Shown here: piece after piece, positions 1 to 64,000 of the stretch
Numbering within the stretch: position 1 is the stretch's first letter
Layout of the letters: every line of letters starts with the position of its first letter
Translations under genes and position numbers: made by a program
Origin: a candidate division WOR-3 bacterium
GTDB lineage: Bacteria > Hydrothermota > UBA3072 > B12-G15
NCBI GenBank assembly: GCA_965649055.1
Contig: CBFGJG010000003.1
Location: 22,998 to 86,997, forward strand
DNA length: 64,000 nucleotides
Direction of reading: 5' to 3'
Notes under the pieces: model-generated
Database searches by the model: none
What the model was told of the DNA's origin: nothing
The model's input: only the letters and a program-made list of their open reading frames with translations

Positions 1-5
1 TATAG

Positions 6-1025
6 ATGAGAAAATTTCTCGTTCTTTCTAAAGATTATATTCATGGTCCTAATGGGATGAGGGCAAGATATCTTTTTGATGATAAAAATTTTTTTATTTT
101 ATACAGGAAAAATAGATTTATAACTTATTTAAGGTTCTTATATATAATTTTGTCTTCAAGGCCTTTTGTATACTTTGTAGGTTTTGAGACATTATCACTT
201 TTTATACTTTATTTATTAGGGTATAAAAAATTTATTATTGATACAGGGGATAATGAATGTGAATTATCAAAAAGTTACAGAAAAAGATTTCTTTCCAATC
301 TTATATGTATAATAGAAAGATGGGCTATCAAAAATTCTCTTATTTTAATTGTGAGGACAGAAACGTATAAAGAAATCCTTGAGAAAAGGAGAAAAGACGT
401 GTATTTAATAAGAGATTGTATAGATGTGGATTCTTTGAAAGAATATAAAAGAATACCTGATGTTTTAACAATAGGTATGATTGGGAATTTAAATATTGAT
501 AAAAGAACAGGAAATATCAACGGCAGGGAAATAATAGAAGTTGTTGAAATTTTAAATAGGGAAGGTTATAATGTAAAGGGGTTTATTTTCGGGAAGGGAA
601 AGGCATTCCCGTATCTAAAAAAAATTGCCTGTAATAAAAATGTTGAAATTATTGAAGATTGGGTTTCTATTGAAAATATCGGAGAAATAATGGAAAAAAT
701 CTCAATAGGTATAAATATTCAAACAAATGATTTGGTAGGGAATATAAGGTTAGGTGCAAAAGTTTTAGTTTATCTTGCGACTTCAAGGTATATTCTTTCA
801 ACAAAAATAGGGGATTGTCCAAGAATTTTACCATCTGAGTATCTGATTGATTATAAAGGTGTATATGACCCTGATTTTACTTTTAGGCTTGCCAGAGAGT
901 TAAAAAAGATTATTAGAGAACCGGAAAGATTAAAAATAAGGTTTTCAGGACCCGAAATAGCCTTAAGATACTTTGATTGCAAAATTCTAAGGAAAGAATT
1001 ATATAAGATACTTGAATCACTTTAA
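6..1025 (+). CDS. Glycosyltransferase-like protein (GT-B/group-1-like), possibly 5'-truncated at window edge
   Basis: ORF of 339 aa with an ATG only 5 nt from the window start, so the gene may extend upstream. The C-terminal half shows Rossmann-like alternation (VLTIGMIGNL...GREIIEVVEILNREGYNVKGFIFGKG...) typical of group-1 glycosyltransferases. No catalytic motif is firmly recognised. Confidence 0.35.
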   Translation: MRKFLVLSKDYIHGPNGMRARYLFDDKNFFILYRKNRFITYLRFLYIILSSRPFVYFVGFETLSLFILYLLGYKKFIIDTGDNECELSKSYRKRFLSNLICIIERWAIKNSLILIVRTETYKEILEKRRKDVYLIRDCIDVDSLKEYKRIPDVLTIGMIGNLNIDKRTGNINGREIIEVVEILNREGYNVKGFIFGKGKAFPYLKKIACNKNVEIIEDWVSIENIGEIMEKISIGINIQTNDLVGNIRLGAKVLVYLATSRYILSTKIGDCPRILPSEYLIDYKGVYDPDFTFRLARELKKIIREPERLKIRFSGPEIALRYFDCKILRKELYKILESL

Positions 1026-1960
1026 TCTTCTAAATTTCTCAATAAGAGTTCAAACGATCTGGAAAGAAATATATCTTCAGGTATTTCTATTACATAACCT
1101 TCATTTTCCTTTTTTAAAATAATCTCTTTTTTCTGGAACAATGTATAGTCCTTAAAAAGAACTATAAGATGAATATCTGGTTCCTCGTTTATTATCTTCA
1201 AAATCTTTACGATAGAATTTCCATCCTGTAAATCTTTATTTAATAATTTCAGGATCCTATCCTTTGAAGAATTTATCTTTATCTTATTTTCGAACTTGAG
1301 TTCTTTTATTTTTCTTTCACAAAAAGGATGCATAACCTTTTGGAACAAAATATAATAAATCTCTTTTCCCAGATTTTTCCATTTTTTGCAATATTTTGTT
1401 TCAATAATATTTTCAAGGTTGGATTGATATCCATTTTCAAATATTGGCCTTAAAACCTTGTAATGCAACATTTCTTCAAGTATAAAATCCCTGTAAAATG
1501 AATGGTCTGTAAGTATGTGTATATACCCTTTGTCTTTTAATCTTGATGTCGCAAGTAGACTGAATTCCTTATCAAGAAGCCTTCTTTTCTCGTGCCTATT
1601 TTTGGGCCACGGGTCAGGAAAATTAATGTATATATTTTCAATCGAAGATTCTGGTATTAATAATTCAAATGCTGTGCTTGCATCAAGTAATACAAGATTG
1701 ACATTATTTATTTTATTCATCTTTATCTTTCTTAAAGTCTTTCTTAAACAAACCTTTGAATATTCAATACCAATAAAATTTCTGTTTTTTTCATTAAGCG
1801 CCTTCTTGACAATAAAATCACCTTCACCAAAACCTATTTCACAATCAACAGGATTATTATTATTGAAAATCTTCTGTAGATTAAGTGGTTTTTCTAATCT
1901 ATACCAGTCTAATATATTTTCCATCATTATAATAATTATAAAAAATCTGCTGATTGTCAA
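1022..1960 (-). CDS. trmB: tRNA (guanine46-N7)-methyltransferase TrmB with ~120-aa C-terminal extension
   Basis: SAM-binding EIGFGEGDF motif and the highly characteristic FPDPWPKNRHEKRRLL motif of TrmB. The 312-aa length exceeds typical TrmB (~210-240 aa). The 4-bp overlap with the gene at 6..1025 is convergent. Confidence 0.8.
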   Translation of the reverse strand: MTISRFFIIIIMMENILDWYRLEKPLNLQKIFNNNNPVDCEIGFGEGDFIVKKALNEKNRNFIGIEYSKVCLRKTLRKIKMNKINNVNLVLLDASTAFELLIPESSIENIYINFPDPWPKNRHEKRRLLDKEFSLLATSRLKDKGYIHILTDHSFYRDFILEEMLHYKVLRPIFENGYQSNLENIIETKYCKKWKNLGKEIYYILFQKVMHPFCERKIKELKFENKIKINSSKDRILKLLNKDLQDGNSIVKILKIINEEPDIHLIVLFKDYTLFQKKEIILKKENEGYVIEIPEDIFLSRSFELLLRNLED

Positions 1961-1988
1961 GTGAGGGATTTATTTTCTTGATAATAAT

Positions 1989-2005
1989 TGCAACATTCTG
2001 TTGCA
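1989..2005. promoter_or_regulatory. Inverted repeat TGCAACA-TTC-TGTTGCA in divergent intergenic region (candidate operator)
   Basis: Perfect 7-bp inverted repeat seen directly at 1989-2005. It lies between divergently oriented trmB and the small Cys-rich gene. Confidence 0.3.
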
Positions 2006-2127
2006 TTTTTCAAATACTATAAATCCTTCTTTAATATTAATATTTTGAAAATGAATAGAATAAAATTTATAAAAACGGGAATGTAATTTTTTTATTTATT
2101 AATAGAATCCCAAAAAAGGGAGGAGGT

Positions 2128-2355
2128 ATGGAGTGTGAATTGTGCGGTTGCTGTTCTTTTTGTAAAAAAAATATTACAGATCTTGGAGGAACTCTAAAAT
2201 ATGTAAGGTCTAAGTATTGTAAGAAAAACGCAGAGGATTGTGCAAGATTCATTGTTTATAAGGCTCTTGGAAGGGATAGGGTTCCTGATGATTTATTCCC
2301 GGGTGAAAAAGAAAGAGCTTTTAAGATAATAGAGAGGTTTAAAGAGAATAGATAG
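2128..2355 (+). CDS. Small cysteine-rich protein (C-x2-C-G-C-C-x2-C), unknown function
   Basis: 75-aa ORF preceded by a strong RBS (AAAGGGAGGAGG, 3 nt before the ATG). N-terminal cluster of six Cys (MECELCGCCSFCKK) plus two further Cys. Standalone transcription unit, convergent with the downstream gene. Confidence 0.5.
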   Translation: MECELCGCCSFCKKNITDLGGTLKYVRSKYCKKNAEDCARFIVYKALGRDRVPDDLFPGEKERAFKIIERFKENR

Positions 2356-2494
2356 AACTATTCAATATACCCTAAATTCATAATGAAGTTAAAACCGAAA
2401 TAGGGAAATTCTGGATTTAGATTTAATTCAATTTCCGGTCCTATACCTATATAATAAAAATTGAACGAGAAAGAAGCTATCAAAGGAAAACCTA

Positions 2495-2827
2495 TTAAGA
2501 AGCTTCTTCTTCGTTAGTTATCTGATTGAAAATCGGGATTATATTAAGACCAAAAAGAATCGAGCTCATAAAATGTTTACTTTTCTGTGCATAACCTTTT
2601 AAAAATGATAAGGAGAAAATTTTTATATCAATCGAAAAATCATAAGGAATTAAAACAGATGTTAGTTCCATTGCAAGCAAACCATTCCTGTCAAGATATG
2701 ATAGTCCAATAGATATAGATGGGAGAACATAAGATTTATTGTATAATCTTATTCCACCTAATTTCCCCTGTGACCATAAAAAGTAGTCATTATTATTTTC
2801 TTGTAAAGCAAACAGAATTAATATCAT
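2495..2827 (-). CDS. Hypothetical protein (last gene of long minus-strand operon)
   Basis: 110-aa ORF whose start abuts the stop of the upstream DUF362 gene with no gap. No recognisable motif. Confidence 0.3.
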   Translation of the reverse strand: MILILFALQENNNDYFLWSQGKLGGIRLYNKSYVLPSISIGLSYLDRNGLLAMELTSVLIPYDFSIDIKIFSLSFLKGYAQKSKHFMSSILFGLNIIPIFNQITNEEEAS

Positions 2828-3904
2828 TTATACCTCTATAATCTCGTATTTTCTTTCTCCAAGTCCTATCTTTTCAGCGTATTCAATCTGATAGGTTGAA
2901 TTTATTTCTGGATATATTATTGAAAATTTATCCTGATTTTCATCTATTTTTCTCCCAAAGAAAGAAGAAACACCTGCAGATGATTTCACAAGGTCAAAAG
3001 AACACTGGTCAATAGAAACAGGGTCATCAGAGATAAGTATACCTATATCAGGGACCATATAACCTTTTGAATGTGGATAACAATCACATTCAGGTGTTAT
3101 ATCCATCAGGATATTCACATAAACAACCTTTTTATTTATAATTGCACCTAGTGCATATTCAACCATCTTCTCCATAAACTCAATTGAGTGTGCATCCCAG
3201 CTTATTCCGATTGCATGAAAATGACAGAATACGATACATTCACCGCAACCAATACATTTCTTTTTATCTATAATTGCTATTTTATTTATAATCTCTATTG
3301 CTTTAGCAGGGCATATTAATTCACATTTTCTACATCCAGTGCATTTTTCTTTCCTTATTACAGGAATATTTCCAGAATGCATTGAAAGTTTTCCCTCCTT
3401 TGTTGAACATCCCATCCCGAGATTCTTTATAGCACCACCGAATCCAGAAAGTTCATGACCTTTGAAATGCGATAGACACAGAATCTTATCAGCATAGAAA
3501 ATACCTTCTGCAATCTTCACTTTCTTATAATGTTTCTTTTTTATCTCAACCTCAACCCCTGAATTACCTGAAAGACCGTCAGCAATGATTATGGGAGCAA
3601 AATCAAAACCATTCCATCTTGCAGTATTAAGATAATCTATTGCTGTTCCCCTTGAGCCTTTATAAAGGGTTGTAGTATCGGTTAGAAAAGGGTTTGTATT
3701 AAGGTTAACAAGTATCTCGTAAATCTTCCTTGCATAGATTGGTCTTACAAATGCAGTATTATCCTTCTCACCCATATGTAGTTTTATGGCAACAGAATCG
3801 TTCTGATCAAAGAATCTGTAATATCCACCTCTTTTAAAAATATCTTCAATCTTTTTTAAGATACTTTTTTCAGATTTTACAGGTATGAAATATACTTTGC
3901 TCAT
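2828..3904 (-). CDS. DUF362-domain protein with two embedded 4Fe-4S ferredoxin-type cluster motifs
   Basis: Two C-x2-C-x2-C-x3-CP motifs (CTGCRKCELICP and CIGCGECIVFC) embedded in a ~360-aa protein, the architecture typical of DUF362 proteins. 4-bp overlap with the upstream gene. Confidence 0.6.
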   Translation of the reverse strand: MSKVYFIPVKSEKSILKKIEDIFKRGGYYRFFDQNDSVAIKLHMGEKDNTAFVRPIYARKIYEILVNLNTNPFLTDTTTLYKGSRGTAIDYLNTARWNGFDFAPIIIADGLSGNSGVEVEIKKKHYKKVKIAEGIFYADKILCLSHFKGHELSGFGGAIKNLGMGCSTKEGKLSMHSGNIPVIRKEKCTGCRKCELICPAKAIEIINKIAIIDKKKCIGCGECIVFCHFHAIGISWDAHSIEFMEKMVEYALGAIINKKVVYVNILMDITPECDCYPHSKGYMVPDIGILISDDPVSIDQCSFDLVKSSAGVSSFFGRKIDENQDKFSIIYPEINSTYQIEYAEKIGLGERKYEIIEV

Positions 3905-4146
3905 TCTATCCCCAGTATTTTTTTTATTCTTGGTTCGAGGTAAACATTCTTATCAATTTTTTCCCTCAAAATCTGAATCAATAGTTTTTTTTTGAATGAA
4001 TCTGAAAGGTTCTTGTTTATAACAATGTATTTCTTCCTGTATATCCTGCATGCACCACCTGAAGATAGTATTCTATCAACATAGACTTTAAAACCCAGCT
4101 TCTCTGCTATATCAATTAAAAATTTAAGGTCTTCATTTTTTTTCAT
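3901..4146 (-). CDS. Small hypothetical protein
   Basis: 81-aa basic ORF translationally coupled at both ends: a 14-nt overlap with the phosphomannomutase gene and a 4-nt overlap with DUF362. Confidence 0.35.
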   Translation of the reverse strand: MKKNEDLKFLIDIAEKLGFKVYVDRILSSGGACRIYRKKYIVINKNLSDSFKKKLLIQILREKIDKNVYLEPRIKKILGIE

Positions 4147-5491
4147 TTATAAATCCCATTACTAAATCTCTTATCTCGTTAAGTCTTTTTTCATCCTTTG
4201 CCTCAAACCTTGCGACTATTACGGGTTGGGTGTTTGAAGCACGTACAAGTCCCCAACCATCACCAAAAAGAATCCTTGCGCCATCAATACCAATAATATC
4301 ATATTTCCCTTTGAAATGTTTAATTACGTCCTCCACAATCTTCCATTTTTTATCTTCGGTTGTATCTATTCTTATTTCAGGAGTTGTATAATAATAGGGG
4401 ATTTCTTTTATCATCGCGGATATATTTTTTTCAGAATTTGAAACAATATCATAAAGCCTTAATGAGGAAAATATAGCATCATCGTATCCATAGTAGTCAC
4501 CACCGAAGAATATATGCCCGCTCATTTCACCTGCTAATGGTGAATTCAATTCCTTCATCTTTGCTTTAATCAATGAATGTCCAGTCTTCCACATAAACGG
4601 TCTTCCACCTATTTTTTCTATGAATTCAGAAGCACCCTGCGAAGACTTAACATCAAATATTATGTAAGAATTGGGGTATTTCTTCAAAACATATTTAGAA
4701 AATATACAGAGAAGTTTGTCTCCCCAAACAATATTTCCTTTATCGTCGATAACACCTATCCTGTCCGCATCTCCGTCATATCCAATACCAAAATCAGCAT
4801 TATTTTCAAGAACCTTCTTTTTCAAAGATTGCATATATTCTGGGATTGTCGGGTCAGGAAGATGATTTGGAAAATCTCCATCAGGTTCGCAGAAAATACA
4901 TTCAAAATCAGCACCAATTGAATTGAATAACCTTGAAGCTATCTCACCAGCAGTTCCATTACCAGGATCTATAACTATCTTAAGTTTTTTATTTGGATAT
5001 GTGATTGAAAGTGTTTTCTCAACATAATCATCTTTAACATCTTTCTTTAGAATCTTACCTTTCCCTTTCATAAAATCATTCTTTAATATAATATTCTTTA
5101 TTTCCTGTATAGATTCTCCGAAAAGTGTCTCTTCTCCAATCATCATCTTTAAACCATTGTATTCCTTCGGATTGTGGCTTCCTGTTACCATAACACCGCC
5201 ATCAAAACCATAATGAAAAACTGTAAAATATAGAAGTGGTGTTGGACACATACCAATATCAATAACATCTATCCCTGTTGAAATGATTCCTTTGCAAAGT
5301 GCCTCTTTAATCCTTGGAGATGTCTTTCTTGCATCAAATCCAACTGCTACTTCATTCCCAATCCTTTTTCTTCTTAACATTGAACCGTATGCCTTACCTA
5401 TAAGTTCGACGATATCATCAGTTAATTCCTCATCTGCTATTCCTCTTATATCGTACATCCTGAAAATTTCTTCATTCATCATTACCTCCAT
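4133..5491 (-). CDS. Phosphomannomutase/phosphoglucomutase (alpha-D-phosphohexomutase family)
   Basis: N-terminal MYDIRGIADEELT, the phosphoserine loop VTGSHNPKEYNG, the metal-binding GYDGDADR-like motif (GYDGDADRIG) and the sugar-binding GEMSGH motif. 452 aa. Confidence 0.85.
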   Translation of the reverse strand: MEVMMNEEIFRMYDIRGIADEELTDDIVELIGKAYGSMLRRKRIGNEVAVGFDARKTSPRIKEALCKGIISTGIDVIDIGMCPTPLLYFTVFHYGFDGGVMVTGSHNPKEYNGLKMMIGEETLFGESIQEIKNIILKNDFMKGKGKILKKDVKDDYVEKTLSITYPNKKLKIVIDPGNGTAGEIASRLFNSIGADFECIFCEPDGDFPNHLPDPTIPEYMQSLKKKVLENNADFGIGYDGDADRIGVIDDKGNIVWGDKLLCIFSKYVLKKYPNSYIIFDVKSSQGASEFIEKIGGRPFMWKTGHSLIKAKMKELNSPLAGEMSGHIFFGGDYYGYDDAIFSSLRLYDIVSNSEKNISAMIKEIPYYYTTPEIRIDTTEDKKWKIVEDVIKHFKGKYDIIGIDGARILFGDGWGLVRASNTQPVIVARFEAKDEKRLNEIRDLVMGFINEKK

Positions 5492-5503
5492 ATTTAATTT
5501 TTT

Positions 5504-6346
5504 TTAAGTTCCTTTTTTAATTTTAATCTTTAACCCTATAATATGTGTAGGCTCAAAATATGAACCCGTAATTGTATAATACAATGAAATTTGGGAAAAA
5601 TCAAGTCCAATTCCGAATGAAATTTTTTTCAATTGTGAATAACCGGCCCTTATTGAGATAATGTCTCTTATTGTTATTTCAGAACCAAATGAGAAAAAAT
5701 TCTTATAATCGTTTAAAATATAAGAGATCTCAGCGAAACCATTATAACCTTCAAATTTATAAGGTAGTGATGTTGCAATTATTGTAGTCTGCGGTATTTT
5801 GTCTACTGTCTTTCCAAACCATGATATCTCAGTGCCCATAATGTCTTTTATTATCATTGAAATCCTTAATTTTTTTTCAAAGGTTAAACCGATGTCGTAT
5901 CCAAATCCTGTTCCATGAAAATCAACTATTTCCTGCTCATAGTTCTTAATATTAAATCCTATATTCACTAATTTCATCTTCGTTGCCAAAGAGAATGTCA
6001 GAACCCTTTCATTAACGCTAAAATAATCGATAGTTTCAGGGATAATGGTGTCTTCAATATCAGGGTTTAGTGGCATTTCACCTGATGTAAAATAATTTAT
6101 ACCAAAGGCAAGATATAAGCCATAGGCATTAAATCCAGTAGTAAGATTATAAAGATGAAAATTTTGAATAAGGTTTGTCCAGTCAATATAAAGGGAAGGG
6201 CTCTTGACACATATATTTGCTGGATTCCACCATATTGATGATATATCTTCATATGTGAAATAACTTGAACAGGAAATTCCTCTTGCACCTGCACCGGGAA
6301 ATAGATAATCGAAAGGAATACTGAAACTCAATAAAATCAATATCAT
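5504..6346 (-). CDS. Outer-membrane beta-barrel protein, PorV/FadL-like (candidate T9SS cargo shuttle)
   Basis: N-terminal FPGAGARGISCSSYFTYEDISSIWWNPANI resembles the conserved PorV/LptO motif (G-A-R-A-x-G-M-G-G-A...D-x-S-A-x-x-W-N-P-A-G). The remainder shows the alternating hydrophobic pattern of beta-strands. It sits immediately downstream of T9SS-CTD cargo genes with a 4-bp overlap. Confidence 0.45.
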   Translation of the reverse strand: MILILLSFSIPFDYLFPGAGARGISCSSYFTYEDISSIWWNPANICVKSPSLYIDWTNLIQNFHLYNLTTGFNAYGLYLAFGINYFTSGEMPLNPDIEDTIIPETIDYFSVNERVLTFSLATKMKLVNIGFNIKNYEQEIVDFHGTGFGYDIGLTFEKKLRISMIIKDIMGTEISWFGKTVDKIPQTTIIATSLPYKFEGYNGFAEISYILNDYKNFFSFGSEITIRDIISIRAGYSQLKKISFGIGLDFSQISLYYTITGSYFEPTHIIGLKIKIKKGT

Positions 6347-9300
6347 CTTTTCAATACCGCCATTTTTCTTTTTTCCTTTGTTTCAAAAATCCCAAGTTTA
6401 GCCCTGACAACGTAAAGGTAAACCCCATTAGGAATATAATTTCCATTATCGTCTCTTAAATGCCACTCAATTATATTTTTCCCTTCTTTCAAATCGTAGA
6501 AAACTTTTTTACAAACGATATTACCGGAAGGTTGATAAATTTCGAGAGTAGCAGAATCAGGTTTTTTTGTCAATTCAACTAAAAACTTTGTTAAATCCCT
6601 TGCGGGGTTTGGATAGTTTGAAAGAAAAGTAATTAAAAATGGTGTTTGTATATTTATGAATATATCTTTTGAAATCATATTCCCGTGAACATCGTAAGCG
6701 AAAAACTTTGCATTGTAGAAACCATCATTTAGGGAACTTTCAAGATTAAGATTCATAATGTTTAAATCCCTTGTTTCGTTCACTTCCAATATTATCTCTT
6801 TCTGGTTTATCATAAAATAAGGTTTTCTTATCCATATATCTATTCCATTATCGTCCTCAGCAGTAAGGTTTATTTTTATATTTCCATCCTTAGAATACAA
6901 CGTATCTTTTAATATTTTCACAATTGGTTTTGTATTATCACTGGTAAAACCGTAAGTGTAAAAACCTGTATCCTTCACCCAGACGCTATCCCCGGAAAGA
7001 TTAATCCATTTTAATTTCTTCCTTATATATATGGAACCATTTGATGAATCCGGAAAGATTTTTAGGAAAAATGGCTTTTGAATTGTATCATAATATATTA
7101 TTTTAAAAACCTTATTGAAATTATCAAAACTTCCAGGTTTAAAATCTTCCTGTTTTAAAGGGGGTTCGTATTCATCTTCAAATACAAAAAAATATCCATC
7201 TTTTTTAAATGTTTCTGGTAATATAGTTATTTCCCAGAATCTATCACTTATGATGTTTGTATCTAAATGATTAATTTTATAGAAATTTTTCTTCTTTATA
7301 TAATAGATTACATTATTATTTTCGTTTAGTTCGTTAATCCAGTTATAACTATCAATAAAAATCTTGAAATTTATATCCTTAAAAGTATCATTAACGAATT
7401 CTTCGATAGGGATTAAGACTTCTTCTTTTACCAAAGGTTTTATATCTGATATTATGGTATCATATATCCAATAATAATCATCATCTTTAAATTTATATAT
7501 TGACAATACTGTTGAGTCCGCTTTTTTTTCACCTGAATTTATAACATTTAATCTTAGTAATAATGTTTTGTTATCACAAAATATTTCCGGTTCTGTAAGG
7601 AATTTTAAATCCGACCTTTTTATAATATATTCTGAAAATATCCTTGACCTGTTGAAGTTTAGAGAATCAAACAATTCAATTCTAAAGTTCAGATTTAAAC
7701 CTTCTTTTATAATCGGAATTCTGCAATAATATGTTCCTGAAGAATCATTCATAAAAATCTTATTATTTAATATTCCGTCGTAACCAAATACACAGAATAT
7801 TGAATCAGGTTGAATCTTCAACTTTGCTTTTATATTTATTGTATCATTTAAACATAAAATCTCAGGATAATAGATTATACTTTCAAAAATATCCTTTTTA
7901 AATACGTTATCTTCACCTGCGATTGAGTAAAGGTTATTTTTCAATAAAGAGATAATCCTTGTATTTTCGGATAACAATTCTATATAAAATGAAGTATCTT
8001 TTGAATACCCGGTTTTATTAAAGGAATATTCATAAATATTTAAAGAATCAATCACTTTAAAATGGAATCTTCCTGTCATACTGTTTTCACATCTGATATA
8101 TAATGTGTCATTTTTATAAAGGTTAGAAAATTTAAGTGTATCTTTCGCAATCTTCAGTTTAAATAAAGGGTCGCCTATTAAATGATAACAAATGGAGTTA
8201 TATGAATCCGGAAATAGAAATTTATAATAAAAAATAATATCTCCAAGTCTTCTCAGGTCTTTTCTGAAAATTCCGTTCAGTAAAAATTTATCTGTGTGAA
8301 TATTATCAGAGAAATAAGTGAGCCCTGATGGTGCAACAGAACCTATCATTCCAACCCCGGGGAACATTACAGAATATTCACTAACGGATCTCAATTGCGG
8401 GTCATCCATTATACCATTAACACAGGAGAAGGCAAGCATAAAGGTTAGTTTCCCATAGTTTGTCAGTCTTGGTATATCATATATCCTGAAGTATCTTCCA
8501 GCCCCCAGATCTTCTTCACCACCATGACCGTGAAAATTAAATATAGTTTGACCATAAGAAAGAGCCCTTATAACTTCCTCCCATACGCTTGTCCCTTCCC
8601 TTGAATAAACACGTGTAATATCATATCCTGAAGGTATAATACTTTTTATGATCTGCTCAGAGATTACATCTGAATTTTGTAGTGCGTAATCAGCACCAAA
8701 GAATAATCTGTTTTCTTTTGGTTCATCAGAATTTGAACCATTTATTATCTTATCGATGTATCCTGCCATCTCTGTTCTTGTAATTGCGGGAATCCTGCCT
8801 ACCACGATATCTGGAAACTCGTCATTTCCACATATTTTTGAATACTCAAAATCAGAAGAATAGTATCCACCCAGAACATTTTTCATAATAACAGGGACAA
8901 GGTCAGAATTGTTTTTGTAGATATTTTTTGGGTCGTAAGTTCCCTTTCCCATAATGATAAGGTAATAGGGAGGATTATCGAGTTCAAAACAGTATCTCAA
9001 GAAGTCTTTTATCGCAAAAGGTGATTTTTCACCATAATTGAAACAGTTATAAATTTCGTCTGTTGTAAATATACTAACAGATATTGAATCATAAGATTCA
9101 TAATAATTTTTATAATTCAACGCATAATCATAAAATATCGGATGGGTTATAACAACAGCATCAGAACCATTGAAAGAGTTCATTTTATCTTCAATATTGA
9201 AATATCTTATATCTTTAGGAATCCTTTCCGTCCCTGTTAAATATACAATATAATTGGCTTTTCCATTGGTTGTATCCGAGAAAGTAACTGAATAACATTC

Positions 9301-10476
9301 TTTATCCGTTTCGATAACCGGATTAACAATTTTATATCCGTCTATTCTCATTATATTTATTCTGTTTGACTGAAAATTATTAATTGTCACCTTAAAATTA
9401 CTCTTTTCGCTCTTAAACTTCAAAATTTTCCCGTCTGATATGAATTTCCTTTTATAAAAAATTCTCAAATCTTTAAGATATATGAAAGATTGTGATTTAA
9501 TATTTATCTTTTTAATCTTCACATTGGTTGTGCATTGAATCTCTTGAAACGATTGTCCTTGAATATTAAGATTTTTTATGAATAAATCATTAACATATAA
9601 GTTTATATTCTGACTCAATAAAGAATTGTTATATAATTTTATCCTGATTATCCCGGAGTTATCATACCAATTTATTGTATCAAATAAGAATGTAAAAAAA
9701 GTATCCTGTTCGTAAAACCAGCATCCGGAACTTCTTGAAAAGATTTTTTCCTTATCGATGCATATAGAATCTTGGAAGAAATTCAAAACTTCATCGGATT
9801 CTTCTGTATTAATATGGATATAATGTTTTCCTTCACCTATCTTTAGCCAGTAATAGTCTAAAGTATCGAAATCCGATTTGTAATCTTCAGCATAAAAAAT
9901 CAAATAATCATTATTATTGAATATATTATCTCCGTCAATATCGTATACATCAACAGGGACTGTTTTATCTTTATGTTTTAATGATATCTCACTTATTGGT
10001 GGTGAGAAGTTAATATTGTTTTTTAACAACATTCTGTGTGTTAATTTATAAATACCTGAAGAATCAACAGAGATTCTTATTCCATCTTTTAATTTTATAC
10101 TAACTGAATTTCTTCTATTATTGCTGGAATTAAGTTGGTTCAGGACGATTTCATCATAAAATCTATTCTGTTTTAAGCTTAAACAACCATTTTTTTTAAA
10201 ATTAAAGTTAATTAAAATAACATCGTAATTTTTTATTTTTGTTGTATCAATCTCAATAATTAAAACCTTTCTTTTCCTGAAATCAAATGTCCCAATTATC
10301 CTTAATAAATCATTGCTTAACTTTTTTTCTCCGTTAAATAATTCATAATTAAATCCATACTCATCGGGAATAGAAATAATAGTTCTGTTTGAGATATCAT
10401 TATTTATAAATATCAGTGAGATTGATTTATCTGAATAATCTATTAATTTGAAAACCGAAAAAATTAAGAAAATCAT
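6343..10476 (-). CDS. Giant secreted caspase-fold cysteine peptidase, gingipain (C25)-like, with T9SS C-terminal sorting domain
   Basis: 1377 aa. A His-Gly catalytic-type motif (FNFHGHGGEEDLGAG) lies upstream of an Ala-x-Cys motif (TFMLAFSCVNG), the spacing and order expected for clan CD/C25 peptidases. The C-terminus (GVYLYVVRAKLGIFETKEKRKMAVLKR) matches the T9SS CTD strand pattern shared by other proteins in this window. Confidence 0.55.
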   Translation of the reverse strand: MIFLIFSVFKLIDYSDKSISLIFINNDISNRTIISIPDEYGFNYELFNGEKKLSNDLLRIIGTFDFRKRKVLIIEIDTTKIKNYDVILINFNFKKNGCLSLKQNRFYDEIVLNQLNSSNNRRNSVSIKLKDGIRISVDSSGIYKLTHRMLLKNNINFSPPISEISLKHKDKTVPVDVYDIDGDNIFNNNDYLIFYAEDYKSDFDTLDYYWLKIGEGKHYIHINTEESDEVLNFFQDSICIDKEKIFSRSSGCWFYEQDTFFTFLFDTINWYDNSGIIRIKLYNNSLLSQNINLYVNDLFIKNLNIQGQSFQEIQCTTNVKIKKINIKSQSFIYLKDLRIFYKRKFISDGKILKFKSEKSNFKVTINNFQSNRINIMRIDGYKIVNPVIETDKECYSVTFSDTTNGKANYIVYLTGTERIPKDIRYFNIEDKMNSFNGSDAVVITHPIFYDYALNYKNYYESYDSISVSIFTTDEIYNCFNYGEKSPFAIKDFLRYCFELDNPPYYLIIMGKGTYDPKNIYKNNSDLVPVIMKNVLGGYYSSDFEYSKICGNDEFPDIVVGRIPAITRTEMAGYIDKIINGSNSDEPKENRLFFGADYALQNSDVISEQIIKSIIPSGYDITRVYSREGTSVWEEVIRALSYGQTIFNFHGHGGEEDLGAGRYFRIYDIPRLTNYGKLTFMLAFSCVNGIMDDPQLRSVSEYSVMFPGVGMIGSVAPSGLTYFSDNIHTDKFLLNGIFRKDLRRLGDIIFYYKFLFPDSYNSICYHLIGDPLFKLKIAKDTLKFSNLYKNDTLYIRCENSMTGRFHFKVIDSLNIYEYSFNKTGYSKDTSFYIELLSENTRIISLLKNNLYSIAGEDNVFKKDIFESIIYYPEILCLNDTINIKAKLKIQPDSIFCVFGYDGILNNKIFMNDSSGTYYCRIPIIKEGLNLNFRIELFDSLNFNRSRIFSEYIIKRSDLKFLTEPEIFCDNKTLLLRLNVINSGEKKADSTVLSIYKFKDDDYYWIYDTIISDIKPLVKEEVLIPIEEFVNDTFKDINFKIFIDSYNWINELNENNNVIYYIKKKNFYKINHLDTNIISDRFWEITILPETFKKDGYFFVFEDEYEPPLKQEDFKPGSFDNFNKVFKIIYYDTIQKPFFLKIFPDSSNGSIYIRKKLKWINLSGDSVWVKDTGFYTYGFTSDNTKPIVKILKDTLYSKDGNIKINLTAEDDNGIDIWIRKPYFMINQKEIILEVNETRDLNIMNLNLESSLNDGFYNAKFFAYDVHGNMISKDIFINIQTPFLITFLSNYPNPARDLTKFLVELTKKPDSATLEIYQPSGNIVCKKVFYDLKEGKNIIEWHLRDDNGNYIPNGVYLYVVRAKLGIFETKEKRKMAVLKR

Positions 10477-11792
10477 CTTTTAATATGGATTATTTTTCTT
10501 TTTTCAATTCCATCTTTTTTATTTAGAATTAGAATGTAAATTCCCTGTGGATAATTTACAAATTCAATATCAAGCCATCCATTTTGAATTTCTTCCTCTT
10601 TTATTTTTCTACCGTCAACACCTATAAGTGTATATTTTTTTGCATCAACCTGGATTTCTAATTTTCTTTCAACTATATGACTTTCTGAAACAAAAAATTT
10701 CTTTTTGCCGTTGTCGTAAAACTTGTAAAAAATCTTTTTATCGGGACTGCCCAAAATATATCCGTTCCAGAAAACAAAAATGTTCCCTTCAGAATCCTTT
10801 TTTATCAATGGATTTGAACAAAGATATGAAGATTCATTAAGTTTTATCGGTTCATTTATATTGTCATCAAAATAGAATATATCACCATTTTCTGACCAGA
10901 CGAAACTCCTGTATTCGCTAATATCAAGGTCGATTTCTGTAAGACTATTTGAAATATGTATTGTTTCTTTATCCTTCCAGGAATTTTCATATTCCCTATA
11001 AATAATGTGAATCTTACCGTTCCTTAATTCATTCCAGATCACTCCTATTTTACCGGAATGAAAATCAGAAACAGGGTTAAATGAATTTACCATTGTATCT
11101 GATATTATAATTGAAGAACCTTCATTAAAATTTTTACATTTGATAACTATTTTCCCATTCTTAACTTCTTCGAATATTAAAAAAGGTGAATTATTATATA
11201 ATGCTATGGAAGGGAAACCCGCATATATTTCAGAGTTAGAGACGATTAAATCGCTGGACCAGATACCTCTTTGTAAATACTTGTACAATATTTCTGATAG
11301 TCCATTTCTTGTGTCCTGCCAGACAATATGTATTACATTATTCCTTAAAAGAACTGATGGATTTATAGACCAATTTCCATCATTTTCGGTTACATTTTCG
11401 ATACCGCTGAAAATACCGCCAGAAATATTATGGTAATATTTTCTTAAAAAAATCTCGTTCTGGAAATTCATATGTTGATAGGATATCCTTCTATCATCCC
11501 AGATAATGTATATACAACTATCAGTAAAGAGAAGATTAGAATATCCTGCCCATAGAGAATAGACACTTCCAGCCCTTGATACATTCTTAAAGTAATCTAT
11601 GTTACAGTTTTTATTAACCCTTGCAAAGTAAACTTCAAGATAAGGGCTTGTATAACTTGAAAGAAAACTTATATACACATTACCGTTATTATCTGTATCG
11701 AGAGAATGAACAAATGATGGCGAGAGTATATTAACCTTATCACCTATATTTAATAATTTCTCTTGTGACCAGAAAGAAATAATCAGAATCAT
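10473..11792 (-). CDS. Secreted repeat (beta-propeller/BNR-like) protein with T9SS C-terminal sorting domain
   Basis: 439 aa with recurring S/D-x-N/E-G-x-I-x-V/I-W/F strand motifs (SENGDIFYF, DSEGNIFVFW, SGKIGVIW, NGKIHIIY). C-terminal GIYILILNKKDGIEKRKIIHIKR is CTD-like. 4-bp overlaps on both sides. Confidence 0.5.
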   Translation of the reverse strand: MILIISFWSQEKLLNIGDKVNILSPSFVHSLDTDNNGNVYISFLSSYTSPYLEVYFARVNKNCNIDYFKNVSRAGSVYSLWAGYSNLLFTDSCIYIIWDDRRISYQHMNFQNEIFLRKYYHNISGGIFSGIENVTENDGNWSINPSVLLRNNVIHIVWQDTRNGLSEILYKYLQRGIWSSDLIVSNSEIYAGFPSIALYNNSPFLIFEEVKNGKIVIKCKNFNEGSSIIISDTMVNSFNPVSDFHSGKIGVIWNELRNGKIHIIYREYENSWKDKETIHISNSLTEIDLDISEYRSFVWSENGDIFYFDDNINEPIKLNESSYLCSNPLIKKDSEGNIFVFWNGYILGSPDKKIFYKFYDNGKKKFFVSESHIVERKLEIQVDAKKYTLIGVDGRKIKEEEIQNGWLDIEFVNYPQGIYILILNKKDGIEKRKIIHIKR

Positions 11793-13048
11793 TTTAATCT
11801 AATTATCTTCTTCAAAATCCCGTTTTTTTTTAAAAAATAAACACCATTCTTAGAAATAGAATTTTTTCTACCTGTAATATCCAAAATTAAACTATCATTT
11901 TCAAAAAGCATGTTATTCCCTGAACCAACGAGATTCCCTTCTTTGTCTATCAACCTGTAAGATATTATATTACCATCAAACCTTATAATTTCGCTTTTTT
12001 TTACCTCCATAAGACATACAATTGTATCTTCTTTTGATCCTTCAAGAAGAATTTCTTTATCTATTGTAATCTTATCTTTAGAAACAATCTCTAAATAACC
12101 ATCTAAGTTCGAAATAATTTTTTTATTATCTATTATAAGGTTTATACCATTATTCTTATCAACGAACATTTTTCTTTGATTGAGAAACCATTTCCACATT
12201 ATGCAGAAGGAATTAAAATCATTATAGTCCATTAATCCGTCAGGTAGGCAATAAATATCCGGGAGCCTACCAGAATAAGGACCTGTTTCAAAATATGTAT
12301 CATTGTTTAGAAAAGCATTCCTGAATATTACAAAATCAAGAGAATTAACCTGGAGGTCAAGATCGAAATCACCTAAAGGAGAAATTATATAATTTACATA
12401 TATATCATCTAAAGGGCTTCCATCTTCAAAATTGTTCCAGTTCCCGTCTATTTTATTTCCAAAGATATCCTTTACTGAATCACCATTAAATTTAAATACG
12501 AGGTTGTCATTAGAACGTGGAATAGGATAGAGGTAAACATAGATAGTATCTTTTTTTATTTTTATCTCTTTCTTTGAATAAAAGATTGTATCCTGATAAT
12601 TGTAGGAGAAAATTTCAGTTCCACTATTAAAACTTGAAGAATCTATGTGAGAATTGAAGACAAATTTGAAAAGCCTTCCATCCGTTATTCCCTGGACAGG
12701 GGTTATGCTAACAAGTTGTGGTGGAGCAGGTGTGGGAACTTTTATAGTATCCTTAAAGATTACCCCGTTCGTTAGTTTTGAAAAAAAAGTATAGTAATAA
12801 TAGTATCCAGGAGAGAGTGAAACTGAATCAATAAACATATATGGTTTTAATGGCTCAAGGGGAATTCTTAGAAAACACCACCATTCATTTGGTGAGTTTG
12901 CAAATCTATCATATCTTCTTACGATAAACAATGATTCAATGGAACTTGAATCGGGGGATACAAATGTTATAAGGTTGAATGATTTGTATTTTGTTATTGA
13001 AAGATTATAGAGAAATGATATCTCAATAAATAACAATCGTTCCTCCAT
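11789..13048 (-). CDS. Secreted protein with dockerin-like Ca-binding repeat and T9SS CTD-like C-terminus
   Basis: 419 aa. GDFDLDLQVNSLDFVIFRNAFL fits the dockerin loop-helix pattern D-x-D-x-D-x-x-V-N-x-x-D-x3-L, and a partial second copy (DGLMDYNDFNSF) follows. The C-terminus NGVYFLKKNGILKKIIRLK is CTD-like. Confidence 0.4.
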   Translation of the reverse strand: MEERLLFIEISFLYNLSITKYKSFNLITFVSPDSSSIESLFIVRRYDRFANSPNEWWCFLRIPLEPLKPYMFIDSVSLSPGYYYYYTFFSKLTNGVIFKDTIKVPTPAPPQLVSITPVQGITDGRLFKFVFNSHIDSSSFNSGTEIFSYNYQDTIFYSKKEIKIKKDTIYVYLYPIPRSNDNLVFKFNGDSVKDIFGNKIDGNWNNFEDGSPLDDIYVNYIISPLGDFDLDLQVNSLDFVIFRNAFLNNDTYFETGPYSGRLPDIYCLPDGLMDYNDFNSFCIMWKWFLNQRKMFVDKNNGINLIIDNKKIISNLDGYLEIVSKDKITIDKEILLEGSKEDTIVCLMEVKKSEIIRFDGNIISYRLIDKEGNLVGSGNNMLFENDSLILDITGRKNSISKNGVYFLKKNGILKKIIRLK

Positions 13049-13742
13049 TTAGTGTATCTACAGGTATTTCAAATCCAAGTGAATCAAATATCTTTCCTTC
13101 CTTTATTTTAAATTCATATTTTCCTGTTTCATTTGAAGAAAATTTGAAATTCCCGATTATGAAATCCTGCTCAGGAAATCCATTCATGTTTGTCCTATAA
13201 ATCTCAAGTGAACATTGATATTCTTTGACTAAAACAATCGGTAGTGAATTCCCTGAAAAAACAGAGCTGTCTATCCTGTATTCGATTAAATTAATCTCTT
13301 TATCCCATGCCAATTTAACATATTCAAAACTATGTGTTTTTAGATTTTCACCTTTTAAGAGGATGTTAATATCCTGATATAAGCGCAATGAGTCAAAAAT
13401 AGGGGAGATTGAGAACCCATTTTTTAAACCATCGATACAGAAGATAATTTCAGGATAATTTTCTTCTTTTTCACCAAGGATATTTTTACCCCTTACCCAG
13501 AAATTATGCCACCCATCGTCGAGAATAAATGATACCGATTCAGAGATTGTCCAGTCTGATAATTTACCGTCAATTGAATACTGATAATATACCGTGCCAT
13601 CACCTTTCCAGACAATCTTTACAATGTTTGTGTTTATAATAGAACAATTTTCAGGACCTTTAATTATATTTGTCTTTGGAGATATTAGTTTCTCATTATA
13701 ACATCCTATCAGGAAAATGATTAGAATCAATGGTTTCTTCAT
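13023..13742 (-). CDS. Lipoprotein, unknown function
   Basis: N-terminal MKKPLILIIFLIGCYNE has a lipobox (L-I-G-C). 239 aa. 4-bp overlap with the upstream PfkB kinase gene. Confidence 0.5.
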   Translation of the reverse strand: MKKPLILIIFLIGCYNEKLISPKTNIIKGPENCSIINTNIVKIVWKGDGTVYYQYSIDGKLSDWTISESVSFILDDGWHNFWVRGKNILGEKEENYPEIIFCIDGLKNGFSISPIFDSLRLYQDINILLKGENLKTHSFEYVKLAWDKEINLIEYRIDSSVFSGNSLPIVLVKEYQCSLEIYRTNMNGFPEQDFIIGNFKFSSNETGKYEFKIKEGKIFDSLGFEIPVDTLNGGTIVIY

Positions 13743-14605
13743 ATTCCGGAAAGATAATTATATTTTTCCTTTATAGAATTTATTTTATCAAGGATACTGT
13801 CTCCGTTTATTCTTTCCAGAATCTCAACTGTATTTTTTACTGATAAGAAAGGATCTTTTGTATTCAGGAAGAAAGATATAAAAATTCCTGAAAATATATC
13901 ACCTGCACCAATAATATGTTTTTTCTCAGGATTTTTTGATACATAATGTTCAAGTCTTTTCTTATTGTATATATATGCACCTTTTTCAGCATCCGAAACT
14001 ATTATTATCTTATCATCAGGAAATATCTCAATACCTTCAGGGAAAAAACTGTGAACCAGAGCATAATATTCCCTCATATTCATCTGTATTATATCAAAAT
14101 TTTCTATGAGGATACGAGATTCTTCTTTTTCAAGCATTTTCTGGAATCTCTCACCATTTTCCTTTATACCTAATGTAAGGCTATGCACATCAAGCATTTT
14201 AAATGGTATTTTCAATTCTTTGATCCTATTCAGTGTTTCATATTTGAATTCCCAGCCCATCACAGGATTAATGAGAATAAGTTCAATATCTTCATCCATG
14301 TTTTCTAATAAACTTATATCTATTTCAGGTGAATATGGTGTTATGAATTCATACCTTTCATTATTGTAAACGTGAAGGACATTCCTGTTTGTCATTTCAA
14401 TCTCTATAACATATTTCAAGTCAATATTAGGTGTCATTAAGCTCATGAATTCTTTTTTTATATCCTTTCCGAGATAGGTTACAGGAAAAATCTTGATCCT
14501 CCTGTCAAGTGCTAAAGATAAAAGATTATATGTTATTCCACCAAGAGATTCAATATTCCCAATTTTGTCATAACTTATACTTCCTGCAATACCGACATTT
14601 CTCAT
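13739..14605 (-). CDS. PfkB-family carbohydrate kinase (first gene of operon)
   Basis: C-terminal HIIGAGDIFSGIF matches the PfkB GAGD anion-hole/ATP motif. The N-terminal Gly-rich sugar-binding region is VGIAGSISYDKIG. 288 aa. Confidence 0.55.
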   Translation of the reverse strand: MRNVGIAGSISYDKIGNIESLGGITYNLLSLALDRRIKIFPVTYLGKDIKKEFMSLMTPNIDLKYVIEIEMTNRNVLHVYNNERYEFITPYSPEIDISLLENMDEDIELILINPVMGWEFKYETLNRIKELKIPFKMLDVHSLTLGIKENGERFQKMLEKEESRILIENFDIIQMNMREYYALVHSFFPEGIEIFPDDKIIIVSDAEKGAYIYNKKRLEHYVSKNPEKKHIIGAGDIFSGIFISFFLNTKDPFLSVKNTVEILERINGDSILDKINSIKEKYNYLSGI

Positions 14606-14647
14606 TTTAATATTATAAAAAATAATAAAAAATTTTCAATATAAATC

Positions 14648-14676
14648 TTGACATTTTTTTTATTTTTGATTATTTT
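14648..14676 (+). promoter_or_regulatory. Sigma-70-type promoter (TTGACA-17-TATTTT) about 9 nt before the ATG at 14686
   Basis: TTGACA at 14648-14653 and an A/T-rich -10 17 nt downstream. No Shine-Dalgarno sequence precedes the ATG, suggesting a leaderless or very short-leader mRNA. Confidence 0.4.
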
Positions 14677-14685
14677 TTAATTAAT

Positions 14686-15066
14686 ATGATTATTTTATTT
14701 ATAGCACAGTTAGGAATGATACAGTCTAATATAAGTATAAACATCCAGGTTTGGGGTGAGGTTAGGAATCCAGGTATATTCAATGTCCCACCAAACATTA
14801 ATGTTATTGAGGCAATATCATTTGCAGGTGGTCCACTTAATACATCTGATCTTTCTAATGTAAAGATAGTTAGTTTGAACGGGAACATAAAGTTCATAAA
14901 TATTTCTTCTTATCTAAAAGGAGGAAAGGTCGACATTCCAATGATCTCACCCGGAGATATAGTTATCGTTCCAAGATCTGCCCTTTCAAATCTCGTCGAG
15001 TTTGTTAGATTTATGAGTATCGTAATAGGTGCTGCAGGAATTATCTTTTCCATAGTGGGGAGATAA
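14686..15066 (+). CDS. Polysaccharide export protein fragment (Wza-like Poly_export/PES domain only)
   Basis: GEVRNPGIFNVPPNINVIEAISFAGGPLNTSDLSNVKIVSL...ISPGDIVIVP matches the Wza N-terminal polysaccharide-export domain. At 126 aa it lacks the SLBB repeats and outer-membrane helix of full-length Wza. Confidence 0.6.
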   Translation: MIILFIAQLGMIQSNISINIQVWGEVRNPGIFNVPPNINVIEAISFAGGPLNTSDLSNVKIVSLNGNIKFINISSYLKGGKVDIPMISPGDIVIVPRSALSNLVEFVRFMSIVIGAAGIIFSIVGR

Positions 15067-17165
15067 TGTCTCCTGAAACTTATCAGTATGACCTTTTGAA
15101 GTTTATAAAAATATTGAAGAGGAGGCAATGGGTAATATATAATTCAATTATTTTACTTGTTTTTCTTACTATCATATATATATTTGTAGCACCAAAATAC
15201 TATGAAGCAAGTTCCAAAATATTGATTACTTCACGAAAATATACACTTGGTCCTGAAATTATGTATAAAGATGAGGAAAAAGAGATAGAAAACGAACTTG
15301 AAATACTTAATAGTGCTAATTTTATTTTAAAGGTTTTCGAAAATCTAAAGATGAAGAAAAAACTTCCGCTGTTCTCGTCTAATAACCCGTACTATGAATT
15401 CAGCAGAAATATTAGCATCCTGCCCATAGGAAGGAGTAATACAATTAGATTAAGTTATGTATCAAAAAATCCTGAAGAAGCAATGATTGTTGCAAATACA
15501 CTTGCTGAAACTGCAGTTGAATTTTCACTTGACTTTGAAAAGGCAGAAATAATACAGGTTATGAAATTTCTTGAGACACAGATTCCTTTAGCACAGGAAA
15601 GATTAAAGGATATTGAAAAAAAACTTGAAGAGTATAAAAGTTCTACCGGAATATTATCTGTTTCTGAATACGTAAATGTGCTCTCAAACGAAATTTCAAG
15701 TTTTGACCATATTTATAATGAAACAATACTTGAATATGCCAGTAAAGAAACCGCATTGAAGTTTTACAAGGAAAGATTGAATGACATAAAGAAAAACCTA
15801 TCTGATGACTTGAGTGGAATAGTGAACGCATCTATAAAAAACATTAGAACAGAACTATTCAATCTTGAAAATGAACTTTTGACATTTGAACTTAAAGGTG
15901 TATCCGAGGATAATCCCAGGAAGATGTTATTGAAGAAAAACATTGAAGATTTAAAGAAGAAGTTGAGGGAAGAGGTTCTGAAGGTTGCCGGTGATAGTTT
16001 ATTTGTTAATGATCCTTTATCTTTAACCTTCGATTTATCACTTAAAATAGTAGAGACAGAGATAGATTTTGAGATACTCAAATCAAAGAAACAGGTTCTT
16101 GAGAACCTTAAAGAGAATTATGACAAAAAATGGCGTTCTTTCCCATATCAGGAAACCAAACTTGTCAGTCTAATAAGGGAGTATAAGATTGCAGAAGATG
16201 TTGTAAAACTTTTGACTGAGAAATATGAAGAATTCAGGATTGAAGAGGCAAAGAAAATAGGGAATGTAAGGATAATTGAATTTGCAACAATCCCAATTTT
16301 TCCTGTAAGGCCACAGAAAAAATTAAGTCTGTTACTGGGATTCTTTGGAGGTGTATTTATCGGTATCATTGGTGTTATAATCCTTGAAGTATTTGCAAAC
16401 AAAATAGTCGATGAAGATGACTTAAAGGAATTTACTCATATTCCTGTTATTGGTATTATCCCTGAAGTTAAACCCAAAGAAATGGGTGGAGGGCTTACGA
16501 GGTATCTTGTTACAAATTTTGATAACAATAATAATATCGTCGAATCCTACAGAATATTAAAAACAAATCTTAGTTTTATGAATGTTGATAAGAAATTAAA
16601 GACTTTTCTTATAACAAGTTCTTTACCGGAAGAAGGTAAGACAACTGTATGTGTTAATCTTGCGTTAACAACAGCTCTTGCAGGTTATAAAACATTGATT
16701 ATTGATTTTGATCTGAGAAAACCTGCTCTCCATAAGGTTTTTGGTACCGATAATTCAAAGGGACTGACAGAGGTGGTTTTTGACATTAAAAAAACTGATG
16801 GAATTATGAACAAAATAAATGATAATCTCTATTTAATCACATCGGGTAGAATTCCACCGGATGCATCTGAGTTGATAAATTCGGATAGTATGAAAGACTT
16901 AATTGAGAAGGTTTCAAAAGGGTTTGATTATGTTTTCTTTGATTCCACTCCATTTATTGTTCCTGAAACAAGGCTTATAGGTATGCTGAGTGACTCTATT
17001 ATACTTGTTTTAAGAAGCAACTTTGAAAGCCCCGATGTTCTAAACAGAACAATTAATGTTATTCATTCTATCAACAAGAAGATTATAGGAATAGTTATAA
17101 CACGATTACTAAGAAAGCATCATCATTATTATTCTTCTTATTATTATTACAAGGAGGAAAAATGA
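15066..17165 (+). CDS. Wzc-type polysaccharide co-polymerase / bacterial tyrosine autokinase (BY-kinase)
   Basis: N-terminal Wzz-like region with a transmembrane segment. Walker A (SLPEEGKTT), A' (LIIDFDLRKP) and B (YVFFDSTP) motifs are present. The C-terminal tail HHHYYSSYYYYKEEK provides the Tyr cluster used for autophosphorylation. 699 aa, with an ATGA overlap to the next gene. Confidence 0.8.
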   Translation: MSPETYQYDLLKFIKILKRRQWVIYNSIILLVFLTIIYIFVAPKYYEASSKILITSRKYTLGPEIMYKDEEKEIENELEILNSANFILKVFENLKMKKKLPLFSSNNPYYEFSRNISILPIGRSNTIRLSYVSKNPEEAMIVANTLAETAVEFSLDFEKAEIIQVMKFLETQIPLAQERLKDIEKKLEEYKSSTGILSVSEYVNVLSNEISSFDHIYNETILEYASKETALKFYKERLNDIKKNLSDDLSGIVNASIKNIRTELFNLENELLTFELKGVSEDNPRKMLLKKNIEDLKKKLREEVLKVAGDSLFVNDPLSLTFDLSLKIVETEIDFEILKSKKQVLENLKENYDKKWRSFPYQETKLVSLIREYKIAEDVVKLLTEKYEEFRIEEAKKIGNVRIIEFATIPIFPVRPQKKLSLLLGFFGGVFIGIIGVIILEVFANKIVDEDDLKEFTHIPVIGIIPEVKPKEMGGGLTRYLVTNFDNNNNIVESYRILKTNLSFMNVDKKLKTFLITSSLPEEGKTTVCVNLALTTALAGYKTLIIDFDLRKPALHKVFGTDNSKGLTEVVFDIKKTDGIMNKINDNLYLITSGRIPPDASELINSDSMKDLIEKVSKGFDYVFFDSTPFIVPETRLIGMLSDSIILVLRSNFESPDVLNRTINVIHSINKKIIGIVITRLLRKHHHYYSSYYYYKEEK

Positions 17166-18256
17166 TAAGAAATGGTTTAATCCTAGGTATTTTAGGTTTT
17201 GTTGTAGTTTTTGGTGTTTTATTTGTTACTGATAAATTTACAAAATCAGATTCACAGAATATTGTCGAAATGATCGCGAACGATTATATTGCTCGTGCAA
17301 AATTACTTTCACTAATAATCAGAGAATCGATCGAGATGGAAGACGAGATAAGTTCAACTGCTATCTTGAATTTGGTTAAGTCAAATTTCAGTGATGTTTT
17401 AAACCTGACTATTATAGGAAAAGATGGAACAGTACTTGCTGATCTTGACTCCACAAAACTTCTAAGCAAATTTAAAGGGACGATGGTAGGGAGTAAGGAA
17501 TTTCTAAAATTATCAGAAAATAGTAGATATTATCTTGGTGTTCCTATTAAATCCGGGAATAACAAAATAGGTGAGATACATATCACCCTTGACTCCAAAA
17601 AATATTCTGCACAAAAACCTTTATTTGACATTAATAAACTGATATACTCAGGAGCAGCTTTATTAATTTTCTTTATAGTTGGTCTTTTTATTGGAAAGGG
17701 AGGAAAGAAAACAGAGATAGTAGAATCACCTGATACATCAGGATTACAGAGGGATGTTGAGACATTAAAAGAGGTTATCTCCAATCTTAAGAAAGAAGAA
17801 GAAGATACTATAAAAATGATAGAAGATAAAAAGAATGAGATTGAGAGGATTGAAAAGGAGATAAAAAATAAGAAAAAAGAACTTGAGGCAATAAATAGTG
17901 AGTTCGGGAACATTGCAGAGAAAAGGAAAGAACTCGAAAATCTAAAGACGGAGTTTGCTTCAATTGAAGTGAAGCTTTCTGATAAAAAGGCTGAACTTGA
18001 AGAGCTGGATAGAAAATTAAAAGAGAGAAAAGAAATGGTTCCTGCTGAAAATGAAGAAGAAGCTTTGATAGGTGGACTTATTGATAACGATATTGATTCA
18101 AGGATAGAAGAAAAGAAGAAACAAGAAGTTGAATTGACACAGAGGATAGTTGCAAAAAGAAGGGAAGAAATCACTATATCAGCAAGGATTGAGGCTAAAA
18201 AGAAAGAATTAATAGAACTTGAGAAAAAAATAGATACTTTAAAAAAACAGGCATAA
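17162..18256 (+). CDS. Membrane-anchored coiled-coil protein
   Basis: Two transmembrane segments (LILGILGFVVVFGVLFV and AALLIFFIVGLFIG) flank a ~150-aa domain. A long Lys/Glu-rich heptad-like region follows (KKNEIERIEKEIKNKKKELEAINSE...). Translationally coupled to wzc. Confidence 0.5.
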   Translation: MIRNGLILGILGFVVVFGVLFVTDKFTKSDSQNIVEMIANDYIARAKLLSLIIRESIEMEDEISSTAILNLVKSNFSDVLNLTIIGKDGTVLADLDSTKLLSKFKGTMVGSKEFLKLSENSRYYLGVPIKSGNNKIGEIHITLDSKKYSAQKPLFDINKLIYSGAALLIFFIVGLFIGKGGKKTEIVESPDTSGLQRDVETLKEVISNLKKEEEDTIKMIEDKKNEIERIEKEIKNKKKELEAINSEFGNIAEKRKELENLKTEFASIEVKLSDKKAELEELDRKLKERKEMVPAENEEEALIGGLIDNDIDSRIEEKKKQEVELTQRIVAKRREEITISARIEAKKKELIELEKKIDTLKKQA

Positions 18257-18261
18257 AAATA

Positions 18262-18289
18262 TTGACAATTTTTCTTATTAAAATATTAT
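18262..18289 (+). promoter_or_regulatory. Sigma-70 promoter TTGACA-16-TATTAT driving tRNA-Leu
   Basis: TTGACA at 18262-18267 and TATTAT at 18284-18289. The tRNA 5' end (18298) lies ~8 nt downstream of the -10. Confidence 0.6.
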
Positions 18290-18297
18290 ATAAGAAG

Positions 18298-18378
18298 GCC
18301 GGGGTGGCGGAATTGGCAGACGCGCACGTTTGAGGGGCGTGTGGGATTCCCGTGGGGGTTCAAATCCCCCCTCCGGCA
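18298..18378 (+). tRNA. tRNA-Leu (anticodon GAG)
   Basis: Hand-folded cloverleaf. Acceptor stem GCCGGGG/CTCCGGC (one G-U pair) and U8. Anticodon stem CACGU/GCGUG with loop UUGAGGG (U33, GAG, G37). Long variable arm GGG-AUU-CCC, type II as in Leu. T-arm GGGGG-UUCAAAU-CCCCC, discriminator A, no encoded CCA. Confidence 0.85.
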
Positions 18379-19376
18379 TTTTTCAAGAATTCAGTTGCTT
18401 TCTCAGGTGGCATAGGGTTTATATAGAATCCTGTTCCCCATTCGAATCCTGCAACCTTAGTTAATTTAGGAATTATTTCAATATGCCAGTGATAATCATA
18501 TTCTAATGTAGGCCATTTGCCTGACATATGTATCGGGGCAGTATGGATTATATAATTATATGATGGGTCATTTAAAACTTTATAATAATTCAGGAAGACA
18601 AAGGAAAAGATACTCACAAGAGAATTTATTTCCTCATCCCTTATATCTTCGAAGAATGCAACATGCCTTTTTGGTAAAATCCATAACTCAAACGGAAATC
18701 TTGATGCGAATGGTGCAAAACATATGAAATGTTCATTTTCCATCACAATCCTTGTTTTTTCTTCAAGCTCTTTTTTTATCATTTCACAGAAGATACAGCT
18801 TCTGTTCTCGAGATAAAAATTCCTACTGCTATATAGCTCTTCCGAGACCCTTTTTGGAACAATAGGTGTTGCAATTAACTGGGAGTGAGAATGTGAAAGT
18901 GATGCACCTGCTTCAAAACCATAATTTTTAAAGATTAATATATACCTTAATCTTGAATCATTCTTTAAATCATTATACCTTACTTTATATGTCTCTATAA
19001 TTAGTTTAATCTCATCATTATCCATATTATGAAGAAATTTCGTATGCAAAGGCGTCTCTATGATTACTTCGTGCCTTCCTATGCCTGTTATACTTCTGTA
19101 TATTCCGTCTTTTTGCGATTTGATTTCACCATCTGAAGATAATGCAGGGAATTTATTTGGAACGACCCTTATTTTCCAGTTGGGTGTATCTTTCCCTGAG
19201 CCATTCCTTATTGCATAAACTTCAGGTGGTGTCTTATTCTCATTACCTTCGCAGAAAGGACAAAAACCTTCAACCTTGTATTGTTTTTCAACAACAAAAT
19301 CATCAGGCCTTTTAGCCCTTTCAGTTGCAATAATAACCCATCTACCACTTATAGGGTCTTTTCTTAAATCAGGCAT
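18360..19376 (-). CDS. galT: Galactose-1-phosphate uridylyltransferase (GalT family)
   Basis: Zn-binding CPFCEGNE near the N-terminus and the active-site H-x-H-x-Q motif (SHSHSQ). 338 aa. The last 6 codons plus the stop overlap the 3' end of tRNA-Leu on the opposite strand. Confidence 0.75.
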   Translation of the reverse strand: MPDLRKDPISGRWVIIATERAKRPDDFVVEKQYKVEGFCPFCEGNENKTPPEVYAIRNGSGKDTPNWKIRVVPNKFPALSSDGEIKSQKDGIYRSITGIGRHEVIIETPLHTKFLHNMDNDEIKLIIETYKVRYNDLKNDSRLRYILIFKNYGFEAGASLSHSHSQLIATPIVPKRVSEELYSSRNFYLENRSCIFCEMIKKELEEKTRIVMENEHFICFAPFASRFPFELWILPKRHVAFFEDIRDEEINSLVSIFSFVFLNYYKVLNDPSYNYIIHTAPIHMSGKWPTLEYDYHWHIEIIPKLTKVAGFEWGTGFYINPMPPEKATEFLKNAGGGI

Positions 19377-20544
19377 TTTTAAACCATCCTTTCGCTACAA
19401 CAATTCTATTTTTCTCTGTTATGTCAAGACCGTATTTCTTCCAATCTGAACATATATCTTTTTCATTTATATAATTGTCTTTGTCTACAATAGTATTTAT
19501 TAATCTCACTCCTTCACCAATTACACATCTCTCGAATATAATACTATTCTCAACATAGGCATTTTTTTCAATTTTAACAAGGGGTGAGATTATACTGTTT
19601 ATCACTTTTGCACCGTTAATTTCAGCGCCATTCGAGATATAAGAATTTACAACCTCACTACCTTTTAATATCTGTGCTGGTGGAAGAGGAGGAAAGTATG
19701 TCCTTATAGGGAACTCAGGGTCTTTAAGATTAATGGGTTTTGTGCCTTCATTAAGAAAATCATTGTTTGTTTCAAAGTAAGAGTCAAGTGTTCCTATATC
19801 TTTCCAGTAACCATCAAAGACATATGCATAGACTTTATAACCTTCGTTAATCATCTTTGGTATAACATCTTTACCAAAGTCGTGCGTGCTGTAACTATTC
19901 CTTGCGTCTTCTATAAGAATCTTCACAAGGGTCTCTGTCTTTGCTATATAAATACCTGCATTAACAAGAGAGAACTTTTCGTCTTTCTTATATGGAGGTG
20001 GATTTGATGGCTTTTCTATAAAACCGAGCACCCTGTTTTCCCTGTTAATATCAACGGTTCCGAATCTTGATGATTCAACCCTTGGATAAAGTAATGCTAC
20101 AAGTGTAAAATCAGCATCCTTTTTCATATGTTGTTCTAACAACGGCTGGTAATTCATCTTGTATATATGGTCTCCAGAAAGTATAAGTAGGTGCTCAGGT
20201 CTTTCCATCTGCAATGTGTATATATTTTGATAAACCGCATCTGCAGTCCCTTCATACCATCTTTCTCCATATCTTTGTTGTGCAGGTAATGGATAGAGGT
20301 ATCCATCAACATCGTATTTAAATAAATCCCATCCTTGTCTTATATGTCTGTCAAGTGAAAGAGAAAGATACTGGGTTAATAATACAATCTTTCTTAACCC
20401 AGAATTCACAGTGTTTGATAAAACAAAATCAATAATCCTATAGACACCCATAAAAGGAACTGCAGGTTTCGCCCTATTTTTAGTCAGAGGATAAAGCCGA
20501 ACACCTTTACCACCTGCAAGGATAAATGTGAGAATGTTTTTCAT
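19369..20544 (-). CDS. glgC: Glucose-1-phosphate adenylyltransferase (ADP-glucose pyrophosphorylase)
   Basis: N-terminal ILAGGKGVRLYPLTKNRAKPAVPFMGVYRIIDFVLSNTVNSG is the classic GlgC signature, and the C-terminal left-handed beta-helix region is present. 391 aa. Confidence 0.85.
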   Translation of the reverse strand: MKNILTFILAGGKGVRLYPLTKNRAKPAVPFMGVYRIIDFVLSNTVNSGLRKIVLLTQYLSLSLDRHIRQGWDLFKYDVDGYLYPLPAQQRYGERWYEGTADAVYQNIYTLQMERPEHLLILSGDHIYKMNYQPLLEQHMKKDADFTLVALLYPRVESSRFGTVDINRENRVLGFIEKPSNPPPYKKDEKFSLVNAGIYIAKTETLVKILIEDARNSYSTHDFGKDVIPKMINEGYKVYAYVFDGYWKDIGTLDSYFETNNDFLNEGTKPINLKDPEFPIRTYFPPLPPAQILKGSEVVNSYISNGAEINGAKVINSIISPLVKIEKNAYVENSIIFERCVIGEGVRLINTIVDKDNYINEKDICSDWKKYGLDITEKNRIVVAKGWFKNA

Positions 20545-20894
20545 CCTATAAGCTCTTTAACCTTGTTTATCAAGGTATCAATAGAAGACGATTTAATAAG
20601 ATAGGCATCGGCACCCCATGTAAGAAAATTATCCCTGTAAGTTCCGTAAGCTGAATTTATTATTATCTTTGTTTCTTTCTTAGCATTCAGAATTCTTCCC
20701 AGTGCTTCAATCCCGTCCATCTGTGGCATCCTTATATCAAGTATAACGAGTTCAAAATTACCTTTTTCAAATTTCTCCACACCTTCTATACCGTTTCTCG
20801 CACATTCCACAAAATATCCTTCGCCTTCAAGGACATCTTTATAAAGGTTCAATATATCCTCATCATCCTCAACCAGAAGAATTTTTTTGGGCAT
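20541..20894 (-). CDS. Single-domain response regulator (CheY-like receiver)
   Basis: KKILLVEDDEDIL, the phospho-acceptor Asp in LVILDIRMPQMDG and a conserved Lys region. 117 aa with a 26-nt overlap to the upstream kinase gene. Confidence 0.8.
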   Translation of the reverse strand: MPKKILLVEDDEDILNLYKDVLEGEGYFVECARNGIEGVEKFEKGNFELVILDIRMPQMDGIEALGRILNAKKETKIIINSAYGTYRDNFLTWGADAYLIKSSSIDTLINKVKELIG

Positions 20895-22206
20895 TTTCCT
20901 CCCTTTTTACGGGTATTTTCATCCTTATTCTTGTTCCAAAACCTTCCTTACTTTCAACTTCTATTTTACCATTATGTAATATAATAATTTTTTTGGTTAT
21001 CGCAAGACCTAATCCCAACCCATCCATTTTTAATGTATGAAAAGGAATAAAAAGATTTTTCATTATTTCATCCGGGATTCCAGAGCCATTATCTTTTATT
21101 TCGATTACTGCATTGTTGTTCTCTTTATATAATAAAATAAAAATCTCTCCATCTTTCTCAATAGCATCTATACTATTTCTTATAACATTTAAAATAGCGT
21201 GCTCAAGTAAAGAACTGTCTGCTACTATGTTAAAATCATCCCTATAATCTTTTATAAGTCGGATATTCTTCCTTGATATATCAGTTTCTACAAAGGATAT
21301 TACATTATCAAGAAATTTACATATGTTAAATTCTTTTAGATCCGGGACAGGGCTTCTTATGTAGTCTGAAAGATTCTGTATAATTAATTCAAGCCTCTTG
21401 GCGGTCTTTGAGATAATCTGGATATAATTTTTCACATCTTGTGGTATATCAGCCCTTTTTGATAATTTTTCAGAATAACCACCTATTATTGCAACGGGTG
21501 TCCTGAGTTCGTGTGCAAAAGTTGATGCTATTTCACCAATAGTGGCAAATTTTTCAAGCCTTATCAGATTCATCTGAGAATTTTTTAATTCAGTATATGC
21601 AGCTTCAAGTTCCATTTGTTTTTTTTTAACATTCTCGAATAACATTGATCTTTCTATTACATTCGATGCTATTGCAGCATAAAGTTCAAGTGTTTTCATA
21701 TCTTTCTCTGTGATTGGGTTGTTTGTGTATCTGTTATCAGCAATTATCAGTCCGAAGAATTCACTTTCACTCCTTAACGGAACGACTACACAGGGAGAAA
21801 ATTTGAAATATTTTTTAAATGACGCTGATAAGGTAGATACATCTTCTATTTTTACAGGTCCGTTGCTTAACAACTGTTCAGGGACTTCTGAAAGGAGCAC
21901 CTCGTCATTTGCTTCAAGCTTTGCAGCTGCCTTTCTTAATGGACATGTATCGAGCAGTTCTTCAAGACCTGTAGGTGAACGGGACATCTCTTCCCATATT
22001 TTTAATGCCTCCTCTTTTGTCTCAGGACCTATCCTTAGTCTTGGTATTAGTTTATCAACTTTTTTTTCCATTAAAACAGCATAATTGAAGGCAAGCCCTT
22101 CGCCAGCGGTTAATGCAGTGAGAATTCTACATAAAGAATCATCTATATCCAGTGATGTATGTAATTCTCTTGATATCCTCCAGAGTTTTTCAAATTCTAT
22201 ATCCAT
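20869..22206 (-). CDS. GAF-domain sensor histidine kinase
   Basis: H-box FAHELRTP, N/G1 and G2 boxes (IKDNGSGIPDE and GLGLGLAITKKII), with an N-terminal GAF-like region. 445 aa. Confidence 0.8.
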   Translation of the reverse strand: MDIEFEKLWRISRELHTSLDIDDSLCRILTALTAGEGLAFNYAVLMEKKVDKLIPRLRIGPETKEEALKIWEEMSRSPTGLEELLDTCPLRKAAAKLEANDEVLLSEVPEQLLSNGPVKIEDVSTLSASFKKYFKFSPCVVVPLRSESEFFGLIIADNRYTNNPITEKDMKTLELYAAIASNVIERSMLFENVKKKQMELEAAYTELKNSQMNLIRLEKFATIGEIASTFAHELRTPVAIIGGYSEKLSKRADIPQDVKNYIQIISKTAKRLELIIQNLSDYIRSPVPDLKEFNICKFLDNVISFVETDISRKNIRLIKDYRDDFNIVADSSLLEHAILNVIRNSIDAIEKDGEIFILLYKENNNAVIEIKDNGSGIPDEIMKNLFIPFHTLKMDGLGLGLAITKKIIILHNGKIEVESKEGFGTRIRMKIPVKREENAQKNSSG

Positions 22207-22212
22207 AATTTA

Positions 22213-22240
22213 ATTATATTTTCTATATTTTTTATGTCAA
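22213..22240 (-). promoter_or_regulatory. Sigma-70 promoter (TTGACA-16-TATAAT) placed 6 nt before the histidine-kinase ATG; leaderless transcript predicted
   Basis: On the minus strand the sequence reads cTTGACAtaaaaaatatagaaaaTATAATtaaattATG. The -35 overlaps the truD stop codon. Confidence 0.55.
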
Positions 22241-23388
22241 GTTTGATTTGTTAGTTTTTTTATAAGTATTGTAGCGTAAGAACCTGAAGGTAGTATAAAA
22301 TTAAGCAATGCCTTCTTTTTCCCTTTATAAATTTCATCGTTTTTGAAAGATATGGTAAATTCTTCAGGAAAAATGATAAATTTCCTTTGAAATGTTTTGA
22401 ATCTTACACCTCTTAATCTCAATTTGTTTAAAGAGAACATTTTTATCTCTATCCCTTCTTTCTCCAAAATCTTATTTATTTTCTCTCCTATATAACCAGT
22501 TAATTCTGTTTTATCGTTTATAACAGGGACATAAAAATCCTTTAATGTTTCTACATTCTTAAGCCTTTTATAAAAAAGAAAATTTCCTAATATATATGGA
22601 ATCTCGTAAATCCCTTCCCCATAATCAGATATAATTTCGTTTATAGTCTCATTGAATATAAAAGACTGATAGGATAAAAGGTAAAGATTCAGTAATTCTC
22701 TATCAATAAGTTTAACAGCATTTTTAAAATCATTTGGATTTTCTTTTAGATATTCAAAGATTTTCTTATACTTTTGAGGTGCTTTATGAAATATCTCTTC
22801 CCATTTTCCCCAGTTATCAATACAAAAATCCTTAAAGGTTTTTATCTCTTTCGGGTCTTCTTTATATTTGTAAAATAAAGATTTTATTGCCCCGTTATAA
22901 TGTCCTAACATAAGATATTTTGCGAAGAATCCTTTCCTATGTCTTACGGAACCAAATCTTTGTTCATCAAAAAAATTAGGAAGACCGAAGGATTTTACAT
23001 CCTCATAGTTTTGCTCTATTATTGAACAATCTTTATCTTTAAGTTCCCTTATTGTTATATAAAATCTATTTCCTGCAGTAGAATTCAAATTAACAGGTTT
23101 TTTTGACCTTCCAATAACTTCAATTGTAAAATTTTTTTCTTTTATATTTTTATAAATATTCCCTTTATAAGACAAAAACTGGATTGAAAGAGAATATCTA
23201 TCCTTAAGCCCGGCTCTTGAAAAGAGTTCCTTCTTCAGATGATATTTCTTTGTTATAAAATCTATAACATCAATTGTATTCCAGAATCTCTTTGTGAGTT
23301 TTAATATTGTAAACTCACCATTATCATTAAACTGAATATCAGGAACCTCTTCAACTATAAAATCTTCTGGTTTTACCTTTATCTTCAC
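22237..23388 (-). CDS. truD: tRNA pseudouridine(13) synthase TruD
   Basis: N-terminal KVKPEDFIVEEV, the catalytic-Asp motif AGLKDRYS and the TruD signature PNFFDEQRFG. 383 aa. Confidence 0.7.
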   Translation of the reverse strand: MKIKVKPEDFIVEEVPDIQFNDNGEFTILKLTKRFWNTIDVIDFITKKYHLKKELFSRAGLKDRYSLSIQFLSYKGNIYKNIKEKNFTIEVIGRSKKPVNLNSTAGNRFYITIRELKDKDCSIIEQNYEDVKSFGLPNFFDEQRFGSVRHRKGFFAKYLMLGHYNGAIKSLFYKYKEDPKEIKTFKDFCIDNWGKWEEIFHKAPQKYKKIFEYLKENPNDFKNAVKLIDRELLNLYLLSYQSFIFNETINEIISDYGEGIYEIPYILGNFLFYKRLKNVETLKDFYVPVINDKTELTGYIGEKINKILEKEGIEIKMFSLNKLRLRGVRFKTFQRKFIIFPEEFTISFKNDEIYKGKKKALLNFILPSGSYATILIKKLTNQT

Positions 23389-23393
23389 TTATT

Positions 23394-23699
23394 TTATTTT
23401 TTCTTTGATTTTGGCTTATATTTTTCTTTAAATATATGATGTTTCAGATAAGGTTTATCATCATCTGATTCAATTATTACATATGTTTTTAAAATGTAAG
23501 GTGGTTTTTGAACTTCAATCCATCTGTTATCTTTAAAAATAAAGTAAACTTTTGTCTCAGGATTGTAGTAAATTTCATATTCAGGATAATACCAGAAAAT
23601 ATACCTGTGTTTATTACCGTATGCATGACCATAAGGTGGCATTTTTATAACAACACAGGATAAGGTTAATAAAAATAAAAATGTATATACACTCTTCAT
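23394..23699 (-). CDS. Small lipoprotein, unknown function
   Basis: Signal peptide with lipobox (FLFLLTLSC). 101 aa with a Tyr/Pro-rich mature region and a Lys-rich tail. Confidence 0.4.
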   Translation of the reverse strand: MKSVYTFLFLLTLSCVVIKMPPYGHAYGNKHRYIFWYYPEYEIYYNPETKVYFIFKDNRWIEVQKPPYILKTYVIIESDDDKPYLKHHIFKEKYKPKSKKK

Positions 23700-23788
23700 A
23701 ATATTAATTTATAAAAAAAAATTAATGTGTCAAATAAATTTTCACTTTATCCTTGACATAAATTTTTATTCTTATAAATTTTACTAAA

Positions 23789-24283
23789 ATGGAAAAAGAA
23801 AAAAATAAACCTCTTTTTATTGCAGATGGTGTTAAGATATTTGGAGATGTCCGTTTTGGAAAAAATGTGAATATATGGTATAATGCAGTATTAAGAGGTG
23901 ATATAACATACATAGATATTGGTGATTATACAAATATTCAGGATAATTGTGTTATTCACGTTGATTATGATATGCCAGCAATAATAGGGTCTTATGTTAC
24001 TGTTGGTCATAGTGCAATCATTCATGGTGCAAAGATTTCATCAAATACGCTCATTGGTATGGGTTCAATAATCTTAAGCGGTGCAGAAATAGGTGAAGGT
24101 TCAATTATTGCAGCTGGTGCAGTGGTGAAAGAAAAGGAGAAGATACCACCTTTCTCACTTGTTGCAGGTGTTCCGGGAAAGATTATAAAGACACTTCCTG
24201 ATGATGTTATTGAAAAGATCAGGAAATCTGCAGAAGAATATGTTAAACTTGCAATTACACATCTAAATAATGACAAAAAATAA
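23789..24283 (+). CDS. Gamma-class carbonic anhydrase family / hexapeptide-repeat protein
   Basis: Left-handed beta-helix hexapeptide repeats plus the His motifs (CVIHVD...GHSAIIHGAKI) typical of gamma-CA/YrdA/PaaY proteins. A TTGACA-16-TAAATT element ends 8 nt before the ATG. Confidence 0.8.
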   Translation: MEKEKNKPLFIADGVKIFGDVRFGKNVNIWYNAVLRGDITYIDIGDYTNIQDNCVIHVDYDMPAIIGSYVTVGHSAIIHGAKISSNTLIGMGSIILSGAEIGEGSIIAAGAVVKEKEKIPPFSLVAGVPGKIIKTLPDDVIEKIRKSAEEYVKLAITHLNNDKK

Positions 24284-24294
24284 AAGGAGGTTAG

Positions 24295-25440
24295 GTGAAA
24301 ATACATGAATATCAGGCAAGAGAATTTTTTGTTAAGTATGGAATTCCTGTTCCTGAAGCTGGTGTAGCAAGTTCCAAAGAAGAGGTGTTCAATATTGCAA
24401 AGAAAATAGGTTCAAAGGTTGTTATAAAGGCACAGGTTCATGTTGGCGGAAGAGGTAAGGCTGGTGGTGTAAAACTTGCGTCCACACCTGAAGAGGCAAA
24501 AGAGGTTGGAGAAAAAATTCTCAATATGGAGATAAAAGGCTTGAAAGTTAAAAAGGTCTTTGTAATGAAGGCAGTTGAAATAAAGAGTGAATCGTATATT
24601 GGAGTAATAGTTGATAGAAGGACAAAGAGGCCAGTTATAATGGTAAGTCCTGCCGGTGGAATTGATATTGAAGAGGTTGCAAAAGAAACACCTGAAAAAA
24701 TATTCAAGGTTACTGTTGACCCTTTATATGGACTTCTTTCCCATCAGGCAAGGGAACTTGCTTCAAAACTATACGATGATTTCAATCTTGTTAATAAAGC
24801 TGCTGATATAATAATGAAATTATATAAGTTATTTATAGAGACAGATGCATCTATAGCAGAGATAAATCCGTTTGTTCTAACTAAATCAGGTGAGCTTCTT
24901 GCAATTGATTCAAAGATTAACTTCGATGACAATGCATTATTCAGACATCCTGAATACGAGGAACTGAAAGACCTTACAGAAGATGAAAAGATAGAAGAAG
25001 ATGCGAAGAAGGTTGGTCTGAGTTTCATAAAACTTAATGGTAGTATTGGATGTGTTGTTAATGGTGCAGGTCTTGCAATGGCAACCATGGATGTTATAAA
25101 ATATTTTGGTGGTGAACCCGCTAATTTCCTTGATGTTGGGGGTTCTTCAAATCCTGAAAAGGTTAAATATGCTATGGATATACTTCTAAAAGATAAGAAT
25201 GTGAAATCTATCTGGTTTAATATATTTGGTGGGATAACAAGATGCGACGATATTGCCAATGGACTTGTTGAGGCCTTAAAAGGTTTAAATTTGAATATTC
25301 CAATTGTTGTGAGGATAAAAGGGACAAATGAAGAACTGGCAAGGGATATAATTAAAGATTCCAATCTACCTATTATTTTTGCAGATTCAATGTCAGATGG
25401 TGCAAAAAAAGCGATAAAAGCAAGTGGAGGAAAGATATGA
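24295..25440 (+). CDS. sucC: Succinate--CoA ligase (ADP-forming) beta subunit
   Basis: GTG start 8 nt after AGGAGG. N-terminal [20 protein letters not shown] and an ATP-grasp region with the GGRGKAGGV loop. 381 aa. Confidence 0.9.
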
Positions 25441-26312
25441 GTGTTCTTGTTGATGAAAGGACAAGGGTTGTTGTTCAGGGTATAACTGGAAGGGATGGTT
25501 CATTCCATGCAAAGAAGATGAAAGAGTATGGGACAAAGGTCGTTGCAGGTGTAACACCTGGAAAAGGTGGAACATTCGTAGATGGTATACCTGTTTTCAA
25601 TTCGGTTATTGAGGCAGTAGAGAATGAAGGTGCAAATACTTCCTGCATATTTGTCCCTTCAAGATTTGCATCTGATGCAATATTTGAAGCAGGTGATAGT
25701 GGGGTTTCTTTAATTGTTGCAATAACAGAAGGTGTTCCAGTGATTGATATGGTTAAGGCAGTAAGGTTCCTTGAAGAAAGAGGGGTAAGGCTTATTGGCC
25801 CTAATTGTCCAGGAATCATCTCACCTGGAAAATCAAAGGTCGGTATTCTACCGGAAAGATTTTGTAAACCTGGTAGAATAGGTGTTGTATCAAGGAGTGG
25901 AACATTGACATATGAGATTGTGAGCCATATTTCCGATGCAGGTTTAGGCCAATCCACAGCAGTTGGGATTGGCGGTGACCCTGTTATAGGAACAAAATTC
26001 ATCGATATGCTTGAACTTTTCAGGGACGACCCTGAAACAGATGCAGTGGTTATTATTGGTGAAATAGGTGGTTCAGATGAAGAAGATACTGCAAAATATA
26101 TAGTTGAGACAAAATTTGAAAAACCTGTTGTAGGTATAATTGCAGGTAAAACAGCACCACCCGGTAAGAGGATGGGGCATGCAGGTGCAATAATAACAGG
26201 TGGAACAGGAACCGCTATAGATAAGATAAAGGCATTCAAAGAGGCCGGTATTTTAGTCGCAGATATACCTGAAGATGTTGTAAAACTACTTAAAAATGCA
26301 CTTGCGGGGTAA
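25437..26312 (+). CDS. sucD: Succinate--CoA ligase alpha subunit
   Basis: [14 protein letters not shown] CoA-binding N-terminus and the phosphohistidine loop [12 protein letters not shown] overlap with sucC. Confidence 0.9.
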
Positions 26313-26314
26313 CT

Positions 26315-26539
26315 ATGAAGAAAAGTTTTAAGGTTGAAATAGATAAAAAATGGTGTAAGGGTTGTGAGATATGTGTTTTTTTCTGCCCTGTAAAAATTTT
26401 AAAGATAAGTGATGATAGAAAGGCAGAAGTTATAGATGAAGAAAAATGCACCGGTTGTCTTATGTGTGAATATCATTGTCCTGATTTCGCAATATTTGTA
26501 ACACCAAAAGAACCCGTTGAAACAAAGGAAATGAAATGA
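26315..26539 (+). CDS. korD: 2-oxoacid:ferredoxin oxidoreductase delta subunit (2x[4Fe-4S] ferredoxin)
   Basis: 74 aa with two C-x2-C-x2-C-x3-CP motifs (CKGCEICVFFCP and CTGCLMCEYHCP). Confidence 0.7.
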   Translation: MKKSFKVEIDKKWCKGCEICVFFCPVKILKISDDRKAEVIDEEKCTGCLMCEYHCPDFAIFVTPKEPVETKEMK

Positions 26540-27381
26540 GAGAAATAGATTATAATTTAATAGTTGATAAAGTAAAAGATTTATGTATGGATGCAAATTA
26601 TTTTGAGCCTGAGGATGTGATTGAAAAAATGAAGGAATTTATGGAGAAAGAAGAGTCTGATGTTGCAAAAAATATAATGAATGTCCTTATTGAAAATTAT
26701 AAGATTGCTAAGGAAGAAAAGATATCCATATGTCAGGATACTGGTTTTGCATTCTTTATAGTAGAAATCGGTGAAGATGTTAAGGTGAAAAATGGTAATA
26801 TAGTTGATGCTATTTACGAAGGGGTAAGAAGAGGTTATAAGGAAGGATATTTAAGAAAGTCTATCGTGAATGACCCTGTATTTCTAAGGAAAAACACAGG
26901 TGATAATACCCCACCTGTTATCCATTTTGAGATAGCTAAGGGCGATAAAATTAAGATAAAGTTCGCACCAAAAGGTGGTGGTTCAGAAAATATGAGCGAG
27001 GTTCGTATGCTTGTTGCAGCTGATGGTGTTGAAGGAATTAAGAAATTTGTTATAGAAAGGGTACAAAAGTCAGGCGGGAATCCATGCCCACCTGTTGTTA
27101 TAGGAATAGGAATAGGTGGAACCTTTGATTATGTTACATACCTTGCAAAAAAGGCATTGTTTAGGAAATTGGGAGAACATAACCCTGATGAAAGATATGC
27201 GAAACTTGAAGATGAATTATTACAGGAGGTGAACAAACTCGGAATTGGCCCAATGGGACTTGGTGGAAGGACTACTGCACTTGCTGTTCATATAGAATTT
27301 TATCCCTGTCATATTGCAAGTATGCCTGTTGCTATAAATATGCAATGCCATGCAGCAAGGCACAAAGAAATTGAAATTTAG
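26536..27381 (+). CDS. Class I (Fe-S) fumarate hydratase / L(+)-tartrate dehydratase-type alpha subunit
   Basis: The CQDTG motif in context (ISICQDTGFAFFIVEIGEDV), at a length typical of the alpha subunit of two-subunit Fe-S hydro-lyases. Confidence 0.8.
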   Translation: MREIDYNLIVDKVKDLCMDANYFEPEDVIEKMKEFMEKEESDVAKNIMNVLIENYKIAKEEKISICQDTGFAFFIVEIGEDVKVKNGNIVDAIYEGVRRGYKEGYLRKSIVNDPVFLRKNTGDNTPPVIHFEIAKGDKIKIKFAPKGGGSENMSEVRMLVAADGVEGIKKFVIERVQKSGGNPCPPVVIGIGIGGTFDYVTYLAKKALFRKLGEHNPDERYAKLEDELLQEVNKLGIGPMGLGGRTTALAVHIEFYPCHIASMPVAINMQCHAARHKEIEI

Positions 27382-27386
27382 GAGGG

Positions 27387-27941
27387 ATGATGATAAAGGT
27401 TAATTCCCCTTTAGACGAGAAAATTATTAAGGAATTAAAGGTTGGTGATTATGTGCTTTTGACTGGAATTATTTATACAGGTAGGGACGCTGCACATAAA
27501 AGATTCATTGAAACTATTGAAAAAGGCGAGAAACTCCCATTCGATATAAAAAATGCGGTGATATATTATGTTGGGCCAACACCGGCAAAACCAGGAATGC
27601 CAATAGGTTCTTGTGGACCAACAACGAGTTACAGGATGGATAAATACACACCAAAATTACTTGAACTCGGTCTTAAAGGTATGATAGGTAAAGGTGAAAG
27701 AAAAAAAGAAGTGATAGATGCAATGGTAAGATTTGGTGGTGTTTATTTTACTGCCTTTGGCGGTGCTGGAGCATACTATTCAAAATGTGTTAAGAAGGCA
27801 GATATAATAGCATATGAAGATTTAGGTCCTGAAGCGGTTATGAGGCTTGATGTTGTTGATTTTCCACTTATTGTGACTATAGATACTTATGGTAATGATC
27901 TATCTTTGATAGGTATTGAAAAATACAGGAGCATAAAATGA
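27387..27941 (+). CDS. Class I fumarate hydratase beta subunit
   Basis: LTGIIYTGRDAAHKR and a Cys/Gly-rich C-terminal region typical of the Fe-S hydro-lyase beta subunit. 184 aa. Confidence 0.8.
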   Translation: MMIKVNSPLDEKIIKELKVGDYVLLTGIIYTGRDAAHKRFIETIEKGEKLPFDIKNAVIYYVGPTPAKPGMPIGSCGPTTSYRMDKYTPKLLELGLKGMIGKGERKKEVIDAMVRFGGVYFTAFGGAGAYYSKCVKKADIIAYEDLGPEAVMRLDVVDFPLIVTIDTYGNDLSLIGIEKYRSIK

Positions 27942-29062
27942 AAAGAAGTCTTGTATCAGGGAATGAAGCAATTGCTTATGGAGCACTTGCAGCAGGTATT
28001 AAATTCTATGCTGGTTATCCTATAACCCCTTCTTCTGATATTGCAGAGATACTTGCGAGGGAACTTCCTAAAAAAGGTGGTAGATTCATTCAGATGGAGG
28101 ATGAAATTGCTTCAATGGGCGCAATAATAGGCGCATCACTTGCTGGAATGAAAACAATGACTGCAACAAGCGGTCCCGGGCTTTCTTTAATGCTTGAAAA
28201 CATAGGTTTTGGGATTATGGTAGAAGCACCCTGTGTAGTTGTGGATGTCCAGAGGGGAGGCCCTTCAACAGGACTTCCAACTTTTCCTTCACAGGGAGAT
28301 TTAATACAGGCAAGATGGGGAACACATGGTGACCATGAGATAATAGTTATTTACCCAAATTCAGTTATGGAATGTTTTGAGTTGACCGTTAAGGCATTCA
28401 ATCTTGCTGAAGAATACAGAACACCTGTTATTCTTCTTTCCGACGAGATAATTGCACATTTGAGGGAGATAGTTGAATTCCCTGATAAAGTTGAAATTGT
28501 TGACAGGAAAAAACCAACTGTCCCACCTGAAAAATTTCTACCTTATACCGATGAATTTGGTGATGTTCCACCAATGCCTGATTATGGTTCAGAATACAGG
28601 TATCATACAACAGGTCTTGCACATGATGAGACAGGATTCCCTGTTCATCATCCTGATAAGGTTGAGAAACTTCTTTTAAGGATAACAGGAAAGATAACAA
28701 AAAATAGGGATAAAATGGCAGATATTGAGATTCGTTATCCGGAATCTGAATATTTTGTCTTTTCACTTGGTTGTGTTTCAAGGGCTGCAGGTGAAATTGT
28801 TGAATATTTCAGGGGAAAAGGTATAAATATAGGTCTTATAAGACCAAGGGTCTTATTCCCATTCCCTGAAAAACAAATCAGGTCTTTAGGTGATAAGGCT
28901 AAGAAGATTTTTATATTTGAAATGAACCATGGACAGATAGTCCATGTTGTGAGAAGATGTGTAAAAACAGAAAAAATCAAATGGTTTGGAAAGGCTAATG
29001 GTGAAATAATCACGCCTGATGAGATGGAGAAAATAATACTGGAGGAATTAAATGGTAACTGA
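27938..29062 (+). CDS. korA: 2-oxoglutarate/2-oxoacid:ferredoxin oxidoreductase alpha subunit
   Basis: N-terminal GNEAIAYGALAAGIKFYAGYPITPSSDI is the KorA/PorA signature. 374 aa. Confidence 0.85.
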   Translation: MKRSLVSGNEAIAYGALAAGIKFYAGYPITPSSDIAEILARELPKKGGRFIQMEDEIASMGAIIGASLAGMKTMTATSGPGLSLMLENIGFGIMVEAPCVVVDVQRGGPSTGLPTFPSQGDLIQARWGTHGDHEIIVIYPNSVMECFELTVKAFNLAEEYRTPVILLSDEIIAHLREIVEFPDKVEIVDRKKPTVPPEKFLPYTDEFGDVPPMPDYGSEYRYHTTGLAHDETGFPVHHPDKVEKLLLRITGKITKNRDKMADIEIRYPESEYFVFSLGCVSRAAGEIVEYFRGKGINIGLIRPRVLFPFPEKQIRSLGDKAKKIFIFEMNHGQIVHVVRRCVKTEKIKWFGKANGEIITPDEMEKIILEELNGN

Positions 29063-29882
29063 AATTGCAAGAAAATATTTAAGGAAGGAAAAATTCCCTT
29101 CAATATGGTGTTCAGGATGCGGGCATGGAATAATACTCGGTTCACTCTTAAGATCCATTGACAAACTTGGTCTTGATAAAAATAAGATAGTTCTTATTTC
29201 AGGAATAGGATGTTCTGGAAGGACACCCGGATATGTTGATTTCTTTACATTACATACAACACATGGAAGGGCTTTAACATTCGCAACAGGTATAAAGATT
29301 TCAAGGCCTGAACTTAATGTTATTGTTGTAATGGGTGATGGAGATGCAGCTGCAATAGGTGGGAATCATCTCATACATTCTGCAAGGAGGAATATAGATA
29401 TAACTGCGATTGTTTACAATAATTCAATATATGGTATGACAGGTGGACAGGTTTCACCAACAACAGGGTATGGATATTATGCTACAACTGCACCATATGG
29501 ACAATACGAATATCCTTTTGATATCGCACAATTGGCAATCGGTGCAGGGGCAACTTTTGTCGCAAGGGGTTCTTCTTATCATATACCTATGCTTGATAAT
29601 TTGATAAAGAAAGGTATTGAACACAAGGGTTTTTCCGTTATTGATGTTATAACAACCTGCCCTGTAAATTTTGGTAGGAGAAACAAGATAACATCAGACC
29701 CTTATGAGAATCTGAAATTCATCTCAAACATTGTTGTTCCAAAATCAAAATATGACCAGATGACCGAAGAAGAAAGAAAAGGAAAATTCCCTATGGGAAT
29801 ACTGAAAGAAGAAATAAAGCCTGAATTAACAGAGATATACAGGATGAAAGAAGAAGAGCTGGGGGTAAAATATGAAGTATGA
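29052..29882 (+). CDS. korB: 2-oxoacid:ferredoxin oxidoreductase beta subunit (TPP-binding)
   Basis: WCSGCGHGII Cys motif and the TPP-binding GDGDAAAIGGNHLIH motif. 276 aa. Confidence 0.85.
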   Translation: MVTEIARKYLRKEKFPSIWCSGCGHGIILGSLLRSIDKLGLDKNKIVLISGIGCSGRTPGYVDFFTLHTTHGRALTFATGIKISRPELNVIVVMGDGDAAAIGGNHLIHSARRNIDITAIVYNNSIYGMTGGQVSPTTGYGYYATTAPYGQYEYPFDIAQLAIGAGATFVARGSSYHIPMLDNLIKKGIEHKGFSVIDVITTCPVNFGRRNKITSDPYENLKFISNIVVPKSKYDQMTEEERKGKFPMGILKEEIKPELTEIYRMKEEELGVKYEV

Positions 29883-30411
29883 AGTTAGATTTTCCGGTTC
29901 CGGTGGTCAGGGTATTATCCTTGCAGGTTTGATATTTGCAGAGGCAGCAGGGATTGATGAGAAGAAAAACGTTGTTCAGACACAACTTTATGGTGCTGCA
30001 ACAAGGGGCGAGATAAGTAAGACAGAGGTTATAATCTCTGATGAAAAGATTAATTATATAAAGGTGAGGAAAGCAGACCTTCTACTTGCACTTAATCAAG
30101 ATTCTTTCAACGCATACAAGGATAATGTTAAGGAAAACGGAATAATTTTAATTGACAGTTTTTATGTGAAAGATTATAATAAGGATGATAAAAGGATAAT
30201 TGCTTTACCATTGAGTGAAACATCCATTAAAATAACTAAAAGAGAGATTGCAACTAATATAGTTGCGTTAGGTGTTATTACTGTTATAAGTAAGATTATA
30301 AGTAAAGAAAGTATGAAAAATGCTGTTTTAAGAAGGATACCAAAAGGAACGGAGGAAATGAATATTGAAGCATTAAATGCGGGATTTTTACTCGGTGAAG
30401 GGATAAAATGA
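29872..30411 (+). CDS. korC: 2-oxoacid:ferredoxin oxidoreductase gamma subunit
   Basis: GSGGQGIILAGLIFAEAA N-terminal signature. 179 aa. Confidence 0.8.
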   Translation: MKYEVRFSGSGGQGIILAGLIFAEAAGIDEKKNVVQTQLYGAATRGEISKTEVIISDEKINYIKVRKADLLLALNQDSFNAYKDNVKENGIILIDSFYVKDYNKDDKRIIALPLSETSIKITKREIATNIVALGVITVISKIISKESMKNAVLRRIPKGTEEMNIEALNAGFLLGEGIK

Positions 30412-31301
30412 TATTGTTATTTGTATCAATAGAATTTGATAATTTCTACAGGGATTTTAAAAATATTATTGACTGGTTTAACAGAATTGGTTCACCTGTT
30501 GGTTTTGAGATGTTATACATTGATAAAGAACCTGTGATAAGTGGTTCTGGAGGAATTTATTTCTTCAGTCCTGAAAACTCAGGTTCATTAAATCCATCTT
30601 ACCCTTTAAGTAAAGATAATTATAAGTTTATTTCAGTTTCTCACAGGACACACTATGCAGGTTCATTCTTTGATAAGATTACATATTTGAATGTGAAAGA
30701 AAAATTTTATTTAGGTGTTATTTTAGAAGGTTTTTTCTCAAATCAAATGGAATTACACGACACAATCCCTGAGACTTCAGACGAATACTATAATGGATAT
30801 GACATTTCTTTAAACATTAGTTCAGGTTATGAATTAAAAAATATGCAGTTAGGTTTAACTATTAAATATCTTTACGAGAAAATATTTATAGAAGATGTTT
30901 CAACATACGGATTTGACATTGGAATTTCAAGGAATTTTGATTCAGGAAAATTTGGTTTTTCTCTGCTTAATCTTGGGCCAAAATACTACGGGAAATTAAA
31001 AAACAGACTACCTATAACATGGAGGATAGGTGGTTCCTATGAAAAAAGTTTTAGTGAAATAAATTCAGGTTTAGGCATTGACATTGTAAAGCCATTACAT
31101 AATGTAACAGAATTTCATACTGGTCTAATATTTGAATATAGTTTTATGAGGATATTCTTAGGTAAGAAGTTCAGGAACACACTTGAAGACTTTTCAACCG
31201 GATTTGAATTCTCAATTAATAAATTTGTTTTTTCCTATTCTTTTTTAATACTGAAAAATTCAGGATTTTCGTCTAATATTAAAACACTCTGGAGATTTTA
31301 A
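30408..31301 (+). CDS. Outer-membrane beta-barrel protein, paralog of the PorV-like gene at 5504..6346
   Basis: [21 protein letters not shown] parallels the GAGARGISC...WWNPANI motif of the other copy. The [11 protein letters not shown] and GYDIGLTFEKK strand motifs are shared. 297 aa. Confidence 0.4.
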
Positions 31302-32257
31302 TGCCAACCTATCTTGATTTTGAAAAACCAATAGAAGAACTTGAAAAGAAGATTGAAGAATTAAGGAATCTTTCTACTGAACAAAATGTCTCACTTGACG
31401 AGGAGATAAAACCACTTGAAAGGAAACTGAATGAATTGAGGAGAAAGATATTCCAGAATCTTACGCCATGGCAGAAGGTTCAACTTGCAAGACACCCTGA
31501 TAGACCATACACACTTGATTATATAAAACACATATTCACAGACTGGATTGAATTGCATGGAGACAGATTATTTGCAGATGATCCATCTATTGTTGCAGGT
31601 TTCGGTAAGATAGATGGACAGACATTTACAATTGTAGGGACACAGAAAGGAAGGACCGTTGAAGAGAAATTAAAAAGAAATTTTGGTATGCCACATCCTG
31701 AAGGATACAGAAAGGCATTAAGGGTGATGAAGACAGGTGCAAAATTTAATCGTCCTATTATTAGTTTCATTGATACCCCTGGTGCATTTCCCGGTATTGG
31801 TGCTGAAGAAAGAGGACAGGCTATGGCTATAGCAGTAAACATAAAAGAAATGGGTGTTATCCCTGTCCCAATCATTGTTATTATTACTGGAGAAGGTGGG
31901 AGTGGTGGTGCATTAGGAATAGGTGTAGGTGATAGGGTTTTTATACAGGAGAACGCAGTTTATTCAGTAATATCACCGGAAGGTTGTGCATCTATACTTT
32001 GGAGGGACCAGAAGTTTAAAGATAAGGCAGCAGAAGCCTTAAAGATAACAGCAGAAGATATGTTAAGACTTGGTGTTGTTGACAAGATAATACCGGAACC
32101 TGAAGGTGGTGCACACAGGGATTATTATCGCGCATCTATGATAATTAAGGATTTTATTATAAATGCATATAACGAATTGAAATCTATAGATAAAGAGAGA
32201 TTAATAAAAGAAAGGATAGAAAAATTTGGGAAAATGGGAATATTTGAGGAGCAATAA
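31301..32257 (+). CDS. accA: Acetyl-CoA carboxylase carboxyltransferase alpha subunit
   Basis: [35 protein letters not shown] and the [14 protein letters not shown] oxyanion region. 318 aa. Confidence 0.9.
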
Positions 32258-32886
32258 TGCCACTCTCTGGGAGCCTTGAAGATTTTGAAATAACCGATGT
32301 CTTACAGGTTATACATATATCAAATAAAGATGGTGTTCTTTATATAAGGACAGCAAAAGGAAGGGCAATGATGTACTTTAAAGGTGGATTGCTTCTACAC
32401 GCAGAGATAGAAGACGCGATTGGTATGGATGCGGTAAGAAAGATTATTATTTTAAGACAGGGAACTTTTGAATTCAGACCTGGTGATTCAACACCAAATG
32501 TTTCTATAGAACTCCCAATACAGAATGTTATCATTGAAGCAGCAAGACAGATAGACGAATGGAAACAGATGAGGAAATTGATTCCTTCGGTTAATATAAT
32601 AGTAGATTTTGTTGAAGAACCGGAGATATCAAAGATAGAACTTACACCTGATGAATGGAAGATACTAACATCTGTTGATGGAAAGAAGACACTTAAAGAA
32701 CTTGCAAAAACATTATCACTTGATGAATTCACAGTTGCAAAGACACTCTATGGCCTTATCTCATCAGGGCTTCTTAAGGTAACAGGTGAAAAATCAGAAG
32801 AAATCGTTCAAACAAAAGAAGAACCAAAGGAAGAAAAGAAAGAAGAAGATGATAAAAAAAGAGGTGGATTCTTTAGAAGGCGTTAA
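32257..32886 (+). CDS. DUF4388-domain protein
   Basis: GSLEDFEITDVLQVIHISNKDGVLYI...AMMYFKGGLLLHAE follows the DUF4388 consensus. An acidic/Lys-rich C-terminal tail follows. Its start overlaps the accA stop (ATAATG). Confidence 0.5.
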   Translation: MPLSGSLEDFEITDVLQVIHISNKDGVLYIRTAKGRAMMYFKGGLLLHAEIEDAIGMDAVRKIIILRQGTFEFRPGDSTPNVSIELPIQNVIIEAARQIDEWKQMRKLIPSVNIIVDFVEEPEISKIELTPDEWKILTSVDGKKTLKELAKTLSLDEFTVAKTLYGLISSGLLKVTGEKSEEIVQTKEEPKEEKKEEDDKKRGGFFRRR

Positions 32887-33284
32887 TGTCAGAAAAATCC
32901 ATTTACAAAGGTTTTTCCTTAATTGAATTAATTGTCTCAATATCTATTATTTCAATAATTTTATTGTTTTTTTCAGGTATAACAATTTATAATCTAAAAA
33001 TGACAAGAAAATTGAATAATTTGAGGATTGCCAAGGAAATAGCCTACCAGAAATTGTCATATCTTAATTCCATTCCTTTTGATAGCGAAGAATTAAAGAA
33101 AGGAAGACATAAGCAGGAAACAATCGGTAAAAAGTTTGTTCTGAGTTATTCAGTGAAAGAGAAGGAAGAAGCAAAAGGACTGAAATGGATAGAACTTTTT
33201 GTTTATATTATACCCGAGAATGATTCTTTAAGATTCACATGTTTCGTTTCAGAAACAAAATATGAAAAAAATTACACAGAATAA
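32886..33284 (+). CDS. Prepilin-type N-terminal methylation-domain protein (pilin/pseudopilin)
   Basis: KGFSLIELIVSISIISIILLFFSG matches the prepilin peptidase cleavage/methylation motif (G|F-x-L-I-E-L). Confidence 0.65.
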   Translation: MSEKSIYKGFSLIELIVSISIISIILLFFSGITIYNLKMTRKLNNLRIAKEIAYQKLSYLNSIPFDSEELKKGRHKQETIGKKFVLSYSVKEKEEAKGLKWIELFVYIIPENDSLRFTCFVSETKYEKNYTE

Positions 33285-33365
33285 AGATTTATTTTTATTA
33301 ATATGTTGAAAATCAATAATGGATAATCGGGAACAAAAATTTTTTATAAATAATAGGAGGTAAAT

Positions 33366-33887
33366 ATGAGAAAGAAAGGTTTTTCAATAGTTGAACTTGT
33401 TGTAATAATTGCAGTTATGGGACTATTATTCGGGATAGCAGTTCCGCCAACAGTCCAGGTTTTCAGAAGGGCTGTGGACCAAAAGGTGAATGAGGTTGTA
33501 TCTGATCTTAAAGATTTAAGGGAGATAGCGATTGCAAGTAGTGCTAATATTACGATACAGAAGACAGCTGATAATAAACTCACTGTAACAATAGATTATC
33601 CTGACCCGAATACACCGGATGTTCAAAGGGAATATACATACGATAAGATTGTTTTTAAACCTGCTTATGGTTTAAGCACCCCTGTTCCAGATATAGGTGG
33701 CACTATCGATTCTGATGGATTCACATTCCCGAATAATACTATAACTTTTTTAAGATATGGTTCACCCACAAATTCAGGTGCTATATATATCACGGATGCT
33801 AAAAAAGGTAAACAAATATATGCAATAAGTATAACACTTGCAGGCAGGATAAAACTCTGGAAATGGGTGGGAGGAGGTTGGAAATGA
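33366..33887 (+). CDS. Type IV minor pilin (FimU/GspH-like)
   Basis: RBS AGGAGGT 6 nt upstream. KGFSIVELVVIIAVMGLLFGIAVP is a prepilin N-terminus. 173 aa. Confidence 0.65.
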   Translation: MRKKGFSIVELVVIIAVMGLLFGIAVPPTVQVFRRAVDQKVNEVVSDLKDLREIAIASSANITIQKTADNKLTVTIDYPDPNTPDVQREYTYDKIVFKPAYGLSTPVPDIGGTIDSDGFTFPNNTITFLRYGSPTNSGAIYITDAKKGKQIYAISITLAGRIKLWKWVGGGWK

Positions 33888-34351
33888 GGTGTTGTGAACA
33901 CTCATCAAAAAAAAGAGGATTAAAAATCAAAGGATTTACAATACGTGGATTCACAATCCTTGAGGTTGTTATTGCTATAGTCCTTTTTGGACTCCTATAT
34001 GCAGGTCTTTTCAATGCGATATTCATTGGTTTAAGGATGCAGCCAGTTATAAGAACAAGGATTTATGCACATAATGTGATGAACAGATACACTGAGATTT
34101 TAAGGACTTTACCTGTTGAACATCCTTGGTTTACAAATGATGGTGAAAATAATGACACAAATAACATTGACGAACCTGATTTTGCAAGGGTTGATACATA
34201 TAGTATTTCTGATAGTGTAAGATATGTTTACGATGTTATGTGGAATATTTTAGAGAATGTTCCTGAAAACAATATGATTTTTATAAGGGTATTTGTAAGG
34301 CGTGGAAATATTGTTGTCACAAATGATATTGTGAGATGGAGGGGAGAATGA
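33884..34351 (+). CDS. Type IV minor pilin (PilV-like)
   Basis: ATGA overlap with the preceding gene. KGFTIRGFTILEVVIAIVLFGLL is a prepilin motif with a 5-aa tandem duplication. Confidence 0.55.
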   Translation: MRCCEHSSKKRGLKIKGFTIRGFTILEVVIAIVLFGLLYAGLFNAIFIGLRMQPVIRTRIYAHNVMNRYTEILRTLPVEHPWFTNDGENNDTNNIDEPDFARVDTYSISDSVRYVYDVMWNILENVPENNMIFIRVFVRRGNIVVTNDIVRWRGE

Positions 34352-35301
34352 ATAAAAAAGGTTTGACACTTGTAGAACTTATGGTTGCCTTGGTTATATT
34401 TGGTCTTTTTATGGCTTCCATTGTTCAGGTTCTTTCCATGCAGAATAGAAAGAGTGTTCAGGTTCAATCAACATCAAATCTGCAGATGGATGCACAGGTT
34501 GCGTTCAATATATTGAAAAATGATATATATCATGCAGGTTTAGGGATAGGTGTTGAAAGATTTTCAATAATCTCCCAGGATGGTGGGACAAATGCACCAG
34601 ACCAGATCACATTACTTGGTGTGGCTCTGGGTTCTGAGGTTCCGGTTGTTCGATGGAATCCTGTTGTTCAAAGGTCTGAAGGAGGTGTTTTAGTGTGTAG
34701 GAGATGGGGTGATGTATCAAGGGATATTGCAGTGAATGACACTATCTTGATTCTTTCACCTGAAAAAAACCTTATCATTGACAACTTAAAAGTTCAACAT
34801 ATAACAGTGGATGTATCCGACCCTACGATAATGGAAGTTAGGGTTAATAATACAAGTGCATCTGCAAATGCATCTTCAATTGTTTATTGTATTCAAAATA
34901 ATAATGTTTATACAAATGGGATAACATATAGAATACAGACAATAGATGGTATTCCTGTCCTTATGCGTGGGAATGAAAGGTTCCTTGAGAATGTAGAAGA
35001 CCTTGAATTTGCTTATGGTATAGATGTTGATGATGATGGTGAGGTTGAACCAAATGAGTTTGAAAACAGTCTTGAAAATTTTCAAGCACGTATACAGGGC
35101 TTTAACTCTTCTGTCCTTTATGATAGAACTTTTGTAATAAGGGTTTCTATGCTTGTCAGGACTGAAAGCAGATTGCAGGATGTTAGGTTTGCAGAGACTA
35201 TGCAGATTGAGAACAGAACTATAAATTTTACAGATACTGAAAGAAGATTTGATAGGTTATTACTTTCAACAACAATATCACCAAGGAATATAAGGAGGTG
35301 A
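34348..35301 (+). CDS. Type IV minor pilin (PilW-like)
   Basis: GGAGG 5 nt before the ATG at 34348 (ATGA overlap). MNKKGLTLVELMVALVIFGLFMAS is a prepilin N-terminus. ~317 aa, typical of PilW. Confidence 0.55.
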   Translation: MNKKGLTLVELMVALVIFGLFMASIVQVLSMQNRKSVQVQSTSNLQMDAQVAFNILKNDIYHAGLGIGVERFSIISQDGGTNAPDQITLLGVALGSEVPVVRWNPVVQRSEGGVLVCRRWGDVSRDIAVNDTILILSPEKNLIIDNLKVQHITVDVSDPTIMEVRVNNTSASANASSIVYCIQNNNVYTNGITYRIQTIDGIPVLMRGNERFLENVEDLEFAYGIDVDDDGEVEPNEFENSLENFQARIQGFNSSVLYDRTFVIRVSMLVRTESRLQDVRFAETMQIENRTINFTDTERRFDRLLLSTTISPRNIRR

Positions 35302-35306
35302 TTAAA

Positions 35307-35765
35307 ATGAAATTTAAAAAAGGGGTTGTTCTTGTAACAACAGTCCTTGTTATGAGCCTTATCCTTGTTGCAGTCTCTGTTGCGCTTTTTTTAACATCAA
35401 AGTCAATAAGGATTACAGGTGCTGAATACAGGTCATACACATCTTTTGAAGCAGCAGAAGGTGGGATAGACAGAGGTTTACAGACAATACACAATGCATT
35501 CAGGATGGGAGAGAGGATTGATACAACATTTTCAATAAATATAACCAGATACAATGTCCAGATTCACCCGGAATTCCTTGCTACTGCACCACAGCCGGGT
35601 GGTGCTATTGAGTTTGCAGTCGGTTATCTCGGACTTGGTGTTGCAGCATCAAGGGGTGGTGCTATGAATGTTTATGCACTAACATCAACTGCATCAAGGA
35701 CAAGGGGTGAATTTACATCACTTGAAACAATAATAAGAAAAGTTATAGGAATAGCAGGGAGGTAG
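35307..35765 (+). CDS. PilX-like minor pilin (N-terminal PilX domain)
   Basis: AGGAGGTGA lies upstream. MKFKKGVVLVTTVLVMSLILVAVSVALFL resembles the PilX N-terminal domain. An alternative GTG start at 35298 overlaps the previous stop. Confidence 0.5.
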   Translation: MKFKKGVVLVTTVLVMSLILVAVSVALFLTSKSIRITGAEYRSYTSFEAAEGGIDRGLQTIHNAFRMGERIDTTFSINITRYNVQIHPEFLATAPQPGGAIEFAVGYLGLGVAASRGGAMNVYALTSTASRTRGEFTSLETIIRKVIGIAGR

Positions 35766-35767
35766 AT

Positions 35768-38700
35768 ATGAAAAAATTTATTTTAATTTTGTTACTGTTT
35801 TCTTTGTCAAGTTATACCCAGACAATGCCCTGTGATGCACCACCAACAATTATGAGGGCTGTAAAACCAAATCTTATTTTTCTCCTTGATATTTCACTCT
35901 CTATGTATGCAAGGGCATACTGGTTTGGTAGTGGTGACCCAAGAACTAATTATAATCCAAATATGCGTTATTATGGTTATTTTCACCCTGATTCAATTTA
36001 CGTTTATAGTGACCCGCAATGGGTTACAACAGGTCAAGGTGCAAATGGTGATTACCGAGTTACAACAACTAACTTTGATTTTAAGAATAAGAGAATACTT
36101 GGGAATATATTAAATTGGGCAACTATGTCAAGATGGGACATTATGAAGAAGGTTCTTGTTGGTGGTGAAGGGAATCCAACTTCAGACTATGTGAATGAAA
36201 AACTGCAAAGCAGGGGTGGTTATACTTCTGGAGATGATGGTTGGCCTACTCCTTTGATTACCCTTGTTTCTGATTCGACAGTTCAATACAGATTTGACAG
36301 GACATCACAGGGAGCAACTTCAATAGTTGTTGATTCTTTTTATAATGGAAAATGGAAAAAGAATTTTACGGCATCGCTGACAAAAATAGATGTTTCAACT
36401 CTTTCTACTGATTACAGGATAGGAATCCTTGCTAAAATAGGTGACCAAGACCTTGATAGAAAATGGGACGGTGGGAATCAGATACCGAGATTTGCAGTTA
36501 TGGTATATACTGAAGATTCTAAAGAAAATAAAATTCTAAAATTAATTAAAGATAATGGTTTCTCCGCTAATGATTCAGGGCAGAATGCTGCCGAATTAAT
36601 TACAGGTATAAAAGAACAACCGATTGGATATGCTACAAATGTTGGTGATGCCATCCTTCAGGCAATACATTATTTTGCTTCCGAAAAAGACCATTTTGGT
36701 AACTACAATAAATTCCCCGATGACCCTTATCTTAGAAAGGTAATAGGAAATATATATGACACATTATGGTGTGCACATTCTTTCGTCGTTCTCCTTGGAG
36801 ATGGACAGGCAAATAGGGATCAAATTGTTACAACAACCGATTATTCAGGAACCCACAGAATTCCTGTTGGCTATAGAGGGGACATACAGTCCTTATGTAG
36901 TTATAATAATAATCTAACAGGATATGATACGGATAGTTGGGATGATGTGAATTCAAAGAAAGACTGTTCAGACGATGGTTATTATACAGAAACAGACCAT
37001 AGGGCAGATGATTATGCATATTATGCACATGTTACAGATTTGAGGGTGGATGGTGGAACAAGAACGCCTTCTAACCTAAAAGGTGAACAAAAATTAACAT
37101 TTTATACAGTTTTTTGTTTTGGAAAAGGTGCAAATCTTTTTAAGAGTATAGCAAAATGGGGTGGATTCAATGATAGAAATTTGGACAAACTACCACAGAG
37201 AGATGAATATGATGAAAACAACGATGGGGTTCCAGATAAATATTATGAAGCAGAAACGGGTGATTCCCTTGAATCATCCATAAGGAAGATTATTTACGAG
37301 GTTATGGCAACTGTTTCTTCCGGAACTGCTACTGCAATAGTTGCAACAGGGACAAGGGGAGAAGGTGTTGGGACTTATGCAATGTATTATCCAAGAAAAT
37401 TCTATGGGCAGACTGCAATTGATTGGATAGGTATGCTTCATGGTGTCTGGGTAGATCCATTTGGAAATCTTAGAGAAGAAACAGAAGGTAATCTACAGAT
37501 GCATCTTAAGAATGATTTTGTTATAAGGATGGAATACGATACTGCTTCGGGAGAAACAAAGGTTTTAAGATACAGAGATATAAATGGTGATAACAAAAAT
37601 TTACAATTTGTAGATCAGGTAAATTATGATAATTTAAAAACAATATTCGACCTTGGAAAATATCTATTAGATGTTTCATCTAATATAAGAAATATCTGGA
37701 CTTTTATTAACAATACTGAAATAGAATTTAAAGCTGCTAACAAAAATATTATAAAGCCATATTTAGATGTTTCTACTGATGGTGAGGCTGATACATTGAT
37801 AAGATATATAAGGGGGGAAAATGACTTTGGTTTTAGAAATAGGAAGCTTCCTGATAATAGACTTTACAAGTTGGGTGATATAATGTTCTCTTCACCACTT
37901 GTTGTAGGGCCGCCTATGGAAAGGTATGACCTGCTTTATGGTGATACAAGTTATATGTCTTATTTCAGAAAATATAATTTTGATGAAAAAAGAAGGTCTG
38001 TGGTTTATGCAGGTGCAAATGATGGAATGTTACACTGTGTAAATATTGGTCTTTACTATACTGATTCAGGTGTTGTTGCAGGACATCTCGACCCTGCAGG
38101 CCATACCCCAGGTAAAGAACTCTGGGCTTATATACCATTTAACCTTTTACCACACCTAAAATGGTTAAAAGAGAAAGAATACTGTCATGTTTATTATGTT
38201 GATTTAAAACCATATCCAACAGATGCTAAGATTTTCACAGCAGATAACACACATATAAATGGATGGGGAACAGTGCTTATTTCTGGCTTCAGAATGGGTG
38301 GAACCAAATACACACTCCCAGGTGGAACAATACTTTCTTCGGGTTATGCATGTATTGATGTCACAAACCCATTAAACCCTGATGTCCTATGGGAATGGAA
38401 GATACCTGAATACACATATTCTACATCCTATCCAAATGTAATTAAAGTTCAAAATAACTGGTATATGATAGTTGGAACAGGACCAACACAATTCAATGGT
38501 TATAGTTCAATAAATGCAAAACTTTATGTTCTTAATCTTTCTGATGGTTCTGTAGTTAAGACATTTACTTTATCAGAACCCCGTTCAGCAATAGGTGATA
38601 TTATTTCTGTTGACCTTGACCTTGATTATAATGTTGATCTTGTTTATTTTGGAACTTATTATGATGCAGTTGGGAATATTGCACCGGCAGATTTTAGGGG

Positions 38701-39424
38701 AAATCTTTATAGATTAAACACAAGAGAATCAGCAGATCCAAACAATTGGACACTTACTAAATTATTTGGACCAACAAGGCCAATTACTGCTGCACCTGCT
38801 GCAACACTTGATGAACAGGGTAAACTCTGGATTTACTTTGGCACTGGTAAATATTTTTCAAGCGATGATGTTTCAGATAAAACTACAGAATATTTTTATG
38901 GTATTAAAGACACTGATACATCTTCAACTGTTTCAATTTCTGAACTTCAAAATGTTACAAATGTTAAAGTTTATGGACCTGATTCTGTTACTGGATTATC
39001 GGGTGTTAAAAATTTCAATGAATTGGAAACGTTCTTAAGAGGGAAGAAAGGATGGTACAGGGTCCTGTCATTTAGTGGTGAAAAATCATTCACAAGACCT
39101 TACGTAATTGGTGGAACACTTGTATACACGACTTTCACCCCAACCGGTGATATATGTGAGGCGACCGGCAAGGGAAGACTTTATGCATTATATTATTACA
39201 CTGGAACTGCCTATAAAAACCCTATTCTTCCCAAAAACCCTATTACAGGTGAACATGAGGTTTTAGCCGACTTAGGGCCAGGTCTTCCAGCTGAGCCAAG
39301 TTTGTATGTTGGTCCTACAGATGAAAAGATATATATACAGATTAGTGGTGCTGTAAAACAGATAGAAAATATAAACCTTGTAATGGACCCAAGGGGTGGT
39401 CTTATAATGTGGAAAAGGAGGTAA
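35768..39424 (+). CDS. pilY1: PilY1/PilC-like type IV pilus tip adhesin with N-terminal vWA (MIDAS) domain and C-terminal beta-propeller
   Basis: 1218 aa with RBS GGGAGG and a signal peptide. MIDAS motif LIFLLDISLSM. The C-terminal region (WIYFGTGKYFSSDD, LYALYYYTG) resembles the PilY1 beta-propeller domain. It follows the fimU-pilV-pilW-pilX order. Confidence 0.7.
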   Translation: MKKFILILLLFSLSSYTQTMPCDAPPTIMRAVKPNLIFLLDISLSMYARAYWFGSGDPRTNYNPNMRYYGYFHPDSIYVYSDPQWVTTGQGANGDYRVTTTNFDFKNKRILGNILNWATMSRWDIMKKVLVGGEGNPTSDYVNEKLQSRGGYTSGDDGWPTPLITLVSDSTVQYRFDRTSQGATSIVVDSFYNGKWKKNFTASLTKIDVSTLSTDYRIGILAKIGDQDLDRKWDGGNQIPRFAVMVYTEDSKENKILKLIKDNGFSANDSGQNAAELITGIKEQPIGYATNVGDAILQAIHYFASEKDHFGNYNKFPDDPYLRKVIGNIYDTLWCAHSFVVLLGDGQANRDQIVTTTDYSGTHRIPVGYRGDIQSLCSYNNNLTGYDTDSWDDVNSKKDCSDDGYYTETDHRADDYAYYAHVTDLRVDGGTRTPSNLKGEQKLTFYTVFCFGKGANLFKSIAKWGGFNDRNLDKLPQRDEYDENNDGVPDKYYEAETGDSLESSIRKIIYEVMATVSSGTATAIVATGTRGEGVGTYAMYYPRKFYGQTAIDWIGMLHGVWVDPFGNLREETEGNLQMHLKNDFVIRMEYDTASGETKVLRYRDINGDNKNLQFVDQVNYDNLKTIFDLGKYLLDVSSNIRNIWTFINNTEIEFKAANKNIIKPYLDVSTDGEADTLIRYIRGENDFGFRNRKLPDNRLYKLGDIMFSSPLVVGPPMERYDLLYGDTSYMSYFRKYNFDEKRRSVVYAGANDGMLHCVNIGLYYTDSGVVAGHLDPAGHTPGKELWAYIPFNLLPHLKWLKEKEYCHVYYVDLKPYPTDAKIFTADNTHINGWGTVLISGFRMGGTKYTLPGGTILSSGYACIDVTNPLNPDVLWEWKIPEYTYSTSYPNVIKVQNNWYMIVGTGPTQFNGYSSINAKLYVLNLSDGSVVKTFTLSEPRSAIGDIISVDLDLDYNVDLVYFGTYYDAVGNIAPADFRGNLYRLNTRESADPNNWTLTKLFGPTRPITAAPAATLDEQGKLWIYFGTGKYFSSDDVSDKTTEYFYGIKDTDTSSTVSISELQNVTNVKVYGPDSVTGLSGVKNFNELETFLRGKKGWYRVLSFSGEKSFTRPYVIGGTLVYTTFTPTGDICEATGKGRLYALYYYTGTAYKNPILPKNPITGEHEVLADLGPGLPAEPSLYVGPTDEKIYIQISGAVKQIENINLVMDPRGGLIMWKRR

Positions 39425-39426
39425 TT

Positions 39427-39825
39427 ATGCAAATTTATGTGTTAATGTTTTTATTGTTATCAAAACCAAATATAAAATTACATTTAGATGATAAAGATGA
39501 AGGCTATCTTTATAGGGGTGGTGCATTTTGTGATAGTATTGTCAATAACATTATCTATCTAAGAGATTGTAAAGAGTTAATATTATCAGAAGATCTGGAT
39601 ATAACCATAGGAAAAAATCCATATTTTTTTGTTGACACACTTGAAAATCCTGTTAATTTATTTACCTTGAAAATGCCCTGTGTTCTTTTAATAGAGATGA
39701 TATTGCCAAAATATTATCCTGAAGACAGTATAGAATTAATGCTTGAAAAGGCAAGAAGTATTCATCGGATTGTATATATAAAAGAAACAACTGAAGAAGA
39801 AATACAGAACTCTTATTGTAAGTGA
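39427..39825 (+). CDS. Hypothetical protein
   Basis: AAGGAGG 5 nt before the ATG at 39427, 3 nt after the pilY1 stop. 132 aa with a hydrophobic N-terminus (MQIYVLMFLLLS). Confidence 0.4.
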   Translation: MQIYVLMFLLLSKPNIKLHLDDKDEGYLYRGGAFCDSIVNNIIYLRDCKELILSEDLDITIGKNPYFFVDTLENPVNLFTLKMPCVLLIEMILPKYYPEDSIELMLEKARSIHRIVYIKETTEEEIQNSYCK

Positions 39826-39841
39826 AATGAAGATTTGAAAA

Positions 39842-40735
39842 ATGGAGGTCGAAATAAAAATGTTAATTTTATTGATAATATTATTATTTTTTTCCTGCAA
39901 TAGGAAATCAGGTGAAAATGTAAAGAATTCTCCCCCTTCCATAGACAGGGCAGAGATAATTCCTTCAATGGTTTATAAAAACACGAAAGCACAGGTTCGC
40001 GTTTTTAGTAAAGATAATGACAAAGATAATATAACCTATAAATTCAAATGGTTCGTTAACGACGAAGAATATCTTGAAGAAAGTGAGATAGAACTTAAAC
40101 TACTTTCAAAAGGGGATAAGATTTATGTTGAAATAACACCTTTTGACGGAAAAGAATATGGAAAACCTTATAGAACGGCAGAAAAATATATAAGGAATTC
40201 AAAACCTGTTATGATAAGCGCAAGGATAGAACCTGATACAATAACTTCCAATGTAAAGGAGATAAAGATTATAGGAAATGGAGAAGATATTGATGGTGAT
40301 AATCTGACTTATACCTGTGAATGGTTCTTAAATAACAAAAAACTCGATGAAACCTCAACTGTTTTAAAGGGAAATTTTAAAAAGAACGATGTTATAAATT
40401 TTATTGTGCGTGCAAACGATGGAGAAGAGACATCTGAAAATTTTGTCAGCGCAGTCATTTATGTAAAGAATGCACCACCTGCATTTCAGATGAAAGAAGA
40501 TTCCATAAAGATTTCATCTAATAGTTTCAATTTTAAGGTAAATGCAATTGATCATGATGGAGATAAGATTAAATATTCTATTGTTTCTTCAAATTTGCCT
40601 TTGACCATTGATGAGAATACGGGTGTTGTTTCAGGACAGATACCCGAAGGGTTTACGGGAATAACTATTCAGGTTAAGGCAGAGGATGGTGAAGGGGCAT
40701 ACAGTATAAAAAATATAAATTTAGGAATAAGATAA
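39842..40735 (+). CDS. Lipoprotein with tandem Ig-like (He_PIG/cadherin-like) repeats
   Basis: Lipobox LLFFSC (the likely start is the internal ATG at 39860). Repeated ~90-aa units (ITYKFKWFVNDEEY... and LTYTCEWFLNNKKL...). C-terminal IDHDGDKIKYSIVSSNLPLTIDENTGVVSGQIP matches the 'putative Ig' motif. Confidence 0.5.
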   Translation: MEVEIKMLILLIILLFFSCNRKSGENVKNSPPSIDRAEIIPSMVYKNTKAQVRVFSKDNDKDNITYKFKWFVNDEEYLEESEIELKLLSKGDKIYVEITPFDGKEYGKPYRTAEKYIRNSKPVMISARIEPDTITSNVKEIKIIGNGEDIDGDNLTYTCEWFLNNKKLDETSTVLKGNFKKNDVINFIVRANDGEETSENFVSAVIYVKNAPPAFQMKEDSIKISSNSFNFKVNAIDHDGDKIKYSIVSSNLPLTIDENTGVVSGQIPEGFTGITIQVKAEDGEGAYSIKNINLGIR

Positions 40736-40742
40736 GAATTTT

Positions 40743-41795
40743 ATGAATAATGGATACATACTTCTTTTGACAACTTTTTTAATATTGATTTTTTCTTTTA
40801 TTGGATTTACAATTTTATTAAATTTAAATATTGAAATAAAAAATGTGTCTAATGAGATTAATAGTTTTGTAGATATAAACAATGTTGAAGATGCACTTAA
40901 AGAAGTTATATTCAGGTTATCGGATTCTCAAAGCCAGTATTATATTGGTGAAACTGGTATTTTAAACCCTGATTGGTCCATTGTTATTACAAATAGTGAA
41001 ATAAAAAAAGAAATTCATAAAAGGGTTTATTCATCTGTAAAATTTTTATTCGGTGATACCCTAAATAAAATAGAAGAAATAAGGCTTTCTTATAAAAAGA
41101 AAGATGGACTACTCTATTTCTATGATGAAAAGAATAATGTCCAATTTGCAGGTGAGCCAAAAGAGTTTTCGAATAGATTCAAACCTGTTATAATTGTAGA
41201 TATTAACCAGAAAAAAAAATATTATGAAAAAAATAGAAGGTATGAAATAGTTGAAGTTAATAATAATTCAGAGATTGAAAATGTTCTATATTTTCAGAAT
41301 ACATATTTTGACTCAATATCTCCTATTGTTATCTGTGATTTTGACCATAGGGAGGATATTCCATTTAACACAAATATAGATTTCTGTAAAGTATTTCATA
41401 ATGGGAATGGAAATTCATATCAAGGGAAACAGAAAATTAATCTTGAATTTCAGAATATAAAGTGGAAAGACACTATCAAGGAAGAATTTGGGTTTTATAG
41501 ATTGGATGAATTGAAAAATGATATAAAAGGTAAAGGATTGATTTATTTTGGAAGAGACCTAAGGTTGAATGGAAATGTAAACATATACTGGAAAGGTCTT
41601 TTTTATATAGATGGTTCTTTGATTATTTCACCTGAATATTCAGGCACAATCTGGATATGCGGTTCTTTATCTGTTAAAAATGATATTATTTATATGGGAA
41701 AAAGAAATGATGTTATAACTATTCTATATTCATCAGAAAACCTGAGATTCCTGAATCATAAAAAATTCTTGATTCTGAATGAAAGGATGGAATGA
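40743..41795 (+). CDS. Membrane-anchored hypothetical protein (pilus-associated?)
   Basis: N-terminal hydrophobic anchor GYILLLTTFLILIFSFIGFTILL resembles pilin-like N-termini but lacks the G-F/E motif. 350 aa. Confidence 0.4.
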   Translation: MNNGYILLLTTFLILIFSFIGFTILLNLNIEIKNVSNEINSFVDINNVEDALKEVIFRLSDSQSQYYIGETGILNPDWSIVITNSEIKKEIHKRVYSSVKFLFGDTLNKIEEIRLSYKKKDGLLYFYDEKNNVQFAGEPKEFSNRFKPVIIVDINQKKKYYEKNRRYEIVEVNNNSEIENVLYFQNTYFDSISPIVICDFDHREDIPFNTNIDFCKVFHNGNGNSYQGKQKINLEFQNIKWKDTIKEEFGFYRLDELKNDIKGKGLIYFGRDLRLNGNVNIYWKGLFYIDGSLIISPEYSGTIWICGSLSVKNDIIYMGKRNDVITILYSSENLRFLNHKKFLILNERME

Positions 41796-42721
41796 AAAAA
41801 ATATCTTTAATAGTGAACTTTTTTTCTTTTAAGAAGATGCAGAATACTGTCCTTGAAATTGAGAAAAGACTCAAAAACTCCGGATTTAACACTGATTTAA
41901 AGGTTACTGATTATCCTTTTCACGCATATTATATTGCAAGGGATTCTGTGTTGAATGGTTCTTCCCTGATTGTATCGTTAGGTGGAGATGGAACAATAAA
42001 TGAGGTGATAAATGGTGTTTTATCTATTAAAGAGCAAGAATTACCGGAAATAGGTTTTATACCGCTCGGGACAGGTGTTGATTTTGTGAAAACAGTTGGT
42101 ATATCAAGGAAAATGGAAGAGGCACTTGATACAATAATAAATGGTGATGTTATATATTCAGATGTCGGGAGGGTTGTCCTAAATGAAAATGAGAAAGTTT
42201 ATACAAGATATTTTATAAATGTTCTTGATGCAGGGCTTGGTGGTAGTGTTGTTAGAATAGCCAGGAGATTACCCAAATCACTTGGTGGATATCCTGTGTT
42301 CCTTATTTCAAGTCTTTTGGGAATATTAACATTTAAACCATTCAAGGTAAAGATATTCATTGATGACGAATTTGTAGATGAAGGAAAAATAACCATTATA
42401 GGTGCAGCTAATGGAAGATATTTTGGGGGCGGTATGCATATTGCACCTATGGCAAAGATAGACGATGGAATCTTTGAATTCCTTTATGTTAAAGATACAA
42501 ATATATACACATTCATAAAAGAGGTGTTATTACCTGTTTATGACGCAAATCATCTTAAATATAAAAAACTTTACCATTTTAGGGGTAAAAAACTTAAGAT
42601 TTTAGGTGAAAATCATTTTCTTTTTGAGATGGACGGTGAACCTCTAAAGGCAAGGGAGATAGAATTAAGTATAGTTCAAAATAGAATTAAACTGAAGATT
42701 CCAAGAAAAAATCACTATTGA
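41792..42721 (+). CDS. Diacylglycerol-kinase catalytic-domain lipid kinase (YegS/BmrU family)
   Basis: VSLGGDGTINEVINGV contains the DAGK_cat GGDGT motif. 309 aa, with an ATGA overlap to the upstream gene. Confidence 0.75.
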   Translation: MKKISLIVNFFSFKKMQNTVLEIEKRLKNSGFNTDLKVTDYPFHAYYIARDSVLNGSSLIVSLGGDGTINEVINGVLSIKEQELPEIGFIPLGTGVDFVKTVGISRKMEEALDTIINGDVIYSDVGRVVLNENEKVYTRYFINVLDAGLGGSVVRIARRLPKSLGGYPVFLISSLLGILTFKPFKVKIFIDDEFVDEGKITIIGAANGRYFGGGMHIAPMAKIDDGIFEFLYVKDTNIYTFIKEVLLPVYDANHLKYKKLYHFRGKKLKILGENHFLFEMDGEPLKAREIELSIVQNRIKLKIPRKNHY

Positions 42722-42760
42722 CATTTTACATTAAGAACATATAATTAACAAAAATGTTAA
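42718..42760 (+). promoter_or_regulatory. Promoter (TTGACA-16-TATAAT) followed by palindrome TTAACA-AAAA-TGTTAA upstream of the AbiEi-like gene
   Basis: TTGACA at 42718-42723 overlaps the DAGK stop, and TATAAT is at 42740-42745. A perfect 6-bp inverted repeat at 42745-42760 overlaps the predicted transcription start. Confidence 0.45.
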
Positions 42761-42766
42761 TTTTTT

Positions 42767-43333
42767 ATGCTTAATGATAAACTTTTCTTTTCTGTTGAAG
42801 ATATTTCAAAAGAAAGAAGGATTTCAATAGGTTCTTCTAGAGTTTATCTTTCGAGGAAAATTAAGAAAGGCGATTTTTTAAGAGTTAAAAGGGATTTTTA
42901 TATAAAAACAGAAAGATTTTCAAATATGGGACTAGAAGAATTTTTTTATATTTCGAATTTTCTCCAATCTCCTTCTTATATTTCTCTTATGACTGCTTTA
43001 AATTTTTATGATATGACGTTACAGGTTCCAAGAATTATAGAAAATATATGTATTTACAGGACTAAAATATATACTGTAAAAGATTTTGAATTCAAGTATT
43101 ACAAGATAAACAGAAAACTCTTTTTTGGATATATAAGGGAAGGAAGTTTTTTTATTGCGACAAAGGAAAAAGCATTTTTTGATATGCTTTATCTTGCATC
43201 TTTTGGAAAATATCAATTTTCTATTTCTGAGATAAATTTAGATAGGTTTGACAAAAAAATATTAATTAATTTAGAAAAAAAATATCCAGAAAAGACAAAG
43301 CAATTTTTTAGAAAAATATGGAAGAACTTATAA
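42767..43333 (+). CDS. AbiEi-like antitoxin / transcriptional regulator (type IV TA, abortive-infection family)
   Basis: 188 aa immediately upstream of, and overlapping by 16 nt, a DUF1814/AbiEii-type nucleotidyltransferase. The N-terminal region has a winged-helix-like character. The assignment rests mainly on gene-pair context. Confidence 0.45.
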   Translation: MLNDKLFFSVEDISKERRISIGSSRVYLSRKIKKGDFLRVKRDFYIKTERFSNMGLEEFFYISNFLQSPSYISLMTALNFYDMTLQVPRIIENICIYRTKIYTVKDFEFKYYKINRKLFFGYIREGSFFIATKEKAFFDMLYLASFGKYQFSISEINLDRFDKKILINLEKKYPEKTKQFFRKIWKNL

Positions 43334-43989
43334 AACAGGAAAAATTTGAGATAGAAGTTCTTGAAAAAATGAAGAATAAAGGACATTTAAAAAACCTTAT
43401 ATTTTGTGGTGGAACAATGTTAAGACTTTGTTATGGTTTAAACAGGTATTCTTTAGACCTTGATTTCTGGCTTTTAAAAAAAATTGAAGTAAATATTTTT
43501 TTTGATGGAATTAAAGACTTTTTCGCTTCTGAATATATATTAACAGATGCATCAAATAAATTTCATACTCTTCTTTTTGAGATCAAATCAAAAAAGTATC
43601 CCAAAAAGTTAAAGATAGAAATAAGAAAAGAAGAGAAAAATATAAAAACGGAAAAAATGATTGCATTCAGTAAACACTCTAATATTCAAGTAATAGTGGA
43701 TGTTCCCACATTACAAGAAATGCTAAATGAAAAAATAATAACATTTATTGAAAGGAAGGAAATCAGAGATGCCTTTGATATTGAATTTATAACAAGAAGA
43801 GGTATTCTACTTTCAGTTACAAAGGAGAATGCAAAAAAAATACTCGAAACTATAGAATCACTTAAAAAAGTTGATTATAATGTAAAATTAGGTTCAATAC
43901 TTGAAAAAGGAGAAAGAGAATACTACAAGAAACAGAATTTTAATTTTTTAAAAACGATTTTGTATTCTATTATAAATAGAGAAGATTAA
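43318..43989 (+). CDS. AbiEii/AbiGii-family nucleotidyltransferase toxin (DUF1814)
   Basis: LIFCGGTMLRLCYGLNRYSLDLDFWL matches the AbiEii N-terminal nucleotidyltransferase motif (GGTAL...R-x-S-x-D-L-D-F). 223 aa. Confidence 0.6.
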   Translation: MEELIKQEKFEIEVLEKMKNKGHLKNLIFCGGTMLRLCYGLNRYSLDLDFWLLKKIEVNIFFDGIKDFFASEYILTDASNKFHTLLFEIKSKKYPKKLKIEIRKEEKNIKTEKMIAFSKHSNIQVIVDVPTLQEMLNEKIITFIERKEIRDAFDIEFITRRGILLSVTKENAKKILETIESLKKVDYNVKLGSILEKGEREYYKKQNFNFLKTILYSIINRED

Positions 43990-43993
43990 AATA

Positions 43994-44021
43994 TTGACAA
44001 ATTTCATTGAATTCTTATAAT
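43994..44021 (+). promoter_or_regulatory. Consensus sigma-70 promoter TTGACA-16-TATAAT 8 nt before the leuS ATG (leaderless leuS)
   Basis: TTGACA at 43994-43999 and TATAAT at 44016-44021. The ATG is at 44030 with no SD sequence. Confidence 0.6.
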
Positions 44022-44029
44022 GTATAAAA

Positions 44030-46456
44030 ATGGAAAAAGAATATAATTTTAAAGAGATAGAAAAAATAGCAAGGGAAAAATGGGAAAGACTTTCTTTATA
44101 TAAGACTCCCGAAAATCCAAGGAAGAAGTTTTATCTCCTTGAGATGTTTCTTTATCCTTCGGGTGATATACATATGGGACATTGCAGAAATTATGTAATA
44201 GGTGATCTGATTTACAGATATAAAAGGATGAATGGATATGATATCCTTCATCCATTCGGATGGGATGCATTTGGGTTACCTGCTGAACAGGCAGCAATTA
44301 AAAGGGGTGCATCACCAAAAAAATGGGTTTATAATAACATAAATACATCTAAGAACACTTTAAAATTACTGAATATAAGTTATGACTGGGATAGGGAAGT
44401 TCTGACAGCAGAACCTTCTTATTATAAATGGAATCAGTGGATTTTCCTAAGATTGTATGAGAAAGGATTAGCATATAGAAAAAAATCCTATGTGAACTGG
44501 TGCCCGAGTTGTAAAACTGTTTTAGCTAATGAACAGGTTATCGGTGGAAGATGCTGGAGATGTGATTCAATCATTATAAAGAAAGAAATGGAACAATGGT
44601 ATTTCAAGATAACCGAATACGCAGAAAGATTGCTTCAAGGAATAGAAAGGTTGAAAGATTGGCCTGAAAACATAAAAACAATGCAGAAAAACTGGATAGG
44701 GAAGAGTATAGGAACAGAGATTGAATTTGATACAATAGATGGCGAGACTCTAAAAGTTTTCACAACAAGGGCTGATACACTTTTTGGTGTCACATTTATA
44801 TCAGTTGCACCTGAACATCCTTTTGCAAATGGAATAGATAAAAAAGAAGTTAAAGAATATATTGATAAGGCTCTGCTTATGACAGAGATAGATAGACAGA
44901 GTCAGGAAAGGGAAAAAACAGGCGTGTTTTCAGGTGTTTATGCAATCCATCCTTTGACAGGAGAAAAAGTCCCTGTTTTTGTAGCAGACTATGTGCTTTC
45001 AAGTTATGGAACTGGTGTTGTTATGGGTGTTCCTGCTCATGACCAGAGGGATTTTGAATTTGCTAAGAAATACAATCTACCGATAAAGGTGGTAATAAGC
45101 CCTGATGGAAAAGATTATGCTCCAGATATACTTGATAAGGCTTATGAGGAATATGGGATACTTGTAAATTCTTTTGAATTTAATGGTATGGATTCAAAAA
45201 CTGCAATTGATAGAATAAACGATAAACTCGAAAGACTGAATAAAGGAAGAAAGAAAATTACATATAAATTAAGGGACTGGCTTGTGTCAAGGCAGAGATA
45301 CTGGGGAACCCCTATACCTATGATACATTGCCCTGAATGCGGGATTGTCCCTGTTCCGGAAAATGAATTACCTGTTGTATTACCACCTGAAGATAAAGTG
45401 AATTTTATTCCACAGGGCAGGTCACCACTTGAGGACTGTTCTGAATTTTATAATGTGAAATGCCCTAAATGTGGTGGTGATGCACACAGGGACCCTGATA
45501 CAATGGATACATTTGTTGATTCATCCTGGTATCATTTAAGATACTTTGACCCAAAAAATGATAAGGAGATATTTAAAAGGGGAGAAGCGGATAAATGGTT
45601 CCCTATAGATTTATACATAGGTGGTGCTGAACATGCAACAGGACACCTTATATATTTCAGGTTCATAACTAAATTCCTTTACGATTTAGGTTACCTTAAA
45701 GATGATGAACCTGCTATAAGATTATTCAATCAGGGAATGGTATGTGATGAGAAAGGTCAGGTTATGTCAAAATCAAAAGGTAATACAGTAAGCCCAATTG
45801 ATATGATGAATAAGATAGGGCTTGATGCTACAAGGATAGCAGTTATATTTGCTGCACCACCTGAGAAGGATATTTTATGGTCAACAAAAGACCTTGCAGG
45901 TTCCGAAAGATTCTTAAAGAGGATTTATAACCATTTTACACCTTATATTTCAAGAAAGAACCCATTACCTGATAAAGATGATATTTTATATAAGAAGATA
46001 GAAAGGACAAAGAAATTCATAACAGAACACATTGAGAATTTTCTTTTTAATACTGCCGTAGCAGGTTTGATGGAAATGCTCAATGACATAACTGCCTATG
46101 AAGATAAAGGGAATGATACTTATGCTTATGTAATACAGGAATTCACAAAAATTCTCGCTCCTTTTGCCCCACATATATCTGAATATCTATATTCATTCTT
46201 TGGTAAGAAGGAAAGTATATTTTTTGAAGAATGGCCAAAGTATGACGAGGATGCGCTTTTTGACGAAGTGGTAACTGTCATAATACAGGTAAATGGTAAA
46301 TTAAGGGGAAAGGTTGAGGCAAAAAAAGGTTCAGATGAAAAGGATATCTTTGATAAGGCTATAAAGGATGAAAATATAAGAAAATTTATTGATGGAAAAG
46401 ATGTACTAAAAAAAATTTATATTCAGGATAAGATTCTTAATATTGTGGTGAAATAA
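44030..46456 (+). CDS. leuS: Leucine--tRNA ligase
   Basis: HIGH motif (HMGHCRNY), KMSKS motif (VMSKSKGNT) and the CP1 editing and Zn-knuckle regions (CPSCKT...CWRC, CPKCGG). 808 aa. Confidence 0.95.
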   Translation: MEKEYNFKEIEKIAREKWERLSLYKTPENPRKKFYLLEMFLYPSGDIHMGHCRNYVIGDLIYRYKRMNGYDILHPFGWDAFGLPAEQAAIKRGASPKKWVYNNINTSKNTLKLLNISYDWDREVLTAEPSYYKWNQWIFLRLYEKGLAYRKKSYVNWCPSCKTVLANEQVIGGRCWRCDSIIIKKEMEQWYFKITEYAERLLQGIERLKDWPENIKTMQKNWIGKSIGTEIEFDTIDGETLKVFTTRADTLFGVTFISVAPEHPFANGIDKKEVKEYIDKALLMTEIDRQSQEREKTGVFSGVYAIHPLTGEKVPVFVADYVLSSYGTGVVMGVPAHDQRDFEFAKKYNLPIKVVISPDGKDYAPDILDKAYEEYGILVNSFEFNGMDSKTAIDRINDKLERLNKGRKKITYKLRDWLVSRQRYWGTPIPMIHCPECGIVPVPENELPVVLPPEDKVNFIPQGRSPLEDCSEFYNVKCPKCGGDAHRDPDTMDTFVDSSWYHLRYFDPKNDKEIFKRGEADKWFPIDLYIGGAEHATGHLIYFRFITKFLYDLGYLKDDEPAIRLFNQGMVCDEKGQVMSKSKGNTVSPIDMMNKIGLDATRIAVIFAAPPEKDILWSTKDLAGSERFLKRIYNHFTPYISRKNPLPDKDDILYKKIERTKKFITEHIENFLFNTAVAGLMEMLNDITAYEDKGNDTYAYVIQEFTKILAPFAPHISEYLYSFFGKKESIFFEEWPKYDEDALFDEVVTVIIQVNGKLRGKVEAKKGSDEKDIFDKAIKDENIRKFIDGKDVLKKIYIQDKILNIVVK

Positions 46457-46460
46457 ATCT

Positions 46461-48155
46461 TTATTCTTTTGATATCTCATAAACTATAAAACGAGAATTC
46501 TTATATACTTCTTTAAAATTCAAACATTTTTCACTTTTCCACCTTACAATATAAATCCTTTCTGGTTTACTCTCCCAATTAAATATCTCCTGAGAAATTT
46601 TCCGAAAATCTTCTTCATAAAGGTCGTTGAAATCTTGATAATCAACAAGACCATCTTTGTAAAATATTTTTTTTTGTTTCAACTCTTGTAAATCCCTATT
46701 GTATCCTAATTTTTTCATCCTTCTGAACCACTCATATCCAAATTCAGGATTAAAATTTAACAAAGTCCCATCATACCAATCACCATATATTGTTCTTTCA
46801 GATTGAATCCTAAAACCATATTGGGTAGGAGGAACTATAAAAACATCATTTATCCTTGTATTTTTTTTAGCCCATTCTTGAGCGTCAATCCATGCTTTTT
46901 TATTTGGAGTGTCACTGTATTTAGTAATTATGAAAATTTTCAAAAAAATAACTACTAAAAGCATCATTAATAAGATAAGATTATTTAGATATTTTTCTTT
47001 TATATTTAAATTTCTATATTGATAAATAACTTTTGTAAATGTAATAATAATAAATACAGATAGAATTACTTCAAATATCGCGAAGCCGTAAAGTATAAAA
47101 AAAGCGACTATTAATGTTAAGAATTTATAAATCAATTTTTTCCCTTCTTTTGTTTCTTCATAAAAATAATGCACAAAATATATTACACCAAATATATATA
47201 TATAAATAAAGCTTCTAAAAACTTGTAAATTCAAAATTAAAGTCAAAGGTAAAAATTCAGAGAAGATAAAACCTATTAAACATAATGAAAATATTACAGA
47301 TGAAAAAATTACTATCATTCTATGTATTCTGAACTCAGGTTTATTTCTCCAAGTGATAAAGTATCCTGTTATAAAAAGAAAATTTTGAATGTATAAATCT
47401 TTTTTCCAGGACAATGGAAATAAATGTTCAGGTGAACGAAGCCTCAGTAAAAGAACCCAATTTTTATCCGGAATAAAATTCAAGCTTTCTGGAGAATAAA
47501 CAATTCTCCATATAATAATTGGTGATGAGATAATAAAGAAAATTGTAAGAGATATTATAAATTTTTTTATACCTATTTCCTTTATCTCAAAAAATGTAGC
47601 AACTATAATCATTATAATCACATATAGGGAACTTAATGGATGGATAAGAAAGCCAATACCTAAAAATATGTATGATTTAATATAATCTCTTGCTAAAAAA
47701 TAATAAATTGAGAAAATTAGAAAAGGTGCAACAACAAATCTTGTGATAACCATATTTTCTTGCAAAAGAATATTTGTGAATGTAAATCTATTAAAAAGAA
47801 ATATAAAAAGTGAGAGATATGTGGCAGTTTCATTTTTTGTAATTATCCTTGTGATAAGATATAATGCAAAAAATCTGAAATATATGGTTAAAATATAAAT
47901 TAAAGTGAAAAGTGCTTTTATATCAATATGGGTAAATTTTAAAATGCATGCTACTATATGCCATAATATAGTATAGTAATATTTCATTTCACCAATAATA
48001 TAATCGGAGGGATAAAGGCTTTTACACATTATCTTATTTATAAATGGAATTACAATATTATGGTCATATATATAATACTTTTGAGAATTGAATATAACAA
48101 TTTCTAAAATAGTAAAGAGTAAAACTATGATATGTGTTTTATATTTTTTGAACAT
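46461..48155 (-). CDS. Polytopic membrane protein, unknown family (copy 1 of duplicated module)
   Basis: 564 aa with more than 10 predicted transmembrane segments and a C-terminal soluble domain (WIDAQEWAKKNTRINDVFIVPP...NFNPEFGYEWFRRMKKLGY). Clear paralog of the gene at 51075..52730. A leaderless-type promoter (TTGACA-16-TATACT) ends 9 nt before its ATG. Confidence 0.5.
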   Translation of the reverse strand: MFKKYKTHIIVLLFTILEIVIFNSQKYYIYDHNIVIPFINKIMCKSLYPSDYIIGEMKYYYTILWHIVACILKFTHIDIKALFTLIYILTIYFRFFALYLITRIITKNETATYLSLFIFLFNRFTFTNILLQENMVITRFVVAPFLIFSIYYFLARDYIKSYIFLGIGFLIHPLSSLYVIIMIIVATFFEIKEIGIKKFIISLTIFFIISSPIIIWRIVYSPESLNFIPDKNWVLLLRLRSPEHLFPLSWKKDLYIQNFLFITGYFITWRNKPEFRIHRMIVIFSSVIFSLCLIGFIFSEFLPLTLILNLQVFRSFIYIYIFGVIYFVHYFYEETKEGKKLIYKFLTLIVAFFILYGFAIFEVILSVFIIITFTKVIYQYRNLNIKEKYLNNLILLMMLLVVIFLKIFIITKYSDTPNKKAWIDAQEWAKKNTRINDVFIVPPTQYGFRIQSERTIYGDWYDGTLLNFNPEFGYEWFRRMKKLGYNRDLQELKQKKIFYKDGLVDYQDFNDLYEEDFRKISQEIFNWESKPERIYIVRWKSEKCLNFKEVYKNSRFIVYEISKE

Positions 48156-48320
48156 ATTTTTTAGTATATTTTAATAATAATATTTGTCAAGTTTTTGGCG
48201 TCATGTGTTAACATTTGACATTTTCGTATATTTAGTTTCAATTGAATTAAGAAATATTGAATTGTGATAGAAAAAAGAAAATGATTTGACATAAAGTAAA
48301 ATATGCTTAATAATAAAAAT

Positions 48321-50249
48321 ATGTCTAACAATTGTTTAGGCAAAGTTGCATTAAGATTGAAAAAAAACTTTGTTTTAATTCTTTTGTTCTTATCGTTTAT
48401 ACTCATATATTTTTCATACATACGTGCAGATCCACCTGCTAAAAAAATATGGTGTTATGGTGTATATTTGACAGACGAAGGATTTAGAGTCATATCTGCA
48501 AGAAACCGAGTTTTATTTGGTATGCCTGACAGAACAACAAGTTTACTAAATAAAAATATTACATTTTTTCCATTACCACATTTAATCTATCTTGCAACCT
48601 TTAAAATCATTGGTGTTGGATTTTTACAGGCAAGATTAGTATCAATATTTTTCGGATTATTAAGCCTTATTGTCTTTTTCTTTATAACAAAACGGCTTTT
48701 TTCAAGAAATGTTTCTTTTTTCTGTTTATATCTCTTAGGAATAAATCATATATTTATTTTTTACTCTAAACTTGCACTTGCAGAGTCAATTCTCGTTTTT
48801 TTTACATTATTAATTTTTTATCTCTTAATCTCAAGCGATAAAAACTTTATATTTTTGTTTTCTGGATTTCTTTGTGGTCTTTTAATCTTTATAAAAACTC
48901 AAAGTATCCCATTTATTTTTTCAATCTTTTTTTGCATTTTGATTGATTTTAAAAAGAATCTTAGATTATTTTTTATTAGAATACTATTTTTTCTTTTAGG
49001 ATTTATTGGAATAATTATTGTTTCTTTTTTAATTATGTTTATCACGAAAAGCACCGAATTATTTATTAGAGGTGCTTCATCCGAAGTTTTTTTAAGACTA
49101 ACGATATTCACAAAAGAAATAGTTAAGAATTTTCTTGATTTTCCTCACACTAATATTTATTTTCATTCCCCAATACAATCATATTTGGGATTATTATTAA
49201 CCTTTGGTATTTTGCTAAAAATTATAAAAAAGATGGAAATTGAATTCCCTGAAAGATTTATAGCATTTTTTACTATATTAAATTGTATTATGATATCTAT
49301 ATTTTTATATCAACCTATTAGATATTTTATAATTATGATACCTTTTTTTATAATTGGCTTTGGAATTCTAATCACCCAAAGATATAAATTTTTTATAGAA
49401 AATTTATTCAAAAAAATTTGTTTATTTATATTATCTGGTTATTTATCTATTTTTTCAATATTGCTTATTATCTCATTAATTGACATAAACACAATAGATT
49501 CTAAAAATACAATTTCAGCTCTTTTAATTTCGATCGTAATGGTTATAATAATTTTTAGTCTAAAAATAAATTTCTGGAAAAACTTTAATGCGATGAAGAT
49601 ATTTCAATTCATTTTTGTTTCATTATTTTTTATTTTCTTTATATCACATATTATTCTTAGAGATGCAGAATATATACTAATCGGCAAAATGAAAATAAGT
49701 CCATCTCTATATTTTTATGTCTTCATTTTTTTTATCCCATTATTTATATGTCTATCAATAATCCCCTTTTTTCTGTTTCTTTACACCGATAACGAAAAAA
49801 AAGAAGATTATGAAAAGATATCAAGATTAGGCTATTTTATAATTGGGATTTTATTGATTTCTTCATTTATAAACATCTATCATTATCTTTACTGGTTAAA
49901 AACAAAGGAATATACTTTATATAATACTTCAAAAGATATAGTAAAAATAACAAGTGAAGAGTGTGTGATATTTGGAAGGGCTGCTCCGACTTTATCTATT
50001 GAAAATGAAATAATGGCTTCAAGCAGTATCCATTTTTTACCTGAATTCATTTTATTTTTTAAAGAGAAAAATATTCCAATATATTTACTATTCTCAAACA
50101 GGGAAGAATATGGAATGTTTATAAAAACCTATAATAATCTCCTATCTTTATATGGAGTAAAAAATTATATACTTCTTAAAGAATATAAAGTTTTAGAAAA
50201 TTACGATTATATTTCAAATCTTTTACTTTTTTATGTAAGTTTTCGTTAA
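48321..50249 (+). CDS. GT-C-fold membrane glycosyltransferase-like protein (ArnT/PMT, GT39/GT83-like), copy 1
   Basis: Polytopic with the N-terminal DE-containing loop (GVYLTDEGFRV) typical of GT-C enzymes. The start was chosen at the ATG at 48321 directly downstream of TTGACA-17-AATAAT. An alternative ATG lies at 48303. Confidence 0.45.
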   Translation: MSNNCLGKVALRLKKNFVLILLFLSFILIYFSYIRADPPAKKIWCYGVYLTDEGFRVISARNRVLFGMPDRTTSLLNKNITFFPLPHLIYLATFKIIGVGFLQARLVSIFFGLLSLIVFFFITKRLFSRNVSFFCLYLLGINHIFIFYSKLALAESILVFFTLLIFYLLISSDKNFIFLFSGFLCGLLIFIKTQSIPFIFSIFFCILIDFKKNLRLFFIRILFFLLGFIGIIIVSFLIMFITKSTELFIRGASSEVFLRLTIFTKEIVKNFLDFPHTNIYFHSPIQSYLGLLLTFGILLKIIKKMEIEFPERFIAFFTILNCIMISIFLYQPIRYFIIMIPFFIIGFGILITQRYKFFIENLFKKICLFILSGYLSIFSILLIISLIDINTIDSKNTISALLISIVMVIIIFSLKINFWKNFNAMKIFQFIFVSLFFIFFISHIILRDAEYILIGKMKISPSLYFYVFIFFIPLFICLSIIPFFLFLYTDNEKKEDYEKISRLGYFIIGILLISSFINIYHYLYWLKTKEYTLYNTSKDIVKITSEECVIFGRAAPTLSIENEIMASSSIHFLPEFILFFKEKNIPIYLLFSNREEYGMFIKTYNNLLSLYGVKNYILLKEYKVLENYDYISNLLLFYVSFR

Positions 50250-50293
50250 AAAGGGTATGTTGACAAAATTTTAACTGATTATAGAATAAATAT

Positions 50294-51085
50294 ATGAAAA
50301 TTAATAAATGTTTTCTATTATTCGTTTTTTACATTTCTTTATTTGCAGATGCTGAATTTTCATTACTTTTTAAGTCTCAAATTGGGAATACTATATCAAG
50401 AACCAAGGTAAGATGCTATTTGAATAATCAAAACTTGCGTTTTGATTTCATTTTTCCTTATTTTAGGAATGAAAGTGATATTGACCGGAGTAAAAAAGAT
50501 TTTGTAAATGACCAAGTCTACTGGATATACAACTTTAAAACTTCTAATTTTTTTATTGTAAACCCCAAAAAGCACATCTATTATGAATTTAAAGAAAATA
50601 TAATTACTCCACTATTAAACGAAAATAAAGAAATTAACCATATTAGAAATATAAAAATTGTAGTTAAGAAGCTAAAGGATGAAATTGTTGAAAACTTTTT
50701 ATGTAACCATTACTACATAAGTTATACATATGAAATGCCTTTGGGTCCTCATCAAATGGATAAAAAAATATTAATAGAAGAGAAAAAAGAAATATGGGTT
50801 ACAAATAACTTAATATTCAAATATATTCCTTTAACTTTAAAAAAAGCATTCATTTTATCCGGAATTGAACAGATAGATAGTATAATTTTTAAAAAAATAG
50901 ATACTGAAGAATTAGGATTTGTTTTGAAACTTTTAAACTATAAATTAACAAGAGAAAACAATGAAATAAAACAGTATACAAGTGAATTTAAGATAGCAAA
51001 TATTGAGGAACGGCACAATATACCTGAAGACATTTTCATAATACCCCAAAATTATAAGAAAATAAATATAGAATTTAGAAATTAG
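50294..51085 (+). CDS. Secreted hypothetical protein
   Basis: Signal peptide MKINKCFLLFVFYISLFADA. 263 aa. TTGACA-16-TAGAAT ends 6 nt before the ATG. The 3' end overlaps the convergent gene by 11 nt. Confidence 0.45.
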   Translation: MKINKCFLLFVFYISLFADAEFSLLFKSQIGNTISRTKVRCYLNNQNLRFDFIFPYFRNESDIDRSKKDFVNDQVYWIYNFKTSNFFIVNPKKHIYYEFKENIITPLLNENKEINHIRNIKIVVKKLKDEIVENFLCNHYYISYTYEMPLGPHQMDKKILIEEKKEIWVTNNLIFKYIPLTLKKAFILSGIEQIDSIIFKKIDTEELGFVLKLLNYKLTRENNEIKQYTSEFKIANIEERHNIPEDIFIIPQNYKKINIEFRN

Positions 51086-52730
51086 ATTTTTTATTTTTTA
51101 TCTCAAATATTGTAAATAAATTATTTTTATAGACTTCTCTGAATCCTAAACTCCGTCCTTTATTCACTACAATATATACTGCTTCTGGATTATTTTTCCA
51201 TTTGAAAATCTCCTCCGATATTTTTAGGAATCCTTCTTCATTAAGTTCCTTATAGTCTTGAACCATATTATCTTTATCTTCAAATCCAAGATTTTTCATC
51301 CTCCTTATCCATTCATAACCAAAATAAGGGTTAAAATTTAGCATTGTTCCATCTTTCCAATCAGTGTATATACTTCTTTCTGAATAAACCCTGAAACCCC
51401 ATAGATGCGGTGGAACGATAAAGACATCATTTATATTTGTGTTTTTCCTTGCCCATACCTGGACATCTTTCCAGTCTTTCCACCAGAATTCTTTTTCTGA
51501 ATCAGTGTTTACAATCAATGAATAGAAAGAAACTATTATTACAAAAGATAGTATAATTAGATTTGTTTTTCTCAATAATAATTCTTTTCTTTTCTTTATC
51601 TCACTTAGTATAACGAAAGCAGATAGGGTAATCATAAGCAAGAAACCTATCTCCCAATTTTTGCTATCGAATAGTAAAAGAAAGATTAAAAATAAATTAG
51701 CTATTTTTCCAAGATAATTTTTTTCTTTATAGATGGCATTGTAATAGAAATTACTTACCATTATGATACTAAAATAAATTAAATAAATAAAACTCCTGTA
51801 TAATTGAATCATAAGAATAGGGGTTAGAGGGATAAATTCAGTAAAAATTGTTCCGGTAATACAAAATATTAATATTGAAATAAAAAATATTAATAAATTT
51901 CTATAAATTCTCATTTCTGGTTTATATTTCAGGCTTAATGAAAATGCAATTATAATGAAAAAACCCTGAATAAATAATCTTTTATCCCATGAGAGAGGAA
52001 AGATATGGTGTGATGACCTTAATCTAAGAAGTTCTAACCAGTTATTATCAGGGAAAAACGGGATATTGACTTTATTTAAAAACCAGAATATAAAAATTGG
52101 TGAAGATATTATTGTAAAAACAAGAATAGACATAATAAACTTTTTTAAGCCAATATTCTTTATCTCAAAAAGAGAAGCAACAAAAATTATAGAAACAACA
52201 TAAAAGGCACTCATCGGATGTATTAAAAAACCAACACCTGAAAGGATGTATGATAAATAGTATTCTTTCTTTAAAAAATAATAGATTGAAAATATTAGTA
52301 TTGGGAGAACAGGTGTCCTGTTATAAAAAGATGTTGTTATTGTTTCTACAAGGGCAAAAGATTGTTTTGAAAACAGAAGTAAGAAAAGACTTAAATAAGC
52401 AATATCATCCTTATCAGTAATAATTTTTGCAATATGATAAAAACCAAGGAAAAAGAAATAGATTGAAATAAAATAAAATATGAACAGTAAAATTTCTAAT
52501 TTTATATGTGTTATCTTACATAAATAACCAATTATATACCACAATAGGGTAGGGTAGTGTTTCATCTGTTCAATGAAATAATCAGATTGATAAAGATTAG
52601 GATTTATAATCTTTTTTACAAATGGTAGAAGAACAGAATAGTCAACACCGAATTCATATCTGTTTATTGTTGAGACCGAAAGGATAACAATGATCAGTAT
52701 AAAAATTCTGTAATCGATATTCTTTTTCAT
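51075..52730 (-). CDS. Polytopic membrane protein, unknown family (copy 2 of duplicated module)
   Basis: Paralog of the gene at 46461..48155: LYQSDYFIEQMKHYPTLLW versus LYPSDYIIGEMKYYYTILW, and a conserved C-terminal NDVFIVPP...NFNPYFGYEWIRRMKNLGF. The start is set at the ATG at 52730, 6 nt after TTGACA-17-TATATT. The ORF track's TTG start at 52790 is rejected. Confidence 0.5.
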   Translation of the reverse strand: MKKNIDYRIFILIIVILSVSTINRYEFGVDYSVLLPFVKKIINPNLYQSDYFIEQMKHYPTLLWYIIGYLCKITHIKLEILLFIFYFISIYFFFLGFYHIAKIITDKDDIAYLSLFLLLFSKQSFALVETITTSFYNRTPVLPILIFSIYYFLKKEYYLSYILSGVGFLIHPMSAFYVVSIIFVASLFEIKNIGLKKFIMSILVFTIISSPIFIFWFLNKVNIPFFPDNNWLELLRLRSSHHIFPLSWDKRLFIQGFFIIIAFSLSLKYKPEMRIYRNLLIFFISILIFCITGTIFTEFIPLTPILMIQLYRSFIYLIYFSIIMVSNFYYNAIYKEKNYLGKIANLFLIFLLLFDSKNWEIGFLLMITLSAFVILSEIKKRKELLLRKTNLIILSFVIIVSFYSLIVNTDSEKEFWWKDWKDVQVWARKNTNINDVFIVPPHLWGFRVYSERSIYTDWKDGTMLNFNPYFGYEWIRRMKNLGFEDKDNMVQDYKELNEEGFLKISEEIFKWKNNPEAVYIVVNKGRSLGFREVYKNNLFTIFEIKNKKSNF

Positions 52731-52822
52731 TTTCTTAATATACAAGTCTAAATAAAAATTGTCAAAGATTTTGAGCAGGCTATATTTCAATTGACAAACT
52801 CATTTATATGTTTTATGATAAA

Positions 52823-54751
52823 AATATGAAGAAAAATAATTTAGAAAGAATATTATGGTTTGTTTTATTATCTTTGATTTTTTGTCTTGTCCTATCTTTA
52901 TCATTACGAAAAATAACAGAGATAGATATTGGTTTCCATCTTAGGGGTGGAAAATGGATGCTTGAAAACAAAGCATTCCACAAAAATGATGTATTTACTT
53001 ATACTGTGAATAATAATGAATATATAGCAATGTACTGGCTTTTCCAGATTGTAATCTATTTGATTTACAAAATTTCAAGTTACGAAGGTATTGTTATTTT
53101 TAATGCTATTTTAATCCAGCTTATTTATTTCCTTATTCTTCTAAGGATGTTTAGAAATAAAACGCATTCCGGGATTATTGCGATTCTTCTATTTATTTCT
53201 GTTTTTCCCTTTGAATTAAGATTTACAGTTCGTCCTGAGGTATTCACATACATTTTCTTGTCATTAACATTGTTCATTCTTGAGGAATACTATTATAGGA
53301 AAAAAAACTATCTTTTTATTATCCCTTTTATAAACCTGCTCTGGGTTAATTTTCATGGATTATACATATTAAGCTGGGGAGTGATACTATCATACTTCTT
53401 AGGTATTCTAATCCATAACAAAAAGATTGATAAATCTCTATTAAAATATGGTTTAATTTCAATATTTATTTGCTTGGTTAACCCTTATTTCATTAAAGGT
53501 ATAACTTTCCCATTTTATCTTTTTACAAGACTACAGAGTGGAAATGTATTTAAGAGTGTAATATCTGAATTCATATCACCATGGGCTATAAGGAAAAAAG
53601 AGATTGCACCTTTTGTCCAGCAGGGGCAAGTTTATGTTTATTACTTTTTAAGTTTGTTCACATTACTTATCACATTAATAACAATAAAAAAAAGAAAGTT
53701 TCATGAAATTGCAATTATTTCAATCTTTTTTATACTCTCGTCTATGGCTATAAGGAATATTCCTTTATTTCTTGTTGCTTCAATACCATACTCCGGAATC
53801 TTTCTTAATGAAATATTAGTAAACTTAAAAAATCTAAAGAGATTCAAAAGGATAAGTTATAAATACTTCACTTATTTTATCTCTATTCCTGCTTCAATAA
53901 TAGTGATTGTTTTTATATTAAGGGTGTTAACAAATGATTATTATTTTTCAAAAAGGACAAACGTCCATTTTGGTATCGGGCTTGAAGAAAACCTTCATCC
54001 TGTAAAAGCAGCTCAATTTCTCTGTGATAACAATCTTTATGGAAGAATCTTGAATGATTTAAATTCAGGTAGCTGGCTTATATGGAAAGGACCTCAGAAG
54101 GTTTTTATAGATGGAAGACTTGAGGTAATGAGGGAAAAATTCTTCAAAGAATACAGGATTAGTTTTGATTACAAAGATGGTCTCAAGATATTAATTGAAA
54201 AATACAAGCCTGATATTATATTATTTAACTATGATGTCTCATTAAAATGGTTTCTGCAATTAAAGAATTTTAACGATTTCAGAATGGTTTACTGTGATAT
54301 AAATACTGCGATATTTGTGAGGAAAGGATACAGAGATGATCTAAAAGATGTCAATATAATGGAGATTGTTTATAAAATGGGTCTGGATACAATAATAACC
54401 GAAAAAGAAGAATGGGATATTTTAAAAATAAAGAGGAAAAGCAAATTTGTTCATTTTTTTGAATCACTTTATAAAAAACAGGTTTATCCATATGAATTAA
54501 TAAACCTTGGTGTTTTTGCATATCAATCAAACAATTTTAAAGCCTCAATAATCCTGCATCTTGAATTTCTTAAAAAGACAGGAGGCAGGTATTATGAGAC
54601 ATATTTCAATCTTGGTGCGATGTATCTGAGAAATAAAGAATTTTCTAAAAGTCTTTATTGTTATAGGAAAACACTCGAAATGGAACCTAAGAACAAAATG
54701 GCTCAGGATAGAATAAACGAATTGAACAGGATATTGAAAATAAACAAATAG
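52823..54751 (+). CDS. GT-C-like membrane protein with C-terminal TPR repeats (TMTC/PMT-like), copy 2
   Basis: Polytopic N-terminal ~500 aa paralogous in architecture to the gene at 48321..50249, plus C-terminal TPR-like repeats (YFNLGAMYLRNKEFSKSLYCYRKTLEMEPKN). The ATG at 52823 follows TTGACA-17-TATGAT. The upstream promoter sequence is near-identical to that of copy 1. Confidence 0.45.
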   Translation, partial: NMKKNNLERILWFVLLSLIFCLVLSLSLRKITEIDIGFHLRGGKWMLENKAFHKNDVFTYTVNNNEYIAMYWLFQIVIYLIYKISSYEGIVIFNAILIQLIYFLILLRMFRNKTHSGIIAILLFISVFPFELRFTVRPEVFTYIFLSLTLFILEEYYYRKKNYLFIIPFINLLWVNFHGLYILSWGVILSYFLGILIHNKKIDKSLLKYGLISIFICLVNPYFIKGITFPFYLFTRLQSGNVFKSVISEFISPWAIRKKEIAPFVQQGQVYVYYFLSLFTLLITLITIKKRKFHEIAIISIFFILSSMAIRNIPLFLVASIPYSGIFLNEILVNLKNLKRFKRISYKYFTYFISIPASIIVIVFILRVLTNDYYFSKRTNVHFGIGLEENLHPVKAAQFLCDNNLYGRILNDLNSGSWLIWKGPQKVFIDGRLEVMREKFFKEYRISFDYKDGLKILIEKYKPDIILFNYDVSLKWFLQLKNFNDFRMVYCDINTAIFVRKGYRDDLKDVNIMEIVYKMGLDTIITEKEEWDILKIKRKSKFVHFFESLYKKQVYPYELINLGVFAYQSNNFKASIILHLEFLKKTGGRYYETYFNLGAMYLRNKEFSKSLYCYRKTLEMEPKNKMAQDRINELNRILKINK

Positions 54752-54780
54752 GGTAGAGGAATAAAAAAATTGGAGGAATA

Positions 54781-55275
54781 ATGAAAAAAATATCTTTAAA
54801 AGATGTTGAAAGAAAATTTTTGGAATTATCTCAACTCGATGAAAAAGGTATAAAATCCATTTTAAGAAAGATGGAAAAGGAACAACCATACATACTCACA
54901 TATCTTTATGTAATCGGGGAAGACTATAGTGAGTCAGGCAGGGAAATGCTTATGAGCCTTGGTATTATGGCTTGGCAGATTATGTTGGAGGCAGAAGAAA
55001 ATTTACCCACAATAGAACCCAAACTATTGGATGAAATGGAAGAAAGAAATATGAAGATGCTCGAGAAGATGAAAGATATTGAAGATGAAGATTTTATTAA
55101 GAAAACGGAAGAATTATTAAAAGATTACCCACAACCAGATCTTCTTACCATGGTCGTGGAAATGCTCTTCGAAGAAGAGAATGATATAGAACTTGATGAG
55201 AGGGCTATGATATTTATCTTCATTAAAATAGTGATTGATTCTCTACAAAAGGCGGGAGAATCGTTAAAGAAATAG
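54781..55275 (+). CDS. Acidic hypothetical protein
   Basis: RBS GGAGG. 164 aa, Glu/Lys-rich, no motif recognised. Confidence 0.4.
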   Translation: MKKISLKDVERKFLELSQLDEKGIKSILRKMEKEQPYILTYLYVIGEDYSESGREMLMSLGIMAWQIMLEAEENLPTIEPKLLDEMEERNMKMLEKMKDIEDEDFIKKTEELLKDYPQPDLLTMVVEMLFEEENDIELDERAMIFIFIKIVIDSLQKAGESLKK

Positions 55276-55301
55276 TTAGATGAAAATGAATATCTTTCTG
55301 T

Positions 55302-56270
55302 ATGATTGATACTGTTTTGGTAAATATTGGTTTTTTTACAATGAATTGGTACTTTCCATCTCAAGACCTAAAAATACAGAATTTTTTTTCTTCATTTGGT
55401 GGGGATTGTTATTTTATAGAAAAAAGAACAGGATTAGGTATTGGATTATCATACGAACTTCTTTTTGGCAGATTCTATTATGAATATCTAAATAAATCAT
55501 ATTCACCTTATCTTTTACGGAAGATTTTTTATAAGGAATTAAAAACTGATAATATAAATACATTTTTAATGCCTGTGTTTTATCTTAGATTCCCTCAAAC
55601 AACCCGGAGAAAATTTAATTTTACCAATTATGAATATGGAATAAGATTACTTTTGGGAAGTATGTATTCAATAGAAATTAGTAAAAATGACATAAAGGAT
55701 TTTACAAATTTTATGATTGGTACGGATGTTTCAATAAGCAAATTATTCAAATTATATAAAAAATCTCATTTTCCTGAAGACATATACCAAGCAGATAAAA
55801 AATTAAGAGAAATAGAAGAAAACTTCATATTAGTTGATAGTAGAATACCAGAAATAGAGGAGTTTAAGTTTAAAGTATACGATTTTCACAATAGAATTCG
55901 AAGAAGAATTTTAGATAGGGATGCTACAAGTTTTCTCCTTGCTGTTTGTCCATATTCAATTTTAGGTGCCGGAGCAGGTTTATACATAGCAAAGAATACT
56001 ATAACTATGGATACCACAGAGACCGAACCGGGTTGCGATAACGCATTAGTTGGAATCTTTTTATACAGTATGTATATAATCTTTGATTTGATGGTTAGGA
56101 CAGGTATGGTAATCGGATGCACTGCTGCAGGAACTGTTATTGGCACCGCAACCGGATACCTAACTGGACAGAACTATTATAACTATAAACTAACCGAAAC
56201 AGAAAAGAAAGAACTTGTCATTATATTAAACAAATATTACAGATTAATAAACGAATCAATCAATAAATAA
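55302..56270 (+). CDS. Hypothetical membrane protein with C-terminal glycine-zipper helices
   Basis: C-terminal GAGAGLYIAKN and GCTAAGTVIGTATGYLTGQ Gly-zipper-like segments. 322 aa. Confidence 0.35.
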   Translation: MIDTVLVNIGFFTMNWYFPSQDLKIQNFFSSFGGDCYFIEKRTGLGIGLSYELLFGRFYYEYLNKSYSPYLLRKIFYKELKTDNINTFLMPVFYLRFPQTTRRKFNFTNYEYGIRLLLGSMYSIEISKNDIKDFTNFMIGTDVSISKLFKLYKKSHFPEDIYQADKKLREIEENFILVDSRIPEIEEFKFKVYDFHNRIRRRILDRDATSFLLAVCPYSILGAGAGLYIAKNTITMDTTETEPGCDNALVGIFLYSMYIIFDLMVRTGMVIGCTAAGTVIGTATGYLTGQNYYNYKLTETEKKELVIILNKYYRLINESINK

Positions 56271-56300
56271 TCAAGTTTACATAATATATATTATCAGACA

Positions 56301-57392
56301 TTACTTAATACAAATAATTTTAATAATTTTACTTTTGGTTTTTATAAAATAGATTCCTTCCTTTTTGGGTTCCCAGGTTGTAGGAGTTTTCAAAAATTTG
56401 ACTAATTTACCGGTTATATCAAAAATCAGTATATATGAATTGGGTTCCTCTTCTAATTTAAAGGTCTTTCCTATTATTGTTGATGGAAGGTTTCTTTCTT
56501 CATATATACCTGTTCCGGTATATCTGACTTCAACTGTATCCATTGTTGGATGACCGTAAATTGAGTCACCAAAACAATAATGGAAATTCCAGTCTGTTGA
56601 TTCATTCTTCAGGTATCTATTGAAAAAAGCAGTCATATGCCTGCGTGAAATTCTTTGTTGTTCTTCCCGTGTTATTGTAGCCGTCCCACCATTTTCCCAG
56701 AAATAAGAATAGTCCATAAAAAATCCATGGTTAGCACCATTTATAACCGCAAAAGTTCCAGGTTCTGGTGCATTTGTCCAATATGCGCTTCTGACATCAT
56801 TCCAGGGCGCAATATTATCAACTGATCCAGCTATTATCATTTTAGGCACATCGAGATGTTCAGAATGAGTTTGAGGGGTTGTCTGCGGGCTCGCAAGTGA
56901 AACAACAGCTTTCAATGTATCTGGTAATTTAAAAGTATCAGCAGCAAGCAAAGCAAGACCACCACCCATACTATGCCCAGCAAACCCCCAGTTGAATTTA
57001 TCGAGTTTATGATAAAATAAATCGTTCACGCTATCATTCAGACTGGAGATAAACAAAGCTGCATCAACCATTGACCTCGCCCTCGTATAATGTTCAGGCG
57101 TCGGAAAAGGGTTTGAAATTGTGGGTAAAACAACCACATATCCCCAGGAAGCGAGATGTTTTGCATAACTATAATATCTATCAATTCCCATCTGGAAACC
57201 ATGACCAAAAACAATTATAGGACAGGGAACTGCATTTGTATCCACTCCGGTCCCACTTGAAGGATAATACACCCTTGAATTAGACATAGTTTCGTAAATC
57301 CCGGGGATATTTAAAACACGATAAGATACATTTTGGAACGGACCAGTTGTATCATAATCTGGAAAAAGATCTATGATTATAAACAACAGCAT
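56301..57392 (-). CDS. Cutinase/PETase-like alpha/beta-hydrolase (dienelactone-hydrolase fold polyesterase) with T9SS C-terminal sorting domain
   Basis: RBS GGAGG 5 nt upstream. YYPSSG...PCPIIVFGHGF, the nucleophile elbow GHSMGGG, the acid motif GSVDNIAPW and the His motif INGANHGF parallel the conserved blocks of type II PET hydrolases and actinobacterial cutinases. The C-terminal GIYFIKTKSKIIKIICIK is CTD-like. Confidence 0.6.
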   Translation of the reverse strand: MLLFIIIDLFPDYDTTGPFQNVSYRVLNIPGIYETMSNSRVYYPSSGTGVDTNAVPCPIIVFGHGFQMGIDRYYSYAKHLASWGYVVVLPTISNPFPTPEHYTRARSMVDAALFISSLNDSVNDLFYHKLDKFNWGFAGHSMGGGLALLAADTFKLPDTLKAVVSLASPQTTPQTHSEHLDVPKMIIAGSVDNIAPWNDVRSAYWTNAPEPGTFAVINGANHGFFMDYSYFWENGGTATITREEQQRISRRHMTAFFNRYLKNESTDWNFHYCFGDSIYGHPTMDTVEVRYTGTGIYEERNLPSTIIGKTFKLEEEPNSYILIFDITGKLVKFLKTPTTWEPKKEGIYFIKTKSKIIKIICIK

Positions 57393-57490
57393 ATTTACCT
57401 CCGTTTATTCAATTATAAAATGATTGAATTTTTTGTCAATAATTTCTTGATTTTTTTTTAAAATTTTTTATTTTAAATAAAAAGGAGAAA

Positions 57491-58660
57491 ATGATGAATG
57501 AAAGTAAAAAACTACCAAAAAATGTAATATCCTTAGGTTTTGTCAGTTTTCTGAATGATGCAGCAAGTGAAATGATTTATCCCCTTCTTCCGGTTTTCTT
57601 AACAAAGGTATTAGGCGCAGGACCTGGATTTTTAGGGGTTATTGAAGGTATTGCAGAAGCAACAGCAAGTTTACTGAAATTGTTTTCAGGATATATATCG
57701 GACAGATTTAAAAGAAGCAAGATTCTAATCTTTATAGGTTATGCCCTTGCAACATTTGGAAGACCTTTAATTGCATTCACAAGGGCCTGGTGGCATGTTG
57801 CAATTATCAGATTCATTGACAGGGTTGGGAAAGGAATAAGAACCTCTCCGAGGGATGCATTGATATCACATTCAGTATCACCTGATATCAAAGGAAAGGC
57901 ATTTGGATTTCACAGGGCAATGGACCACCTTGGTGCTATTGTTGGCCCTTTAACCGCTATGATTCTCTTAAAATTCGGATTACATATGAAAACTGTTTTC
58001 CTCCTTGCAGTAATCCCAGGCATAATATCCTTGTTTATCCTGTTTTTCTTTGTTGAAGAAAAAGTTGATGACAAAAAACATAACAAATTGAATTTCAATT
58101 TAAAAGTATTTCCGTTTTCATTTAAATATTATCTTTTTGTTGTTATCTTATTCACTTTGAGTAATTCATCTGATACCTTCTTGATTTTCAGGGCGAATGA
58201 AGTGGGTGTTTCAATTGCAATGGTTCCTCTTTTGTGGATGGTTTTGCATTTTGTTAAGGCTTTATTATCTATTCCTGGAGGTATATGGTCTGATAAGGTT
58301 GGAAGAAAGCTTGTTATTATAACAGGCTGGATTGTTTATGCGTTGATTTACCTTGGGTTTGGATTTGCTACGAGGTTATGGCATATATGGTTGTTATTTG
58401 CGTTATACGGTATATATTTCGCATTAACGGAAGGGGTTGAAAAGGCATTTGTTAGTGATTTATCCCCAAAGGATTATCAGGGGACTGCTTTTGGTCTTTT
58501 TAATCTCTCTATTGGTATTGCTGCATTTCCTTCAAGTGTGATATTTGGGTTTATATATCAGTCTTTGGGTGGTAAATTTGCGTTTATTTATGGTGCTTCC
58601 TTAGCCCTCCTCTCCTCTATTTTACTTTTATTTGTGAATGAGAAGGTTAAGAAAGACTGA
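57491..58660 (+). CDS. MFS transporter
   Basis: RBS AAAGGAGA. 12 predicted transmembrane segments and the MFS loop motif GYISDRFKRSK. 389 aa. Confidence 0.8.
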   Translation: MMNESKKLPKNVISLGFVSFLNDAASEMIYPLLPVFLTKVLGAGPGFLGVIEGIAEATASLLKLFSGYISDRFKRSKILIFIGYALATFGRPLIAFTRAWWHVAIIRFIDRVGKGIRTSPRDALISHSVSPDIKGKAFGFHRAMDHLGAIVGPLTAMILLKFGLHMKTVFLLAVIPGIISLFILFFFVEEKVDDKKHNKLNFNLKVFPFSFKYYLFVVILFTLSNSSDTFLIFRANEVGVSIAMVPLLWMVLHFVKALLSIPGGIWSDKVGRKLVIITGWIVYALIYLGFGFATRLWHIWLLFALYGIYFALTEGVEKAFVSDLSPKDYQGTAFGLFNLSIGIAAFPSSVIFGFIYQSLGGKFAFIYGASLALLSSILLLFVNEKVKKD

Positions 58661-58707
58661 TTAAAATTTACAAAATATTCAAAAATCAATTAAAATATTA
58701 ATTTTTA

Positions 58708-59143
58708 TCAGGTCTCGACTTTGTATATTTTCCTTCCATCTTCCCAATTTTCCCACCATTCAATAATTTCGGGTATAATTCTTAAAAGACAAAAATTTTC
58801 ATCATCAACCGATTTGAAATACTCTCCAAGATTAAACCGGGATATTTTCCAGACCTTCTTTTTTTCTTCAATGTCTTCTATTATTTCCGCTTTTCCTGAA
58901 ACGAAAAACAGTTTTATCACCTGAAGGATATTGCACGAATGCAAGGGAGATGTTATTATTCTTTTTTATCTGTTTTACCTTTCTTGAATTTGAAAATGTT
59001 GCAACCCAGATATTCATTTCATCATCCACTATTGGCGATACAGGTTTAATTTTTGGTGCATTTTCATCAATTGTTCCTAAAAATGAAAAATTACTCAATT
59101 CCTTCATTATACCTATTATTTTTTTCTTATCATTATCCGTCAT
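58708..59143 (-). pseudogene. PNPOx-like (pyridoxamine 5'-phosphate oxidase/general stress protein 26 family) FMN-binding protein disrupted by a frameshift
   Basis: Two overlapping minus-strand ORFs in different frames (58868..59143 and 58708..58944). They jointly reconstruct a ~140-aa PNPOx-like protein: ...ISLAFVQYPSGDKTV|FVSGKAEIIEDIEEKKKVW...LLRIIPEIIEWWE. The frame change maps to a T5 run on the coding strand (A5 at 58904-58908 on the + strand). Confidence 0.55.
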
Positions 59144-59158
59144 CTTTCCTCCTGATTC

Positions 59159-60421
59159 TCACTTAAATGAAAATATTATTGGAAAGATAAACGAAATAAT
59201 AAAAGCATAAACCGAATAGACAGGCAAATATTTTGCTATCCAGAATACAATTGTTTCCAATCCTGATTTTTTTCTGAAAAAACGAATATAATTTATAACT
59301 ATTCCCAGAAGATTTATAAACATTAAAATATTAATGAGAAGAGCAGTTGAACGATTTGGTGTGAGCCCGAATGAATATAATCTGAATATAATTGCAGAGA
59401 GTGCAATCACATCTATTATAAGTGAAATTGATATCAATGAAAAAATCAAATAATCAATAATGGATTTATCAGTTCTTTTTCTTTCGGATATCGTAAATAT
59501 AACTAATCCGAGGACAATTAAAAGCATAAAGTCAAAAGTGATTAGAGTCTCTCTTTCTTTATAAGGGCTTTTGCGAAGAATTAGCATTGTTAATAAATAA
59601 ATAACCAATGTGATTAAAACCATTGGTGCAAATATTCTTGCTATAATCGGGGCAAAGTTTTTTGAAAATTCTTTCTTTTCTGTAAGATATGTTCCAATTA
59701 GTGGGATTGAAGGAAAAAGAAATACAATGATATAATCCATATAAAAGTTTTCTATCTTTAAATCTATAACATTGAATAAAAAGATTGTAAATCCGGTTAA
59801 TATTGTTAAACAAATAAGTAAGATTCCAGAATATATCAGAAGTTCACCATTGTATCTTATGTATGCAATCCTCTTATGTAAATCTTTATAATCACCAGCG
59901 AATGATAGGCCAAGAAAAAACCATAAAAAAACTGGAAGATGAAGATATGTCAGATAAATAGTCTGTGAATCTTTTAATTCAGGCAAAGAGTTTATATATA
60001 TAAATGAAAAAATAAAAGCAATAGAAATAATCAGGATTTTTCTTTTATCAAGGGTGTTTTTTACAATGTAAAATATTGAAAGCAAAAATAAAATAATAAT
60101 AGGCATATTTTTTATATAAAATATTTCTCTATATATATTAAGATATTTTAAAAAATTAGGAATTTCCAGAAATAATCCACCTAAAAAAGATAGCATCAGA
60201 ATTATTGATAAATCACTAATTTTCTTAAAACTCTTTTCCGTTTTTTCTCTATAAAGGGAATAATTCAGTCTTGCATTCCAAACTTTTAAAACAATTGAAT
60301 CTTGGTTTTCAGAAAATACCTTACCGAAGGCATCTATGAATTCCTTTTCATTTGTTCTATAAAGTCTTTCAAGTTCCTCAGGATTATTTATATTCTCTTT
60401 TATTAATCTTTCAAAATCCAA
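59159..60421 (-). CDS. Polytopic membrane protein with N-terminal cytoplasmic domain, unknown function
   Basis: 420 aa. An N-terminal ~70-aa soluble region (LERLYRTNEKEFIDAFGKVF) is followed by at least 10 transmembrane segments. Confidence 0.45.
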   Translation of the reverse strand: MDFERLIKENINNPEELERLYRTNEKEFIDAFGKVFSENQDSIVLKVWNARLNYSLYREKTEKSFKKISDLSIILMLSFLGGLFLEIPNFLKYLNIYREIFYIKNMPIIILFLLSIFYIVKNTLDKRKILIISIAFIFSFIYINSLPELKDSQTIYLTYLHLPVFLWFFLGLSFAGDYKDLHKRIAYIRYNGELLIYSGILLICLTILTGFTIFLFNVIDLKIENFYMDYIIVFLFPSIPLIGTYLTEKKEFSKNFAPIIARIFAPMVLITLVIYLLTMLILRKSPYKERETLITFDFMLLIVLGLVIFTISERKRTDKSIIDYLIFSLISISLIIDVIALSAIIFRLYSFGLTPNRSTALLINILMFINLLGIVINYIRFFRKKSGLETIVFWIAKYLPVYSVYAFIISFIFPIIFSFK

Positions 60422-61501
60422 TTATCTTCCTTCCTCAATTTTAAATGTTATTTTTACTTTTCTGAAGAATGTCTCTTTACTATTATCCTGAAGATAGAAT
60501 GTTAAAGTTGAATCATCCTCTGATTTAATCCTCCATACCCTGAAATATAAATCATCTTTAAAAAAATCCTGATCATTCAAAGGATAAAGAGTTCCCAGAT
60601 ATTCAAAATCCTTCTTCCTGTAAACATCAACAAAGAAAAATCCTTTTCTATACAATTTCCTGAATTTATTTTCGTAATTTCCTATCTCCCATTCTTTAAG
60701 CCACAATTTTTCATATGCTATGAAGATATAATTATCAGAAATACTAATTCCAGCCGCTGGTGTCTTTTTTATTTTATATGTTTTGTTTTTACCTTTCCCT
60801 TTTATCTCAACCTTTGGTATTGTCCATTCTTTATGTTTGATACCGAAATCTTTTATTTTTCTGCCTGTAAATACATCGTAAGCCTTCAATCTGTCATAGA
60901 AATATTCATAAACGATAAGTATACTTCCTTTAACATCCCATTCAAATTCAGGGTATGGGATTGTAAATCTATCATATTTTAGTTTTTCTTTGAATTTTAT
61001 ATCTGGATATTCAATCATTTCACCAAATGAAGAAATCTTTTTCCCGTTTTTTATGTTAAAAACTGAAAAATAATCCTTTATACTTGAAAAATCCTCGATT
61101 ATAATCAATTCATCATTTATAAATTTAAAATATCCATCTATACCTATATTGGCTATATCCTTTAATCCTTCATTTATTCTTTTTAATATTCCGGAAGTGA
61201 TAATATAAACAAATCCATCTTTTTCTTTCACTGAATATATATATTTATCCCTTGAAAAGTAAAGAGTATCTAATTTTTCAGAAAAAATGTTGAATCTTAC
61301 TAATGGTCTTCCAATCCCATAGATATAAAGATTATTGTTATACACCTCAACTATATTACCAACATAGTAATCTGCTTCAGCTTCTACTATATCTTTTGAT
61401 ATTATCTTGATTTTTTCATACTTTTCCCTGTTACAGGTGATAAATGATATAAAAATCAAAAAATAGAATATTCTCATATTAAAATGATAATAATAAAACA
61501 A
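60422..61501 (-). CDS. Lipoprotein, unknown function
   Basis: Lipobox ISFITCN. 359 aa with beta-rich repeats. Abuts the downstream gene with no gap. Confidence 0.45.
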   Translation of the reverse strand: MFYYYHFNMRIFYFLIFISFITCNREKYEKIKIISKDIVEAEADYYVGNIVEVYNNNLYIYGIGRPLVRFNIFSEKLDTLYFSRDKYIYSVKEKDGFVYIITSGILKRINEGLKDIANIGIDGYFKFINDELIIIEDFSSIKDYFSVFNIKNGKKISSFGEMIEYPDIKFKEKLKYDRFTIPYPEFEWDVKGSILIVYEYFYDRLKAYDVFTGRKIKDFGIKHKEWTIPKVEIKGKGKNKTYKIKKTPAAGISISDNYIFIAYEKLWLKEWEIGNYENKFRKLYRKGFFFVDVYRKKDFEYLGTLYPLNDQDFFKDDLYFRVWRIKSEDDSTLTFYLQDNSKETFFRKVKITFKIEEGR

Positions 61502-61518
61502 ATTTTTGCAAGAGATTG

Positions 61519-62046
61519 TTATCTCAATTTCTTATAATGTTCTATCACATCAAAAATAGTCCAGGGTTTTGCATCTTCCTTCTTAAGGCCAAGTTTTTCG
61601 ATTGCCTCGAATATTTTACTCTTATCATCAGATTCTATCTCTATAAAATCTGGTATAAATGAATAATTATCAAGATGTCTTTCAAGTTCAATCCTTACAT
61701 CGTCAATGACATAACTTTTTCTTTTCTTTATTATTTTATCATAGATTCTTAAACCTATTGAAAGTAATATATTTTCTGTTTTATCAAAATCCCCAACCTC
61801 TACTTCAACCTCATCCATCTCTTTAACTTCTTTCTGGGATATAGATGATTTTAGACATAGAAAACTTTTTTCTCCGTATTTTCTCAATCTCATGATTCTA
61901 TTACTATTTCTGATTGAAAAATTGTCAAAATCAAAGAATTCTGTTATTATCTCACCATCAAATTCCTTTTTAGCTTTAAATGATATAAGTTTTTTCTCTA
62001 TATCATCCAAATTTACTTCAAGAATCTTAACTTCAATCTCATTCAT
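61519..62046 (-). CDS. CYTH-domain protein (class IV adenylate cyclase / triphosphate tunnel metalloenzyme family)
   Basis: N-terminal MNEIEVKILEV (the E-x-E-x-K CYTH signature) and further acidic and Arg/Lys residues spaced as in CyaB-like proteins. 175 aa. Confidence 0.65.
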   Translation of the reverse strand: MNEIEVKILEVNLDDIEKKLISFKAKKEFDGEIITEFFDFDNFSIRNSNRIMRLRKYGEKSFLCLKSSISQKEVKEMDEVEVEVGDFDKTENILLSIGLRIYDKIIKKRKSYVIDDVRIELERHLDNYSFIPDFIEIESDDKSKIFEAIEKLGLKKEDAKPWTIFDVIEHYKKLR

Positions 62047-62106
62047 AAATTCCTCCTTTTCTTATCTTCCTCTCCCTTGATAAGAGAGAATAAAGGTGAG
62101 TGTGAT

Positions 62107-63123
62107 CTATCTAACTTCTTCAATTATTCCACCACCAATCACATATTCATCTTTATAAAGAACAATAGATTGACCGGGTGTTAATGCAAAATGTGGTTTT
62201 TCAAAATGAACCTCTACCCTATTCCCTATTCTTTTACATCTTACCTTAGCAAAATCAGATTTATATCTTGATTTTGCAAGCAACTCTTCTTTCTCAATAT
62301 CAAATTCAAAGATAATATTTACATCTTTTATAATTGCAAGACTTTTATAAACATCTTTTTTCGTTCCAACATATATTGCATTCTCTTCGGGTGAAATCTT
62401 TATAACATACAGTGGTTCTTTGTACGATATTCCAAGTCCCGTTCTCTGTCCATAAGTGTATCCCGTAATCCCTTTATGTTCACCTATTATCTTACCATCC
62501 ATTATTATTGGCCCCTTTTTTCCTTTAATAATTCCCCTTAAAAAATCCCTGTAATCCATATCCCGGATAAAACATACATCTTGACTTTTCTTCCTTTTAG
62601 CAGTTGGAAGACCTAAATTTTCCGCAATCATTCTTATTTTTTCTTTTGTTAAATAACCATTAGGGAAAAAGATACTCTTTAATTGTTCCTGTTTTAATCT
62701 GTATAAAAAATAAGATTGTTCATTATTATCAATACCTCTTTTCAGATAGAAAATCCCATCTTTTTCTTCTATTATTGCATAATGACCTGTTGCAATAAAA
62801 TCAAATTTCATCTCTTTTGCTTTTTTTAAAAACAAACCAAACTTTATATTCTCATTGCATATAACACAGGGATTTGGTGTTTTACCATTTTTATATTCAT
62901 CTATAAAATTTTTTATTATTATTTCTTCATATTCCCTTGAAAAATCAAATATATTATGTTTTATTGCTATGATTTCACAGGATTGCTTAGCCATTTCAAT
63001 ATCTTCATCATCAACACCTCTGAATCTCATTGTTCCACCTTCAACATAGTATCCTTTATCTTTTAAAAGATATGCTGCGATAGAAGAATCAACACCACCA
63101 CTCATTCCAACAAGAATTTTCAT
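62107..63123 (-). CDS. mnmA: tRNA-specific 2-thiouridylase MnmA
   Basis: PP-loop MKILVGMSGGVDSS and the catalytic Cys regions (PNPCVICN, DVCF). 338 aa. Confidence 0.9.
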   Translation of the reverse strand: MKILVGMSGGVDSSIAAYLLKDKGYYVEGGTMRFRGVDDEDIEMAKQSCEIIAIKHNIFDFSREYEEIIIKNFIDEYKNGKTPNPCVICNENIKFGLFLKKAKEMKFDFIATGHYAIIEEKDGIFYLKRGIDNNEQSYFLYRLKQEQLKSIFFPNGYLTKEKIRMIAENLGLPTAKRKKSQDVCFIRDMDYRDFLRGIIKGKKGPIIMDGKIIGEHKGITGYTYGQRTGLGISYKEPLYVIKISPEENAIYVGTKKDVYKSLAIIKDVNIIFEFDIEKEELLAKSRYKSDFAKVRCKRIGNRVEVHFEKPHFALTPGQSIVLYKDEYVIGGGIIEEVR

Positions 63124-63209
63124 AATATTTATATTTTATTATTTTATGAAAAAGTCAAATAGAAAATCTCTCGTTTAATCTTAAACTTTTAAATCTTTTA
63201 TTACTATCA

Positions 63210-63701
63210 TCACCTCACTATTACAATCTTTCCTCTTTCTTCCTTCCAGTCTGATTTCAAGATATAGAAGTATACACCCGATATACCTGGATTGAATTCT
63301 AAACTGTATCTCTCTGAATTTATCTTCCCTTTCATCATCTTTCTAACTACCCTGCCAAATATATCATATATCACAAGTTCTACATTTCCTTCCTTTGGTA
63401 TCCCAACCTTGAATATCACTCTTCCCTTACCAAAATTACTTGTTAATCTAAACTCAAATACATCAGGTATATCTTTAATTCCTGTTATCGTGAATGTCTT
63501 CGTTTCTGATAGCCTGTCATTACCTGCTGAATCTATACCAATCACATAATATTCTATATTCATCGTCCCTTCTGTCTGTAAAGGTATTACACCTCTATAT
63601 GTGTTCCCTGATACATATTCCATTGTATCCTCATACCATTCCTTTGTATAATTCACCTGATACCTCAATATACCATAACTTATACCATTTATATCTGTCA
63701 T
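63210..63701 (-). CDS. Secreted protein with T9SS C-terminal sorting domain (N-terminus uncertain)
   Basis: C-terminal GVYFYILKSDWKEERGKIVIVR is CTD-like. The first ATG is at 63701, but the reading frame stays open and hydrophobic upstream to 63863 without an ATG/GTG/TTG, so the true start and signal peptide are unresolved. Confidence 0.45.
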   Translation of the reverse strand: MTDINGISYGILRYQVNYTKEWYEDTMEYVSGNTYRGVIPLQTEGTMNIEYYVIGIDSAGNDRLSETKTFTITGIKDIPDVFEFRLTSNFGKGRVIFKVGIPKEGNVELVIYDIFGRVVRKMMKGKINSERYSLEFNPGISGVYFYILKSDWKEERGKIVIVR

Positions 63702-63862
63702 ATCTGAATAAACATCAAATGGTCCATAATACCCTGTTGTGTCATTTATATCAGTTATTGATATTATCGTAGGGGAGTAAAATAAATTTTGTGTAAAAAT
63801 AAAAATTATGTATAATTTAATTATTGATGGAATGAATAAATATAGGGTGATAAAGAAAAAAA

Positions 63863-63887
63863 GTCAGGTTCTCAAGGAGAACCTGAC
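63863..63887. promoter_or_regulatory. Perfect 11-bp inverted repeat GTCAGGTTCTC-AAG-GAGAACCTGAC
   Basis: Seen directly. It is GC-richer than its surroundings. On the minus strand it is followed by a T8 run, so it is terminator-like, yet it sits in a divergent intergenic region between the CTD-protein gene and a + strand ORF starting at 63922. Confidence 0.4.
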
Positions 63888-63921
63888 CAAAAATTTAACC
63901 ATTAACCATAGGAGGTTAAAC

Positions 63922-64000
63922 ATGAATAAAGAAAGTCTAACCACCCTTATTGATAATTTAATACAAAAACTTGCTGTTGGCAAGTTAAATTCTAAAGATT
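63922..64000 (+). CDS. Hypothetical protein, 5' fragment (runs off window)
   Basis: AGGAGG 6 nt upstream of the ATG at 63922. The frame is open to the window end (MNKESLTTLIDNLIQKLAVGKLNSKD...). Confidence 0.35.
   Translation, partial: MNKESLTTLIDNLIQKLAVGKLNSKD

Follow-up and report, generated by a model that had tools for sequence, protein, structure and literature searches.

The 8 kb stretch at positions 46461–54751 raises the question of whether a glycosylation module has been duplicated there as a unit. The original prediction described a divergent two-gene cassette, an unknown polytopic membrane protein paired with a GT-C glycosyltransferase, present in two copies within the 64-kb window (the whole stretch of DNA that was analysed). 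In the analysis reported here the locus is read, with a probability of about two in three, as an islet in which four genes for GT-C-fold membrane glycosyltransferases, each transcribed on its own, accompany a gene for a secreted protein, and in which the DUF6798 gene alone has been duplicated. The genome is judged to be WOR-3-like from the best homologues, most of which come from candidate division WOR-3.

Gene content and predicted promoters

The genes, designated A1, B1, S, A2 and B2, and the putative promoter elements of the locus are as follows.

46461..48155, minus strand: A1, DUF6798-family protein, 564 aa (ORF check, Pfam and predicted GT-C fold)
48163..48190, minus strand: putative A1 promoter, TTGACA-N16-TATACT, leaderless; ATG at 48155, 7 nt on
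48213..48218, plus strand: extra TTGACA in the A1-B1 spacer, aligning with the -35 box of the B2 promoter
48286..48314, plus strand: putative B1 promoter, TTGACA-N17-AATAAT, leaderless; ATG at 48321, 6 nt on
48321..50249, plus strand: B1, predicted PMT_2/ArnT-like GT-C membrane glycosyltransferase, 642 aa (648 aa if the ATG at 48303 is used)
50260..50287, plus strand: putative S promoter, TTGACA-N16-TAGAAT, leaderless; ATG at 50294, 6 nt on
50294..51085, plus strand: S, 263-aa protein with a signal-peptide-like N-terminus and no family match
51075..52730, minus strand: A2, DUF6798-family protein with predicted GT-C fold, 551 aa from the leaderless ATG at 52730
52737..52765, minus strand: putative A2 promoter, TTGACA-N17-TATATT, leaderless; ATG at 52730, 6 nt on
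52791..52819, plus strand: putative B2 promoter, TTGACA-N17-TATGAT, leaderless; ATG at 52826, 6 nt on
52826..54751, plus strand: B2, predicted GT-C membrane domain, periplasmic α/β domain and TPRs, 641 aa

All five open reading frames proposed for the locus exist at these positions, and A1 and A2 each lie head-to-head with a polytopic membrane protein of about 640 aa (B1 and B2, respectively), as had been described. The A2 frame is also open from a TTG (51075-52790, minus strand, 571 aa), the B2 frame runs from 52808 to 54751 on the plus strand, and the 3' ends of S and A2 overlap by 11 nt. The back-to-back leaderless promoters of the original prediction are borne out: the five best sigma-70-like sites all contain a perfect TTGACA, each of them ends 4-9 nt before the ATG of one of the five genes, and the -35 boxes of A2 and B2 stand back to back, 25 bp apart. 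On this pattern, all five genes are predicted to be independently transcribed, each from a leaderless promoter of its own. The leaderless starts at 52826 (B2) and 52730 (A2) are supported by the corresponding locus of a close relative (L008), as the orthologues of B2 and A2 begin at the downstream ATGs there; the A2 promoter arrangement is the same in L008, and the B2 promoter of the relatives reads TTGACA-N17-TATTAA-AATA-ATG. Conservation of the promoter-to-ATG stretches between the two halves had also been put forward. The similarity is present, with 22 of 26 positions identical by eye between B1 and B2, but it does not mark the module specifically, being largely the general leaderless promoter consensus of this genome: the 64-kb window contains 14 matches to the pattern where 1.1 would be expected, and some of these precede LeuRS and other unrelated genes.

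Extent of the duplication

A1 and A2 are 43% identical over their full length in a pairwise protein alignment (E 2e-134), which contains the C-terminal block NDVFIVPP...NFNP(E/Y)FGYEW(F/I)RRMK noted earlier. Only this minus-strand gene is duplicated. B1 and B2 do not represent two copies of one gene (BLASTP E = 1), and therefore no two-gene module was duplicated. Their families show no profile relationship (hhalign probability 0.3%), and none was found by hhalign among the A, B1 and B2 families (<1% for B1/B2). At the DNA level, 46461-48288 and 51088-52862 are 61% identical, with no homology between the two halves beyond gene A and about 130 bp past its start.

In a neighbour-joining tree, A1 is sister to A2 and the L008 orthologue of A2 (P0006) with 100% bootstrap support; judged from these sequences, A1 is an old paralogue of A2, and A2 the ancestral copy. 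A1 is the extra copy, having no counterpart at the matching position in the syntenic L008, where the order is LeuRS-B1-S-A2-B2. It probably arose by copying of A2 together with part of its upstream spacer, and the copy would have landed between leuS and B1, parting B1 from leuS. The extra TTGACA at 48213..48218 gives a weak hint of this event, as it may be a relic of the duplicated A2-B2 spacer: the local alignment score is 22.5 against 14.9±2.4 for shuffled sequences (z about 3), a score reached in 4 of 500 shuffles. The locus is thus corrected from a duplicated two-gene machine to one old gene duplication amid unrelated GT-C genes, and the 8 kb stretch is read as an ordinary, uncharacterised envelope-glycosylation islet.

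Four predicted GT-C proteins and a putative secreted protein

The minus-strand family was said to match no nameable motif, and it is indeed functionally uncharacterised: only Pfam DUF6798 (PF20604) is matched, by A2 (E 2.7e-14), A1 and all 26 aligned homologues, and no paper on DUF6798 was found in the literature searched. The Pfam model spans 61 residues of the C-terminal domain only, carries no annotation of function or fold, and leaves the GT-C membrane domain unmodelled. The supposition that these proteins are non-glycosyltransferase partners of a GT-C enzyme is contradicted by structure prediction, which assigns them a GT-C fold of their own. The A1 model (pLDDT 87, pTM 0.89) has about 13 predicted transmembrane helices and a C-terminal periplasmic α/β domain, and gave full-length Foldseek matches to STT3, PglB and ArnT with a probability of 1.00. 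On this modelling, A1 and A2 are predicted to be GT-C-fold glycosyltransferases with a polytopic membrane core. Alignment also points to a conserved acidic residue in the long first extracytoplasmic loop (EL1) of A1 and A2: D51, in the motif YPxDY, is invariant in 26 family sequences and lies after TM1 (residues 2-22) and before the following TM helix. By loop position only, D51 may correspond to the catalytic Asp of ArnT and PglB; conserved R, E and H residues occur in later loops across the 26 DUF6798 members. A search of PDB sequences with the A-family profile gave no relevant match, and an NCBIfam scan of the five proteins returned a single sub-threshold match (TPR in B2).

DUF6798 comprises at least 6,700 clusters at 50% identity, in diderm and monoderm phyla. 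The homologue survey found it in Saccharibacteria, Doudnabacteria and Chloroflexota, which are generally regarded as phyla without LPS; lipid A therefore cannot be the general acceptor of the family.

B1 passes the gathering threshold of Pfam PMT_2 (E 2.7e-8, 34.6 bits, cutoff 26.1), also matches Pfam PMT (E 2.7e-5), and carries a DE motif (LTDEGF) after TM1. Its L008 orthologue is 51% identical, with YLTDEGFRVISAR conserved, and a search of B1 against PDB sequences gave nothing relevant. B2 belongs to a large family, present in WOR-3 and Bacteroidota, for whose membrane domain Pfam offers no model; the Pfam matches of B2 and 39 family members are to TPR models only, the anticipated C-terminal repeats lie at about residues 540-640, and a PDB search with the B2 profile retrieved TPR proteins only. 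Modelling predicts a GT-C fold core for B2 as well, with a conserved acidic EL1 residue, D34 being invariant together with H38 (DxDxGFH) after TM1. The four predicted GT-C enzymes would thus represent three sequence-unrelated families, namely DUF6798 (A1, A2), PMT_2/ArnT-like (B1) and an unmodelled GT-C+TPR family (B2). S has a signal-peptide-like N-terminal segment (…SLFADA/EF, by eye) and no Pfam or NCBIfam match; apart from itself, its homologues are one 77% match and the 42% L008 orthologue at the same position, and it is predicted to be a lineage-restricted secreted protein.

Among known systems, ArnT (GT83; undecaprenyl-phosphate-L-Ara4N:lipid A transferase) and PMT_2 resemble A1, A2 and B2 neither in sequence nor in profile, PMT_2 being matched in Pfam by 1 of 26 A-family and 0 of 39 B2-family members. 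STT3, PglB and AglB (GT66) are similar in fold and domain layout only, at 9-15% sequence identity. Pfam STT3 is matched neither by the A family nor, among the best 25 of 30 families, by B2, and a canonical OST of the GT66 type was rejected for A and B2, since the WWDYG motif, also in the form WWD(Y/W)G, is not conserved in either family alignment; in its stead A has (Y/F)GDW(K/Y)DG(T/C) and B2 has GSWLIW. B2 has a predicted GT-C domain followed by TPRs, the domain order of TMTC1-4 (GT105) and other GT-C+TPR proteins, and was also compared with the PMT protein O-mannosyltransferases (GT39); it has no Pfam PMT, PMT_2 or TMTC-specific match, an extra α/β periplasmic domain and only about 3 TPRs. 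With respect to the mycobacterial Emb/AftA/AftB/AftD enzymes and their UbiA (Rv3806c) donor pathway, no sequence similarity to Emb/Aft was seen and no UbiA was found in the window.

Gene neighbourhoods, proposed function and competing readings

The A2-B2 pair recurs in two close relatives only, head-to-head in L008 and as a partial A2 orthologue divergent from B2 in L092; the A2 orthologues are 63% (L008) and 79% (L092, partial) identical, and B2 identity is 74-78%. The original prediction was to fall if the pairs did not co-occur in other genomes, and outside this immediate clade no co-occurrence was seen. Flanks reaching at most 10 kb, taken around DUF6798 in 80 retained genome loci, contained no B1- or B2-like gene. 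In 221 ORFs neighbouring DUF6798 at 58 of these loci, the 25 commonest Pfam families do not include PMT_2, and other WOR-3 genomes have their B2 homologues in a housekeeping context with no A neighbour. BLAST clustering revealed no conserved neighbour of 58 A-family loci, the largest cluster being SDR epimerases (8 loci). Elsewhere DUF6798 genes are sometimes part of glycan clusters that also encode GT2, epimerases, aminotransferases, Wzz and flippases, and a TPR protein is encoded directly upstream of DUF6798 at L001/L009 and L011, two loci that are related. Downstream of B2 lies a gene of 164 aa here and one of 168 aa in L089; phmmer detects no relation between the two.

As a separate observation, a single SDR-epimerase gene separates the DUF6798 gene of L002 from a clear decaprenyl-phosphate phosphoribosyltransferase (DPPR-synthase) homologue upstream of it (E 1.3e-36 to 8j8j), the only such case beside DUF6798. 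The product of decaprenyl-phosphate phosphoribosyltransferase is a polyprenyl-P-pentose, the type of donor on which GT-C arabinofuranosyltransferases draw. UbiA is rare near DUF6798 (4 of 115 neighbouring ORFs at positions ±2/3), and the L001 example is of the generic type. Within the 64-kb window, a phmmer search of all ORFs with 15 seeds (UbiA, GT2, PAP2, SDR, Wzy, flippase, GT4, GT9, the L089 168-aa protein and others; 0 matches) brought up no polyprenyl-phosphate sugar synthase of the GT2 GtrB/ArnC-like or UbiA-like kind, and Pfam identified no donor-synthesis gene among the ORFs scanned, which covered most large ones and 26-35 kb in part.

As to catalytic activity, donor type and acceptor, we infer, by analogy with every characterised GT-C enzyme, that a polyprenyl-phosphate-linked sugar or oligosaccharide is most likely the donor for each GT-C protein, which would act at the periplasmic face. 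Transfer to an envelope acceptor would rely on the conserved acidic residue of periplasmic loop 1 (D51 in A1, D58/E59 in B1 and D34 in B2). Acceptor recognition would come from the DUF6798 C-terminal periplasmic domain and the B2 TPRs, and the latter would favour a protein acceptor or partner for B2. The suggestion that the system acts on many T9SS cargo proteins encoded nearby was not adopted, because the window holds only two CTD matches (10473-11792 and 56301-57392), both below the curated cutoff, and its PorU-like sortase is 36 kb away.

Duplication of the cassette as a unit, giving one system of obligate A+B pairs, would account for both A copies standing head-to-head with a GT-C-fold protein of similar length, for the A2-B2 arrangement of the two relatives and for the resemblance of the B1 and B2 promoter-to-ATG stretches. 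It is nevertheless very improbable and has for the most part been refuted already, B1/B2 homology and co-occurrence beyond the close relatives both being absent: DNA homology is confined to gene A and its spacer, L008 carries B1 without A1, B1- or B2-like neighbours are missing from the surveyed A-family loci, PMT_2 is outside the 25 commonest neighbour families, B2 homologues elsewhere in WOR-3 lack an A neighbour, and A is itself predicted to be a GT-C protein. A looser coupling within the clade, in which A2 and B2 (perhaps also A1 and B1) would be GT-C enzymes working one after the other on a common envelope acceptor and co-regulated through one bidirectional promoter region, and S might be an accessory factor or substrate, is unlikely. 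The closely spaced -35 boxes of the head-to-head pair, kept in the window, L008 and L092, the conserved position of S in L008 and the TPR proteins upstream of DUF6798 elsewhere argue for it, whereas the pairing is conserved only in relatives so close that synteny is little informative, the wider families show no association, and each gene has its own predicted promoter.

Two further readings concern DUF6798 itself, and both are very unlikely. Were its members Wzy/WaaL/EpsG-like glycan polymerases or ligases in place of GT-C enzymes, the sub-threshold Pfam matches to Wzy_C in 3 of 26 members (best E 0.0024) and EpsG in 2 of 26 (E 0.11), and the occurrence of some homologues in O-antigen or EPS-like clusters, would be explained; neither an above-threshold Pfam match to Wzy_C or O-antigen ligase-polymerase models nor a structural match to WaaL or Wzy was obtained for A, and an O-antigen polymerase or ligase was rejected given the Foldseek matches to STT3, PglB and ArnT. 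A non-catalytic GT-C-fold scaffold or lipid-binding subunit, like PIG-U/GAB1 in the GPI transamidase, sits poorly with best structural matches that are catalytic enzymes and with the EL1 Asp and several charged periplasmic-loop residues, invariant across phyla as expected of an active site.

The preferred reading, an islet of independently transcribed GT-C genes, provides a fold-level, testable annotation as periplasm-facing GT-C glycosyltransferases, with a candidate catalytic Asp, for two uncharacterised families: DUF6798, which is large and present in many phyla, and the family of GT-C+TPR proteins found in WOR-3 and Bacteroidota. In its present state the result has value as annotation but does not amount to a surprising discovery. 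Polyprenyl-phospho-pentofuranose donor chemistry has so far been tied mainly to Actinobacteria. A broader conjecture, which is improbable, would make DUF6798 a new widespread bacterial GT-C family whose highly conserved periplasmic domain reads a common acceptor, at least some members using such donors, and DUF6798 with B2 a periplasmic protein-glycosylation system in the WOR-3 clade; if this protein-glycosylation reading were true, B2 relatives could be an alternative candidate to YfhO. Should the two side leads hold, namely the DPPR-synthase linkage of DUF6798 and the conservation of the TPR-bearing GT-C (B2) family in the FCB group, they would be relevant both to envelope glycobiology beyond the model phyla and to the question of the missing O-OTase of Bacteroidota.

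Extent of the duplication

The five open reading frames of the original prediction were all present as described, in a region of 23-27% G+C within a window ranging from 23 to 38%:

46461-48155, minus strand: A1, DUF6798 paralogue, 564 aa
48303-50249, plus strand: B1, PMT_2/ArnT-like, head-to-head with A1
50294-51085, plus strand: S, secreted protein, 263 aa
51075-52790, minus strand: A2, DUF6798 paralogue
52808-54751, plus strand: B2, head-to-head with A2, with a GT-C (membrane glycosyltransferase) fold and TPRs

A1 and A2 share 43% identity in a full-length alignment (E 2e-134), within which the previously quoted block NDVFIVPP…NFNP(E/Y)FGYEW(F/I)RRMK was recovered. B1 and B2 showed no similarity by BLASTP (E = 1), and when profiles were compared, B1 against the B2 family and the A family against B1 or B2, the probability was <1% each time. 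The sole DNA homology between the two halves links 46461-48288 to 51088-52862 (61% identity), that is, gene A and ~130 bp upstream. The description of the pairs as two copies of the same architecture therefore holds for gene order and protein size, but not for homology beyond gene A, whether assessed by BLASTP, profiles or DNA. Since B1 and B2 are unrelated and the DNA homology is limited to gene A and its spacer, the duplication is that of the single gene A and not of a two-gene module. In all, the region has genes for four GT-C-fold proteins, which fall into three families without sequence relationship. The intervening gene S, whose 3' end overlaps that of A2 by 11 nt, encodes a near-orphan secreted protein, with one 77% homologue in a database of 5.8 billion proteins and a 42% positional orthologue in a related metagenomic contig (L008).

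In a neighbour-joining tree, A1 is sister to A2 and its L008 orthologue (100% bootstrap), placing the duplication before these organisms diverged. In L008, LeuRS is followed by B1 (51% identity), S, A2 (63%, opposite strand) and B2 (74%), and leuS and B1 have no A gene between them; A1 was either lost in that lineage or is located elsewhere. A second relative (L092; B2 78% identical) carries part of an A2 orthologue (79%), oriented divergently to B2.

Predicted folds and family distribution

The only Pfam match of A1 and A2 was DUF6798, a model of 61 residues within their C-terminal domain, and NCBIfam gave no match. A DUF6798 profile search of 1.84 billion cluster representatives returned 6,723 matches at E<=1e-3 and 1,185 at E<=1e-30. 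Genome matches of the A family span WOR-3, Chitinophagales and Bacteroidia, Chloroflexota, Saccharibacteria and Doudnabacteria, Oscillatoria, Gammaproteobacteria, Verrucomicrobiota, Planctomycetota, Acidobacteriota, Poribacteria and Gemmatimonadota. Two full-length paralogues stand in tandem in a Bacteroidia MAG (L029, 9749-13453), and several Chitinophagales MAGs hold two DUF6798 loci each (L017/L022, L019/L034, L020/L042), so that paralogue expansion is common in this family.

An AlphaFold2 model of A1, built from 26 homologues, was confident (pLDDT 87, pTM 0.89) and comprised ~13 TM helices and a C-terminal alpha/beta domain. Foldseek ranked full-length STT3, PglB and ArnT at the top with probability 1.00. 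Against known structures, the model scored 14.5 for ALG12, 14.3 for ArnT, 13.6 for ALG9, 13.4 for both DPY19 and PIG-M, 13.3 for STT3B, 12.7 for both AftD and AglB, 12.6 for Pmt4, 12.5 for AftA and 12.2 for PglB, with 8.6 for the AglB C-terminal globular domain. The catalytic acid of GT-C enzymes sits in the loop after TM1, and one Asp in this loop, D51 (YPxDY), is invariant across the A-family alignment; H172, R240, E300 and R314 are also invariant, and strong conservation marks the C-terminal domain. Pfam already lists DUF6798 as a DUF, and no mention of it was found in the literature searched; its predicted assignment to GT-C, which follows directly from structure prediction, likewise appears undocumented there.

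B1 scored above the Pfam thresholds for PMT_2 and PMT and can be assigned by sequence to PMT_2; its DE motif after TM1 is kept in the B1 orthologue. The B2 family, with at least 571 matches in WOR-3 and Bacteroidota, combines a GT-C fold, a periplasmic domain and TPRs. No Pfam model matched the B2 membrane domain, and the database label reads only 'tetratricopeptide repeat protein'. Family members include:

52826-54751 of the window: B2
8001-9926 of L089: B2 family member
8001-9947 of L091: B2 family member

Promoters

A sigma-70 consensus scan placed its five top-scoring sites directly upstream of the five genes, all with a perfect TTGACA, a score of 11/12 and a -10 box ending 4-9 nt before an ATG. 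The implied leaderless starts are 48155 (A1), 48321 (B1), 50294 (S), 52730 (A2) and 52826 (B2); orthologues in a related contig start at the equivalents of 52826 and 52730, which supports the downstream ATGs for B2 and A2. The leaderless back-to-back promoters first proposed are thus borne out by both the scan and the orthologue starts. The pattern TTGACA-N16-18-WANNNT-N4-9-ATG also lies upstream of leuS and of other unrelated genes, with 14 matches in the window against 1.1 expected. The 13 distinct sites include:

14648-14688, plus strand: promoter pattern
22204-22240, minus strand: promoter pattern
23753-23791, plus strand: promoter pattern
42718-42756, plus strand: promoter pattern
43994-44032, plus strand: promoter pattern

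The leaderless promoter is a general style of this organism and no mark of a shared module; judging from these sites, this WOR-3-like organism seems to transcribe many of its genes with no 5' leader and no Shine-Dalgarno sequence.

The promoter-to-ATG stretches of B1 (48286-48323) and B2 (52791-52828) are identical by eye at 22/26 positions, with the common form …ATATG(C/T)TT-(A/T)AT(A/G)AT-AAAAAT-ATG. In the two close relatives the B2 promoter reads differently (TTGACA-N17-TATTAA-AATA-ATG; L008 2110-2160, minus strand; L092 525-562), indicating that the likeness arose within this genome and was not inherited; gene conversion, promoter copying or shared regulation are possible explanations. 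The A1-B1 and A2-B2 spacers align weakly (score 22.5 vs 14.9±2.4 for shuffles, ~3 sd), which suggests that the gene A copy brought its upstream spacer along. An orphan TTGACA in the A1-B1 spacer (48213-48218), which the alignment pairs with the B2 -35 box, may have survived from a duplicated A2-B2 intergenic region.

Neighbourhoods and proposed function

Other genes of the window code for PGM/PMM, GalT, an NDP-sugar pyrophosphorylase, a Wzz/tyrosine-kinase protein and an SLBB protein; the sugar-metabolism, Wzz, SLBB, PorU-like and PilY1-like genes are spread across tens of kilobases. Only two T9SS CTD matches were found in the window, both weak and below the curated cutoff; one belongs to a PETase-like alpha/beta hydrolase. 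The small ORFs flanking the PilY1/PilC-like gene (33.3-35.8 kb and 39.4-39.8 kb) could be minor pilins.

6343-10476, minus strand: 1377-aa PorU-like T9SS sortase/C25 peptidase with C-terminal FlgD_ig (NF033707, E 6.6e-72, below the equivalog cutoff)
10473-11792, minus strand: T9SS CTD match
35768-39424, plus strand: 1218-aa PilY1/PilC-like type IV pilus tip adhesin homologue
42767-43989: AbiEi-like antitoxin and AbiEii nucleotidyltransferase toxin, a type IV toxin-antitoxin pair just upstream of leuS
56301-57392, minus strand: T9SS CTD match

It is proposed that each of the four proteins would act as a periplasm-facing GT-C transferase whose sugar, delivered on a polyprenyl-phosphate carrier, is passed to an envelope acceptor; the acidic residue of the first extracytoplasmic loop (EL1) would be the catalytic centre. 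Acceptor specificity may come from the conserved C-terminal domain of DUF6798 and from the B2 TPRs, which would favour a protein as acceptor or partner. By analogy, the proteins would work like ArnT/PMT/OST-type GT-C enzymes. By sequence, neither A nor B2 belongs to PMT_2, to STT3 (no WWDYG) or to Wzy_C. Some phyla with DUF6798 are generally regarded as without LPS; an ArnT-like role on lipid A therefore cannot be general.

Clues to function come from other genomes. Some DUF6798 genes lie in polysaccharide clusters (GT2, methyltransferase, Wzz, flippase, GT4, Wzy_C, GT9). In a groundwater Gammaproteobacteria MAG (L002 7635-11704; genome also represented by L018), a HAD-phosphatase::UbiA fusion and an SDR epimerase precede DUF6798, the fusion matching M. 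tuberculosis decaprenyl-phosphate phosphoribosyltransferase (PDB 8j8j) with E 1.3e-36. In the decaprenyl-phosphoarabinose pathway, the M. tuberculosis enzyme supplies Emb and Aft, which are arabinofuranosyltransferases of the GT-C type, with their polyprenyl-P-pentose donor. The gene content of the L002 locus suggests that such a donor pathway is linked here, outside Actinobacteria, to a GT-C gene; this linkage is the best hint of a DUF6798 donor, but a rare one. The UbiA adjoining WOR-3-like DUF6798 homologues is of a generic type, and no decaprenyl-phosphate phosphoribosyltransferase-like gene was found in the window. A UbiA-family prenyltransferase, a 315-aa TPR protein and DUF6798 follow one another in two related loci, from an unclassified bacterial MAG (L001 7870-11701, identical to L009) and a candidate division WOR-3 MAG (L011 2343-5981), a second and different TPR association for the family.

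An obligate duplicated cassette has a low probability: the A-B pairing disappears outside the clade of the window, L008 and L092. The B1 and B2 HMMs matched no neighbour in 80 A-family genome loci (flanks up to 10 kb), and neither an A nor a PMT_2 gene adjoins the B2 homologues of a complete WOR-3 genome and of a 260 kb contig, where the surrounding genes include tRNA synthetase, recA and RNase Y. A Pfam scan of neighbours from 58 of the 80 loci (106 immediate, 115 at ±2/3) revealed no dominant partner of DUF6798 (GNAT 5, GT2 5, TPR 4, UbiA 4, epimerases 3, aminotransferases 3). Functional coupling between A2 and B2, restricted to this clade, is possible though rather unlikely; the two genes stay divergent neighbours in both relatives. 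A Wzy/WaaL-like role is improbable, and so is a non-catalytic scaffold, set beside the invariant D51.

The Bacteroidota O-oligosaccharyltransferase was still unidentified in July 2026 according to a preprint, whose authors favour YfhO. With a probability of about 0.12, DUF6798 and the B2 family would make up a glycosylation system of the periplasm, perhaps one that acts on proteins, and the relatives of B2 would then be alternative candidates for this enzyme.

Follow-up and report, generated by a model that had tools for sequence, protein, structure and literature searches.

The gene described here is a single open reading frame on the minus strand of a 64,000-nucleotide stretch of DNA (the window) from an uncultured bacterium of candidate division WOR-3 (Caldifarciminota in the NCBI taxonomy), and not from a member of the Bacteroidota. 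It starts with ATG, encodes 363 amino acids followed by a stop codon, and joins an alpha/beta-hydrolase of the PETase fold to a divergent C-terminal sorting domain. Its boundaries are exactly those given in an earlier note on this DNA, and the sequence blocks quoted there are all found in its translation, which includes VYYPSSGTGVDTNAVPCPIIVFGHGF, AGHSMGGG, SVDNIAPW, INGANHGF, and the N-terminus MLLFIIIDLFPDYD. The gene and its upstream signals are the following:

56301..57392, minus strand: complete open reading frame, PETase-fold alpha/beta-hydrolase with C-terminal sorting domain (open reading frame list; Pfam PETase 59.6 bits; dN/dS 0.063)
57398..57402, minus strand: Shine-Dalgarno sequence GGAGG, 5 nt before the ATG (read from the sequence; kept in sister-strain contig L015)
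57412..57439, minus strand: putative sigma-70-type promoter, TTGACA-16 nt-TATAAT, with 12 of 12 consensus matches

The gene, its transcript signals, and its relatives

The promoter function of the last of these elements is predicted from its match to the consensus, and its TTGACA box is also kept in L015. The start codon is fixed by an in-frame stop five codons upstream, together with the GGAGG and the promoter-like sequence. That stop codon excludes a longer N-terminus, and together with the 98-bp intergenic region, which has a consensus promoter, and the equal length of the protein in L015, an independent assembly, it rules out an upstream extension, a frameshift, or an assembly error as the origin of the short N-terminus. 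When compared with its L015 orthologue, the esterase gene has an overall dN/dS of 0.063, with values of 0.03 for the catalytic core and 0.22 for the C-terminal domain, which argues that the gene is functional; a pseudogene is ruled out by this overall value and by the integrity of every invariant residue. The consensus promoter and the GGAGG likewise speak for a functional gene. The GC content of the gene is 37%, the window mean being about 31%, with other conserved genes of the window reaching 35-38%. A conserved-neighbourhood test on 14 related loci found no flanking gene that travels with the esterase, so there is no operon-based clue to its substrate, and general synteny was seen with one WOR-3 MAG only (MnmA and a TPR membrane protein).

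A sequence search gave 526 homologues of the esterase (best E = 1e-170). The closest of them come from WOR-3 MAGs and not from Bacteroidota, and more distant relatives stand at 30-37% identity. The names of these MAGs point to the Tengchong hot springs, and the IVYWREL-based optimum of the window proteome is about 71 C; the host is probably a thermophile, and probably a hot-spring one, and the earlier idea of a thermostable enzyme gains a plausible thermophilic origin from the same two observations. Deposited relatives already bear names of the type "alpha/beta hydrolase with T9SS-like tail", and in the literature searched WOR-3 and PET hydrolases were found together in one unrelated co-mention only.

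The catalytic domain and its active site

The hydrolase portion of the protein comprises the following elements:

56523..57350, minus strand: catalytic alpha/beta-hydrolase domain, residues about 15-290
56970..56972, minus strand: codon of Ser141, nucleophile in GHSMGGG, aligned with IsPETase Ser160 and invariant in 80 homologues
56817..56819, minus strand: codon of Asp192, triad acid in VDNIAPW, aligned with IsPETase Asp206 and invariant in 80 homologues
56727..56729, minus strand: codon of His222, triad base in NGANHGF, aligned with IsPETase His237 and invariant in 80 homologues
56670..56726, minus strand: conserved post-His segment GFFMDYSYFWENGGTATIT, residues 223-241 (hhalign gap pattern, family consensus, pLDDT 96-98)

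The domain passes the gathering threshold of the Pfam PETase family PF12740 (59.6 bits against a cut-off of 28, E = 4e-16), with a match that spans profile positions 21-213 of 263 and leaves the last third of the domain unmatched. IsPETase itself reaches 433 bits on this profile, and the NCBIfam equivalog model for BHET hydrolases, NF051441, gives the WOR-3 esterase 33 bits against a cut-off of 520. These sequence scores put the WOR-3 esterase at the far periphery of the PETase family. PET hydrolases of the PDB were matched by phmmer down to E = 3e-12, the top PDB match of the family profile was PET30 (7pzj; E = 4e-30), with an alignment that takes in the Por domain as well as the catalytic one, and hhalign aligned the esterase with IsPETase at a probability of 99.5%. 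The AF2 model (pLDDT 92.6) predicts a compact cutinase/PETase-like alpha/beta fold, with target-normalised TM-scores of 0.80-0.88 against PETases in Foldseek. HMM, profile-profile comparison, and predicted fold agree, in line with the earlier note, on a PETase/cutinase-like catalytic domain with Ser, Asp, and His in the triad columns, and no unrelated alpha/beta-hydrolase subfamily came out on top in either the alignments or the fold comparison.

The triad is placed by sequence in a G-x-S-M-G-G elbow, a D-x-I-A-P loop, and a G-x-x-H loop. Besides these three residues, H64, Y73, and H101 are also invariant in the 80 homologues, as is a GHGF motif where PETases have PGY/F. In the hhalign alignment, Phe66, His140, Met142, and Ile194 correspond to IsPETase Tyr87, Trp159, Met161, and Ile208, with the backbone of Phe66 (in GHGF) and Met142 (in GHSMGGG) as the predicted oxyanion hole.

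PET hydrolases bind their substrate through a Tyr/Phe-Met-Trp/Tyr motif, represented by Tyr87, Met161, and Trp185 (PMC8767016). The first two residues are present in the WOR-3 esterase as Phe66 and Met142, and the third aromatic is missing: the residue at the position of Trp185/Tyr178 is Gln170, Pro173, or Pro169, according to which of three independent alignments is followed, and there is no Trp, Tyr, or Phe within residues 165-182. The alignments show neither the active-site (Cys203-Cys239) nor the C-terminal (Cys273-Cys289) disulfide of PETases and cutinases. Gly189 and Phe224 stand opposite IsPETase Cys203 and Cys239, and Cys289 is left with no counterpart cysteine. The only cysteines of the esterase are residues 57, 273, and 361, of which Cys273 lies one position off, has no cysteine to pair with, and varies among the homologues. 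In addition, about 14 residues of the post-His segment have no counterpart in IsPETase. This segment probably reshapes the substrate cleft, and its conserved aromatic-rich loop FFMDYSYFWENGG would probably line the cleft and stand in for the Trp185 clamp.

Could the protein still be an efficient, potentially thermostable PET hydrolase that cleaves aromatic polyester in the way of IsPETase, LCC, and PET27/PET30? PET hydrolases come out as its best matches in both sequence and structure, its Phe-Met pair and GHSMGGG elbow have the cutinase-type arrangement, its relatives and the predicted optimum of its host point to hot environments, and PET30, a T9SS-tagged esterase, has measurable activity on PET (PMC8767016). 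Even so, we regard this function as unlikely, given the missing third aromatic, a reported candidate with Phe-Met-Ala in the motif that was inactive on PET (PMC8767016), the low PF12740 and NF051441 scores with partial coverage of the former profile, the lack of a conserved disulfide, and the conserved insert beside the catalytic His, which may narrow the cleft. Because of its outlier score, the absence of an aromatic equivalent to Trp185, and the absence of disulfides, the name "PET hydrolase" denotes here a likeness in fold and not a supported function; with key PET-binding features missing, the esterase is not a likely PET degrader.

A second possibility is an esterase of the chlorophyllase or PAF-acetylhydrolase type, acting on small lipidic esters (chlorophyll-like or phospholipid) and not on polyesters. 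The Chlorophyllase family PF07224 is matched above its cut-off (28.7 bits against 26), as it is by 80 of 80 family members, PAF-AH_p_II is matched by 47 of the 80, and the invariant GHGF departs from the PGY/F of PETases. The H-x-x-F-x-D stretch after the catalytic His, which may resemble that of PAF-acetylhydrolases, would also speak for it. The profile matches are nevertheless confined to residues 57-148 (Chlorophyllase) and 57-88 (PAF-acetylhydrolase), PETase-type structures outscore them in every comparison, and the esterase, with a catalytic domain of about 275 residues, is devoid of the cap elements that enlarge the aligned chlorophyllase (297-residue chain) and PAF-acetylhydrolase (369-residue chain), all of which makes this assignment very improbable.

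The leader, the C-terminal domain, and the putative sorting genes

On either side of the catalytic domain, the protein carries the elements that would direct its export:

57363..57392, minus strand: short uncharged hydrophobic leader MLLFIIIDLF, residues 1-10, putative minimal Sec signal (comparison with homologues)
56481..56522, minus strand: low-confidence linker, residues 291-304 (pLDDT below 50 for residues 295-304)
56304..56480, minus strand: 7-strand beta domain, divergent T9SS type-A-like sorting domain, residues 305-363, ending EGIYFIKTKSKIIKIICIK (HMMs, AF2)

The N-terminus is as atypical as previously described, with 10 uncharged residues and no AQ site. The leader has about seven hydrophobic residues, an Asp at position 8, no positive n-region, and no AQ/AxA cleavage site, features that count against export. 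In favour of export, signal peptides of the canonical kind, with AQ as their last residues, are found in most homologues, those of the sister clade being 21-22 amino acids long and followed by a PDYD motif. The sister strain has an equally short leader (MLLVLIINLF), and leaders of the same short uncharged type are found in the PorV-like protein of the window and its WOR-3 homologues, where they are kept in five assemblies. Comparison of these sequences indicates that the short leader is genuine, since it is kept in the sister strain and present on a PorV-like outer-membrane protein.

The C-terminal domain does not reach either curated cut-off for T9SS type-A cargo, with 14.2 bits on PF18962 (cut-off 27) and 16.1 bits on TIGR04183 (cut-off 23), and is devoid of the PNP motif of the sister-clade sorting domains. 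An HMM built from the C-terminal domains of homologues recognises the esterase tail (E = 1e-7) as well as the C-termini of other proteins encoded in the window. Within the family, Por_Secre_tail (PF18962) is matched by 33 of 80 members and FlgD_ig by 19 of 80. DSSP places seven strands between residues 306 and 361 of the AF2 model (pLDDT 77-92). A 7-strand Ig-like architecture is that of T9SS type-A sorting domains (PMC11285876), and the model predicts such a module as the very last part of the protein, where a conserved motif is also found. The ending GIYFIKT...KIIKIICIK parallels four other sorting-domain-like tails of the window, the common signature being G-I-Y ... K-I-I-K-I-x-x-K. By sequence, it shares homology with T9SS type-A sorting domains, though at sub-threshold scores. 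The sorting domain of the earlier note is thus sustained as to homology, the family profile also aligning to the Por domain of PET30, and falls short on both cut-offs and on the PNP motif.

The genes of the window related to this type of sorting are:

6343..10476, minus strand: PorU-like C25 peptidase, 1377 amino acids, putative sortase (Peptidase_C25 203 bits; C-terminal FlgD_ig 30.1 bits, cut-off 27)
5504..6346, minus strand: PorV/PorQ-family outer-membrane protein, 280 amino acids, immediately downstream of the PorU-like gene (NF033709 63 bits, cut-off 90)
63210-63701: protein with a T9SS C-terminus (TIGR04183 28.7 bits, passing the cut-off of 23)
10473-11792: protein with a similar C-terminus (TIGR04183 20.4 bits)
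11789-13048: protein with a weakly similar C-terminus

The PorU-like protein scores 242.6 bits on the T9SS_sortase model NF033707, under its cut-off of 420, and a homologue of the PorV-like protein bears in UniRef the name "PorV/PorQ family protein, candidate division WOR-3". Both genes lie 46 kb from that of the esterase. The count of four other window proteins with a similar C-terminus was essentially right, the PorU-like protein being the fourth and that at 11789-13048 only weakly similar. No genes for the T9SS translocon or motor (Sov/SprA, PorKLMN) were seen within the 64-kb window, and in the literature searched no paper mentions WOR-3 together with T9SS or type IX secretion, nor did a search for Caldifarciminota give any.

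These elements might instead be relics, with the export signals decayed and the esterase kept in the cytoplasm or periplasm behind an N-terminal stub and a vestigial C-terminal domain. Loss of the n-region is common to the window protein and the clade nearest to it (P0121, P0002, and P0008), loss of the AQ cleavage site to the window protein and P0121, and the C-terminal domain is sub-threshold in both Pfam and TIGRFAM, is shortened to 74-77 amino acids from the usual 86 or so, has no PNP, and evolves about seven times faster than the core. Against such a decay, a dN/dS of 0.22 still reflects purifying selection, AF2 gives an ordered 7-strand domain, the C-terminal signature matches that of the other sorting-domain proteins of the window, the sister strain retains the short leader, and the PorV-like protein, which as an outer-membrane protein is necessarily exported, has an equally short one in five assemblies. 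We accordingly give little credence to a loss of export.

Proposed function and comparison with known systems

The reading that we prefer, and consider fairly probable, is that a probably thermophilic WOR-3 bacterium exports this protein as a serine carboxylesterase of two domains and about 40 kDa, belonging to an uncharacterised subfamily. The minimal hydrophobic leader would mediate passage through Sec, after which the C-terminal Ig-like domain would be recognised by a T9SS-type apparatus, with the PorV-like protein as the shuttle and the PorU-like C25 peptidase as the sortase, and the esterase would be released or bound to the cell surface. There, it might cut ester bonds in an extracellular and probably hydrophobic or polymeric substrate, our guess being lipids, aliphatic polyesters, or acylated polymers. 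As far as the sequence allows a prediction, weak promiscuous hydrolysis of PET is possible, efficient activity is not predicted, and strong activity is unlikely.

As it stands, the esterase would be routinely annotated, within its MAG lineage, as an "alpha/beta hydrolase with T9SS-like tail". If expressed and active, it would provide the polyesterase family with a scaffold poor in cysteine and of natural thermophilic origin, whose independence of disulfides makes cytoplasmic production easy, and would show how substrate is bound without the canonical Trp clamp. Sorting-domain-tagged hydrolases occur here, in WOR-3, together with PorU-like and PorV-like genes, an association relevant to the reach of T9SS-type surface sorting beyond the Bacteroidota. 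A more ambitious reading, which we consider a long shot, would make the protein the first to be studied in a polyesterase subfamily that has neither disulfides nor a Trp clamp and belongs to anaerobic thermophilic candidate phyla. It would be active at 70 C at least, with the FFMDYSYFW post-His loop as an alternative polymer-binding surface, and would be exported outside the Bacteroidota by a T9SS-like PorU/PorV pathway with uncharged Sec leaders of 8-10 residues.

Among known enzymes, the closest in architecture are PET30 and PET27, T9SS-tagged PET-active esterases of the Bacteroidota Kaistella jeonii and Aequorivita sp., respectively (PDB 7PZJ; PMC8767016). The identity is only about 22%, and both enzymes retain the aromatic third residue of the motif (Tyr/Trp) and the C-terminal disulfide, neither of which is found in the WOR-3 esterase (PMC8767016). 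The WOR-3 esterase further departs from them in its post-His insert of about 14 residues, its GHGF in place of PGF, its 10-residue leader devoid of charge, its sorting domain, which lacks PNP and stays sub-threshold, and its host, which belongs to another phylum. With enzymes of the IsPETase, GlacPETase, LCC, and TfCut2 type, it shares the PF12740 core at 20-25% identity, whereas the Trp185 equivalent, the disulfides, and the profile match over the last third are missing. Chlorophyllase (PF07224) and PAF-acetylhydrolase (PF03403) give partial matches with scores under those of the PETase type, and the cap or lid is missing from the WOR-3 esterase. Contrary to T9SS type-A sorting domains, which PorU and PorV process, its tail remains under the cut-offs, has no PNP, and is about 12 residues shorter; as in those domains, it forms a predicted 7-strand Ig-like module that ends the protein and carries the G-[IV]-Y motif and a basic C-terminal one, and, as in T9SS type-A systems, homologous domains of sister proteins pass the threshold and PorU-like and PorV-like genes lie nearby.

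The esterase gene and its catalytic domain

The esterase is probably a serine carboxylesterase with a cutinase/PETase fold that is exported: a PorU/PorV-type pathway resembling type IX secretion (T9SS) would sort it, and it would act outside the cell on a hydrophobic or polymeric ester. Its gene is defined by the following features:

56301-57392, minus strand: esterase ORF in the ORF listing, 363 aa, ATG start
5 nt before the esterase ATG, minus strand: GGAGG, read from the sequence
57439-57412, minus strand: promoter TTGACA-16-TATAAT, a perfect 12/12 match

All sequence blocks quoted in the earlier note are present in the translation of this ORF. The start codon is secure, since an in-frame TAA five codons upstream, the GGAGG and the promoter fix it, making MLLFIIIDLF... 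the real N-terminus. The promoter sits in a 98-bp gap, beyond which lies a divergently transcribed MFS transporter gene. A consensus sigma-70 promoter with a strong Shine-Dalgarno sequence is un-Bacteroidota-like.

The PETase/cutinase-like core with Ser-Asp-His blocks, first read from the sequence, is upheld by Pfam (PETase, PF12740, 59.6 bits, cut-off 28), phmmer, hhalign, and Foldseek. The best phmmer matches in the PDB are exclusively PET hydrolases and cutinases (E from 3e-12, ~25% identity, residues 16-223). Ser141, Asp192, and His222 are invariant across A1, our 80-sequence family alignment, and correspond to Ser160, Asp206, and His237 when A1 is compared by hhalign (probability 99.5%) with an IsPETase sequence identical to PDB 6QGC. 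With the AlphaFold2 model built from A1 (pLDDT 92.6, pTM 0.81), the best 50 Foldseek matches in the PDB are all PETases or cutinases (target-normalised TM 0.77-0.88). Taken together, these results leave PETases and cutinases, and not an unrelated alpha/beta-hydrolase subfamily, as the leading matches.

Distance from PET hydrolases

Despite this shared fold, the esterase is unlikely to be an efficient PET hydrolase, and the earlier note's reading in that direction is disfavoured here, because the aromatic clamp is missing and the cleft is divergent. On PF12740, IsPETase scores 433 bits against 59.6 for the esterase, which matches only profile positions 21-213 of 263; on the NCBIfam BHET-hydrolase equivalog, it reaches 33 bits against a cut-off of 520. 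IsPETase contacts a PET analogue through Tyr87, Trp159, Met161, Trp185, Ile208, and His237 (numbering converted; PMC8767016). Relative to these residues, Phe66, His140, Met142, Ile194, and His222 of the esterase are conserved or cutinase-like, whereas the 'wobbling' Trp185 has no aromatic equivalent, its counterpart being Gln170, Pro173, or Pro169 by three independent alignments. Trp, Tyr, and Phe are absent from the family-conserved loop at this position (S-L-A-S-P-Q-T-T-P-Q-T-H-S-E-H). A candidate carrying Phe-Met-Ala at the substrate motif had no PET activity (PMC8767016).

In the alignment to IsPETase, the esterase has none of the PETase/cutinase disulfides: Cys203 becomes Gly189, Cys239 becomes Phe224, and the Cys273-Cys289 pair is missing, with no conserved pair among its three cysteines (57, 273, 361). 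Directly after the catalytic His, the segment GFFMDYSYFWENGGTATIT is highly conserved and confidently modelled, ~14 of its residues lacking a counterpart in IsPETase, and the PGY of PETases is replaced by an invariant GHGF in the family. The esterase thus belongs to the broad family PF12740 but falls in a separate, uncharacterised subfamily.

Export signals

In most members of the family, the protein starts with a canonical signal peptide whose A-Q end comes right before a conserved P-D-[YF], such as MRKFIFVVLIVLFLFIKPIFSQ before YPDYD. This ending, near-universal among homologues P0003-P0095 of A1, including WOR-3, Zixibacteria, and Fermentibacteria proteins, resembles the Bacteroidetes 'Q-rule', under which the Gln that begins the mature protein cyclises to pyroglutamate. 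The C-terminal domain spans ~86-105 residues in most members and matches Por_Secre_tail in 33/80 and FlgD_ig in 19/80.

Neighbour joining places the window protein and its homologue P0121 as sister to the pair P0002 and P0008. Proteins of this clade no longer have a positively charged n-region or the sorting domain's PNP motif, and in the window lineage the AQ site is gone as well, with 10 residues retained ahead of PDYD. It follows from these losses that the T9SS domain announced in the earlier note, although homologous to sorting domains, lacks PNP and falls below threshold (PF18962, 14.2 vs 27 bits; TIGR04183, 16.1 vs 23). For all these losses, an intracellular relic is improbable. Purifying selection acts on the C-terminal domain (dN/dS 0.22, core 0.03; rough values, dS ~1), which is predicted to be ordered, with seven strands in the AlphaFold2 model. 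The tail, GIYFIKT...KIIKIICIK, is like those of the window's other sorting-domain-like proteins, which an HMM from the homologues' C-terminal domains alone also picks up. The third observation arguing that the export signals still work comes from PorU/PorV-like genes and their leaders:

11789-13048 and 10473-11792, minus strand: two proteins with T9SS-like C-terminal tails, ahead of the PorU-like gene
6343-10476, minus strand: PorU-like C25 peptidase, 1377 aa (NCBIfam 242.6 bits, cut-off 420)
5504-6346, minus strand: PorV/PorQ-family protein (NCBIfam 63 bits, cut-off 90)
2827, 6346, 10476, 11792 (minus), 14686, 30408 (plus), 57392 (minus): short-leader ORF starts, e.g. MILILLSFS, MILILFALQ, MIILFIAQ

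The stretch 5504-13048, whose neighbouring genes overlap by 4 bp, looks like an operon in the order listed, and its PorU-like and PorV-like products, both scoring under the NCBIfam cut-offs, appear to be divergent versions in a WOR-3 genome. The start of the PorV-like outer-membrane protein is fixed by its overlap with the upstream gene, and its leader MILILLSFSIPFDY, short, uncharged, and of the same length class as that of the esterase, is kept in four other WOR-3 assemblies (57-84% identity). Such leaders (M, then 6-9 hydrophobic residues without a K/R n-region) open 7 of 58 window ORFs, whereas the background rate at internal Met positions is 4.4% (p = 0.014). T9SS-related proteins account for four of the seven, and classical MKK... 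signal peptides occur in the window as well. Given this conservation and enrichment, the 'atypical signal peptide' noticed earlier is genuine and looks like a trait of the lineage, which may use unusually short Sec leaders, rather than gene damage.

Elsewhere, a leaderless 163-aa ORF (63210-63701, minus; MTDINGISYG...) has a sorting domain above the TIGR04183 cut-off (28.7 vs 23 bits) and may be the 3' end of a longer gene that is interrupted or truncated close to the end of the window. At 32886-39424 (plus), clustered small proteins have prepilin-type N-termini (e.g. MRKKGFSIVELVV, KGLTLVELMVAL), and after them comes a secreted 1218-aa protein whose signal peptide is classical; the arrangement suggests a locus for a type IV pilus or pseudopilins.

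Relatives, neighbourhood, and described systems

An identical protein is encoded on an 87-kb NCBI contig, and a 363-aa variant (89% identity) in an independent Logan assembly. The next relatives (55-71%) come nearly all from MAGs of candidate division WOR-3, currently Caldifarciminota at NCBI and not listed within the FCB group; remoter ones (40-60%) belong to Fermentibacteria/Aegiribacteria, Coatesbacteria, Zixibacteria, and Latescibacteria. When 1.84 billion cluster representatives were searched exhaustively, 21 clusters matched at E <= 1e-30 and 711 did so at E <= 1e-10; the tight family comprises about a dozen, a few fragments included. From the JZ- and GXS- prefixes of several relatives' MAG names, we infer the Jinze and Gongxiaoshe hot springs, both documented Tengchong names (PMC3541193, PMC10579274). 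From the IVYWREL fraction of window proteins (0.433), the optimum can be put crudely at ~71 C, an estimate biased by AT-richness.

The gene is solitary, flanked by the MFS transporter, unknown proteins, and a TPR membrane protein; no flanking gene travels with it in 14 related loci, so context offers no substrate hint. The flanking ORFs 55302-56270 (plus), 59159-60421 (minus), and 60422-61501 (minus) have no Pfam match at E <= 0.01; by sequence, two of the three resemble multi-pass membrane proteins. Relatives are deposited as 'alpha/beta hydrolase', 'dienelactone hydrolase', or 'T9SS type A sorting domain-containing protein'. A chlorophyllase/PAF-AH-like lipid esterase has little probability; the Chlorophyllase, DLH, and PAF-AH matches in Pfam are weaker and partial.

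The interest of the protein is modest: it is a scaffold without disulfides, probably from a thermophile, and a further sign that sorting by sorting domain, PorU, and PorV reaches into WOR-3, where our literature search found no discussion of T9SS. T9SS-tagged PETase-like esterases were, as the earlier note said, already described in PET27 and PET30 (PMC8767016), and the esterase family profile also aligns with the Por domain of PET30 (second domain, i-Evalue 9e-4).
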